From Perna viridis (Eukaryota), in contig CM074524.1 in NCBI GenBank assembly GCA_037379345.1, positions 24,424,750-24,488,749 of the forward strand: DNA of 64,000 nucleotides, in the 5' to 3' direction. Made by a program: the position numbers and the translations under genes. Under the pieces are notes generated by a model. It ran no database searches, was not told the origin of the DNA, and saw only the letters and a list, made by a program, of their open reading frames with translations. Shown here piece after piece: positions 1 to 64,000 of this stretch (positions are counted from its first letter, which is position 1; each line of letters opens with the position of its first letter).

Positions 1-840
1 TCTAAGAGTTGTCATCCATCTCACCTGACTAAGAGTATACCATTCAGTCCAGCTCTTAGGCTAAGACGCATTTGTTCAAATGATGAATCCTTAAAAAACG
101 TCTAGGTCAACTGAAGCACAATTTAAGAAGAAGGGGATATAGATACAAGCCCATCAAAGAAGGGTTCCAAAAAAATTAATAATATCCCAATTAGTAGTCT
201 GTTACAATACAAGGCAAGGAAAAATGTAAAAAAAACCCTTGAGTTCTAACATATCACCCCTGCTTTAAAAACAGCCACAACACCATTCGTGAGCACAGGG
301 CCTCTGTCGAGAGAAACTCAACATTATCCAAAGTCTTTCCCGAACCACCTATGATTGCTTTCAGACAGCCAGACAGTTTGCGTAGTCTGCTTGTGAGGGC
401 TGAAATATCTAAGCCCAACTTGACTCCGGTGAAAGTCGCTCCTGTGGTGACAAAAGTTGTGAATGTTGCAACCAAATGCACCACTCGTCATCATTCACCA
501 GCACAGTCACGGGGAAACGCTGCAATGTTTTGCAACGTGCACTGCAAGAGTGCTAATGTAATGTATTTGCTCCACTGTCCCATCTGTGGCCTTCAATATG
601 TTGGTGAATCTAAACAGCCTTTTTCACAAGCGCTTGAACGGACACAGGAGCAATCTAACAAAAAAGCCTTTACTCCCAGTGAGTCAACACTTCGGATTAC
701 CTAACCACTGCCTCGATGATTTTAACAAAACGAAAATCTTCATTGTGGAACAAAACACGATCTGGAGTGATCTACAGAGAGTGAAGCGGGAGGGATTTTG
801 GATAAAAAAAACTCCGTGTTTTACACCCACACGGAATTAA
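1..840 (+). mobile_element. Penelope-like retroelement remnant (RT thumb/linker + C-terminal GIY-YIG endonuclease), frameshifted; antisense within a peroxidase intron
   Basis: Conceptual translation across frameshifts gives SCHPSHLTKSIPFS..LRLRRICS, VLTYHP, VFPEPPMIAFRQPDSLRSLLVRA, a Cys-rich linker, then CKSANVMYLLHCPICGLQYVGESKQPFHKRLNGHRS...REGFWIK. This is the PLE thumb plus GIY-YIG layout. It runs off the left edge. Confidence 0.9.
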
Positions 841-1090
841 CAAAAAAACATTAAGTTCTTCTTATTTTGTATACTTTCTTATAATAGTGTTCGTAAATAT
901 TTTTAGTTTTATAATTCAGTATTCAAGATCAACACACAATGTATGTCTATAACACAATGTTCAAGATCTTTGTTACTGTCGATAAAATTTTATACGTCAC
1001 AGGTATTCACAATCATTGTCTCTCTTTTCTGAAAATTATACTGATCGAAAAAATAACGAAATGACAAGGAAGACTAGATCTAGTAAATTC

Positions 1091-1124
<34 letters not shown>

Positions 1125-1528
1125 CATCCTAGCGGCTTGCTGTGATATTGTAATATAAATTCTATATATCAGTAAAGCTTCAATTTATCCGCATTATTGC
1201 TTTAGTTTTAATTTTTTTTAATTTGGCAGTTCGTTCTTTTATTTTTTTGGTCGCAAATGACACATAAATAAGCTTTAGATTGGAAACAGATACAATTAGG
1301 AACCTGGTGAGCGGTTATTATTCGTGAAAGTAAAACAACTGAGGAGTTTGGAATGGTGAAAAACATAAGTTTTAAACGTTTGATCTATCAATCGTTATTA
1401 TGTCAGGTCGGCTAGAAAAAAATGTGTTTTTATGTCTCTGGAGCTTTTTGATTGCTTTTATTTGTTGCTGATATTAATTTGATTTTTGTAGGAATGAGGG
1501 TGGAGGGTTTTTTGTTATATTGTGTTAC

Positions 1529-4500
1529 CTTCAGTAAATGCGATGTGGTAATCATTTGTTTCGTACCAATATCGATCTCCCTCTTTCAGCGATGCGAATT
1601 GTTTTGCTATTAAACATGAAAAGGTTGGTCCAACAGATCCACGATTACCACATTCTAGAAGGCCTCCGACAAACAAGTCGACGTCTTCGATACTCCTGAA
1701 ACACGGAAAATAGGCTTGCTTAAACTTTAATTCAAATTCAACTGTTCAATTATAAATATGGACTCATACATGTATGTATGAGAGGATTCGAATAACATCA
1801 AAATTTCTAATTATTAATAAACATAGAAAAGGGAAAAATTACACCTAAATTTATGATGGAGTATTTTTGTTTTATTTGGATTCGTAATCGAGTCTTACCT
1901 TTACTTATATGTTGATCGTTTGGTTTTAGGGAGCATATTTATACAATGCATACCTGTGAAGGTATGGTATTCGGGATTACCGATTTAACTGGTGACCAGT
2001 TACTTATCGAGCTCTAATTTTAACATGGGAGCCTTAGTTTGGCTGTACCTTCAGAAACATGTACATGATTTTATTAACTGATATTTGTATAATCAAAATA
2101 TTAAACATGGAGCATACCTATAAAGTTTTCTTAGTTTGCGTTCAGCAGGATATCCGAACTGACGAAATCGTCTGAATGGTTTTAGACCACAAAAACGGCG
2201 CCATTTGTTGAAGCCCGGAATACCTTGGTCCCTTCCTCGGTTAATGTTTGTTGCATATAGATCTGCTCCAGGTGGTTTGTTTTTAAAGAAAAGCTTACTT
2301 CTGATTCCCTCTACTACAGTACTAGAAAAGATTTTGATTACATAGGAGAAGAGGTCAAGAAAGGTCAAAGTTATTTGTTATATGTTGAAGAACTGTCCTG
2401 TTGTTTAGGTTCATGTATCCAACAATCGGAATATTGACTACCTCCCAGAACCCGCTCTGTGACTGCTTTTAAAGTACAAATAATCACTTTCGAATTACGT
2501 ACGTCATTTCTGAAATCTATACGTGTTTAAGACCACTCATCAAAATAAAGCAAACCTCGTTCCGATAATTAAATGGTAGCTAGTACAAAGTTTAACTTAA
2601 GGCAGTTTTAATATCGATGAAAATTTGTCCTAACAAATAGCAATGAAATAGTTCTTAAAGAATGTAACTAATGTCTGAATATATTATCTTGTATACAGAT
2701 CTTAGGTTCGATTTACACAGAATAAACCGCGAAGTGTATATGTTATGCAGAAATCGAACCAGAGTTCTTTATACAAGATAATTAATTCAGGTGTTAGTTA
2801 TTTTTTATATAATTTGGTAAATTCATACATGTATTAATTTATTCCAATACACGCTTTTTTTCATACAGATTTTGTCATTGGTAAAAAATAGTCCGGTTAA
2901 AAGGGGCATGGTTTAAAGTTCATGACCTTGTTTATTGGTTGTTTAGTGATTGGAAATTTTGTAAGCAAGATAAAATAAAAACGAAGACATTATTTCATAC
3001 AGTTAAAATGATCATATTAAACTATTGTGCATTGGATCTGGTTAGGTGTACAAGGTCTTTGAATAGCAGTACTGACATCATCGTTTGACTCAAATAAGAC
3101 TACATGTATATTGTAAAATATTGTAAATGTATTCGTTTGACTCTTTGGAGACCAAAAGAGGGACAAATTAAAGCAAATAATGTCGATGCTCTTAATTCAT
3201 GTTTAATGAAACATGGATAAAGAAGTATGGCTGTCAAACATTCATTTGCTGAAGGCTTAGAGAAATTTAGACGGAAACAAATGAACAGAATCACGAATAT
3301 TACACTGCAAGTGTTTATATGTATAGCAAAACAACATTTTCATTTATGCCTGATTAATGTAAAATAAACTCAAATTATTTCAAGCCATGGTTTAAAATAA
3401 CATTTGTGAGGCCATCAATGGTATGTTCGAGTGGTACGTTATCTTGCAAAGTGTTTTGCATGTTTTTTACAATAACTGATCAATGAATTGTATGATTTTG
3501 CAATAATAGATATTCGGTGATTTAATAGATACTTTTTGGTAAATTGTGCAGTTGGTCATCAAATTTTCCCAAACAACACATTTAAACATGAAATTTTTGA
3601 AAGTCTGTGCGGTGAAAATTTAAGAACCCGGGAATTTTGTGCGAATTAAAGTAGAGTTTTCCTAATGTGGTGTATATGCAAACACTTAAACATGTCAAAG
3701 TAAATAAATTTTGATTTTGAAAATATATACCTGTCAATTCTGCAAGCTTTTGATGTCGCTAAAAATCTAGATAGTCCTTCATTCTTCTTTCCACAATTGT
3801 CTTGATATAATGAAGGATCAAAAAATTGGTCCTCTAAAAGATGAACCTTTTTGGTTTTAAAATCAGATTCAAGTTCGGACTGTTCTGGCACGATCTGAGA
3901 ATGACCATAACGGAAGGCAGCTGCACCGAATACGTTCCGTACGCTAGGATTGACGGTATCGTCATAGACGTTCTCATAACCTCGCTTCTTTGAATATAAA
4001 CCGTATCTGCGCATTGTGTGCCAGTCTAACGTCAGCGGAAGAAAATGGTTATATGTTATATGTTGCATTTGGGCAATGATAATTCGTCGTGTTTCTTGAA
4101 ATACTTTTTCGTTGCTCCAGTGTGGATTTATTTTATGGAGTTCGGTCGATATGTAGTTATGCTCCCGAAGGTAACAATGATGATTAAGGGTCAGATTTGG
4201 AACTTCTTGTGCCCTTGGATCTCCTACAATTAACAAAGTTTTTGAGTCCATAAAAGTGAAAAATGTCTTCTCCATTTTCGGAATATCTAAGATTTAGTTT
4301 CGACATGTTTTATGGTATTATTGAGACTTTAGTTAAAACGTGAACTTTACTGATATATACAGCTTTAATTGATGACTGGATGCTTTTATGCTTCACTGTG
4401 TAGTAGGACTTTTTTCTCCGCCTTCCACTGTCTTTTTTATTTGTGTAATAGGTTTTGTATGCATTTAACGCTGACGTCCTCATTTTTCGAGTTTTCTGTC

Positions 4501-7500
4501 AACTACAAATGTCGAAGGGAATATTTCAAAATCATTGATAGCTGTCCAAAAAAAATGTGCTATATCGCTTGAGCTACCATATTTCATTCAATATCACTAT
4601 ACTTACCACCAAAGGGACACTTATTCGTTTTAAAACATCCCTTTTCTTTTGTCGGCAACAAGTTACATGCAGTAGTCTTCAATAAGTCTATAAAAACAAT
4701 TATAGAAAAGAAATGAAACACCTTGAAAAAAGAACAAAGACACACACACACACACACACACACACATTCGAATGCACGAACAAATAAACTTATAAGAGTA
4801 AGTGTTTGAACTGAAAGGAGCCAGTAAAGCATTTCTAGTACCATCGGTGTTCAGAACGAACAAGTATTTCAATTGCAAAAAATAAAATGACAAAATACCG
4901 ACAATAAACATTTTATACTCATAATTTGCTTGGGGTACGCATGAGATCCACAATCACTACTTTCAATAGTTAAACAGCGAGTCAGACACTCTCCCTCAAA
5001 ACAATGGCGGACACTGACCGGTGCATAGAAACAAGTAATTTTTTTTTCAAAAAGCATCTGCCAAATACTATCAGATCAGGTATAAAAGTGAAGAAGGAAG
5101 AAAAAGATGAATGTAAAACCTAGAATATTGTACACTTAATAAATGTCACAATTGCATAAGCCAGCAATAAAACACCAGAACCACTTGCACTGTCAGCCGA
5201 TGCAACCCGTAGCCCAACTTAGAGCTCCTTGCATTTAAATCCCTTTGATTCAATCTTTCCAAGACAGTTCAGGTTCAAGTAAAGATTTTTTTTTTCAATT
5301 CAATGCTACAGAGCCTAAATCGCGCACCTAGAAACATCTGTACGCATTTGATTAAACTAAAATGATTTGTAAACCATGTTATGATGATTATCTCATTCAC
5401 TTTTTCCCTGCGCATTCTGTATGTTTTTGAGTAGTATCGAAAATGGAAGTTGCATCCCATGTTTTATTACTTCTAAATGAAAGGTAAAAAGAACAAAACT
5501 ATTCTGCGTCTTTTTTAAAGATACTGTTTGTTTTATATCATTTACGTACATACAGCTTCAACCCAATTACGATTTTTTGTTTGTCTACACTTCATTTTTA
5601 TTATTTAAAATAAAAGTATGAAAAGCAAAACATAAACGTTATTCTATCCTTTCAACATAATAACTTTTAATGTTGAACATTTATATAAAAATACAATTGA
5701 ACTACAACTTCAAATACATTTCCGTTTCTGCTTTCTCCATGCTTCAAATACATATCGACAATGGTTTCATCCGAATCAAGGACTGTAACAAATCAACAAG
5801 TTTGTCAAGTAAATCATAACACCTATGCACATATATATGCGGTAATACTCACAATGTTTATTAACTCTAACTTTTGATTCTGTTTCTGAGTCAGAACCAT
5901 AAACATGTGAAGCATCTATGAAAGCGGTAATTTTGTTGATATTTTCACGATAACCTGCAAAATAGTTCAATATAAGGTTACATTTTGTGATATTTAAGCA
6001 GTTGATAATATTGAATTTCCCTTAAGGACCATGATCATTATACTTTGTCAACAAAGTTTTGTTGTCTAAATGGGAAATGTTCCTAATGTAAAATCCCTGG
6101 ATACCTAAAATGGTAGTTTTATGTTATAAAGAATACTAGTACCACATACCTCGGTGTCTGTTGTCTGGGGCTTTTGCTGATCTTACAAAATTCAAGCAGC
6201 CATGTGGAAGACTGTCATGAGCCGGGGCTGACATGGGAAAACATACATCAATGCTGAAAAGGATGGCAGATAAATTCTTTCTTGTTATGAATATAAACAT
6301 AAACAGCCTATGTTGGTAATCAAAGATCATGAAATTGTATTGTCTCTACTCTATTGTTGTTGCTGTTCCTTTGATTTTTTTTTAAGTGTATTTCTTTTTA
6401 TGCAAGTTTCTTTTAGATTTTCTAAATTCAAAATCGAAGAAAGGCCAATTTCAGTTAAATACTACATTGTTCTCATTTTCATTGTTCTACAAAATCATGT
6501 ATTACCGGTAATTATGTGAGATAGGACATATATTTCCTCATTGGCAAACCGCAATTTCTTGAAAATGGTAAGACTTCAAAGAAATTAATCAATTTGCTGA
6601 ATTAGATTGATTGATTGATTATTGGGGCTTAACGCCCGAGCAGCAATATTTCAGCTATTTTTAGGCGATGAACGTGAAAGTGATGATAAAATGAACATGA
6701 AATGATGATGATGAAATGAAAAATAGGGATGGGACACAAGGATGATAGGGTCGTTATATTTTGATTGCCACTGGACATAGGGGGAGGTGGGTAGGGTCGG
6801 GCAATTTAGCAGCCTCCTGTGGCGGAGCGCAAAGGTTCCTACTCCTATCGAATACCACATCAGGGTTCTTTAACGTGCGAGGAACGTGGCATTTTTCCCA
6901 ACACGGTGCACGACTATGGTTTGCTGTTATGTTTTCCGTATTAAAGCCTGACAACCCCAGCATGTAACACGCCAGGGTTACCCCATTCAACCACCTGGGA
7001 CACACATCCCAGTTGCTCTGTGGGCAGAGCGCCTAGCCCCCGGCTAGGTTTCTGAGCAATATTTAGTCGCCATTTACGACAAGCTTAGCGCTGCTGCAGG
7101 CCTATTCTTTTAACATCTGGACCTGCACGGGGCTGCTGAATTAGAAGCCGCCACATTCAATAATTATTTTAATTTTTTTATGTTATTAATATTTAGAGTC
7201 TGACCTTTACATTCTTTTGATTTCCGATAGAATTTTGGTTCCCTTGATTACTCTTTGAAATAGTTTCGTCGTTTTCTTTTGCTTTTAATTGGTGTACAGT
7301 TTGGTTTGTTTTTGATGTATGCTTATTTTATTCTGTTTATTTCATATTTGTAAATTCATTTTAATGTGGATGAATAAAATACAAAAAAAATATTGTTATA
7401 AAACGTCAAGCTAAAATATCAATGATTAAAATCTAAAGTTTAACTTACTTAGAGCTATTTTTGTCTTTACGATTGCAACAGTCAATGTCTGCAAGAACAT

Positions 7501-10500
7501 GAAGTAAAATGCGAAACCAATAAAACCACTGCCTCACATGTAGTCTTGACGTTTAAGAAAAACTACTGTGTTGCATTTTTTTCGACCCAATATAAATTTG
7601 GCTGGTTCTTGTACTTTTTTGTTTTTTTAACGGATTGGATTTAAAAGGATTTGTAAGATATTCCAATTTGATTGCAGTATGTAAGTTTCATGAATGTGTA
7701 TTATTCAATTGGGATATACTAGTAGTACTTTTGTTCAACATTTAGTACAGGAAATATTGGTCTACAATCAGACTAACATGGCGATGGATCGTAACAGATG
7801 CAGAGCATTACAAAAAAAGAAATAAATGAATAAACATTTTAAAATGTTCAACGTTACCAAAATATACTGTTAAAATAAACATTATTCATTCCTTGTAATG
7901 CACATTGTGGAACCTCTCGTTGTGTGGGTTTTATATCTGTAACTTCATTTTATACAATGAAAATAAGAGCGTTATATTCTAAATGGATATAGCTAATCAT
8001 TTAACTTGTAAACATGACATGCGCACGTGCATTAAAAGTAATTGTTCGACGCATAGAAAATAAAATAAAATTAGTACAAACTTTTACGTTTTATTCCTAC
8101 ATAAAAGCTTCGGCCTTGTACAAGCTGTATAGCCACTACGAGACATGTTTACACGTCTGTACATTTGCTATCGTTTTGTAATTTACCTGCAGAAACCATG
8201 GGTGTTAAAACAATGTCATGTGACAGAAATTGACCCCAAGCCATATGTTGTGCTGTCCTTTTGTAATCGAATATGTCGTGGCCGTGTGCATTACTAAGTT
8301 GATTGCTTATTATTCTCGGATTTGGAAGTTGATGATATCCTCGAGGCACGTTACAATCTGAATTTTAAAAAGCAAAACCACTAAGAGATTTTCTACGAAC
8401 TTTGTCACTAAAAATTTACATACAGTTTCTTGTAATACTATGTGGTGAAGCCGTATTATGTACGTTTCTCATTCAATATCAATTGACTCAGAGCATGAGT
8501 ACCTTGATTTGACGTGCAAAGGATGGGGCGTGCTTTTTTATAGGTTTTATCTTTTAACTACGTGGATCTTCTTCAGTCTTTCTACAATGTGAACTAATTG
8601 AGATCTTTTAAAGAGTGCTTAGTATCGTCTGTCTCTCCTTTCAGAACATCTGCGGAGAAATAAAACATAAAACGAAAAATAATACTTTAAGATGGTTTTC
8701 GATAGTATTATGTCACTATAAAATATTTGATATTCAACTACGATATATACTTTACCATCATCAAACTCCACCATTGGCCGACCACGTTTGTCCTTAAATC
8801 TTGTTTGAGGTGTTCCGGTCTGTCCCCATTCCGGATGATTCAAGTTGTTACAGTGTCCGTTTATAGTTCGGTATTTTTCATTTATATATTGTCCACACCT
8901 GCGATGGTGCCAACAGTGTACTAGAATATAATCGCAGAATATATGTACAGTTTACATAATTGGACTAATCATTTAATTTTGAACGTAAATCAAACGGAAA
9001 CAAGAAGTCACTTATGGAGAGGATCATAACCATTTGCCCATGAATCAATTGTTATAATCACATAATCATCCATTACATGTACTTCCTTAGTAATTACATA
9101 AAGCTCTAGATGATCAAATAATTATAAAGCGTTTTGTAAAGTAATCACATAGTACCTACAACAACAGTAAAGTAGTCATTAATCAAATTCTACATGTAAC
9201 CCCATATGAATGAGTCATCAAAGGAGCCAAGAATCTAGCGGAAATCAAAAGAACATAACACAGGGACAAAGGCTAGACATGGAAAACAGACACACACAAC
9301 AAAGAACATAAAATAATGCATACATGCTAACAAAAGTAAATGAGCAACTCGAACTAAGTACAGGGTAGACGGTAGAGGATAAGCTAGCCATTGTTATTAA
9401 TATAAAAAAGAGAAATGAACGTGTTGATAAGAAAAACAAGGGACTACAAAACTGAGATTTTGTGAAATCAATCAACGAGCAGCGTATATCATGATTTTGT
9501 AAATAGTCAAGATACTTATGGCCAAGACTTTTTATGTATATTTGTATCAGAAAATGCAAAGAAAAAGATTGGATATGCCGTGGGCTTCTTAATTTGTACA
9601 TGATCAAAGGACGGAAAGTTCATTAAACAAATGGCAACATAAAGACAAAATCCACAAAGTTGGAAACAGACGCAATGGTTCTTACTCAGTACAAATAAAT
9701 TCTATGGAAACATTATTTCTCCCGCTTCCATTACTGTAACTAATAAATAAAGGCGTTGTATTGCAATTGAAACAGGCAGCACAAAATCCTACCGGCCAGT
9801 AGTCAAAAAGGACACAAGATTTATTGATGAAATCATGGGTATACGTATGTAAGCGAAATGCTTTGAAAGATCAATCGAACTTACAGCAATGTATTTATTA
9901 CTAACCCAAGGCATTCAACAATTTTCGACTTGCATTGTGACAGCCTAAACCATCTCTGAATGCTAAACATATGGTGAAATTGCATTAATACAAATATGAG
10001 GAATGAACGACACGCACTTAAATCTTAGAAGTACAGGACCAGACAGACAGTGACACTGTCTTGTCTCTTGTTTACCTTTTCAAAAGTAATCAAGGTTATA
10101 GCGGCAATCAAAAGAACGCAATCCAGGGACAAAGGCAAGACATGGAAAACAGACATAGACAACAAAGAACATTGTTTTGCCAATGTTTTATTGACTAACA
10201 ATAGAGTTTTATCCTAATTATGATAAACAATTCCAGTACAATACAATATACAAAAGTGCGCCAATACGTGATTTAGCCGACGTCTATAATACGATTTTTA
10301 CCCGTCCAATACATCATATTGGCCTGGTTAAAATCCGTATTACCCTGGGCCAATATGCCTATTGGACTAATTAGTCAAAAAGGTATAATATCGCTCACAT
10401 GAAATAATTTCTAAGTGAAAGGTTACTGTGTTGGTCATATTGATATGCTTAACGTTAAATGTCTTTTAAGTATAAATACATTTATGGGCTTCAAAGGTTA

Positions 10501-11218
10501 TTGTATTAAAATATACATACACATTGGAAACAACCTGTATAAAACGAACCCTGCATAATCCCAAAACCTGACTAAACCAGACAATTTTAAAGCCTATTAC
10601 ATTAATGTATTTTGAACCTTTGTGAATTGAACTCTGTCTTAAGCAAACCAATTTCAAAGTCCAAAATGGGTTTAGTTAAGACATATTTCTCTATACAGTT
10701 TTAGCAAAATGCACTGCACTTTTCTGAAGGAGAACACATTAACGCATATGGCGAGTGAGAAAAAGAAGTAACCGTAACGAAAAGACATTCAAAAACTGCT
10801 AATCAAAAAATGTAGATGTTCAAAGTCTACAGTTTATGTAGCAATAAGGCCTAAAAAAACTGATCAATTTACAGTAACAGTTGACTTGGGAACATATTTT
10901 GTTTATTTTTAAATTATTCTTTCATACATCATAGTTGTTTAAGCCATATCACTTGTTATTTTCAAAACAACGCAAAGGTTACAAAAATAGCACGAAAATT
11001 GTCCAAGGCCTGTTTTCGTTTAGAATCGCATATTAAAGGTTTCCTAAAAGAGGATTTAAAAAAAATTGAGATTGTTTATCAAACCTATGCCAGAGTGTAT
11101 ATAATTATCCTTTAAAACTAAAATGAAAGTATCGATACTTGCACAAATGTAAAGACTTACCACATATTAAAAAGGTAATATAGATGATACAAATGGGGAG
11201 AAATTCATATTTCATCAT
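1529..11218 (-). CDS. Secreted animal heme peroxidase (peroxidase-cyclooxygenase superfamily, chorion peroxidase/peroxinectin-like); 3'-partial
   Basis: Phase-consistent GT-AG exons: 11161-11218, 8756-8920, 8187-8357, 7449-7488, 6150-6253, 5853-5954, 4607-4687, 3731-4223, 2118-2321, 1529-1695. Motifs: signal peptide MMKYEFLPICIIYITFLICVHC; YRTINGHCNN; WGQFLSHDI (distal His); TAFIDASHVYGS; GDPRAQE; FRYGHS (proximal His); DLYATNINRGRDQG; DVDLFVGG; GPTFSCLI..QF..LKEGDRYWYE. The terminal exon(s) lie left of position 1. Confidence 0.95.
4740..4766. repeat. (CA)n microsatellite
   Basis: Run of about 13 CA units. A second (CA)n is at ~15267-15288 and a ~30-nt poly-T tract at 1092-1121. Confidence 0.95.
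6605..7135 (-). mobile_element. SINE-like non-autonomous retroelement with (AATC)n tail
   Basis: GC-rich ~520-bp island in an AT-rich intron. On the minus strand it ends in GCGTTAAGCCCCAAT(AATC)n, contains the SINE central-domain-like word GCACGTTAAAGAACCC, and has CTTGTCGTAAATGGCGACTAA near the 5' end, resembling invertebrate RTE/SINE 5' ends. Confidence 0.65.
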
Positions 11219-11265
11219 CCTTTTCATAAGTCCATTTAATTAAAACGCTATACCATTGGCAACAG

Positions 11266-11299
11266 AACTGACTTAAAATCCTCAGTTTTATTATTTATA
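11266..11299 (-). promoter_or_regulatory. TATA box + initiator core promoter of the peroxidase gene
   Basis: Minus-strand TATAAATA (11299-11292) starts exactly 30 nt before the A of an invertebrate-type Inr TCAGTT (11271-11266), about 50 nt upstream of the ATG. Confidence 0.7.
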
Positions 11300-11725
11300 C
11301 ATCTGTATAACCACTGTTTAACCTATTATTTTTCATAATTTTTGTATCTAGTTCAAATTAATTTATACGCATATTTTAATTAACATGGCATTTGCATGTA
11401 TCGAGTAATTTATTTTTTGCACCTGTTGTCAAACGAACTCCTTGTAGGCGCTTCGTGTACTAAAATGTAAAAATATTAAATTATACGAACTTCATATATC
11501 ATATTGCATATGATGTGTAGAATTGGATCTTTCTAAAATATATTTGAGGCCGTCCCTAAAATCAGATACACGTGTTGATGCAGTCTCTTTGAAAACATTC
11601 AATAGCAAGTTTTTTTTCTTCCTTCTCGTGTTTTAGTCTATTCCTAACCTAGAAACAGTTATAAGCCGTATAACCAGCGAGGTTTATCATTCGGTTGTTG
11701 TAGTTTTAATTAAACAGAGATAAAT

Positions 11726-12112
11726 TAATTGTGTATGAAACTGACACTCACTGAAAGTTATCTCACTTAATTGTGTATGAAGCTGACACTCAATGAAGGT
11801 TATCTTACTTAATTGTGTATTAAACTGACACTCACTGAAAGTTTACGTATCTCACTTGATTGTGTGTGAAACTGACACTCAATGAAAGTTATCTCACTTG
11901 ATTGTGCATGAAACTGACACTCAATGAAAGTGATCTCTCTTGATTGTGTATAAAACTGACACTTAATGAAAGTAATCTCACTTGATTGCGTATGAAATTG
12001 ACACTCTATGAAAGTTATCTCACTTGATTCTGTATGAAACTGACGCTCAATGAAAGTTATATTCCTTGATTGTGTATGAAACTGACACTCTGTGAAAGTT
12101 ATCTTACTTGAT
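11726..12112. repeat. 42-bp minisatellite, ~9 copies
   Basis: Unit ATTGTGTATGAAACTGACACTCAATGAAAGTTATCTCACTTG repeated head to tail with few substitutions. Confidence 0.95.
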
Positions 12113-12334
12113 TTGATTCATATAAATGAGAGATGTGTGCAACTTAAGTTTGTTTTTTTCCAAAGTACACGTTTCTATGCGTAAATAGAATATTCATGGA
12201 TTTGTAGTTAAATGAATGCTTAGTAGTTATCAAATAGATTGCAAAAAAAGACCATTATCGTAAAGGTATTTTTATACAAGTCGCTTATGGCCGCCATCTT
12301 CTTCTGATTTAACCTAATTGTACTTAATATTTAA

Positions 12335-12668
12335 GTGTCAGTCTCTGTAAGAATCAGACAGTGGGTGAAACATAGTATGACAGACCTCAACATTTTGAAA
12401 GTTTAATTTGACTACAAATGTATTTGCACTATCAGAATCAAGGAAAAAAGACAATATTTTCCATATCATGTTGGTAAATTGAGTTTTAATTTCGTTACAA
12501 TTTTTCCAACATTCTAATGAAAAAAATTCTGAGTAAAGCCAGTCATGCAGGGATTAAATAATAGCCTTTTCAAGTAGAGAAAATACCCTGGAGTGAGATT
12601 ATGTTGTTAGATCGGTGGGGTTTTGACATGCATGTTTATGTTTTTCCTATTTTGCCTGATTCTTACAA
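12335..12668. mobile_element. Short non-autonomous DNA-element family with AAGAATCAKGCA subterminal inverted motif, usually starting right after TTAA
   Basis: Related copies at ~12335-12668, 24712-24998, 29088-29285, 32905-33093, 34125-34335, 36010-36200 and 61176-61505. Complete copies show TAAGAATCA(G/T)GCA ... TGC(C/A)TGATTCTTA. Superfamily not determined. Confidence 0.6.
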
Positions 12669-13255
12669 TTAACAATCCAAAATTATAATTAGTTATTAAA
12701 TCTGAAGTAGCTGTATAACAATCGGAAGAAACTATTAATTTTATCATATCTGAATTGTGTTTTTTCCTTTCCGTCAAGTCGCCATTGTTTTGTCGCGCAT
12801 CTGTTACTAAAAAAGCAACAAAACAAAATACAGTACTTGAATGTGTTGTCAAATGACCGATCACTTCAATTAGTGTTGTTCGACAATTGTCCACGTTTAG
12901 TATATAACAAAATTATCCGATAATGTTTTAGTTCATATTAAAATTCTACTTTTTTTCAAATAAAGATCCCACAGTAAAAACTTAACTTTTAAGAAATACT
13001 ATATGGGGGCACACGCTTCATTAGTCCTGATTTGGTACAGGTATTTCAAAGTGAAAGGAAGGTTAAACCAGGGTTTTATAGTGCACTAAACCTTCCGCTT
13101 TCATTGCTTTTCGTTATTTCAGTATTTTTTAAACAAATGGGCAGTATGAATTTGCCACCAATCAATGCTGAGAACATTTGTATTTGCACTGGTGGATCAA
13201 AGATCCGAGTTAAAGATATCTCGACAATATTGTGTATTAAAACTTCGAAGGCAGT

Positions 13256-14850
13256 CCCAGCAAACAATCCGACGTTGGGAGGGCGTTGTCACAACGTAAT
13301 ACTTTACGTCGTGGCATCGCAATATTACCATTTATCCTGCAATGAGGTTATTTGTTAAACGAATAAATGTATACGGTTATTTTTTATTTTTTTGCTGTAT
13401 CCGTACATTAAGCATGGCCGCTACCATAGATACGATATAAACAAATTGCGATTGCGTATCCGGTTAATCTTTTTTTTTTGCTGTTTTGTTTCGTTTTCAC
13501 CTGAATGAAATAAGAGATTTTATGTAAACCAAATAATGATTTTGTTTGTATTTTTTTCACCGTCATATATATGGCAAATCCCAAATCTCGTTCAGATTTG
13601 ATTCATTATCAGTTCGCACACGACTTCCCCTGTCATTTCAGTCATGTCGGACTCGGAGCCAGAGTGTCCGTCACAATTTAACATAAACTGGTCCCCACTT
13701 AAAGAAATCGAAGCATTACAATATGATAAAACTCTTGAAGAGACAAATGACCAAGAGACTGTTACGGTCTTGGATTTATTACTGCCTAAACCCCAAGATA
13801 ATGAATCAGAGGAAAAATACATTATAGATCTGCCCATACAACTGTCTCCTCTTCTTAAAAAATCTCAAACAAGTATTTCAAATCTCAAAGAAACTAGTGC
13901 ACAAATTTCACCCCTGCACTCTACTGCCATATACCAAACAGAAACAAGTCAGCTTCCACCTTCCTCGCGAAATTCAAAACTTTAATGTTCTTAAAATCGA
14001 CTTTATAACATTCGAAATATTTGTATATATTGTTCATTATACTTATTTGTCTCTTGGAATTAAATAAATTTTGATACATTGCTTATTTTCTTCAAACAGC
14101 TTTGACGGATTTTATGGTGCGGATTGAATTTCAATGTTTACTGAGTCATGTGCCATGCGTATTAATTTTTTTCTTCGGGTTTAACGATCGGGGCTCCTCA
14201 GGGGATATGCATTTTAAAATTTTATTTTAAAGATGTACGCACGCACAAAACTATTAATATAACAGGATAAAAACAATATAGGTACATTGTCGAAAATTAT
14301 TGAAGATATGTGTATTCGGCTTGGAACGGGGGAAACACTTTACGTCGTGGCAACGCAATACTACCATATATGTTATCTCAACGTAATTTTGTAGAGTCGA
14401 TCCAGAGCACGTAAATACGACCATCCACAGAACGTCATCACATCGTCATATTGGTAATAAAGTTGTTTCATCGTCATAAAATAATGAACATGATTTTGGT
14501 TCATTTTGTGTATATTTTGCATCTATTGTTTGACTGACACAGATTTGTATTGATGTACAACAGTTTTTCCCAATTAAAGAAGTAAGATACCAGCAGTTAA
14601 TCATAATGCATGTTTAGGTAAAGTGGATAAATCATTAGTGAAAAGATAAAGTGCATTAGCTTTATTCATTAAATCACGTATATCAATACATTGGTTAGTC
14701 TTTATGTTATTAAGATTATGTTGTCTCAACGTTATAAGGTTATTTAATAGAAATATGTCCACAAAATTTTGGTTGTGACGACGTATTTTCACGATATTAC
14801 TTTCTCACGACCAATACCCGACGTCGGCAAAACGTTGTGTGTTTGCTGGG
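13256..14850. mobile_element. 1.6-kb non-autonomous TIR DNA transposon (CCCAGCAAACA termini, 2-bp TSD; EnSpm/CMC-like)
   Basis: Left end GT|CCCAGCAAACA, right end TGTTTGCTGGG|GT. Subterminal ACAACGT/ACGTTGT-type motifs and an internal 31-bp direct repeat (13301, 14337). Confidence 0.75.
13644..13985 (+). CDS. 113-aa acidic then Ser/Thr-rich ORF carried inside the TIR element; unknown function
   Basis: Uninterrupted ATG..TAA ORF followed by AATAAA at 14063-14068. No recognisable domain. Confidence 0.3.
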   Translation: MSDSEPECPSQFNINWSPLKEIEALQYDKTLEETNDQETVTVLDLLLPKPQDNESEEKYIIDLPIQLSPLLKKSQTSISNLKETSAQISPLHSTAIYQTETSQLPPSSRNSKL

Positions 14851-16209
14851 GTAACCCTACGGCACGAATTTAAATATTTACAACATATAAAGGCAGCATG
14901 TAATGGTTTTTGCTAGGTCAAATATTTCATTTTCTAATCAATTTATTGTAAACATTATGCTAAAAAGCCAGTGCATAGTCTTAATATGTTGGTTGGTAAA
15001 AATTGCATGTCATAAAAATGTTAATACATAATTATATTTGTATATTGGCAGGTTATTATAACTGTGTTACTGTGATATGTGTAATTTTTCAAAATTCCCA
15101 AAAGATTACTGTTATAACCTTGGTTCCCTTGATTACTCTTAGATAACAGGTGAAAGCTAAGTAAGTGAGGTAAAGAAGGAAATCAACGGGGTGGGATTTC
15201 GATCAAGAAATGTGTTAAAGGGGGAGGGGATGTTTCAAGTTACCATTTGCATGCTCATTTTTTAACACACACACACACACACACACACCCCTCTGTTTGC
15301 CGATCGAGCGTTTTAGAAAATGTATCAATTAGATAGTCAAGACATGCGGGCATGGCTCAGAGTTTTAGGTAAGGGGGGACCCCCAAAAAAAATCCTGACA
15401 GGATTACCGGTGAGGATCACGAAGTGAGTATTTTTCATGATTTAATTCACACAATAGCATGCATGATTGCTTTTCGTTGTACATTCTCAATTCAGTCAAT
15501 TTCTTTACTTTTGTAGGGGCTCCAAACACTCTATATGTACATTTATATACCAACAATTTGGTTTGCCTTGTTGACTTGGATTTGTTATGTTATGCTTGTC
15601 GAATATTAAATTTCTATCGATGTTTACCCGACTGTCGTTCTCCATGTCAAATACTATTAATTCCAGAATTGTTGATGTGCCGCCATATTACTTCATTCTT
15701 CATGTATAAATGTTGTATCAACACATTTCAAAGCTGGCTGAAAATTTATAACCATAGAGCTAGCCATACCCACGCCCTCGATCCAAATCAGAACTGATTT
15801 CATGTTTTGTCATGTTGTTCTAAACCAGAGTGTTCACATTCATTATAATTCAAATGGACTCCGCTGAAAAAAAAAAAAAGTTTAATTTTAATTGTGCCAA
15901 ACGTTTGCAAAAATGTATTCAGCAGATTAAGCCTCACCCTGGTCCACCATTATAAATCCCTTTTTCTTTCTATAAAATTCTACATGCATCCGCCCCTACC
16001 GTAATTAAGTGTGTTCTCTGCGTGTGTTCATGTTTTTGGAGACATGCACATGTGAAATCATATGATATAATAGTCAAAAATAACAAAAATGAAAAAAAAA
16101 CACACCATCAAAATGAATTGCAGGAAAATGCAGTTTTCATCGTTTTTAAGAATATTGTTATGACTAGAAATTTTTTTGTCATCTCTGCACGTACAATACA
16201 GGATCACCT

Positions 16210-16640
16210 TTCTCTATATAGTGAAGTGTACACGTGGTGTTGATGTCAAGAATTATGTATTCAGGGGTGTGCATAGCTTAAATAATGGTCGAGATAAAGA
16301 TGTGACGAATAAACACAAACCTTTAGAATGGGAATGGGATGATTGTGGAACATGGGTTTCCAAAACAACATCCACCAAAACTACAAATTATGTACGAAAA
16401 GTTGACGGCACTCTTCATTCATGTGTCAAAAAGAATGCCTTTATTGCGAAGAAATAATAAAAAGAATTTATTTCTTTAGAACCTCAACCAGACGTTTCTA
16501 ATTTATTTGTGCTTAAGCGTTATTACGCATCCCTGAAAAGGGATAAGCAATACAAGAAGAGAATAAGTTGGTTTGAGAAAATGCCTGGCCATTCAAATGA
16601 CACAATGTCTAAAACAGTTGCCGAATATATTGGCTCTGTT
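16210..16640 (+). pseudogene. Decayed transposon-derived coding fragment (possibly Mutator-like N-terminal region)
   Basis: Frameshifted protein-like text WDDCGTWVSKTTSTKTTNY...LEPQP...LKRYYASLKRDKQYKKRISW...VAEYIG. A Mutator-like terminus lies downstream at 18001-18126. The family assignment is recalled from similar proteins and is not verified. Confidence 0.4.
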
Positions 16641-18000
16641 GCAAAAATGTATGTGCTGTGGCGGAAAGGATGTGAAGACATCAAGCAATGTTATAACATC
16701 TACTGAAGGGTAACTGGTGATTCCCAAAACAAGTGCTTGTGCCAGAAAGCCAGGCCAGCATTTTTTTGTTTTGTTTTTTCGTCCGATTTGAAAAAAAATT
16801 TTTTATAAATATTTTTGCAATGTTTGTACAGCTTATTATATCTTATAGCTAAAATAATTGTCAAGAGGTAATTAGACGATCATGAATACGTTGATTTAAC
16901 AATATTTCACTACCAAATGTGCAAGCGCGTGTCTACTCTTTCAAAATACTTTGATGCAGGCACGCTGATCCCGATTTCACTAGGAAATCATTGCATATGA
17001 ACAGACAGGAGTGCGCGCGAAAGGGGGGGGGGGGCTTTCTTTTTCCTGTTTTCTTTTCAACATTTCTTTCATTATTTTATCAGATTCGCTAAAATCGTAT
17101 TTTTTTTCATTCATTACGTCCACAGTTGTAATAATTTAATGTAGTATCGTAACTTTTCAATACTTTTTTAATTATTTTTAAAATTGACGTTAACAAAAAG
17201 ACTGATTGAACATTTTATATATATTTTCATTGGGGTTATTTAATAAATTGTCAATATAGTTAATAAAAGTCCCGATTAAAAATAAAGCTGTCAGCATAAC
17301 TTTAAAAAAAAAATATCTAAAATTTTGTCTTCAAATCGGTTTCTTTCCATTTTTACAATGTCCACATCAAACGGGAGACATTTGTGATATTGTAATACTC
17401 TTTGATCTTATCATTATGTCCTGAAAAATTATGACATCGTCTGCAGCACAAACTGTTCTTTCCAAAAAAGTTGGTTTTATTAAAATACGCCAAGAAACAA
17501 CTTAGATATATTGGTGAAATGGGAAGCAAGCATTTCTTAATGTTACCCGTCCACATATGAAAATGGACGTTCTTGTGATCGAATAATCCTTTCCCTCCAA
17601 AACTAACGGGGTCTTTCAAAGATTTATGATTGTAATTCTAAAAAAACTTTCGAACATTTTACATTTGGAACTTTGGTTAACTTTCCGCACGTGTATAACG
17701 CACAAACCACAATAAAATATAGCATCGGATGGGTAACTTTACTATTAAAGTCATAAAATTTAGTTGGCTCAAAGAATCATTTCCTCTTCATTCTTTTGTC
17801 ACTAACTTTTTAATTTTTAACCTTACATGGCAAATTTATATCAACTATGCATGTACAAAAGTTTTATTTTATTTTTTTTTTATTTATTTTTTTTTAAATA
17901 TAACTTCTTACAAACTTCTCCATTTTCAGTTTTCCTATTAAAAAAGATACTTTTTTCATCTTTTTATTATTCAAACTGAAAATAAATATAGTCTATATCC

Positions 18001-18126
18001 TCTTGTCGGTATTGTTTTAGTTTTTTGTCGCTAATTCAATGTTTCTTTTCGTTAATTCAAGTTTCTTGTCGCTAAATCAATTTCTTGTCGCTTCTTGACG
18101 CTTCTTGTCGGCAATTAGTGAGACCC
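18001..18126. mobile_element. DNA transposon terminus with subterminal CTTGTCGCT repeats (Mutator-like)
   Basis: About 7 copies of (C/T)TTGTCG(C/G)T ending in AATTAGTGAGACCC (reverse complement GGGTCTCACTAATT). The partner terminus was not found. Confidence 0.5.
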
Positions 18127-18214
18127 AAATAACGTGCCATTTCCTGACCTTCCGGATATCTAGAGTCCAAAGTTCCTTGTCATTTAAAGCGAAGTTTTCT
18201 TCAAATTATCGATA

Positions 18215-21200
18215 ATGACTGACTTTCAGACTGGCTTAAAGGAATTTCTAGTAACGTTTTTCTATATTTTCGTGTACTGGATCCAAGCTGTCTTTTTTGC
18301 ATTCATTCCTGCAAGCTGGCGAGTCAAAGAAGTCGCAGGCGAAACAGTCCTTGTGACTGGAGCTGGTATGAGGTTTTGTGTTTATTTTATATGAGTTAAC
18401 GCTTTGTCAAGCAGGGACAGACCTATTTGTATTGAATTGACATGTGGTTATCTTGATAATGCACCGATACGTTGTGTGGCATGACTGCCTACTATTCCCT
18501 TTTGGGATTCAGTGATCGGTTGTAGTCAAACAAAAAAAAAGAAAAAAAATATCTCCAACACCTAATGCAATAAGGGGTTAGACGGCCTACCTGCATTGTG
18601 GTAGGTAGTGATATTTAAATAGCCAGTTAATTGACTTTGCTAAAGAATTAATTCTTGGTTTGTCCCTGGCTTGTCACCAAGGGGTCTAGAGTTTGATCCT
18701 CGGTTGGGGAGTATAATTTTGTTGGTCAAAATTTTGTGGCAATATTTATTTGTGTAAACACCAAAATGGTTATGGCATGTTCAGCACAAAAAATACAATT
18801 ACTAGAACTTGCTAAAAACAATAGTAGGTGTAAGACATAATACTATCTGGATGAAATCTGATCATGTGGAAATTATTTTCACATTAATTTTTTTCTGGAG
18901 GATATTATTTCACTATAATTCTAATCATGATATTCTTCATGCTTATAGCAGTTTTTGATTGGTCGAGAACATCTTTGACAGAAAGTTCATACTTGCATTA
19001 ACCTTACCAGATTGTTCATACATGCATGAGCGTCAGTCAACCTGAAACCAATATAGCGGTCGTGTAGTTCGAAAGAGTGTGGCAATGAACTAAAAGGGCA
19101 TAATATAGCCGTAAGAATAGTTTATTACATCCACATTGATTTACCGGTCAAGTTTGTTTACAAAGAGTAATTTTCAGCTCGGTGAAAGAAACTTATAAAT
19201 GCTTAAAATCCAACTACCAGTTAATTCGCCCCCAAATTAAATTATCCCAGAACTAGATTTTATAAATACATTGACCGGTTTAACTCATTTAAAAAAAAAA
19301 AATTCCCAAATGTCAGGATAGAATTATAAGGATTAAACAGCTGTTTTTGGTCGTTCATGCATGTATAAAAGGATCTCTCCTCTCACAAACATTACATGAA
19401 CTTCCTTCGGCCGTTCATTGAGTTTGGCACCTCCATGATCCATTCATCAGGGATTGATAATTCATAAAGCCTAATGCCCAGGACTAAAAAATTGAAACTC
19501 AGACTTGCCCTTTTTTACAATGAAATAATACTGTCAGCATGGCAATTCTAAAAAAAATAAAAACTCTTTTTTGAAAGATTTTGTTTTCATTATATGGACC
19601 ATGTTTCTCAGTCTATTCCCTGACATATAAATAGTTATAACTTTATTTTTAGAATGGGTATTCATTAGAACGATCTCCTGTAGGTTAATTATTCTCAAGT
19701 ATGAATCACACCTGTGCTTGATCAGGCACATTTTTTGACATACAACTAATTTTATTACTCAAGTGCTGGAATGATAAAGATCTACTTTCGTTGATAAACT
19801 TTTGAGAAAAAATATCATTGCTCAATTACAATTTCACAGTTAAAAAACCGCAGAAACGGAAAGCTGATGACAAAGCATTAGACCGGGAGACAGAATCAAT
19901 TGACACTGTGTCTTCTCCCCTGCAAACATAGAAATATACATAAGAATATCAGATAACAAAATCGCATTTATATATCTTACGATTGGGACTTGACAAAACA
20001 TTGTTTGGGCTTAGTGTACAAAAGATGGAAAAGTTCAGGGCTCGGGTCTTCCCAAAAAAAAATTCAACTCCTGTTCATACATGCATGAACAACTGAAAAA
20101 AGCTGTGTAATCCTATAATGAACAATTTTCCACACCTATTAAATTGTTTCCACAACATGTAGTTGAACAATGATATTTGCTATAATTTATTTAACAAAGG
20201 ATATAAGTTCATACTATACAGTATTAAATGATATCCAGAAAATAGTTCACATTGAGTGAATAGAATTCATAATTATACAGAGGATATTATTTCATACTAT
20301 TAAATAATATCCTGGATATAATTCATATATGAAGAGTGAACAGAACTGACTTACTCTTGATAAAATCCAGGAGTTAAATATAAACTTAAGCTAAGTTTAT
20401 TCATATAATATGGTATTTACATTTTGTAATGATGTCTATAAGAATTTTTTTTTTAAATCCATGTGATTAATCTGCATTTGTAATTTTTTTTAATACACTG
20501 AATATGTACTTCAAATTGGTGATATCCTGTAAGTGAAGGCTACAATACTAATTTGAATTTCAAACTCCTCCCTTAAGGTCCTGAATTTTGACTTGATGTG
20601 GACATTTTTTATTACTGAGGTATTGATCAATGTATATAAAATTTTTTTTCCAAAAACCATATATTGAGAGTATTAACCAACAATTACAAGACACTTAAAA
20701 AATTTAAGTGACGAGTATGATTAAATCTTGCCACGCGAGATACATGTACATGTACAACAAGAAAGCTTGAGATTCCAACCCTGTCTCATTATAAAGATCC
20801 TTGATAAAATGGATAATATCAATTAAACTATATCCTTGGTTAAAAACTACATGTAAAATATTCCATGAAATATCATTCAGGATACTTATTAATATCTGAA
20901 AACATCCTGGATGAAAATTAATATCTAAAAGCATCCTGGATAACACATCATATAAAAAACTATCCAAATCGTTAACACTTATAACACTATAAACTCTTTT
21001 TACTCCACAAAGAACCAAGCCTAACTTTTTTTTATAGTACCCTTAAAGAAAACCTTTTTCAGATACTTGTATGTTTAATCATCATGAGGTTGAGTGTGGA
21101 AAATATTTAATAGCTATAGAAAACATTTAACTATTATACAATTTCCCCTGATTAAATTTGATATTATTTTTTTTTTTCGGTGGTCAGTATTTCACACTGG

Positions 21201-24200
21201 ATACTCTTGGATGTTACATAGGGACATCCTACATATGTAGATTCTCTGTCAAAACATTGCTCAAAATCTTTCAGAAGTAAAGTCGGCCGTAAGGATGTGA
21301 TTGTTTGAACTTTTAAAGCACATGTACAGTGAGCATTATACACTACCATCAACCAAAATTGCTCTATTCTTCACAGTGGAGTTACTCATGTCCTCCACTG
21401 TGACTCCATCAGAGTAAACACTAAGATAAAATTACTCCATTGTAACTTTTCTTTTTTTTTTTTCTGTCCTTAACTGAGAAATATTATTGACTGCTAGAAC
21501 CATTAAATATACTTTGGTATAAAAACAGGACAAGTCAGTTATAGATAATTTTTTAAACAGGGACTCCACTGTGAGAGTGGAGACACTGTGACTCCCTTCA
21601 TAATATCTCCACAGTGGAGAGTAGAGACACTGTGACCCCTCCCCCCTCATAATATCTCCGCTGTGGAGAGTGGAGACACTGTGACTCACTCTTATAATAA
21701 CTCCACTGAGGAAAGTGGAGAAATTGTACATGTTTAGGTGTATTGTTACAGCCCTAATTACCGCCTCTTTACGTGAGGCCTGGGTAATATACAAAATGTA
21801 ATATAATAATGTAAATGTTAGTAAATGTTCATTACCAATTGTTCCCTGCACGAATTAAATCTCTTACAGTTCTTGGTTCAAGGAATACCTTGTTTTCCCA
21901 ATAATGAACTGACTATCCTATTTACTATTTCAAGCTCAATCTCAATAGTTTAACATTAATTTAGATAAAAATTGTGATTGACTGGTTATTTCAAATCCTC
22001 AATTGTGTCACAGGGTATGATGTTAACATACTATGAACCTTGTCTTATCCAGCTTAGGTTGATGAAGATTCTGCTTTCCCAAATTGAAAATAGGTTGTTC
22101 TTTAGTACGCAAATATTGAAAAATGAATAGAATTTTGTTTTCCTCCAGGAAGGTATAATTTACCTTTCACTTGTCTTAATGGTATACATGTATGTAAGTT
22201 TCACTTGTCCTGAGCAATAGGATAACCTTTGAAGTCTTAACCTGTGTCAAGTAAAGTTTATGTCACAAGAAAAAAAGTTTTGTAATGTTTTGATTTGAAA
22301 AAGTTTTATGGGATAATTCAGCTAGGAGTTTGGGACATATGGTTATGTGGAGCAGTCTGTTAGACTTTTTATAGAATTTCTTTTCAAATCTTTTACTTGT
22401 ACATGTATCTTAACGTATCAAATTATTGAACTTATTTTAATTGTATTTAGTTCCTTTTATTTTCACTTTAAATATTTACTGTTCATTACTGATTTTACCA
22501 ACTTTGTACTGCCTTTTGTATTGTAATATACTGGAAATTACTAATAGAAATGGAAGCGGGAGGTTTAGCGTGCTGTAAAACCAGGTTTAATTTTTTAACC
22601 CACCATTTTCGATGGAAATGACTGTACCAAATAAGTCAGGACCATTCCAACTTTGTAGTTTTTCCCTTGATGTTGACATTTGTAATGCAGACTTTCCTTT
22701 TTGATTATCCTTTTGATTTTTGCTAAGAATTGTTTGTTAATTTTGTTATTATCCTTCAATCAGTTTGTTAATTTTGTTATTATCCTTCATTGACTTTTAT
22801 ATGAAATTATTTTTCAGGCAGTGGTATTGGTCGACTAATTGCTGTTCGGTTTGCAAAATTAGGTTGTAGACTGGTCCTTTGGGATGTCAATGAACAGGGT
22901 AATGAAGAAACGGCATTGCAGATTAAGTCCTTAGGAGCTTATGTCAGGACATTTCAAGTTGACTTAAGTGATAGGGAGGCTATCTATGCTGTAGCAAAGA
23001 AGGTAAATATAGTCATATTTTGAACTTTACTGGACACAGTTTTATTGATACCTAAAAATCCAAGAAGGGTTTATACATGTCTTTTTGTGAGCATTCTCAG
23101 AGCTATTTTTCTATTGCTTAAGTGTGTTCTTCAATACATCAAAATCTGTGAAATTCTTAAACATTATTTTTAGGTTTTACAATGTACACAGGTTGAAAAT
23201 GATGTAGGTACTTCAGAACATGGCAGCTTGCTTGGCTACTGTGATTTTAGGGTGTCCCAATACCAGTCTTAACTTGGTATATAGTGTCTTCTGGAAATTC
23301 TTTTAAATATAAATTGATTTTATATTTATAGATTTCATGAAGGCTTCTTTGCATTTAAAAAGGATTACTTTCCGTGAAGCAACTGAATTTGTCATTAGAA
23401 GGAACCATAAAAACTACAACAAATTATGCCCTATATGTATTTTAAAACAGTACCAGTATAGTAAGAAATGATTCAGGACAGTTTTGTATGGAAAAATAAC
23501 AAAAGAACACACAAGGGGAAGTCCTTGGGGAAAAAAATAATACCATAACATCAAAAAGACAACATGAGAATACACAGTACAAAACAAATTAAAACAACCA
23601 AATAAGTATGGACAGAAACAGCAGGACCTCAACGCCAGGATACGGACTCAGTTAATTTGGAAGGGTGAGCAGTTCCTGTGTCTTGTAAGACACCTGCTGT
23701 GTTACTCCTGGAATGCCTAGTCCAGTTATTTTGTTTTCTTTTCATTTACAGACCAAAGAAGAAGTTGGAGATGTAGATATTCTAGTCAATAATGCAGGAA
23801 TTGTCACGGGGAAAAAGTTTTTGTCTTGTCCTGATCATTTGATCCAGAAAACTATGGAAGTCAATACCATGGCTCATTTCTGGGTATGTATTACTTGTTC
23901 TCAGGGGATCAAATATACTTTTAAGAGTAGAAGGTCCTGGACTTTTTTAAGTTTCAAATATCAATAGTCCCACTGGAAGAAAAGCAAAAGTCCTCTGCAT
24001 AAGGTTAATATTCCAGGTCTTAAATTAATTAATGTCAAAGGTTATAAGTCAGAAATTGATGGTCCTTGACCTTGGACCAACACTAATTAGAACAGCTTAT
24101 TCCTAAGATTTATCAGAAGGAAGGTGATGTCCAGTAAAATTAGGTTTGATCCTGTGAATATTTTGCATTTTTTTTTCATTACATGTGATTTAATTACTCA

Positions 24201-27200
24201 AATGAAATATCAGTTCAGCCCTAATTTCCCCATATACACATATTTCAGACTAGAAAATTAGGAAAGGAAACATTTTGTAGACCTTTTCTTTGTCAGATAG
24301 GAAGTACATTGTGGTATAGGGAGCCAGAAAAAAAACAATGGAATGTTACATTTAAAAAACTATCAAAAATATTTGATCTCTCATCTCCACCTTGAACAAG
24401 TACTTTTGCATTGTTATGTACTTTATAAGTAGATTTTTTTTTACCCCATCACTAAGCTATACACAACAGAAAGTGTTGTATACAATGGATTCATAGAAAA
24501 TTCATATGTTAATTCTTATGACTATTTTTTTTTAATAATTACATGTTTGTAAATTTATTTGGGACACTATTTCATAAAAAATGATCATGGGTAAAGTTGG
24601 TAAATATAAATAAATAAAATGGTGTTTTTTCAGCATTTTCCATTTCTCTGATCAATTGTTTCAACCACTGCCCAATTCTTACAGGAACTCAGGTATCACA
24701 ACTCTGTTTTGAGTCAGTCTCTATAAGAATCAGGCATGATATGAAATAACCCATCAATTTGACAGTGTCACTAATTGTAAAATGAGTTATAATTTAAATG
24801 AACTGCTCTACAAAGTAACATTCATTTTAAGGGCAGATAACTCAGTCAAATAATAATTTTGTAACATTCTAATAAAAGATCAAAAAGGAGTCACTTCAAA
24901 TAGAAAAGACTTCTTTGATTGAAATTATATTGTCAGATCAGATGGTTTTTGACTTGCATGTTTCTGATTTTCCAAATATGCCTGATTCTTACCAAGGCAT
25001 GTACTCACATATTGATAAGTGAGGTATTACTGTAATTTCAATTTATTTTTATTTATAGACCTGCAAAGCCTTCTTGCCTGGTATGATGGAGAGAAATCAT
25101 GGTCATATTGTAAATATTGCTAGTTCAGCTGGGTACCTAGGTGTGAATGGACTTGCAGACTATTGCGCTAGTAAATTTGCTGCAGTTGGATTTGACGAAT
25201 CACTTCGATTTGAACTTGAAATGATGGGAAAGGAAGTAAAGACCACAGTTATTTGCCCTTTTTACATTAATACTGGGATGTTTGATGGTGCGAAAACTAG
25301 GTAAGAAGTACAATGCTGGGAAGCTAGGTCTTATATGATTAGATGATTTATTGATTGTTGTCTTTTCATCATCTGTTATCATCTAGCTGCAAATACTTCA
25401 TTCATATCCAAGAGGAGAGATTAGTTGAACAAGGGTCAGTTGGTAATATAAAATGAAAGCAGGGTGCAATGGAAAATAAATAAAAACCAGTTTGGGACTG
25501 ATATCGTAAAATGGGAGAAATGAGTAAGGGCTGAAATTTTTGCCATCTCTAATGGCTACTTGCAGCCTTCTCTGACAGAACTCTACTGATAAGGTCTTTT
25601 TAATACATGCATTAAGCGTGACACTTTCCATACATGTTAGCCCTTTATGGTTCATAGTTTTTCTACAAGGTCATGTAAAGTCCCCCATGCTTCACTCTTA
25701 GTTCCCTTCCCTTTATAAATAAGACATATAAAACGATAACCAGACTACTTTACCCTCAGTCCCCAACTCCAGAAATTCCTAATTCTTGATCCCACACATT
25801 CCCACTTCCTTCCCCTTAACTCCTGTGTAACCCATCCCTGTGTCTACCATATTCCTTTAATATAATTAGTTACAAAATTGAATTAAGAAATAAGTATACA
25901 TCCCATTCAGATATAATAGTTTGTTATTGCATGTACAAAATAATTCAAATTTTCTTGGTACATTTTCTTGAAATGAAGAAACATCCTAGTACCTTAATTT
26001 AAATATCATATTGAGACAGTCGAGATCCAGATTGAGCTGATACTCTTTACTTTTTGAACTTTTTTTGCCTCGAAAACAGATCCTACTCAAAAAGAAGGGA
26101 TACTAAAACTGCTTCCAAAAGTTTATAGATTAAATTATATTAGCATTTTTTTTTTTTTCTAGGTTTCCTTTCATCTTACCCATTTTACAACCTGAAGATA
26201 CAGCCAACAAAATAGTAGATGCTGTTCTGTGTAACCAACATGTAGTTCTGTTACCAAAGAGTCTGTATTTCTTCATGGCGTTGAAAGGGTAAGTATAATA
26301 ACCTGTAAGCTGCCTTAAAGTTTTTCTTCTAGTGTAGATGTAAGCACTTCTCTGTCTAAGAATCAGGGATAGGAATTACTCTGAGGAAAAATGACAGGAA
26401 AGTTTTCCCTCTCTTTTTTCTTTTATAAGCACTAAAATAATATTATGTTACAGATGTGTCAGTATAAATTTTAAACAGCTGTTTGTTTTCTAGATATATT
26501 GAATATATATGAGGCAAAAATGACCAAATTGGAAAAACCAATGTGCCACCAATTGCCTGGTTCTTATATAGACTGGTACCTAAAGCTTTTTTTTAATCAA
26601 TTCATGTATCAGTAGTTGGTACAGATATGAAGGTCTTCTATACAGCTATACCAAGGCCTTGATTACACACTAAAGAGTACCTCAGTGCCATTCCTTGCTT
26701 ACACATTGAAGAGTACCTCATTGCCATTCCAAGAGTACCTCAGTGCCATTCCTAGAGTGCCCCGTTGCCATTCCTAGAGTACCTCAGTGCCATTCCTAGA
26801 GTACCTCAGTGCCATTCCTTGCTTACACATTGAAGAGTACCTCAGTGCCATTCCTAGAGTGCCTCGTTGCCATTCCTAGAGTACCTCAGTGCCATTCCTA
26901 GAGTGCCTCGTTGCCATTCCTGGAGTACCTCAGTGCCATTCCTAGAGTACCTCGTTGCCATTCCTAGAGTACCTCATTGCCATTCCTAGAGTACCTCAGT
27001 GCCATTCCTTGCTTACACATTGAAGAGTACCTCAGTGCCCTTCCTAGAGTACCTCAGTGCCATTCCTGGAGTACTTCATTGCCATTCAGGTTTCATAATA
27101 AAACTCATTAAAAGGCCCTGCTTTGTTGGATTCCTTTATTTCTATCTTCAACTTAACTAATGTATCTTTAAGTTTTTTTTATGAAATCAGCACCATATTT

Positions 27201-30200
27201 TTTTTATTTCACCTAAATTTTGTTTTTGAGGGGCAGAAGTTTCTTCATTATTTTATACATGGTGTATACATGTACAAATATCAGTGTTAAACAAATATGA
27301 ATAATCAGATGATGATGAACTTACCCTTGTATTGCCAAACTTAGATTTCAGTTTAGAAATTATAAAAGGTATTTCAGACAAGCATATTTCTGCCACATCT
27401 CTGGGGATGTTAATCTTCTGTTCTTTTCTATACATGCTACATATTAAAGTGACTAATTACATGTATATTTTTGGTGATCATACAATGTATGTTACTCGGT
27501 TTGTCAATAATCATATGCAATTTCTTATCTAAAAATCAAAGGCTTTATTCCTATATCTTTTACATCTTGGCCACACTCGGTACTTAACCTTATCACTTTT
27601 GCAAATTAGTACAGTACCTTTGATTTCAACTTGGTAGTGGTCATGCCTTGTGAATTTCTTCATCCCTATATAAGGAATTTCACTATTTCCCAAACTATTT
27701 AAATACTGGTATATAGCAGTTCTTATATATTTATGTATAGAATACTAAACTGACATTCTTTCATATTTCAAAAAGAAAATTAAGGGTCATTTGAACTCTT
27801 TTTGGTGTAAGATTAAAAAAAAACTAAAATTCCATTTCATTTCCATAGAACACTTTCCTGCCAATTTTCTCCCCTTTGAAATAAATTTTCCGCCATTTAT
27901 CTCCAATTGGAAGAGGCTTTTTTAGGGGTTGTAATTATACCTACAAAGTTTTATGTACAAAATTGTTTAAGATAATTATATAATTTGAATAAATAATTTT
28001 TACATCATTTTAAAAAACACTATTAGTTACTTGAAATGTATATGCCTGTATGACTTATCGTCACTATGCAAGATCATAGAAAAAAATATGTTACATAATA
28101 GGTGATCTACCTGAATTCTATTCTGTCTATAAGTCCCTTTGCCTGTCACACTATTTCTAATAAAGGTTTTCTATACAACCATTTGTAGTATCACTTACTT
28201 AGTATGTTCATTTTACACTTCAAGTATATAAGTCTGTCATTTCATGTGATGTGATTTTTCACTTTTTCCTTCTGTTTGACTGTTTTCTAGCATTAGATAT
28301 TTAATGTTTAAGATTTTTGTAGAAATAGTTTGCAAAAATTAGAGTTGTCTTCACTCAGATGAAAATAATTCTGTTTCAAAATGAATTAAATGGATGATCT
28401 TCATTAAAAAACAGTAAATACCAGTATGTGGTCTTTTCACTCACAATTTTTTTTCCTGCACAGTCTTTAGGAGGACATCTACTTAGTAGCATGCCATAGT
28501 TGTACATATACATGTACTATCTTATATGGAAATGATTTCTTATTTATACCATATGTGCATGTATCCTTTATGTAACTTTATCAACCATTAATTATATGCA
28601 TGTTCTGTATATTTGACTGACATTCATATCCATAGTATGTTTACATTGTATTTCAGAGTATTGCCTGTTAAATGTCAGTTTGTAGCCAGTCAGTTTTTAG
28701 GTGTCAGTAATTTTATGGACAACTTCAAAGGGAGACAACCAAAATCAGACTGAAGTTGTCTTTTATCTAGGTCAGTCTTCTGCATTTTGACCTTTGGCCT
28801 AGTACACATAATATAGTTGCTAGTTCTCTTGTAACTTTCTGCTGACTAATTTGGAGTTCATAGTGCATCCATTACAAACAATTGAAACTGCATGTTTTTT
28901 TATATTAATCAGATTATATTATATTGATCTAACCTGTCATATGGCATGAAAAAAATGCAATTTTGAACAATGTTTTTTTTATTTTAAATTCTTCTATATC
29001 TGAAAATGCTATGAACAGTACTAATATTGAAATACTTTGTAAGGTATCTCACTTTGGTGTTAGTCCTAAAAATTACTCAAAATTTAAGTAGTACTCCAGA
29101 TAAGAATCATGCAAAGTGTGATTCATGGTTGGAAAGCCTACATAATTTTATTTTTGATATTTTTTTAAAATTTTATAATAATCAGAAATTAACATGTGGC
29201 TTTTCATAAAACCCTTGTTTTAAGAAGATAAAAATTATAATAAAGCACTTTGAATTTCAAAAGTAAGGGAGATAACTCTTTAAACGACACTAAAATACAC
29301 AAGAAACTGTTGGATTTTCAATGTGGATTATCTGCCAAGAGCAGACAGACTGGAATGGATAATTATACATTTCATTATATAGACCTATAAAGCAGCATAA
29401 TAACAAAAAATAAAAATGTGTAGCCTTCTTAGGAGTGTGTCATAATTAAAACAGACTTTGCAAGATTATTACAAGACTACCACTTAATTTTTCCCTTAAC
29501 ACCTCCCCTAGAAATTTATTGGCCATACATATTGCTTCACTATTTCTTATTTCCATTGGACTGATTGTTATAAACATACTTATGATACCAAGCTAAAGAT
29601 GTCTTATTATAAATCAATTAATTATGCACAATTAAAGCACTATGCAATACCTAGCATAATAATAATTTTTCCCTCACTGTTTTATGGTGCAATCTTATAA
29701 TCTGTAAATTGACTTAAGATTAACCAATGATTTAGTTATATGATGAGAATAGGTATGGTGTATATGACAAAGAGACAAAAACCCCACTGGGATGAAAATG
29801 TCAGCCCAAGGCCACACATTGGTCTTAAATGTACAACATCATCATACACAGGCACAGCAAAATAGTTGCCCCGTTATACTCAAGTAACATAAAACATTGA
29901 CTAAAGGTGAAAACTAAACAAGACATGCAGGGAACAGAAATTCTGACTTGGGCAGGCACAAAAAATGTGGCAGGATTTAAGTGTTTTGGTGTAATCACAA
30001 TCCTTATAAAATCTGGCAGCTGTGGAAAAGTATCACTCAATTAAACACATCTAAAAAACAGTTAAAAAAGGGTCTGAGTCCCTTGTTACAAGGGAAATTA
30101 AGAAACTGAATATAAATTACACAAATGTATAAACTAACAACTACTAGCAGTTTACTAACATACCAGTTCTAGACCAGTTTGAACCTACAAAAAGTTATGT

Positions 30201-31223
30201 TCCTATTGTATGTAAAATAAATCCCAATTCTTCCCATACTGGGTTGAGAATCTTGGTACATCATAAGCCATACAATAAAGACACAACCCAAGTTATGCCA
30301 AAAACTGTTTTTAAATGTAGCGTTTTAATTTCTATGTAAAGACCCTATTAGCGAAACAATGTTAATATAAAAAAATGACCATAATATTACAACATTTGTA
30401 TAACTATATCCCTTACTAATGATCCAATTCAACTAATTCAATAGTTTATATATATTATTATATAAATATATATTTCCAGAGTCAGGAAGGGATGGTCCCT
30501 GTTTTGTTAAAATTTTGTGAATTTTATTCTAAAACTGTGCAAAAATGATTAAATGATAGCCTGGAAACATCTCCCTTTATATAATTAGCAGGTTTAAAAC
30601 TGAAATCCCTTTCATGAATTTATTTCTAAACCTGACCCAACAAGAAACTTCTTTGTACTAAGTATCATTAAAACCTGTAGAAATTTGATGCTTCTTCCTG
30701 TCATCCTTGTGTTACCATGGATTTTATTACTTTGTTTTTGTGGCCTTCCTAAGCTTACTTGAAGGTGTGTTTACACTTATTGAAGACCTTTTGTAATCTC
30801 TGTAAGTATTTACTATTTTTATAGGGGTTATACGATTGTGCATTCCTTGTATTTCACTATATCTGTTCTTTTTTGTATTAGGAATGAACATACTAGTATA
30901 ACTTCAGGATCAAGATGAATACAAGTAGTTGCATTGCAACATAATTGGTGATTGGATAATGAAATTATAATAAAAAAAAAAAAACATTAAACCACCACTC
31001 AAATCTTCATATCTGAAACAATGATATTCTCATCTTTTGTTTTCTATTTCAGACTGTAAACTTGTAAGTTATATTAATTCTGTCTTAGAGCATGTAACAG
31101 TTTATTTTTATTTTTTTATTTTTCAGAATTGTTCCTACCAAAGTACTTTCTCTTATTTGTCTGTACTTTGGAGCTTCTAACTCAATGGATGACTTCAAAG
31201 GAAGACAGAAAAAAGTTGAATAA
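18215..31223 (+). CDS. SDR16C5: SDR16C-family short-chain dehydrogenase/reductase (epidermal retinol dehydrogenase 2-like), 310 aa, two alternative last exons
   Basis: Exons 18215-18365, 22818-23002, 23752-23883, 25059-25300, 26163-26288, then 28657-28753 or 31127-31223. All are GT-AG and phase-consistent (933 nt). N-terminal hydrophobic anchor, TGAGSGIG Rossmann motif, LVLWDV (Asp suggests NAD(H)), NNAG, IASSAG, YCASK catalytic motif, [10 protein letters not shown]. The symbol denotes the closest family; orthology is not established. Confidence 0.93.
21341..21725. mobile_element. Truncated copy of the CACTA-terminus MITE family with internal ~45-bp tandem units
   Basis: TA|CACTACC start and colinear similarity to 43417-43738. 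GTGGAGAGTGGAGACACTGTGACTC-type unit repeated 3 times. Confidence 0.65.
26660..27087. repeat. 22-bp minisatellite (~17 units) with periodic 14-bp spacer, in SDR intron 5
   Basis: Unit AGAGTACCTCAGTGCCATTCCT; TGCTTACACATTGA is inserted three times. Confidence 0.95.
28657..28753 (+). CDS. SDR alternative terminal exon 6a (..[31 protein letters not shown])
   Basis: TTTCAG acceptor, 97 nt, correct phase after exon 5, homologous to the SDR16C C-terminus. Confidence 0.85.
31127..31223 (+). CDS. SDR alternative terminal exon 6b (..[31 protein letters not shown])
   Basis: Long T-tract + TTTCAG acceptor, 97 nt, same phase, ends in KKxx. Confidence 0.85.
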
Positions 31224-32133
31224 ATGACTGCTTACTCTGACTATATTACCAGTGCCTTAGATTTTTATATGCTAGGTTAACATATTGTCACACCTTGCTA
31301 ATAAGATAACCTCTCTTCACTCACAGCTAATCTTTTATAGGTTGATTAGGTTTTATTCAATTGTATTATAGCACATATAGTGATGATGTTCCGATGATAG
31401 AGTTGATTTTCTCTTGATTAATAACCATCCTCAGATTGGTACGGTGATTGACATGATAGTTCAGAAGGAGATGGCATCAATAGAAAGTTTAAGTGCCCTT
31501 ATTTTTTCACTTATAAATACATGTACCTAAGGCAATTCATTGGAGGATTCTTATTTAATCAAGAGAAGACTCTATATATCCCATTAGCATCATCATTGTA
31601 ATCACTATCGGAACTAGGTTTTTCAAAAAAAATATATTTCTTTTTCATCAATTGGTAACGCTAGCTGTTTACTGATTTTATGTTTAGGCATACGGGCTTG
31701 ATGATGTACATTAAATAGAATACATGTGAGACTGTTTATGGTTTTTTATGTGTTATTTTAAGTGCAGAATCTTAATGAATAAGAATAGCCAAAGAAATTA
31801 GCCATTTAACTGCATTTATGAATGTTCCACTTAAAATTACCACAACAGCCATGGTGCCCAATTTAATACTTTCCATAGGGAATACATTGGACTATTCCAG
31901 TTCAATAAAGTAAAAGTCATGCACAATTTGTTGTAATTGTACAAATACACATAATATTCACAATTTCAGATTTCTTACCCTTTGAATATTACAAGCGTTA
32001 TAGAAACAATGTTCTTGAACCATTTTATTCATGTTGTATGGAATGGTGTACACAATTTATTTTGTTTGGAACCATGTGATATATGTAGTATTGAACCATG
32101 TGACTTGTGTAAGATGGAACCATCTGATTTATA

Positions 32134-32361
32134 CAGTGAAACCTGTCTGAAGTGACTTTCTAAGTTAGAGAAAAACCATGGTAACACAATCAACCTGTTT
32201 TAAGTGACCTTCCAAGAGAGTGCAAAATCATGGTCACGTAAAACAGGGGTATTTACATGTATATATAGTTAAATTTCAAATAAAATGCATAAATAATAAT
32301 ATTTCAAATACAGTCTTTTAAGACAGGTTTAAGGATGGTCACTGATAGACAGGTTTGACTG
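32134..32361. mobile_element. Tc1/mariner(pogo)-type MITE
   Basis: TA|CAGTGAAACCTGTCT ... AGACAGGTTTGACTG|TA, with TA TSD. Confidence 0.8.
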
Positions 32362-32806
32362 TATTGGAACTTACCAGTATATTCACAGGCAATGCAGTTG
32401 AATGGGTTCTTTCTATGAAGTGGTCAAAAATCTTGGACCCTAGGACCCCCTTTTTTTATGAACCCCAACTGGCACTCCTCTTTTTCAAAGTATCTGGATC
32501 CATCACTGCTATTATTAAATTGTTAAAGTGTTTAAATTGAGCTGAGTTTGGTTATATTTCATTATGTGCATAGTGTAGGTTACTTTATGGACATGTTTCT
32601 ATACATGTACCTGTATTTTTTATTTCTGGGTGATACTAAATTACTAGAAATTTGTAATCAATACCTCATTAGCTGTTATCAGTTTTGTAAATGTTAAATA
32701 TATCATAAGATAATTAAGCTGTATAGATAAAGGCCATAGTTTGGACATGCTGCTATGGTGTTAATTAACAGCAATATTTCCATGGATAAATATTTTTCTT
32801 AAATTA

Positions 32807-33177
32807 CAGTGAAACCTTTTTAAGCAAAACCCCTTTTGGACCTGAAAATGTTTTTGGTTTATACAGGTATTTGGTTTACCAATTAAGGCTCAAAATATAT
32901 TTAAGTAGTAGTCTTTGTAAGAATCATGCAAATTCTGTTATATGTGATACACCCCAAAAAAGGCTACACATTTTTTTTATTTTTGTTACTAAGTTGCTTT
33001 GAGTTTTAAAGTTTGAAACAAAATATAAAATTTTAAAATATGTTGACTTTCCAACCATGAATCACATTTTGCACGATTCTTATCTGGAGTGCTTTTTATC
33101 TATTGATACATGTATAGAGTGACTTTAAAAAGTCTGGTATAGACAGGTTTTAGGTTTGGTTTACACAGGTTTCACTG
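32807..33177. mobile_element. Tc1/mariner(pogo)-type MITE with a nested AAGAATCA-family element
   Basis: TA|CAGTGAAACCT ... AGGTTTCACTG|TA. Nested element at ~32905-33093. Confidence 0.75.
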
Positions 33178-36100
33178 TATTTTAGTTTGTTACACCTGTG
33201 CCACATTTAATTACATGGATAACAATCTACAAGTTAAATATGATGAGGGATTGTCAAAACTTATGTTATCATATTTCTGTAGACAATTATTGATACTGGT
33301 GTAATTTCAATAATTAGTTGAGGAGTCAGAAAATTCATTGATCATGTTGATTTTATATAACAAAACAACTAACAGGTGATTCATAGCAAATTAAAGCTGT
33401 CTGTGTATTAAATTTTACCGATGTTTCTAATTGTTCTATAAATTGTTAGGAGCTAAAACTCCTCTGTGTCATAATATCTTTCTCCATTAATTTGTAATTT
33501 AATATCACAGTAAAAACTGTCTAAAACAAACCTTGAATAATCCTAAAATCTTCCTAAACCATGCAGTTTTACAGTCCTTTTTTATAAATTTGTAAGTTGT
33601 ACCTTCTGAAGCCAAACTGATTTTAAAATACAAAAGGGGTTCCATATAGAGAATAGAAAAGGAAACATATATGGTGAACCACAACAAATGCACCATTATA
33701 TAACCCCTATAAAAAATAATAATTACAGAGATGAACAAAAGGTTTTGAATAAGTGTAAACATTTCTTCAAGTAAGCTTTTAAAGGCCAGACAAAAGTAAT
33801 AAAATCCATGGTAACAGAATGATAACACTCCTTCCAATAAAACAGACTTCCTTGTATTTTTACTTGCAAACTCCAACAATTTTCTAAGCCTCATAAATTA
33901 CATTTTTATTAAAGGACTGCTATTTTAAATACCTATTAAAACAATATTGAGGATTCTGTGCAAATTTCTTGGAAAAGCCAAATTGTAGTTTTTAAATCAG
34001 ATGGGAGATTTCAGTAGCAACCAGTTGTGCACCAATGCATTTAAAATGACTAGGCCTAAAAATATGCTCTGCAATAAAGCTTTTGTTAACCACTTGTTGA
34101 TCTTAATTAAGCTTAACTGTTAAGTGTTAGTATTTGTAAGAATCAGGCAAAATAAGAAAAATCAGAGAAATGCATGTCAAAAACCAACAAATCTGACAGT
34201 GTAATTTCACTTAAGGATGCTTTGTCTATTTGAAAGACTACTATTTGATCTCTGCATCACTGGCTTTGCTCACAAATTTTTCAATACAATGTTTGAAAAA
34301 TGAGGTTTTTAACCGAGTTATCTGCCCTTAATGCGATTTCAAACTATTCTTGGGCATTAGAATTAAGTACAGATACTCAAAGAACATATTTGCACATAGC
34401 TTAATTCATCATAGCATATTTTGACATCATTGTTATAACTTTGGGTTGACGCAGACTTTAGATGTGAAGGTTGAGCAGCAACATTTTGCCCCTTAATCAA
34501 TGGTTAAATATGAGAAGATTGTAAACTGGAATCAATCATTTTTTTTGTTTTCATCAAATGGCATATCATTCTTTGTTTAGATGTTGTACCCCTCGTGGAT
34601 ATCTTATAGCACTGACAGGAAACCATTTTATATCAAATATTGATGATGTATCATAATAGTTATAATGTATTTTACTTACTTGCACTACACCAAAAAGTGT
34701 ATAATTTCCACTGTAACTGATTTTAGGTAAACAAATACCTTCTTTCACAGACAGTATTTCTTTTCATTATACCTTCCATAAAAAATTAAACTGTGATGAA
34801 TCTTAATGACTCAGTCCATCAGTATTTTGATATTTACTGGGTCTTCACCATCGGACTTCATTTTGTTTATTTTTCAAAAAGTAGGAAATAGGAACAAATT
34901 ATAGGAATTATGGGTAAAGTATGAAAAAATACTGAATTCTGTTTGTTCAACCTGCAGCTTTTTATGCTGCTGTTAAAAAAATAGGAAATAAAAGAAAATC
35001 CTGACTGCACCACAGACTATATAATGGTTTTTGTAAGAGAGATATATATATATATTGATGTCTTAAGTCATTAAATATAACAAAAATGGATATAGTTAAT
35101 ATGTCAGAGACAACAACTGTGCCGAGATAAAATATATGTTGTCAGCTCAAGACTATTGAAATATGTTATTTTTAATTATTCAAAACTATTTAAGCAGTGA
35201 AGCTTTTAAATTTGCTATACATTCTTTCAGAAATTAACTTCTTTGAATTTTTATTTTTCAACAAAAATTTGGGGCTAATTAGTCCTCGGAGATATTCAGT
35301 TGGTCAGGAAAAAAAAATCATTTGAAAGTCTTCGCCTGAAATACAGTCTTAGCAAAAGTAGCTGGATGGTAGCATTTGAAGGACTTTGATAACCAAAATG
35401 GTTTTTAAACAGTCTGTGATGTTGTGGATACTATATTCTCACATTCTAATCTGATAATTAATACTGCAGACGACTTTCACTACCAGGTGGTGATTAAATC
35501 TTGCAAGAGTTTTCATGCCATTTAAAGTATCAAAGTTTAATACAGATTTTATGGGAGAAACAGATTCTCCTCCAATGCTTTAGGAGATTACAAGATTTCT
35601 CCACTCTCGATAGTCAAATTTTAGAATCAATTATATCTAGTGGAGAAATTTTGTAATCTTGTCGAGACCAAGGAGAATCTACAGTTGTTTCTTTAATCCA
35701 TGTAATATGCTGTATATCTAGTATATTCATGGTATACTGTAAATACTTTTCACTCCTTGCAGTAGGGAAATTGTCAGGTCCAAAACTATGTTTTATAGTG
35801 CAAATGTATATTATATATCCTTTGCAAAAGTTAGCGACTGTGAAAATAAATGTTTGCAGTAATTGTATGTTTCAATCAGTATTGATAGTTATTTTATTAT
35901 TGATTATTAAATTATATTTTTTGCAATAAATTTGATTCATTAGTTTTTTTTTATTATTGTTTTTCTTTTACCCTGCCTTTGTAATGTGACTACAAATACA
36001 TGCAAGTGTAAGTTTTATGTAAGAATCAGATTTGTGCATGTCAAAAACCCACGGATCTGACAATATAATTTCAATGAAGGATGCTTTCTCTGTTTTAAAA

Positions 36101-37453
36101 GACCATTATTCGATATCTGCATCACTGGATTTGCTAAGAAATTTTTCAAAAGAATATTAGAAAAATAAGGTTTTTGACAGTTATCTTCCCTTAAAATGTT
36201 CATATTCAGTGCATTTCAGTGAAAGAGTAATCAAGGGAACCAAGATTCTAGCGGAAATCAAAAGAATGTTATCCAGGGACAAAGACCAGACATGGAAAAC
36301 AGGCATACACAACAAAGAACATTAAGTAACTAAAACCTGGGAACATGGACCAGGTACACTGGTAGGGTAAGCGTCCTCTTAATTATAAGTCAATTTACCA
36401 AAGGGATATGGAATATCTTGTCTGGTTTCCTCGATTCTGATGGTGCAAATATTCAAATTAGAATATCAAAATTGTAGGATTAATAGGGTACTGATCCAAG
36501 CACCTCAAAACTTGAAATATATAACTTAGTCTGAGAATACTCCTACTTTCATGGTAATTTAACTCTAATCAAATTTTTTGCAACAGGTGACATCAATAAT
36601 AGTTAAAAGAAGTTTTCTTGGACTTCAGTAATTTTTCAAGTTTTGTGAAAAGCTGCTGCTGGGGTCTGGTAAAGTGGGACATTTTCATGGGATGCTCATT
36701 TTTACATATTTTCAAAGTCTGTACAAAAAAATCAAGATGTATTTTTTGAAATATTGACACTGGCTAATGAACATGTACTTATATATTATAGTTCAACATT
36801 TTGGCAAATGCCAACATTTTTTTTTTGTATTTCTCAGATTTGTCAAAATTTTCACCCACCAAAAAAAAATGAACTACCAATTTCTATCACAACATTTACC
36901 AGGAAGCATCAATGAAGAATGTTTAAAGCTCTGTTTTTGTACTAACAGATTATTCTAGGTCTGTAACATGATTTAAAAGATACTAAAGAACTAAATAACT
37001 CAAAAACTAACAAACAAATTCTAAACCTGGATAACCCTATAATACATGGGGGAAAAACACATGTTTAATAGGTAGATCTGCAATTAAATGTAAATATCAA
37101 TAGTACTTTTATTGAAAATAGTGTGAATGTGAAAACTTATTTACCTAAGGCCAACTAAAATACTTTCTTGATTTTAAAGTCATCCATTCCCTCTTTTAAG
37201 GGTGCTTCATTTAAATCCTAACCATACCAAGAAAATGAAGAAAAAAAACAAAAAACCAAAAAAACATTTTGATTTTGACCAATGTAAAAAGTACTCTCAT
37301 TTTTTGGCATAAAAGAAATGCTTTCCTCCTGTACTATCTTTTGTGAAAATTTGTCTGAGAACCAAGAAGTTGACTTTGAAGGGCCTTGATTAAGAATGAA
37401 AATTGGTTTACTTCAAAGATTTTAATATAAATTGTAGAAAAGAACTCTATAGT

Positions 37454-40400
37454 TTATTCTGATTTAGATTTTCCACCAATAACTTTCTTCCTCTGGGCCA
37501 GCATATGGAAATACAGTTGGGGGAAAACTGAAAAATAAATGATAAAAATGTATAACAGAAATAAAAATGCTTTACCAAACAATACATAAAATTACTAATG
37601 ACAAGGGTAATATGTACACTGATGAATGCTTGAAACATTTCTATTATTTGTCCAACCATCGATGTCAACAGCTGACAGCTTTATTCATGTTACTCAAAAA
37701 CATTAAAACAGCTACACAAAATACTTGATATACCTGTCCCATCCATTTTTGTCAGTGTTGAAAGGACATAAAATCAGAAATGAAGAATTAGTTCGCTAGA
37801 AAAAAAAAAAAAAAACAACAGAAAATCAGAAATTTCATAGCTGGAAAAAAACTCAGCGATAGGCGGCTGATTTTACTGGCTGCCGGCTATTATTAAAAAC
37901 AATGAGCTCTCAAAATATTAAGTGATACCCAATTATGTGGTTAAAATTGCTATTACCGATACATAAAAGGACTTCTTGATGGATTAGTCATGTTATCTTC
38001 TTCTTGGACAGAAGGATATTTTAAGATACACACTTAGGACAAGTATTATTAATAATCTGCAATACAATTGGCTGTTGAGTGATTGTGATGCATTGTCTGT
38101 TAAATCTGATTGGTCAAATGCAACATTGTAACATTTCTAACTTTGTTCTACCATAACAACTGTTGATGTAATAGATGGTCAATTACTTTGATATCCACAA
38201 TGGTAGATGCAGAAAGTCTTGAGCACCCAACTACTCAATAAGAATCATAGAGAAAAAGGTTGTCTAACTTGAAAGACTTGAATATCACAAAGTATCAACT
38301 TGCCTTGTTCAATTTCAACACCATAACAAACCCTCAGAAGCTTGTTTGTGATGATGATGAAATTAAATAATTTGAGTTAATATTCAGCAATATCAAACTC
38401 TCATATGAAACCTTATAGATACATAGTATATCCTCTTTCTTTAAAGGTGTTTAATACTTCCTGTGGGTGATATATAAATGAATAATTTTGTTTTTTAAAT
38501 GATGGTAAAAATTCCACTTTCACAGCAGACTAAGATACAACAGACTAACCTGGAATATAGGCTAACATTGTAAAAATGAGATAGTAGTGGAAGTTAAAAG
38601 CTATATTGGCTCTGTTTGGCAGCTCCACATAATATAGCTTCTTCTGTGTCACTTCTGGTAAACTGCTATATATTGATAAAAGTTCTCCCTGAAAAGAAAT
38701 GGACTAAAACTTCATAAATTCAGTAAATAGTCAGGTCCAAAAACATGTGTTATCACTGGAAGGCAATACAAGTACACATATGCTTGCATTTCAAGATAAA
38801 GATTCATGGAACAAATGATATTTGATTAAATGTCCATGGACAGGCATTGCCAGATTTTTTTAAAGTGCAAGGTCACAAGGAGGCAAATTGTACCTTAATT
38901 ATCAGTGATGCACTAATCATCAGGAACATTTGAGTTATCGGTCGATTGGTGAGCTTCGATTCAATGATCGATTTCAAGATCAATTTGTTCATGTCTTAAA
39001 AATATGAAGATTTTGTCTTTATCCATGTTTTCTCTTGTCTAACTGGACTATTTATCCTTCTGTTAACAGACAATTTGTTCTTTTTTTTACCATAACATAG
39101 GAAGATTCTATCTGCTTTCTGTTGGCCAGGGATGGACAGGCCTCAAGTCAATATGTGGCTTTATTGATGATTCCTAACACTACTAATTATATAAATTATT
39201 CATAGAGACCATGCAAACCCATCACTCAATCTGTTACATAGTGTGTGCTTTGTTGAGAAGCAGGGACTAACAACTTTAAAGTTTTGCGACCACTGGACTA
39301 AAGGAGTTGAGCACAAGACAACTGAGGCAGTCAATGGCATTTAACCAACACAAAAATTTCTGTCACAAAAATATTTTTAAAAATGAAAAATGAAAAATCT
39401 TGTCTACTGATATATTCATGAAAAAGAAGTTAAAAAAAAAGTTGTCATAATTTTGTAGAAAGGTAGTTTGTAACAAGAAATATTAATTACTGCTGAGAAA
39501 AGAACATCTAACTATTGTCTATTTATCAGATTATAGCACATACATAGGTTTCAGAAACAAACATTGTTATCTCCCCTTCTATGCTGTTATAAATTCATTT
39601 TGATTATGGATTAATGCAGAGAATGTACTTATTTAACATGATCATTATATCATATATTTTAACTATCGTTCATTGTGTGTTATGTGTAGGGGTGTTATAT
39701 AGGTCTAGAGATGTCAAATACATTTGTAATTTAATGTGACATAGGGTTTAAATAAAACATTATAATGCATATGCAAAAAAAGGTGTATTTCAATCTAAAT
39801 ATTGGATATAAAACCTTAAAATGGCTAGTAGAAGATAATGAGTTAACAAACTTTCTCATTAAAGGAACATTATAATGCATGTCATTGACTTTTTTCCCAT
39901 CACAAGAAATAAATACATGAAACCGATGTTGAAATTAAATACTATGTAGCGTTATCAATAACACCATGTGCATATCAAAAATAATATGAAACTCCAGTGC
40001 ATAAATTACTCCTACATAATGCTAAAATGAAAATGCACAACTTCTATAAAAGTATGCATGAACTGATGGACTCGGTCAACATGGTCAATGCAACTAGATT
40101 TTTTCAATGGGCTCTACGTTGAACAGTTTGTTTTTTAATTCCATTTTCCATATATTGTTTGCATTTAATTTGTTTCCATTAATTTTCTCCTTTGTCTCTG
40201 CCCCAAATAACTATGTTCTGTGGTTTTTGCTATTTATAATCTTTACTTTCGATTTTAATCTTCTTTTGGTGAAAAAATAGTCAATGCTTACCGTTACTCC
40301 TATGGGATAAAGTACAATGAAAAATGTGTACCTGAAAAAGAAAGCCAGTCAACTTTAAAGTATTATTGTACTTAATTGTGATAAATTAATTAGGTATACA

Positions 40401-43400
40401 GTAAGTTGATAAAGGCTTTATTTAACATGCAAACATTTTTGCCTACAGACCATATAATTTTATAAATAATGTATCACAATAGTAATTTGAGAACTTCAGA
40501 AACATGGGAATGTGTAATAAGGCATTAACAAACTTATTGGGAAAATTAATACAACTCTAATTGTTATAGATCAAAACTTTCACTTGTCCCTGGGGCCTCT
40601 TCAACAAAAAGCCAATTTAAAATGTTTGTACAGAGTGTCCGAGTTACATATTCATTTACATTTAAATATGCCAAAGTTTCAACTAGAATCAGCATAAATC
40701 TAAATATCAAGTACTCAACTAATAATATTCTTTATTTGTATAACTGTAATTAAGTTAATTGACTGTCTCTGTACTAATTATATATAATCATCTAAAGAAC
40801 ACCTTTCTTCCTTGAATCTTTCCAAGCATATTTATGAACACTTTGCTACCAGTTTCAGACATAAAATGGAAACTATTGAGCCCTGTATTACCATTTCATT
40901 ATTTGTATCATTGAAAACATTTTTATCCCTTGTTAATATTCAGTTTCTATCCCCCTATGAAAGCCCTTCTTACCTGCACCACTTCAGAATATAAGGTACC
41001 TCCCCAATTAATGCCAGGAGATAAAACATATATCTAATGATCTCTGTGATGGTCCATGCTGATACAAACATACAGACACCCATATTGTCATGTGACTGAA
41101 ATAGAAGATGGAGACACCCACATTGTCATGTGACTGATATAGAATAGAGATACACCTACATAATTGTCATGTGACTAAAACAGAACACAGATACATGTAC
41201 ACTTACATTGTCATGTGGCTGAAATAAAAGAAAGAGACATCCACATTATTGTGTAACATCCAAACCTGGATTGGTACAGCAAGAATGACAGTGTTCTGGG
41301 GGCAGTCGTAAAAATACCGTATTTCTTATTTAAAAATGATATACATGTAGATCAAAAATGAAAATTACATCATGACTGTTTGAATGTACACACATCTATC
41401 AAAGATTACTGAGTAAAGATTGAATAATATTACACGTATCTTCAAGTTATAGATTACACAAAATTGAGCCGTTATTAGACATGCTTTTATTATTGGTGAC
41501 ACAGGTAATAAGTGATGTATATCCTCAACCATCTGGCAGAGAATATGATTATCCATATAGCTGAACTACATGTACATGTATACTTACAGATGGAACACTG
41601 TATGATATTCCCCAGACCAGGAACACACGGGAGTAGACCTGGAAGGCGGTCAAAACAACATTTGATCTCACAAAACCTACAGCACAATGCAATACCTGGA
41701 ATATATATAAAATAAACAAGATGTATGTTACACACTATGTCGTGCTAAGGAAATCCCCACTCAAGTGTCCTGGGTAGAGTAGACAAGAGGCTCCCAGGAG
41801 CCTGAATCGCTCACCTTCTTGAATTTTGCCTTTCAAAGGCAATAAATTAAACAAGAAGTTGTCCAACAATTATCATGCTGAACACTTTACCTTTGTCAGA
41901 ATTCAGGTAAACCTGATGGTTTAGGAGATATATGCAAAAAACTATATCGACGACGGACGCCAAGTGATGGCAATAGCCCACATGGCCTTTGGCCAGGTGA
42001 GCTAAAAAATGACAAACCTTGAAAGACGAAGCATGGTACAAGTCATCATGAAGAAGCAATACCAAATATGTAGCATTCCCTCCAATAGAAGCTGAGAATT
42101 CTGTTACGAAAATTTCCCATAGGCATAAAAAACGACAAACCTTGAAAGAGGAAGCATGGTACAAGTCATCATGAAGAAGCAATACCAAATATGTAGCATT
42201 CCCTCCAATAGAAGCTAAGAATTCTACTATGAAAATTTCCCTTGGGCATTACATGTCCCTAATAAATTACTAAATCCATTGGTAAACAGCAGGTAGACCA
42301 GCAATAAACCTGAAAAGAGGAGACCTGTACCAGAGTAATCAAGGGAACCGAGATTCTAGCGGAAATAAAAAAAATCCAGGCACAATGACCAGACATGGAG
42401 AAAACAAACAAACACAACAAAGAACATAAAATAACAGAAATAAAACTTACAAAGTAACAAAAGTAATTGTGCAAATATGACTTCATAAAAAAAAAAAAAT
42501 TGGAGCAAGGACAAGTGCACCTGTAGGGTAAGGGTCCTCTGTTTTTCTAGAAACACCCAACAAGTACAACTCATCATGAAAAAGAAATATACTAAATACC
42601 TAAGCATTCCTTCCAATAAAAACAGAGAAATATGTTACAAAAACTTTCATAATATGCATCACCTTATGTCATCATACAGTAAATAGGCTGTAGATGAGCT
42701 AGTGTATGAACATGGAAAAGCGAGTCGGTCACAAAAAAACAAAATACACGTTTACCAAATATCTAAGCATTCCTTCCAATAGAAACCAAAAAAGTGTATG
42801 GATGGACGGACAGACAAGGTGATTGCAACATATAATTCCACTCTAATGAGTATGTGTATAGTTAACACATATTGCAGTTTATTTACTTCCATATAAAAAA
42901 GATCAGTAAATATGTATAGTATGAAAGTACAATGATGAAAAGATATATGTATGGAGGTAATCAAGAACACATCCATCAACAATGAATCCAAAAGATACAT
43001 GTATGGAGGTAATCAAGAACACATCCATCAACAATGAATCCAAAAGAAAAGATCATAAAAAAACAAAACAGGAGAAAAATCAGGCTATAAGCACCACTTT
43101 AAGATATACATTTGTACATATGAGTAGGGTTCACACTTAATAGCATGCTTTTATTGCTCCTTTAAAATAGCTTTTATATATCATATGATATATGTATTTT
43201 TATGAATCAAATTCAAGAATATATTTAACACTGATTTGCTATTATTGTTCATATCACGACTTCAGTATTTGTAAAAGTTATTGGAGATTTTATTGTGATT
43301 GTTTATTTATCCATTTCATTTCCACACAAGTAATTTCTGTACACTCAAACTTACATGTACAATAATGTATTTTTCCATAATTTATTGAAGCTATCCACTA

Positions 43401-46400
43401 TGTTGTTCTTGATATACACTACTGTCAATAAAAATTTTAATTTCTCCATTCTTCACAGTGGTCACTCATGTCCTACACTGTAACTCCACCAAAGTAAAAA
43501 CCAGGATAAAATTGCCAGTTTTTAATATTTTTCTCTGTCCTTTACAGAAATGTTATTAAACTACATAAGAACCATTAAATATATCTAGGCTTAAAGACAG
43601 GAGAATTTAATTACAGACAATATTTGAAATGGTGACTCCACTGTGTCTGTGGAGAGTGGAGACACTGTGACTCCACTCAAAATACATGTCTCTCCACTGG
43701 GGAGAATGGAGAAATTAAAATTTGTGTTGACAGTAGTGTATCTAACAATGTTACTGACTTTTTCAAAGAGAGAATGATTATGAATATTGTTGTATCTACT
43801 ATTGCCGTTACTTCATGTTTTTCAGGACAAGTATGATCGACCAATCAAGCATACCCTGCTTTGTACTAGCCTGACATGCTGAACCAAATCTTTATTGTGC
43901 TAGCTCAGAGAAGCATCCTCTCACACGAGGCATGCATGCTACCCTGAAATCACAAAGACACTTCTTTTTTTAAAAGACAAAGCTCCCTAAAATTAGTGAA
44001 GTTAAAAGTTTATCATTGTCCAGTTTTGTATTTGTAAAGGCCATGATCTATTTGGTCATGAAACTCACCTCTAAAACTGCAGCAGTCTGAAAAATATACA
44101 GCAGGGTTGCTACATCTTTGTAAAGACCAATATATGTCCCCTTTTTCACTAAATGATTGACTGAAATGATACCTATGGCACTCCAACTGGAAAAGAAAAA
44201 GAATTTGCTGACCATGCTAAAAACTTTTCAAAGGATAAAGTTGTAAAAGTAAGGGCAGATATGGCTTCATATATACTGAATTAACCCCATTCTGGTGGTT
44301 GAATGATAAGCCTTCAATACAAATTCAAAAACAACAATTGATGGGACATACATGTACATTTTTGTATTTTGTTTTTATACAAGTAGCCTCAGTATTTATG
44401 TATTAAATGTCAAAGAAAATTATCATGATCATGATTGGTGACCTACTTAGGGAATGAATGAATGACAACTGTCATCCATTGCCATTATTGTTTTTGCTTA
44501 ACTTGGTTCTGGAGCAAAGGTGAAATTCTTGGTCATGAATGCATTTAAATATCATCTGACTCCAGTTAGGAATGTGTCCTACAGTACATAGCAGTTCATC
44601 AAAAAGTTCTGTCGATTTTATTGAAGGTTGAAAAAATATAGAAATATGAATTAAAATTTGGAATGCATATAAGGATTTCAAGGGTGTACAATAAATCACA
44701 ATGGCCAACTCACATATATAAAAGAGTAATCAAGGGAACCAAGGTTATAGCGGTAATCAAAAGAATGTAATCCAGGGACAAAGACTAGACATGGAAAACA
44801 GACATACACAACAAAGAACATAAAGTAACTAAAATTATACATACAAAGTAACAAAAGTAAATGAGCAATTCAGACTCCACTAAAAACTGGGAGCAAGAAC
44901 CAGGTGCACCGGTAGGGTAAGCGTCCTCTACTAAAAAACATATTGTGTACGTACATGTAAATACCACATTGATTTGAATATGTAAGCAAACACCTCTTGA
45001 CCTGACCTTTAAGATGTACAATTCACATGTGCAGGCCTATTCTTCATTACGAAAAAAATATAATATATGATTGCACTGGTAACAGATTGAGGTACAAAAA
45101 TGAACACATCAGAAAGAGTATACCTATGTAACCTTAAAAAGTAATTTCAGGGCTGAAAAATATTTAATCCTTTTACAGTCTCCTGAGCACAGGAAAAATT
45201 GCAAAAGATTACAATCACTATTACACATTTACGTATATCTGCAATTTTCAATTTGTTAAATCCTAATTTAAAAGGTAATCTGGCTACTTAAGAATGAAAA
45301 CCTTGATATATTGACTAATATACATGTAAATTTGCAACCTCATAAAAAAAGCAAAATATAATAGAACTGTAAAATAACTCAATATTGTGTGTATCACTGT
45401 GTGTTGTTATATTTTGAAAAGTAAAATATATATATATATTATATTTTATGGTGGGCAAAGTCTGGGAGTTGCCATAGAGCATTGTCCCTTGGCATCCTTT
45501 ACAGGCTGGTTACCTAATACATACATGTAGCTAACTTATCTGCATATGACACAAGGATGGCACTCCTTACAGGCCTTGGAGCACCTTACTAGAAATTACA
45601 CAGAGGTGGTCATCCAATGAACTCATAATTTTAATCTTTTTGAATTGAGAAAAGTTTGCATTTGTTATATAAAGCATCATTCCTTGGTGTCCTCAGCATT
45701 TGGACCATCCAAAAAGCTGCACTGGACACAAGGATTTAACAATTTGATCCTTGAAGCCCTTAACAACTCAAAAATGGCAATGTTCATTTGGGTTATATTA
45801 ACAAGAGGCTCCCACGAGCCTGAATTGTCCACATGGTTGAATTTTGCCTTTCAAAGGCAACAAGTTTAACAAGAAGTTGTCCAACAATTTTGACTCAAGA
45901 AGACTTTGGTAGAGCTTATCATAAGGCTCATTTCAACAAGGTTATTACCAAGGGTCTGGAAATTTTGACAGCCCATGCCACACATTTTATCGAACTTCAG
46001 CAGACGTTTTTGTCAGTCTGTAATATGCTCAGATTGAAAATAAACTTAAAAAAACATTTGTATGTAGTTATTTTCAGATAAATATTGGAAAGTGTGTTAT
46101 TTCATCACATACTCTGTCTTTTACAAAATATCACAGTGAGTGAATGAGTTCGTTTTCGACTACACATGGACGTTCTAACATGTAAACAAATATTGTATCT
46201 CTCGAACTTCTTCATCACATAGGCAAACAGCTGAAAACTTCCGAGTGATGAAAAAAATGTTAATTATTTATAAAAAAAAGACTCGCGAACACATTTTGTA
46301 CATTGACTTAGATGGTCTGTTGACTTCTGTGTTAAAACGATTCAATCGACGAATTGATAATTACAAACTACAACTGATTCATAGTTTCAATTCCATGTGC

Positions 46401-47720
46401 TTTCGTTACCTCTGAAAGATCAGCGGGAAAATGGTGGACTTGTCAATCTTTTTTCTTAATTAATCAACTAATAAATGTATGAAGATTCCCTGAGTTACTT
46501 CAGTTAATTTGTATATGCAATGGGGCTCCACGTGTACCATTAATTCAATTAGACAATCAACTAATCAGTTACAGGCAAGTCAGAGTCACATGTAGCAACA
46601 AATCGGCTAAAATTGACAAACACCTGTCAATTAATTTCAAATAAACAATTAGGAGACTATTAGGCAGGATGTTTACACACTAATAAAACCACACAGACTG
46701 TAATTTATAAGGGCTGACAATTTTTTTATGTCCGACATTGGAAAACTGTCGTCGGTCATTTGCAAAATTTGTCGAATCCATGGTTATTACATGTATTGAC
46801 TAAATTTTCCTTAAGGTTCCCCAATATACTAACGAAAAAAAAAGTCATGTCCTGGAAGATCAGTAAAAATAAATTCATCTTTTCTGATAGTTTCAAGTCT
46901 CTCTACTTTTTTTACTAATTAGAAGAAGTAAATATGATATTTTCAAAGTGTACATGTGGATGTGTGTACATGTCTCTTCCCTGTTCAACTGTCGCTGCTG
47001 TCAAGAACCTAACAAACCTTGGGAAAAAATGTAACTTCAATTATATTATTTAAATCAAAGCATAGCTTTTCTAAGATAGGAAAGGCAATCATTTTCTTGT
47101 TTGGAATTTGCAGATATCGTCTGAATTTTGTTTACATCACATGATATGTGTAAAATATTCCCACCATCCGTGGAGAACTGTAAGGTATATGTATGGTAAA
47201 GCTCACAGTGCTTGCTGATTTAGGCAATGCCCCATATTAGATATGATTTAATAACTTTGATTGTATTTGTATCATTTTGTATATATTTGTTTAAAATGAA
47301 GTTCACCCAATTTCCACATTACTAACGCAACTTAAGTGTTTCCGACACTATTCTGTGTGTTATTGATTCAACCTGGATTTCTGGACAATTAGAATGAAGA
47401 GGCTCTACATCCCAAAATGCATGGACAAGCAGCAACTGCTTTACCAAATTTTCTCTCTTTCAATGATAATTAGGAGAAGACAGCACAGACAATGCAATGG
47501 GAAATTAATTTTGATCCTTTCTCAAATGTATATTCAAGGGTATATTTCTATATTTGGTCAGTGAATTCCAACTCTCAACAAATCCTCATTGTCTTCATGG
47601 CACTTAACTAGCATACCCTAACACCTGTAGAACGTTATAAGCGATGAGATAAGCAGTTACACATGGATTCTTCTTCTTTTCGGAGGCCGGTCGACCTTTG
47701 CTGTCTGTTGTCGACGCCAT
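37454..47720 (-). CDS. HACD2: Very-long-chain (3R)-3-hydroxyacyl-CoA dehydratase (HACD1/2, PTPLA/PHS1 family), 234 aa, complete
   Basis: Exons 47617-47720, 44069-44186, 41588-41695, 40974-41095, 40292-40331, 38550-38688, 37454-37527 (705 nt, all GT-AG, phase-consistent). Protein: [72 protein letters not shown] (catalytic Tyr/Glu)..[27 protein letters not shown] (KxKxx). Start context GCCATGG. Likely co-ortholog of HACD1 and HACD2. Confidence 0.95.
41075..41255 (-). repeat. Tandem ~40-bp duplications of the HACD intron-3/exon-4 junction
   Basis: YYYYAG|(T/C)CACATGACAAT occurs with pseudo-exon starts at 41095 (true exon), 41133, 41174 and 41218, plus one decayed copy. Confidence 0.9.
41783..42250. 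mobile_element. Helentron-associated (HINE-like) non-autonomous element with adjacent ~123-bp tandem units
   Basis: ACAAGAGG..ATCGCTCACC 5' end, 3' hairpin TGGCCTTTGGCCA followed by GGTGAGCTAAAAA (subTIR GCTCACC/GGTGAGC). Two ~123-bp repeats follow. A second 5' fragment is at ~45800-45890. Confidence 0.65.
42945..43046. repeat. 52-bp direct tandem duplication
   Basis: ATGTATGGAGGTAATCAAGAACACATCCATCAACAATGAATCCAAAAGA occurs twice, 52 bp apart. Confidence 0.9.
43417..43738. mobile_element. MITE with CACTA termini and TA TSD
   Basis: TA|CACTACTGTCAA..AAATTTTAATTTCTCCATTCT ... AGAATGGAGAAATTAAAATTT..TTGACAGTAGTG|TA. Confidence 0.85.
44722..44932 (-). mobile_element. Dispersed 3'-end copy of the Penelope-like element at 58.3-59.3 kb (representative)
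   Basis: Same sequence as 59050-59260. Other copies: ~7208-7256(+), 9212-9380(-), 10083-10172(-), 15104-15140(+), 36222-36380(-), 42331-42560(-), 52598-52758(+), 59516-59672(-), and a diverged one at 23480-23705(-). Confidence 0.85.
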
Positions 47721-48224
47721 GGCGATTGTAAACCAATAAAACAGCAATCGGATAAACAAACGAGTATATTCCGGATAATGCTAAAACTGGCCGATGCAAG
47801 TCGTTTCGGCCACACTACCACCTCGGCAATAGTTATCTCGACACACTATATTTCGTCCATACATTTTTTAAATATTGTATACGGTTATAAATATTACATA
47901 AATTTGCAATTAAGATGAAAAATACGAATTTCATTAAATGAGGAATAAACTGTAATGCGATTTTAGACTACGGAAATCGAATTAAGAAAACTGAGTAAAT
48001 TTATTTGAATTGTTGACAACTGGGTTCTCTCAAATGTACTAACAATGCACCAGAAAAGCAACTTTAAATATATGTGCATAAGAACTTATAATTTTGATCA
48101 TTAAACTGATTATCACACACCAGAGGCAGAGGCAGATCCAGGTGGTGTCTATTGTCACCCGGCAAATTAATTATAAGGATGGGTAGAAATAAGACCAGAA
48201 AAGTCCATGCAGAAATCGGAAAAT

Positions 48225-48427
48225 ATATATAAATTCAACGTCTCAGAATGTGCCGACTCTATTTGCTACACTGCTCCATCGGATCAAATTGATACAGGGA
48301 AGATATGTAAACGTATAGAAAGGTCTGAAAAATTCCCAACGATGTTAGAACTGTCAAATTTGCATCGCAAATTTGACAGTTCTAACATCGTTGGGAATTT
48401 TTCAGACCTTTTCTATATATATATATA
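48225..48427. repeat. Fold-back derivative of the tRNA-headed element: 50-bp near-perfect palindrome between (TA)n tracts
   Basis: Arms 48314-48363 and 48367-48417, loop ATC. Positions 48238-48370 match 55896-56030. Confidence 0.9.
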
Positions 48428-48559
48428 ATGTTAAATATGGTGAAATATATTTATTAAGACATTTCCCATACATTTCGGTTTTCGGGATTATTGACTGAAA
48501 ATATGATTTAGCGGGGAAAGACCAGAAAATGGTAGAAATAAAGACAAGAAAAATTGATG

Positions 48560-50800
48560 AGTGTTAAATTTCTTTTTCTGAAGTAATTGCAGTGAATAGA
48601 ATTGTAAGCGATCATGATACCACAACAGTATCACTGACAATACCCTATAACTTTAAAACGTCATATCAAAGAGATGTATAGATTTATAAAAAAACGGTAA
48701 TTTTCATGGATTTAACGACAAAATTGACAGTATTAATTGGGATGATTTTTTTATGGTATCCCAAGATGTTGATGTAAGACATCAAATTTTACCGCTAAAT
48801 ATTTAGAAATTGCCAAGGAGTTCATTCCCTGCAAAAAGGTTACAATTAGACCTAACGGCAAACCATGGTTTGACTCTTCAATCCGTAAAGAAACGAGAAT
48901 TCGTGATCGATTTCACAAGCAATTAAAAATCAAGAAAACTCCACAATTAAAAGCAAAATACAAGCGTTAAAGAAACGAAGTCGATAACTTGATGTCATAT
49001 GCTAGGGAACAATACCTAATAAATGCAAATGAACTCGACAAAGAAAATAAATCCAAAATCCTACTGGAGTTTAGTTTTAAAAAAAAACGCAGAGGTGAAT
49101 ACAAAACTCTCCTCCCCTCATAAACAATACAGGTGAATTCATAGTAAATGAAAAAAAGGCAAATCTGCTAAACGAATTATTTTGTTCGATATCCAACATA
49201 GACAATTCATCCCATGACCCACCACATTTTGGAACTCGTTGTGTAAATAATCTAGATATTGATTAAATTACCCCAATGAAGTTCAAGATGATCTTGAGAC
49301 GCTACAGTTAAGCAAAGCTACTGGCAATGATTGTATTAGCCATCATATGTTTAAATATACTGTTTCAAATGTATGTCACCCCCTGTGTATTATATTCAAC
49401 AAATCACTAAGAGATGGTAAATATCCGTCCACCTGGAAATCTGCAAATGTACTAGCTCTTTTCAAAAAAAGGTTAAAATCAGATCGCATTAATTATAGAC
49501 AAATTACATTGTTAAGTTGTGTTGGAAAAGTCTTCGAACGTATTATTTACAAATATACGTATAACTTTCTGTTAGATAATTCCTTAAGTAATTTACCGGT
49601 TCCAATTTGAATTTATGCATGGACACTCTACAGTTCATCAACTGATTGAAATTTATCATAATATTAATCTCGCTCTTGAAATGACACAAATTGTGTGCAC
49701 TGTTTTTTGTGATATATCGAAAGCGTTTGATCGAGTTTGGCACAAAGGCTTAATTCAAAGGATAAAGGCATATGGTATATCTGGAAATTTATTAAAATGG
49801 ATTGAAAATTACATGGAAAACAGGAACCAAAAGGTATTGATAGGAAATTAGCTATTAGATATAGGTAATATTAAAGGAGGTGTTCTTCAAGGGTCAGTGC
49901 TAGGACCCCTTTTTTCTTATTGTATATAAATGACAATACCGCTAGTCTATCCAGGTTATTTGCTGATGATACATCACTGTCATATGCCCCCAGAAATATA
50001 AATCAAATTGAGGAAAACATAAACTCAGATTTAGAAAAAAATAAATAACTGGTGAAAAAAACTGGCTAGTAAATTTTAATCCCTAAAAAACAGAATATTT
50101 GTTAATTTTCTACCAATAGGCAACTGGATAGACCAAGTATTAGATTCAATGATCAGTTGATTGAATGTGTTAAAAAACATAAACACTTAGATGTTACATT
50201 TCATTCAAATTGTAAATGGGTTTGTCATATTCAAAATAAAGTAAATACCGCTTCCAATCAACTTTCCATGCTGCGTAAATTTAAATTTATTCTTAGCAGA
50301 CAGAACCTGGAAAAATTTACTTTGCCTGTATTGTACGCTTCTTGGAATATGCCTGTGAACTTAGGGATGGTTGTACACAAAATAATATGAACAAAATTGA
50401 ACGAGTGCAACATGAAGCTGTAAGAATTGTCACTGGTCTTCCAAAATATGCAAATATTGACTCCTCTTTATTTTGAAACTGTTTGGGAAACCCTTCAATC
50501 TAGAAGGAAAAGAAGAAAACTTTGTTTGTTTTATAAAATTCACCATCAAGATTGTCCATCTTATCTCAATGACTGTTTATCACCGTATCAACAAGATGTA
50601 AGGCAAAGAAACTTGCGAACTGATTCTGACTATCGGCAACCATTTACATTTACACTTATTTTCCAACTTTTTTTCCCGTCCGAGATTAGACTTTGGAACA
50701 ATTTGGAATCAATATACGTAATCTTCCAACCATTTCTAGATTTCACAAACTGGTCAAAGGTGGACTACAGTTATTGGGATAAAGCCTCATCTACATACGT
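48560..50800 (+). mobile_element. Decayed CR1/L2-clade LINE, ORF2 (APE C-terminus + reverse transcriptase), 5'-truncated
   Basis: VSDHD, KPWFDSSIRK, KANLLNELF, WKSANVLALFKK, NYRQITLLSCVGKVFERI, FCDISKAFDRVWH, GVLQGSVLGP, LFADDT, LQSRRKRRKLCLFYKI, FFPSEIRLWNNL; many stops and frameshifts. Confidence 0.93.
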
Positions 50801-53399
50801 CTTGATTCAGATGTGGATTTTTAAAGTTATTTGAAGTTATTTGAAGTTATTTTAAGCATACACATTTTTATATTATCTGATAAGTTCACGTTTCTACATG
50901 ACAAGCTTGATACAGTCTTACGTTATCTAAACCTAAAAGACAGCATTCAGACTATTGCATATCATCCAATCACCAACTCTTAATTTTTATGTTTAAGTAT
51001 TGAAACTTATCTTAAGTCAGCGAAATGAATAATGAAAAAACGGATTACTATTCTTCTATTCCTATCTAAGTTTTAAAACCTCATTATCCATTCGGTTTAC
51101 ATTTAACTGTACATGTTTATCTTTTGTTTCACGAGTGTTACTGATGGTTGCAATGTTATTTTAATTTATTTTCTGAATTCCATTGTTCTACAAAGGTTGA
51201 TCAGAAATATAGTCTCAAGAAAAACAAATGCTTGACATGTTGCAGCTAGATACGCCCGCAGAGGTAGATATTTCAACAGATGGGACAAAAATGGACACAA
51301 AGTTCAAGCTTGAAATAACTCCTTTTTATTGTGACTTAATATTTAAAACATAGAAAAATGTAAAAAGTAGCCTGCATGAATAATAACAATATCAATAATT
51401 AAACGAAGTTTAATGAAGTTTGCTTTTAAAATTTTGAAATAATTGTGCAGTTATGGAAATCCATCCTTTTTATATTAATAAGGCCCCAAAAATTCAAAAA
51501 AGGAAAATTAGAAATTCAAAACAATAGAAGAGGAAGCCAACTTTAATAGTAAGTTTAATGAAAATGGGCGCAACCACTACTGAGTTATAGTCAGAAACAG
51601 TGCACTCCCAATATTTTATGAACAAAATTCCGTAGCTCTTTATCGTAACAGCACAAAATTGACAAAAAATAAAAAGGAGCTTTTATCCATAAAAGTAATA
51701 TAGTATGTTCATTTCGCTCATTGTTTTTAATGCGGCGCAATGTGCGGCACCCAATGCGCATGACATCACATCCGGTGGCCGTGAACCGGGAAGAGGACAG
51801 GAAGTGAACCTTGGGTGACTGGAAATGGACTTAGATGGGGACCCTTGACCAGTGAATGGAACATAGGGACTCTTGACCTAGGATTTGGCATTAAAGGTGG
51901 GGGTGGAAATGACACACATGAACCCCCTTCAGTGTCCTAATTGGTGTTATCCAATGGTGTAGTGTTTTATAAACAGTAAGTAAAAAGGGGAAATTATTAA
52001 AGCCATCTTTCTTTGTATATTTGGTTTGCTTTGTTAATACATTTTTATTATTTTTAATCACCTATTTTTTATTTGATATTTTGTATGAAATGAAGTTTAA
52101 TTATCATTTAAATAATATATATATTTTTTTACTTTATTGACCTCAGTCGCTTGCATTTTTTTCAATTATGTATTGCACTTTATGAATACATTTATGTTTT
52201 TGGTGAAATGTTCACATCTCGGACTTATGACTTTTTTCATTCACTTGTTTTAAATATTGTTGTGTAATGCAGTTGTTTGTTTGTGATTTAGTTTTCTTTG
52301 TGATAACCTTAACTGATTGTGTAATTCAATATCAATACTTAAGTAGATGTCTTTAAATATGTCCATTGTATTGATTTGTTGTCGCTTTAAATTGTACATT
52401 ATGAATAAATAGCGGTTTTCAGGAGATTATGACATCTTCCCATGTACAATATTTACAACTGGGAAATTTAACTTTTATCAAATTGTTTTAATTATTTTGG
52501 TGTAATTATATTGCGATGTTCACATGTACGTGCACTCAACTCATCTGTATTATAGGGCTCTTGACTTGAGGATTATGTTTCTCTCCACTTCGTCCATTTG
52601 AGGCTTGTTTTGACTCATTTGATTTTGTTACTTTCTATGTATGATTTTAGTTACTTTATGTTCTTTGTTGTGTATGTCTGTTTTCCATGTCTGGTCTTTG
52701 TCCCTGGATTACATTCTTTTGATTTCCACTATAACCTTGGTTCCCTTGATTACTCTTTAATAAGTGTAGGTATGGTTGACTGTTTAATGATATGATGAGC
52801 TTGCATTCGATTCTAGGGGTACAACTATATCTTAATTTTTTCAATGTTTACATGTCGCTTATACTCAACATTTTCATTTTTTATTATAGGTAAACTTTTT
52901 TTCTGACCCTAGGTATGGTTCGTGCAGTCTAATATTTTTTATATGTAATCTGCACATAAACTTGATTTGATCCGTGTCATGGGGCTGTATTGAGTAAACA
53001 TTTGTCTTGAGGATTTTATTTTTTACTCCATATTTTCATTCGTGGTATGTTTCCTACCCCATTTTTTGTTTAAATGTAAGCCGACCTTGTATGACCGTTT
53101 ATATGTCACCATCACACTTGATTTGACCTGTGCAATAAGGCTCTATTGGGTAAAGATTTATAAACAGTTTTTATGTTTGATTTGCTGTCGCTAACAGTTT
53201 TTCTTATAGTTGTCACCGGTTTTGAATAATCGAAGTCGAGGTACCTTATTTCATATGGAGGGGGTAAGTCTTTCTTTATTAGTTTTATTACAGAACAAGA
53301 ATTTCATTTTCTTCTATGTTTAATTTACAATTTATATTCATTGTTCCAATCGTTTTGAAGTTGTCTATTCTCCTGCATATTGTGTTTATATTTCGCAAT

Positions 53400-54475
53400 T
53401 GATTCGCAACGCTAGACAAGTACTAGCTATTCTGATTTCCTTGAATGCCATAAATATCTGCGAAACAGACTCCTGAATCAGGGGTTATTTGACACTTTTC
53501 ATGATCCGATGCCCTTTAATGACCGTTTACATGTCGTTGTTTTGTCATAAGTTTGTTCTTAATACGAGTCTTCTTGCTTCTGTCGTCCCAGTATTGTTGA
53601 CGTCAAAACTGTTTTTACTAGGTGATCTCAATTTGACCTTTATTTCCTTGTTCCGCGATTTACACGCCATCTGGTCTTGGTTTTCCTTGTCTTTCCTGTA
53701 TAGCACTTACTATTTCTGATGAAATATCTTCTTATTATATCAAGCCCTTGGTTCCCAAAGCCATGTGTGTCCATTGCATCCAATATAACTTTTTTAATTT
53801 CCTCCGCTTGATTAATTAAGATCGTTGTTTCGAAGATGTTGTTCCGCTCTGGTTTCCTAAAATATTCAATATCTTGAAGTTGTGTTACTTTATAGTAGTC
53901 GTAAGACATATAGGCGATCTTTTGTCTGTAATCCTTTTATACAGTTCCATTTATAGGCGTCATATCTGTTTTCTGGTCGGCCTTTTACTTTCCTTCGGCT
54001 AGTCCTCCCCGAGGCTTTTTGGGGGGGTTCATTTTTTGTCAGCGTATTCCTTGATTTAAAGTAGATACATCATTTCGTCCATTGCACGTGAACGGCATTA
54101 CGACTGGTGACATTTTTGAAATTTATTTCTCGACAGGGAACTACATTGTGAATCTTTTCTTGCCTTCGATACGTCAATCTCCATTGCGAATGGTCTAAAA
54201 AGTGACCAATCCATTCTTTTTCATCTCTTTTTATCGTTCTCTGCTTCCTGGAACACATCATGTTTTCAACCGCGAAACTGTTGTTGTTTCTCAATCTCAA
54301 TATGTCGGGAGTAGCCTGTTTCATGTCGATCAGACATTTAGAAAAGTTTCTTCTGCTTGATAAATTAAGGTCATTGTTTTTACTCGAGGATATCTGCTCG
54401 TCGCTCAGCTCTGGTTTCCACAGAAAATTCTCAGATGCGCATTTATTGATAACTTGTAACGTGAAAACATTGTAG
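53400..54475 (-). pseudogene. Frameshifted ~1-kb coding-like stretch of unknown identity
   Basis: Successive long open frames (54475-54070, 53909-53640, ~53700-53545) with higher GC/CpG than the flanks. No recognisable domain. Confidence 0.3.
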
Positions 54476-55895
54476 TTAGTCGAAAATTTACATTTTTACA
54501 TAGAACATTAAAAACTCTTCCGTTTTGCAATAAATAGTAAGTTAAGAAATTACAAACCCACGTCAACGTTTATTTTACCAGAAAAAACTATTGTTAGAAT
54601 ACGCATTACGCCAAAATTTGGTCCATTTCGCTCCCAGTTACGGAGTACTGAATAAATCAAACAAACATACAGAGAAGCATATATCTACCAATCGGCAATC
54701 ATTTCATAAAAAATAATTCTTCATTTACCTACTCGTCTTTTAGCAGATTTTTGTACGGTATATCGCTGTCGTTCTGTCAGCTTGGCAGAAAATAATTATT
54801 CAATAACCTTTTGATGCATTTTTAATATCTGATATTAATCACTATTATCATATTTTATACTTTATTCCTCTTCAACGGAGATTGATAACCATGTTTATAC
54901 ATATACACTAGGCAATTCTATTGATGCCACATGAAAAACATATAAAAATGAGATAAAACATTTTCAAAATCAGCACGTGAGACCTATATACACTGTAGGT
55001 AAGGGCGAAGTGTTTCCGCCGTATTTTCTGACAAACAATTACACATTACTCCATATGCTTTGTTAAAATGCAATCATTTTGACAGACCCCTTGCTTTTTA
55101 TAAAAGTTGTAGTTTGTTGTAACTGTTGAAAACTAATCATAGGTTCAAGGAACTTAACATCCTGTGTTCACGATCTGTTCACGGTCAGTTCTCGCGCTTG
55201 ACAGTGTGACAATGTAACAAGGTGATGATGAAAAGTAATTACGATAACACATTTAAGCATGCCGAAAGTGTAAGTATGCATTATCAAATCTGAATTTGAC
55301 CTGAAGATTTTTAATGCATAATGAATTCTGCATGTTGTCTGTTATTTTACAGACTAAAATAGATTATTCCGAAATTACGGTGGTATTATTGATGACCACG
55401 TATGGACGATACTATATATACACTTCCGCGAGGGGAATCTGTTGTTCTTCCCAAGCCTTTTTTCGTGCAAGTATATGTCAAGCATGCACACCGACCTAAC
55501 AAGAAAGGATCTATTGTATACGTTAACTGTCGGAGAAAAATAATTTAACTAAAACTCAACGTGATACGTTACCATATTGTACTTTTCGAATTTTCTTTTT
55601 TCGTCCGATGAATATTGGAAATTTCCTTTTAGGCTTGAAATAGCACGTTATGAGAGTAAAACCCCACGTCAACCCATTTTTTATAAGAAAATATTCGTTT
55701 TACGATGTTTTTTAAATTGCCTCAGAATCTGACCCGTTTCGCTATCAGATTGCGGAGTGCTGATTAAAGCAAATTAATACTAAGAGAACATTAACATAGA
55801 TTTACCAATTTTAACTACTCCTTTTAAACAAATTTTGAATGGTACAATTGCTGTTCATTCGTCTATTTATAAAAGAAGTCGTTTATATATATATA

Positions 55896-56320
55896 CGTCT
55901 CAGAATGTGACGATTCTATTCGCTACACTGCTCCATCGGATCAAATTGATACAGGGAAGATACGTAAACGTATAGAAAGGTATAGAAATTCCCAACGATG
56001 TCAGAACTGTCAAATTTGCGATGCAAATTTTTGGTCGTTCCCTCCGCGGGACTCGAACTCGTTCCGCTGTGACATCTATGGCAACACCGCCTACACAAAG
56101 TCCAGCGCCCTAGACTACTTGGCCAGCTAGGCTATACAAAAATATAGCGCTGGCCGGATCATTCCTCCTCGTAGGATTAATCTTTGGCTGTAACTTAGTA
56201 CACGATGTATGGAAGTACGGGACAGTTCATTTACATGTTATTATGTAGAATAATATTGATTTGTTGTGACATGCATCATTAATTTGATCCTCTATCCTAA
56301 ATTTTTTTGCAGACCTTTCT
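55896..56320 (-). mobile_element. tRNA-derived (Pol III A/B box) SINE-like element inserted in (TA)n
   Basis: Minus strand A-box TGGCCAAGTAG (56125-56115) and B-box GAGTTCGAGTCCC (56060-56048). TA repeats at both ends. Internal TATAGAAAGGT is inverted against the terminal ACCTTTCTATA. Confidence 0.75.
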
Positions 56321-58279
56321 ATATATATGTGTTGCAATATAGTTATAGAAGATGAATGCCACTTTGTACTTGTCTGTTCTCTTATAGATTTTTACGTATA
56401 CAAATAATGCAATACTTATACGTGTATCGTGTAGACTAAGGCAAGCTTCAAACACATGTCTTACCTTTAAACTTTGTAACTATCTTAAAGCTCGGAATAC
56501 TAGAACTCATTTAATGACACGATTGCGGTTATACCTCAGTTTATTTGAAAATATTGTTCTCTGTGCATATTTGTTGCAATACACGTGACATGTATATGCT
56601 TTAGGCAAATATAAGATCATACTATGAATAATATTTTCACTATATATGTACAAGCATGGTACATGTTGGTTGGGTGTATTCATGTCAGTATTATTTCGTA
56701 CATCTATGTGATATATGGATTGATTAAAGTACACGCACTCAACACTTCAACATGTAAATGAAAAAAATATCAAACAAACAATCAATCAAGCACCTTATAC
56801 TTTCTTTTCATTTGTGTGGCTTAAGTAATTGTGATTAATGTACAGATTGACTTGTAGCTTGATGTTCATTGCAATTTTTGCTTTTTGCGTTAATTATTGT
56901 ATAAACAATGCGACAATGTCCGAATACTGAGACTTGAAACAATGCTACATGGTTCTATTGAGTATTTATTCTTCCTCATCGTAGATATAAACAACAACAT
57001 GTATATTTGAGATCGTAATACAAATTAAGGCTTATGAAATTACAAGTATATTCATCTTCAGATAAGTACAACTCGATGTGTAGCTACACTTTTCATGTTT
57101 TATACTGATATAACATATGTTTCATAATAGATGACGAAAATATCTTGCTTTAAATACAAACGAAAGCACAGATTGTTACACATATGTAAAATTATATAGT
57201 GCTTTATGAATCCCTACTTACACCAAATATATAACTGGCATATTATTCATATTATTTTCCTATCTACCACATTTATAGGTGTCGATGATATTGTACTATA
57301 CTTTTCATAATATACAACTATCTATGCAGTGTATGATAGATGTTTAAGATTACTAAACGTACATTTTGTTTCATATAGCGATCTATCACAAGTATGATAT
57401 GTGTCTAGTTTATAAGAGACTATTTAATTTTCTAAGTCTTCCACTACTATGTTTGCTATAAATATGAACCTGTGTGGACACGTTTAATTTTAGTATTCAA
57501 GTTTTATACCTTCATGTTATAACACATGTATGATAAGTGTCCAAGATATATTATTGTATACAGGTATACAACTGTAACAGGTAGTCAGTAATGCAGTTGA
57601 CAACATAAATTATATAAATTTACAATGACATTGGTTTATTATCATTGTCAACTGTTAAAATAGAGCCGAAGTTGTTATACAAAAAGAAGCCTTGTCACCA
57701 TCAATTCTATAGAAGAGCAAGACGTCTTAAAATGTGTAGTATTTACCAGTAATGTAAGTTTTAGTTTTGTGAAATGTTTTAATTCTTCAGTCCATGAATT
57801 TATTGGATATTGTACAAATATTATTTAAAAACGCTTTCAAGGTGAAGATTATAGGCGGGAAATTGTTTATAGGAATGCAATGTGAATTAATAATAAGAAA
57901 ATAGTTGACTAACTTTCTTTTAAGAATTTGAACTATTGTTTAGATAGATTTTAATTCACATATTTGACATATATTTACAAATTTCTATTGACTAGGTTTT
58001 AAATGTTTTAGTGACAAAAAAATCACCAACACCAAAGCTCAATTGGTTCTAAATCAAATTTGATAATCTATGGGTTTTTTGTACATGATTCCAAAGTATG
58101 TGGTCGAAAAATCACCTTTTTCTTTTCTTAAATAGTATTCATTTACTACATGTAAAAGCATAAGAATCGCTGTTCCATTTGAAATTATACCACTAAATTA
58201 CAAACCGCATTGGGCGAATGTTGTTGGATTCTTGGGGTTACAACAGTTGCTGGTTACGAACTAAGGGTTTGAATAGCCA

Positions 58280-59260
58280 AAATGCCACGCTTGATCTTTA
58301 TTCTCAGTTTCCGCTATATAGATGATGTATTTTCTTTAAACAATTATAATTTCGGGGCTTTGATACATCGCATCTATCCCAACGAAAATGAGATAGAGGA
58401 AACTACAGACACTGTGACGTCAGCCTCATATTTTGACCTATACTTAGAAATCGATGGTAAAAGAAAACTATTGTGAAAGTTTTATTGTTCGTTGGGTACC
58501 AATTTGCGTGGTTTTCGTGGGTAGACTAAACCACGAAATTAAGTTCCCGACGAAAAGTAGATTTCCATTGATGGGTATACTGAAATCCTCGAAATAACGA
58601 ATTTAAAAATCCACGAACTTGTATTTCTTCCCTAATCCACGAAAATTGGTATCCACGAATTAAAGTACTTTCATAGTATTGACCAAACTTTACGACAAAT
58701 ATGATGACTTTTCATTCAGAATTGTCAACTTTCCTTTCATCTGTGTCAACATCCGTTCAGCACCTGGGTATGAAGTGTTCATATTACAACTCACACGTTA
58801 TGCTAGAGCTTGCCGAAACTACGCAGACTTTTTTGTATCGCGCTAGAACTCTAACAAATAGGCTTATGGAATAGGGTTATGTTGCAAATTTGAAGTCATC
58901 ACTACAGAAGTTTTATGTTCGCGGATCGTTATGGTGTATCGATTTCCACCATGAAAACTGATTTATTCAACGGAACATAGTTTTCTTTTCCTCGTTTGTC
59001 TACCCCGGACTTAAATTTTTATGAGCAACTCGGTGGGTGTTTCTAGAAAAGCAGAGGACGCTTTCCCTACAGATGCACCTGGTGCATGCTCCCGGTTTTA
59101 AGTGAAGTCCGAGTTGCTCATTTGCTTTTGTTACTTTGTATGTATGATTTTATTTACTTTGTGTTCTTTGTTGTGTATGTCTGTTTTCTATGTCTGGTCT
59201 TTGTCCGTAGATTACATTCTTTTGATTACCGCTCTAACCTTGGTTCCTCTGATTACTTTT
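58280..59260 (+). mobile_element. Penelope-like retroelement 3' portion (RT-terminal, probably Naiad-type) with 3' non-coding end
   Basis: FRYIDDVFSLNN..IYP..ASYFDLYLEI..KLLTKLYDKYDDFSFRIVNFPF..QLTRYARAC..DF..LKSSLQKFY..RYGVSISTM..*. No GIY-YIG follows the thumb. A ~280-bp 3' region follows. Confidence 0.85.
58471..58676. mobile_element. TA-targeting MITE nested in the PLE reverse transcriptase
   Basis: TA|TTGTGAAAGT ... ACTTTCATAG|TA with internal CCACGAA repeats. Removing it plus one TA restores KRKLLTKLYDK. Confidence 0.9.
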
Positions 59261-59961
59261 GGTATATATTTTAGCCAAGGAATTCGCTCAAAGTGTCTCC
59301 AAAAGTTATCCGTGTCTCCTTTCCCAGTTTGAGAGACTAGCTTACAACAACTTGTTTGCAGAAGCTTTATACAAGTATGCAATATTTCACATTCGAATGA
59401 TATCTTCTTCCTGTGAGACGATGCTCTTTGTAACTCTACCACATGGTTTATGATGGTATTGGACAATCTTTAGTGACATTAGGTTTGCTTTTTGTTTTGC
59501 TACGTGTATTTAGAAAAAGTAATCAAGGAAACCAAGATTTCAGTGAAAATCAAACGAATGTAATCCAGGGATATTGACCAGATACGGAAAACAGACAAAT
59601 ACAATAAAGACCATGAAGTAACTAAAATAATACATACAAAGTAAAACAAAAAGTAAATGAGTAACTCGGACTTCTTATTGTTTCTGTCCTGATGCCTACT
59701 TGTTATTCTGTTTGAAATTGTAAGTTTTGATGTGTACACCGGGTAAAATAATATATCGATTTAAAGACTTTTATTTTTTTGGTTTTTTTGAATGAAGCTT
59801 AAAAGAAGAAAGGCCGCATATTTCATCACAGACAGATCGAAAAAAGAATAAAAAAGACACAGCGATTAGATGAACAAAACGTCAACACAAATAAACGTGT
59901 TAGCGAAATGAGTAGCAGAATAGAAAATTAACAAGTTTCATTGAAGCATTTGAGGAAGCAT

Positions 59962-62900
59962 TTATTGATCAATATGTTTTTCACATATATAGCTATTTTC
60001 AGCATCGATGCAATGAGTACTAGACCACTCGTACAGGTTCCCTTTTGCCAATGCTGCACAATCATTCTCTGTAATCGTGGTAGGCTCATTGTCACTGAAG
60101 AATGATTTAGTCAAGTTTTCTCCTGAATCCCATTGCCAAGTTCCATGTTTGAATTGAAGTCCTGTCAGCCATGGATAGTTCGGTTGCTTATCTGAATCAA
60201 ATCAATTAGCAGGTTGCTGAATGAAAGGAGCGAAAGCTCATCATTTAAAAAGTGATATGTTACAGAGCAAATACAATATAACAAAATGAATTCTTCGTGA
60301 TTATTTAAAAAAAAAATAAAGCGATTTAAACGTCCAAGAGAATTCAAAGTACCTTCAATATTAACTTTACTTAAAGTTTCATTTCAGGCTATTTCGTCAA
60401 TTTTTCTTTTGAGACAAAAACGAATTATCAACGGTCTGTGCTAACTATTGTTCGTGCAAGTGCATACAACTATAAACCATTGGCATTGAATCTTAATACT
60501 GGCAAAAATATTTTTTTTATTATAGGCAAATCCTATTCCGTATTAAATTGAGTTCTTCAAATTCCATCATTCACTTAAATTAGTTAAATATTTATGATAT
60601 GTCATGAAAGAAACATAAAATTGAATGAAGAATTAATGCTTTCTTGTGATGGTTTCTTGCCATTTATTATCCAACAAGGTTTGAATACTTTTAGTTTTAA
60701 ACAAGTACAGATTTTAAAAGCCCAAAAACAGACTATATACACACAGAGCAGACAAATGAATACTTCTGCCCTATGCCCACCACTACCTCCTAAAAAGGTT
60801 AAAAATCAAATTGAATTTACGTAAAGGTGAATCTATTAAAAGAATATAGGTCCTTTCCTTTGCTTGGTGACGGTTTAGATGCATAGATAAATCTTCCAAT
60901 TGATATAAGCTTATATTAATGCACTAAATACATAAATTGAATATAAAAAAAACCGTCATCACAATAACTTTTAAAAAACACGGATTTTGAACATTTTAAA
61001 CGATTTCACCAAAATACAACTTACATTTCTGGTCAATTTCCCATACCACACATTTTAAGAAGTCTTGTTCTTGTTTGTTTTTGATGGTGACCAGGCTTCT
61101 ATTTGTATTACTACATCGCAACTATAATGTAATATGCACTTGCAATACATTAAAGAGAACAACAAATAAAGTTAAGTAGAACTCCAGCTAAGAATCATGC
61201 AAAATGTTATGCACGGTTTAAAGACCTACATATTTTTATTTCTTTTTTTATATTTTGTTTAAAATGTTACAAAATATTACATGTATATTTTCATAGTGCC
61301 CCTGTTCATAAGAGATACATTATATATAATGTACTGTGCAATTAAAAATTTACAGGGAAATAACTCTGTAAATGACACCACGATACTGTTGAAACCATTG
61401 GATTTTTAAATATGAATTATCACCCAAAAGAAAGCAACTTGATATCATCTGTAGTCTTTTTTGGGTTGTATCACACACTTGCATGATTCTTACAAAGGCT
61501 GATATTTGACAATTGAAGTTAACATTAGTAATGTTTCTTTGTTTTCGAAAATAATACGACCTCCAATAAAAGCTAAATAAATAAAATGATTACAGGGTAT
61601 TTTTTAATGATGAAATTAATTCTACCGATTATTTCCCCTTTTCGATTCCAATGAACAACATCTATTGTAATGCACTTTTCAAATTGTACGTTACGATACA
61701 TAAATTTTCCGGAATTCCAACCAGTTTATTTTCGAACTATTTTTTTTTTAATTCGACTGAATAAAAGTATTCCAAATTCTGATTGTTATTTGAGTATACA
61801 TTGAGAATTCTTGTTTTATTTATAAATATTCCGTGATCAGCTATGAATAGTCATCATGATGTAGTAAATGTAATGCCAGTAGCCAAGAGGAAACTTCTTT
61901 AAAGTATATCTTTTTTTTATTTTGGATTTTTTTAATAGTGACAATGAAGCTACAAAGTACCATTTATCTCAAGTCTTGATCATAAAATGACGCGTGAATG
62001 CATAGGAAAAGTAAAAAAGGGAGTAAAAATATTATTAAAAAGACTCACACTAGCTTTGCTTCTGACTTCCCCCTCTTTTGAAAAGAGATATGAATAATTA
62101 GCATACACCAACTCAACAGTAAACTTTGGATAAAAACCTGTTATTGGAATAAAAATCCATTAAAATTGACATTGAAAAACAACAAATTCGTATTTGCAGT
62201 TTCACTTTAACAAGAGAGTCAGACCTTTTTGAAATGATTTTAAGGTTTGTTAAATCTTTTTATTTTATTTTATTTTCACATTGGCCAGATTTATAAAAGG
62301 GAGAGTAGTGATCACGCCAAGTATTAAAATCCCGCCGCTTTTAATTTGCCTGTCCCAAGACATGAATTACTGGCACCTGTGTGTCTTCTTTCGTTTTCAC
62401 ATTTAGTTTATTGTTATGTTACTTGAGTATATATGCACAACTCTTTCGCTGAGCCTGTGTATAATGATGTTTTATGGGTCAGCTGCAGCCTGCCCTTTGG
62501 TATGAGGGTTCCCTCCTCATTCATTGAAGACCAATTGGTGATCTTGGGCTAAAATGTTCATCCCAGTGGTTTTGTTGTCTCTTTTACATATACACCATAC
62601 ATATTCTCGTTATAATGATACGTATAACAATAATTAATTTTAAAATTCGTTTTGTTATTTATCACAATGCATAAAATTTAATCATATAGATTTTATTTAA
62701 GCATTATGTGTAGGAATTTGCACAGGTACATAAACCTTACTGTACTTACATACAGGTACTGGATCGCTCCATTGTAATTTAGATGTACAAACAATTTTCT
62801 CTGCGCCACAGAGTGTAAAATTTTCAGCACATGAGAACGATATGATGTCACCAATAGAAGTTCCATGAATATGTGCCATACCATTAGCTGGATCAGTAAC

Positions 62901-63578
62901 ATTAGGACACATTCCTGAAAAAAACACAGTGTAAGTTATTGGTGAAATAGCTTTTACGGACATTTCTTTTTCTTTTACAAATTATCTTTAATATTATTAC
63001 ATGACATAGATTTAGTTATAAATCTTTTGAAACCTCGTTAATATCTTTTTCTTCTTACGGTTCAAAAACTGTGTTATAACCATTCTTAGTTTCAGGTTTT
63101 ATCTATTTCCAATACAAGGCCTTCTGCAAAGTTGTTCGAAGTTCAGACAGTGATGTTTGTAGTTGCAGTTGATAATTTTCTCGTCTTGATTATATTTAAA
63201 TTTTCTTATCTGTATGATTTTTACTAAATTTTCTGAAAGTAAACTTTGGTTGGTATATCATGATAGGAAATTCACTAAACCAAACTTATGAGGATTTTAT
63301 TTAGTTACGCGTATTTCGCAGCGTTTTTTGGTTCTGTTTTTGTTTTTTTTTTTGTTTTTTTTTTTGTGAATTGTAAGAGTTTTAAGTTTAAGGAATTCAG
63401 AATTCGCTGTACTTGCCTTTTTGTGTGGCCGGGCATTTCGGATGTTCCGGACATTTTAAAGGCATCTGATAGTACCACCAATAACGACTTAGCCAATTCC
63501 ATGCATTAAATGTATAATAGTTGTAGTTGTAAAATGGAACGGCTGCCTGTCTGTATCTTTCGTGTCTATATGATCTTG
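59962..63578 (-). CDS. Sushi/CCP + C-type lectin domain protein with Tyr/Trp-rich N-terminal segment; 5'-partial
   Basis: Exons 63417-63578 (GC donor), 62741-62914 (Sushi: CPNVTDPANG..GDIISFSC..C....WSDPVPVC), 62049-62137, 61025-61121, 59962-60191. CTLD: YLFS..ASLRC..SLVTIKNKQEQDFL..WLTGL..WQWDSG..EPT..DCAAL..WSSTHC..YICEK. Phases are consistent to the stop. The signal-peptide exon was not identified. Confidence 0.88.
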
Positions 63579-64000
63579 CTGAAAAAATCAACATACTACT
63601 TAGTGAAACTTGAAAAGGGCATTTTTTAATACTTTCGACAATATTTATTTTAGTTGACTAAAACTATAGGCCAACAACAAAATATCACTTATCAACCAAA
63701 ATGTGTGTTTTTTTTTTAAAGAAAACAGAATTCATCAAGGACAAACGGACCGTAATTTTTTGTTTAAATTAAAAGTGGAACAAAATGAAGGAAACGACAC
63801 ATAATATTAATTGTTATAAGTATCCCTTCATTGATTTTGAGAATGATGCGTTGAAGATAGACTGTCTTTGATCCGTGGATAATGACCAGGTAAAAAAATT
63901 GAAAAATGAACACCATGACTAATACAACGTACACTCTTTGAAACGTTCACGTTTCCTATTTTAGCGTTCGTGCATCGTTTATCGTGCAATTACATTTTGT

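Follow-up and report, generated by a model that had tools for sequence, protein, structure and literature searches.

The window analysed here, a 64-kb stretch of Perna viridis DNA, contains one SDR16C (RDHE2/dhs-3-like) gene, in which five shared coding exons are followed by two last exons of 97 nt that are homologous to each other, all on the forward strand. Coding exon 1 (18,215–18,365) encodes the start codon, an N-terminal hydrophobic anchor helix and the first half of the TGxxxGxG motif, and on its 5' side RNA contigs extend to about position 18,149. The remainder of this Rossmann motif lies in exon 2 (22,818–23,002), together with Asp73, which aligns with the NAD-selecting Asp67 of HSD17B13. 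Exon 3 (23,752–23,883) encodes the NNAG motif and Asn150, and exon 4 (25,059–25,300) the catalytic residues Ser178, Tyr191 and Lys195 and the beginning of the substrate loop. The last shared exon, exon 5 (26,163–26,288), contains the first helix of a membrane helix-turn-helix and ends in a phase 2 donor after c.836, within the codon for Gly279, that is common to both last exons. The coding part of last exon A (28,657–28,753) supplies residues 280–310 and ends in QPKSD, while that of last exon B (31,127–31,223) supplies the same residues and ends in QKKVE, with the terminal lysine codons at 31,209–31,214. Either last exon results in a protein of 310 residues, with a common core of 279 residues and a different segment at 280–310. 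The spliced protein contains TGxxxGxG, NNAG and the Asn-Ser-Tyr-Lys residues of classical SDRs and of family SDR16C; G49/G53/G55, N125–G128, N150, S178, Y191 and K195 are invariant in 73 homologues. Its adh_short domain scores above the cut-off, and its closest records carry the name RDHE2/SDR16C5-like.

The initial annotation of this locus had described the two exons as equal in length, phase and stop position with 13 of 31 residues identical, and this description proved accurate. Exons A and B are homologous tandem exons in one gene, each following an AG and each with a stop at the same codon, and they share 55 of 97 nucleotides (57%). Their likeness exceeds chance: the pair scores 68, whereas the next best of all 127,814 31-codon frames in the window, compared without gaps, reaches 31, and tblastn returned an E-value of 1.3e-5. 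A tail profile search identified exactly two copies in the window and no third one, and a similarity search of the 64 kb found no second copy of exons 1 to 5, which agrees with the earlier statement that this is not a second gene. No alignable similarity was found between the flanks of A and B. The nearest paralogue is located about 8 Mb away and has a single tail of its own. Profile searches found one tail in the 30 kb around the C14 paralogue and none in the surroundings of the distant C12 paralogue.

Both last exons are transcribed. Contigs were available from four runs of four studies, which were taken as RNA, and their GT..AG joints behave as spliced RNA. The initial annotation had proposed to compare the joints 26,288>28,657 and 26,288>31,127. 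The former, to exon A, was seen in contigs of all four runs. The latter was absent among the listed contig joints, from which joints at repeats had been dropped, but exon B and about 1.8 kb downstream were covered in all four runs. Indirect signs of this joint are that contigs start at the exon B acceptor, again in 4/4 runs, and that a contig of the core stops at the donor common to both last exons; spliced B-type proteins are moreover on record in related species. We therefore infer a joint between exon 5 and exon B in Perna viridis. Contig depth was 3.9–85 at the A joint and 13.5–71 for the B contig, values that were not used for ranking the isoforms. The start of the likely 3' UTR of isoform A spans 28,754–29,035, where one low-depth contig (28,775–29,035) was present in one of the four runs among the listed pieces. 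The transcribed 3' UTR of isoform B (31,224–32,928) measures at least about 1.7 kb, a lower bound as its contigs, which run from 31,128 to 32,903–32,929, end at a dispersed repeat. The acceptor of exon A is weaker than that of exon B (pyrimidine content of 0.60 vs 0.85). The AATAAA hexamers that had been cited downstream of each exon were rejected as evidence for polyadenylation, because their frequency is about at chance level (224 in the window vs 189 ± 14 in shuffled sequences). The hexamer at 29,239 sits in a dispersed repeat, and exon B contigs continue for about 1 kb beyond the one at 31,904.

Judged from sequence comparison, both last exons are conserved and under purifying selection. 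Between A and B, pS is 0.71 and pN is 0.37, and the invariant residues are retained. That both frames are open despite their divergence, as noted initially, is true, but it is weak support for selection: in neutral simulations at the A/B divergence the frame also stayed open in 16% of cases. In contrast, none of 20,000 simulations kept both the frame and the five scaffold residues. Exon B matches the catalytic core in conservation, with 27–28 of 31 residues identical to the Mytilus B tail and 21–22 of 26 to scallop tails. Exon A changes faster than exon B (Fisher p = 0.0016) and faster than the core (16/31 vs 234/279 residues identical to M. galloprovincialis, Fisher p = 1e-4); four Mytilus species nevertheless have an annotated A-type tail. 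Across 12 tail pairs, no difference occurs at the scaffold residues P282, M299, D300, F302 and G304, whereas the helix and lid positions 283, 286, 288, 291, 298 and 301 differ in 10 to 12 of the pairs. Helix hydrophobicity and moment showed no consistent A/B shift across pairs. Exon B is likely a conserved housekeeping lid, with exon A and the extra Mytilus copies as a diversifying lid.

Isoform pairs that have identical cores and differ only in the last segment were found in 13 named species, from Mytilus (up to four tails), oysters, Mya, Dreissena, Octopus and the lamp shell Lingula. Together with the selection and transcription of both exons, these pairs bear out the initial interpretation of an old, selected last-exon duplication in one SDR16C gene with alternative use. 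Tail copy number in mytilids ranges from two to four, and in Mytilus two to three tails are of a non-KKxx type; these vary in the helix and share a KxD/E ending. Searching with the A-type tail region of Mytilus yielded only five candidates and added nothing. Scallops, Ostrea, Pinctada, unionids, gastropods, a chiton, annelids, cnidarians and three vertebrates have a single tail per gene in records, a reading of annotations behind which genomes may hold more. In gastropods and venerids, entire genes occur as tandem paralogues. The cores of the two venerid paralogues group together (support 97/94), whereas each of their tails clusters with a different one of the two isoform tails of Mya/Dreissena (support 100/97 and 81/81). 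Venerid clams thus appear, from records whose genomes may hide second exons, to have distributed the two tails over two genes. On the 26 tail columns, AU tests have little power and reject none of five tail groupings (p = 0.106–0.508), including a single venerid tail clade (p = 0.106); they agree with a single as well as with a repeated origin of the tails.

Next, we considered what the swapped segment may do. HSD17B11 and HSD17B13 are the top solved matches by both sequence and fold, and the mussel last exon starts at the same intron position and phase as the last exon of human HSD17B13 (donor c.812, phase 2, codon 271 in human; c.836, phase 2, codon 279 in mussel). In the alignment Gly279 corresponds to Lys271, Pro282 to Pro274 and Gly294 to Asn286, and the likeness fades beyond residue 294. 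Models of Mytilus orthologues contain helices at 2–30, 270–278 and 283–292, i.e., the N-terminal hydrophobic helix and C-terminal helix-turn-helix of SDR16C. Models of the A- and B-type Mytilus isoforms (pLDDT 92) both have a helix at 283–292/293, and residues 22–307 of the A-type model match HSD17B13 (8g84) with a Z-score of 37.3 and an rmsd of 3.0 over 276 aligned residues. In HSD17B13, P274–N286 forms the second membrane helix and N286–K300 blocks the substrate site; the protein is anchored in one leaflet, mainly by the N-terminal helix, the empty (apo) pocket holds the tail, and the last-exon segment affects stability (PMC10449848). IsoD of HSD17B13, without this segment, loses estradiol oxidation and keeps LTB4 oxidation (PMC11697577). 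By analogy, the swapped mussel segment is predicted to comprise the second pocket-lining helix and a plugging peptide. As the models are of Mytilus proteins, built from one mixed alignment without contact output, the plug role in the mussel rests on homology. The mussel enzyme probably oxidises a lipid alcohol (retinol, sterol or oxylipin) with NAD+ at the surface of the ER or of lipid droplets, an assignment of activity and location that draws on Asp73 and homology only.

This suggests the following mechanism. One donor (26,288) and two homologous last exons would give two proteins with an identical core (1–279), and exon choice would depend on how a weak proximal acceptor, with a 3' end of its own, competes with a strong distal one. 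If the mussel segment acts as in HSD17B13, the swap of residues 280–310 would present a different pocket helix and plug, and with them a different substrate preference or activity. As the last-exon segment of HSD17B13 lines and plugs the pocket and IsoD loses estradiol but not LTB4 oxidation, a switch of substrate or activity by exon choice is the most likely reading, and we hold it to be on balance probable. Pairs that persist with the same terminal motif class on both tails also count in its favour, as do the constant scaffold next to variable helix and lid positions, the many A/B differences upstream of the terminal motif and the non-KKxx tails of Mytilus; the lack of a consistent shift in helix hydrophobicity or moment counts against it. 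The initial annotation had proposed a switch of either localisation or substrate preference; the HSD17B13 segment and IsoD support the substrate suggestion, and localisation by KKxx is the weaker part.

A switch in localisation would let KKxE on isoform B direct ER retrieval, and KxD on isoform A lead to the Golgi, to weaker retrieval or to freer access to lipid droplets. The initial annotation centred on a KKxx signal on one isoform only. Literally this is correct, with lysines at −3 and −4 in exon B alone, but exon A ends in KxD and exon B in KxE, and KxD/E is a COPI-binding motif that keeps proteins in the Golgi (PMC4642860). Across the family, 138 of 157 distinct tails have a lysine at −3 and 104 of 157 end in KxD/E. 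All seven mytilid sets with a B tail (one close relative counted) have lysines at −4 and −3, and residues 307–310 are unstructured in the A- and B-type Mytilus models. In 12 of 16 isoform sets the paired tails belong to different classes of terminal lysine motif, with no lysine motif at all on the second tails of oysters and Dreissena, and this would also fit a role in trafficking. However, the dilysine on/off difference occurs in only 6 of the 16 sets, five of them from related mytilids, and is not conserved across orthologous pairs. Four of the 16 sets (one mytilid, with KKxx on both tails, Mya and two Octopus) have the same class on both. According to PMC2120234, KKxx was defined on type I membrane-spanning proteins, whereas the HSD17B13 homologue sits in a single leaflet with its tail in the empty pocket (PMC10449848). 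Of the 18 A/B differences, 15 fall before the last four residues, and these, like the extra Mytilus copies, would be left unexplained. We thus regard localisation as rather unlikely to be what is mainly switched; in some lineages, a trafficking difference through the four terminal residues may accompany the swap.

Selection could instead act on regulation by tissue, stage or stress, through the 3' UTR or protein stability, with the coding parts merely keeping the fold. The separate UTRs, the unequal acceptors, the faster drift of exon A relative to the core and the effect of the segment on HSD17B13 stability would all fit. A change of UTR requires no duplicated coding exon, however, and exon B is conserved like the catalytic core, closer to scallop tails than to exon A; tail types are also kept across genera and seemingly sorted between venerid paralogues. 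This makes a purely regulatory switch improbable. Still less credible, and largely refuted, is exon A as a redundant copy under relaxed selection, spliced in by leakiness and without a function of its own. Its faster change compared with B would fit, as would the variable mytilid copy number and the single tails of scallops and several other groups, but the excess of pS over pN, the simulations, the A joint in all four studies and the A-type tails of four Mytilus species all speak against it. A further possibility, for which the tandem whole-gene paralogues of gastropods and venerids would speak, is that the pair reflects part of a second gene or a duplication in the assembly. This is refuted by the lack of a second copy of exons 1–5 in the window, the distant nearest paralogue, the divergence of A and B with unrelated flanks, the core contig that ends at the shared donor and the identical-core pairs in other species.

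The substrate switch may be one instance of something wider, a Lophotrochozoan cassette of interchangeable SDR16C lids, either maintained for roughly half a billion years or invented anew on several occasions, by which splicing would switch lipid substrate and COPI signal together and which would have been sorted into genes in venerids. We offer this broader reading as possible but doubtful. If it were true, the pairs would amount to lid-swap experiments done by nature on the SDR16C pocket and would indicate that molluscs have a regulated switch for retinoids or sterols, and the exon lost in the liver-protective IsoD of HSD17B13 would be the one present in two to four copies in these animals. 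In humans, the last-exon segment decides the substrate use (estradiol vs LTB4) of HSD17B13, an SDR16C lipid-droplet enzyme. With matched pairs in more than a dozen species, each with one core and two to four intact lids, the role of this segment becomes directly testable. In bivalves and cephalopods the gene is a candidate point for the control of how retinoids, sterols or oxylipins are handled, and the venerids add an invertebrate example in which splice isoforms have apparently been resolved into paralogues.

This kind of event is well known and the isoforms are already present in automatic annotations, but this case is apparently undescribed. Alternative last exons reportedly serve as a membrane-targeting switch in KRAS 4A/4B. 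Among human substitutions derived from tandem exon duplication, 77 of 236 events are C-terminal and most are old; as in the mussel, two homologous tandem exons are used alternately and swap the C-terminal region (Martinez Gomez/Tress set, PMC9741552). Unlike those two-exon events, tail copies reach four in Mytilus, and the human swapped regions tend to avoid ligand sites, whereas the mussel region is predicted to line and plug the pocket; the main text of PMC9741552 names no dehydrogenase or SDR. The mutually exclusive exons of coq-2 in helminths, molluscs and annelids are likewise homologous and equal in length, and they change the substrate choice of an enzyme (PMC7434440). There the exons are internal, the enzyme is a prenyltransferase and the function is proven, whereas the mussel exons are last exons with their own stop and UTR, and their function is inferred; for both, a single and a repeated origin are possible. 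For COPI signals, exon B matches KKxx (PMC2120234) and both exons match KxD/E (PMC4642860), but these motifs were shown on membrane-spanning cargo and their on/off pattern in SDR16C is not conserved across pairs. The venerid clams, with cores that group together and tails that group by isoform type, resemble the separation of splice isoforms after gene duplication in vertebrates (Abascal et al. 2015, PMC4494069), although the venerid case is known from records and not from genomes. The closest likeness in family (SDR16C3), fold, intron position and phase is to human HSD17B13, as a family-level homology that does not imply one-to-one orthology. HSD17B13 has one copy of the segment, which the splice variant rs72613567 (IsoD) lacks, whereas in the mussel it has been duplicated and is swapped for an intact homologue.

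The duplication of the tail of this SDR16C dehydrogenase, the segment encoded by the last exon of its gene, is real, selected and widespread. Within the 723-Mb genome the window is part of contig C14, and the gene has five shared coding exons on the plus strand (18215–18365, 22818–23002, 23752–23883, 25059–25300 and 26163–26288), separated by GT..AG introns. Every intron between them was found as a joint in contigs of all four sequencing runs, which came from four studies and are presumed to be RNA. The shared exons sum to 836 nt, and adding either exon A (28657–28753) or exon B (31127–31223) yields an open 310-residue protein. Its shared core is identical to those of three Mytilus species at 234–240 of 279 residues, which places it in a mytilid mussel other than these three. 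Its nearest records are labelled SDR16C5, epidermal retinol dehydrogenase 2-like or dhs-3-like, and the catalytic and cofactor motifs are intact. A paralogous SDR16C gene at C14:32.48–32.50 Mb shares the last intron and ends in only one last exon. Upstream of the SDR gene, the minus strand carries exons of an animal haem peroxidase gene (PF03098; 3649–4293 and 8622–8951), and at 62700–62981 the minus strand also holds an exon with a Sushi repeat that belongs to a neighbouring gene. The remnant of a LINE-like reverse transcriptase, broken and spread over several frames (RVT_1; about 48770–50830), and reverse transcriptase or endonuclease-like scraps, seen in translation only (near 243–701, 53.3–54.5 kb and 58.3–58.9 kb), were also found.

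As the initial annotation had proposed, exons A and B are twins of 97 nt each in the same phase, with 55/97 nucleotides and 13/31 residues identical, and no other duplicated exon of the gene was found in the window. Exon A scored 68 against exon B; the next best of the 127,814 frames compared, B itself aside, scored 31. Searching with a profile built from 61 tails gave two hits in the window and a single one in a 30-kb region that surrounds the paralogue, 8 Mb distant. The openness of both exons despite their divergence had been read as a sign of selection, an argument that carries little weight on its own, as 16% of neutral simulations also stay open. However, pS was 0.71 vs. a pN of 0.37, and none of 20,000 neutral simulations retained five scaffold residues, which were picked from a set of tail pairs containing the window's own (three of the five are invariant, too, in 73 rows that exclude it). 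Together, these results indicate selection on the duplicated exons.

The joint to exon A (26288>28657) is listed in 4/4 runs. The joint to exon B (26288>31127) is absent among the joints listed for these runs, from which some joints at repeats are excluded. Exon B and ~1.8 kb downstream form a single contig in 4/4 runs, with the acceptor as its starting point, and the core contig terminates at the donor common to A and B. We therefore infer that exon B is spliced to the shared donor in Perna viridis. The AATAAA signals claimed behind each exon are uninformative, as this hexamer occurs 224 times in the window vs. 189 ± 14 by chance. The stop codon of exon B falls within such a hexamer (31219–31224), and contigs extend beyond it. 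The intron that separates exons 5 and A contains, at 26657–27087, a 22-bp tandem repeat with higher-order units. Dispersed, partly mutually inverted repeat pieces behind A and B (29080–29490 and 32900–33090) have a very high contig depth that stems from other transcripts, and could pair in the pre-mRNA. Inverted copies, 81% identical, flank exon B and its UTR (30699–30873 and 33657–33827) and are joined across strands by one contig, probably a repeat effect.

Among protein records of the cluster members of 30 of the proteins found, identical-core isoforms that differ only from residue 277–283 onwards occurred in 13 species: Mytilus trossulus (four tails), M. galloprovincialis (three), M. edulis (three) and M. 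coruscus (two), the oysters Saccostrea echinata, S. cucullata, Crassostrea virginica and Magallana gigas, Mya arenaria, Dreissena polymorpha (two near-identical genes with two tails each), Octopus sinensis, O. bimaculoides and the brachiopod Lingula anatina. Two further transcript sets contained pairs, one from a mytilid and one cuttlefish-like, the latter with one extra core difference. The position of the break in the protein suggests that it is an exon border in these species. In M. trossulus (P0124, P0128, P0135 and P0137), two of the four tails differ in just three residues, so the exon is still duplicating there. In the mytilid protein P0141, the last shared exon is followed by a tail of unrelated sequence, which likely stems from read-through into the intron. 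The records examined for scallops, Ostrea, Pinctada, unionids, gastropods, a chiton, annelids, cnidarians and vertebrates held a single tail per gene, which annotation gaps may explain.

Conservation of exon B matches that of the core (28/31 to M. galloprovincialis, 21–22/26 to scallops), whereas exon A evolves faster (16/31 to M. galloprovincialis; Fisher p 0.0016, A vs. B). In a tail tree of 51 rows and 26 columns, window A grouped with Mytilus A (support 89/84) and window B with B-like tails of mytilids, scallops and oysters (86/80). Because A and B group separately with the tails of other species, the pair is at least as old as the mytilids compared, and is probably older. AU tests (32 rows) rejected no alternative tail grouping, so the tail data fit one origin or several. 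The split between brachiopods and molluscs dates to the Cambrian. The cores of the two genes of venerid clams (P0019/P0020, P0027/P0201 and P0024/P0017) group together (97/94), and their tails, one type per gene, cluster with the two isoform types of Mya/Dreissena (100/97 and 81/81). As the cores pair together while the tails follow these splice types, the isoforms were likely separated after gene duplication, as described in PMC4494069.

Residues Gly279, Pro282 and Gly294 align to Lys271, Pro274 and Asn286 of HSD17B13, a human SDR16C relative whose chain numbering is one higher than the residue numbers given here. The variant rs72613567 hits the human donor at c.812+2 (PMC11096111); this donor is in phase 2 in codon 271, and its position and phase match intron 5 of the mussel gene. 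A statement on the exon-6 donor appears in PMC8776652. AlphaFold models, which represent the A- and B-type isoforms of M. galloprovincialis rather than the window's proteins, both contain a helix at 283–292/293 and unstructured residues 307–310, and the best match of the A-type model is HSD17B13 (Foldseek E 1e-33; Z 37.3, rmsd 3.0, 276 aligned). In HSD17B13, P274–N286 is described as the second membrane helix and N286–K300 as blocking the substrate site (PMC10449848), and its splice variant IsoD, which lacks this helix, is reported to show no estradiol oxidation and to oxidise LTB4 like wild type (PMC11697577). The scaffold does not vary across 12 tail pairs, and each of positions 283, 286, 288, 291, 298 and 301 differs in 10–12 of them. 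The reading favoured by this homology and pattern of variation is that exon choice would exchange the wall and lid of the substrate pocket and likely alter substrate preference or activity.

An effect on trafficking is a live alternative, or a lineage-specific addition rather than the conserved core of the exon choice. The KKxx motif described for a single C-terminus is found on B alone in Perna viridis, where B ends in KKVE and A in PKSD, but a dilysine on/off difference occurs in just 6/16 isoform sets, five of them from mytilids. In favour of the trafficking idea, the motif class differs in some way in 12/16 sets, and the second tails of oyster and Dreissena lack the motif; among 157 distinct family tails, a count that includes redundant and non-animal rows, lysine is at -3 in 138, KxD/E in 104 and KKxx in 40. 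However, in one mytilid both tails carry KKxx, Mya and both Octopus species each have a single motif class on their two tails, and the definition of KKxx comes from type I membrane proteins (PMC2120234). KxD/E is described to bind COPI and retain proteins in the Golgi (PMC4642860), and the exon A tail is therefore not signal-free.

The tail isoforms are already present in automatic annotations. A literature search outside subscription journals found no paper on duplicated SDR16C tails, and the main text of an SDR gene-structure survey (PMC9859523) contained no mention of mollusc, alternative or last exon. Swaps of duplicated exons at C-termini are a common kind of event, with 77 of 236 human tandem-exon swaps being C-terminal according to PMC9741552. 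A parallel is coq-2 in molluscs (PMC7434440), where, as in the mussel SDR gene, a choice is made between homologous exons; the substrate switch is proven for coq-2, whereas it is predicted for the SDR.
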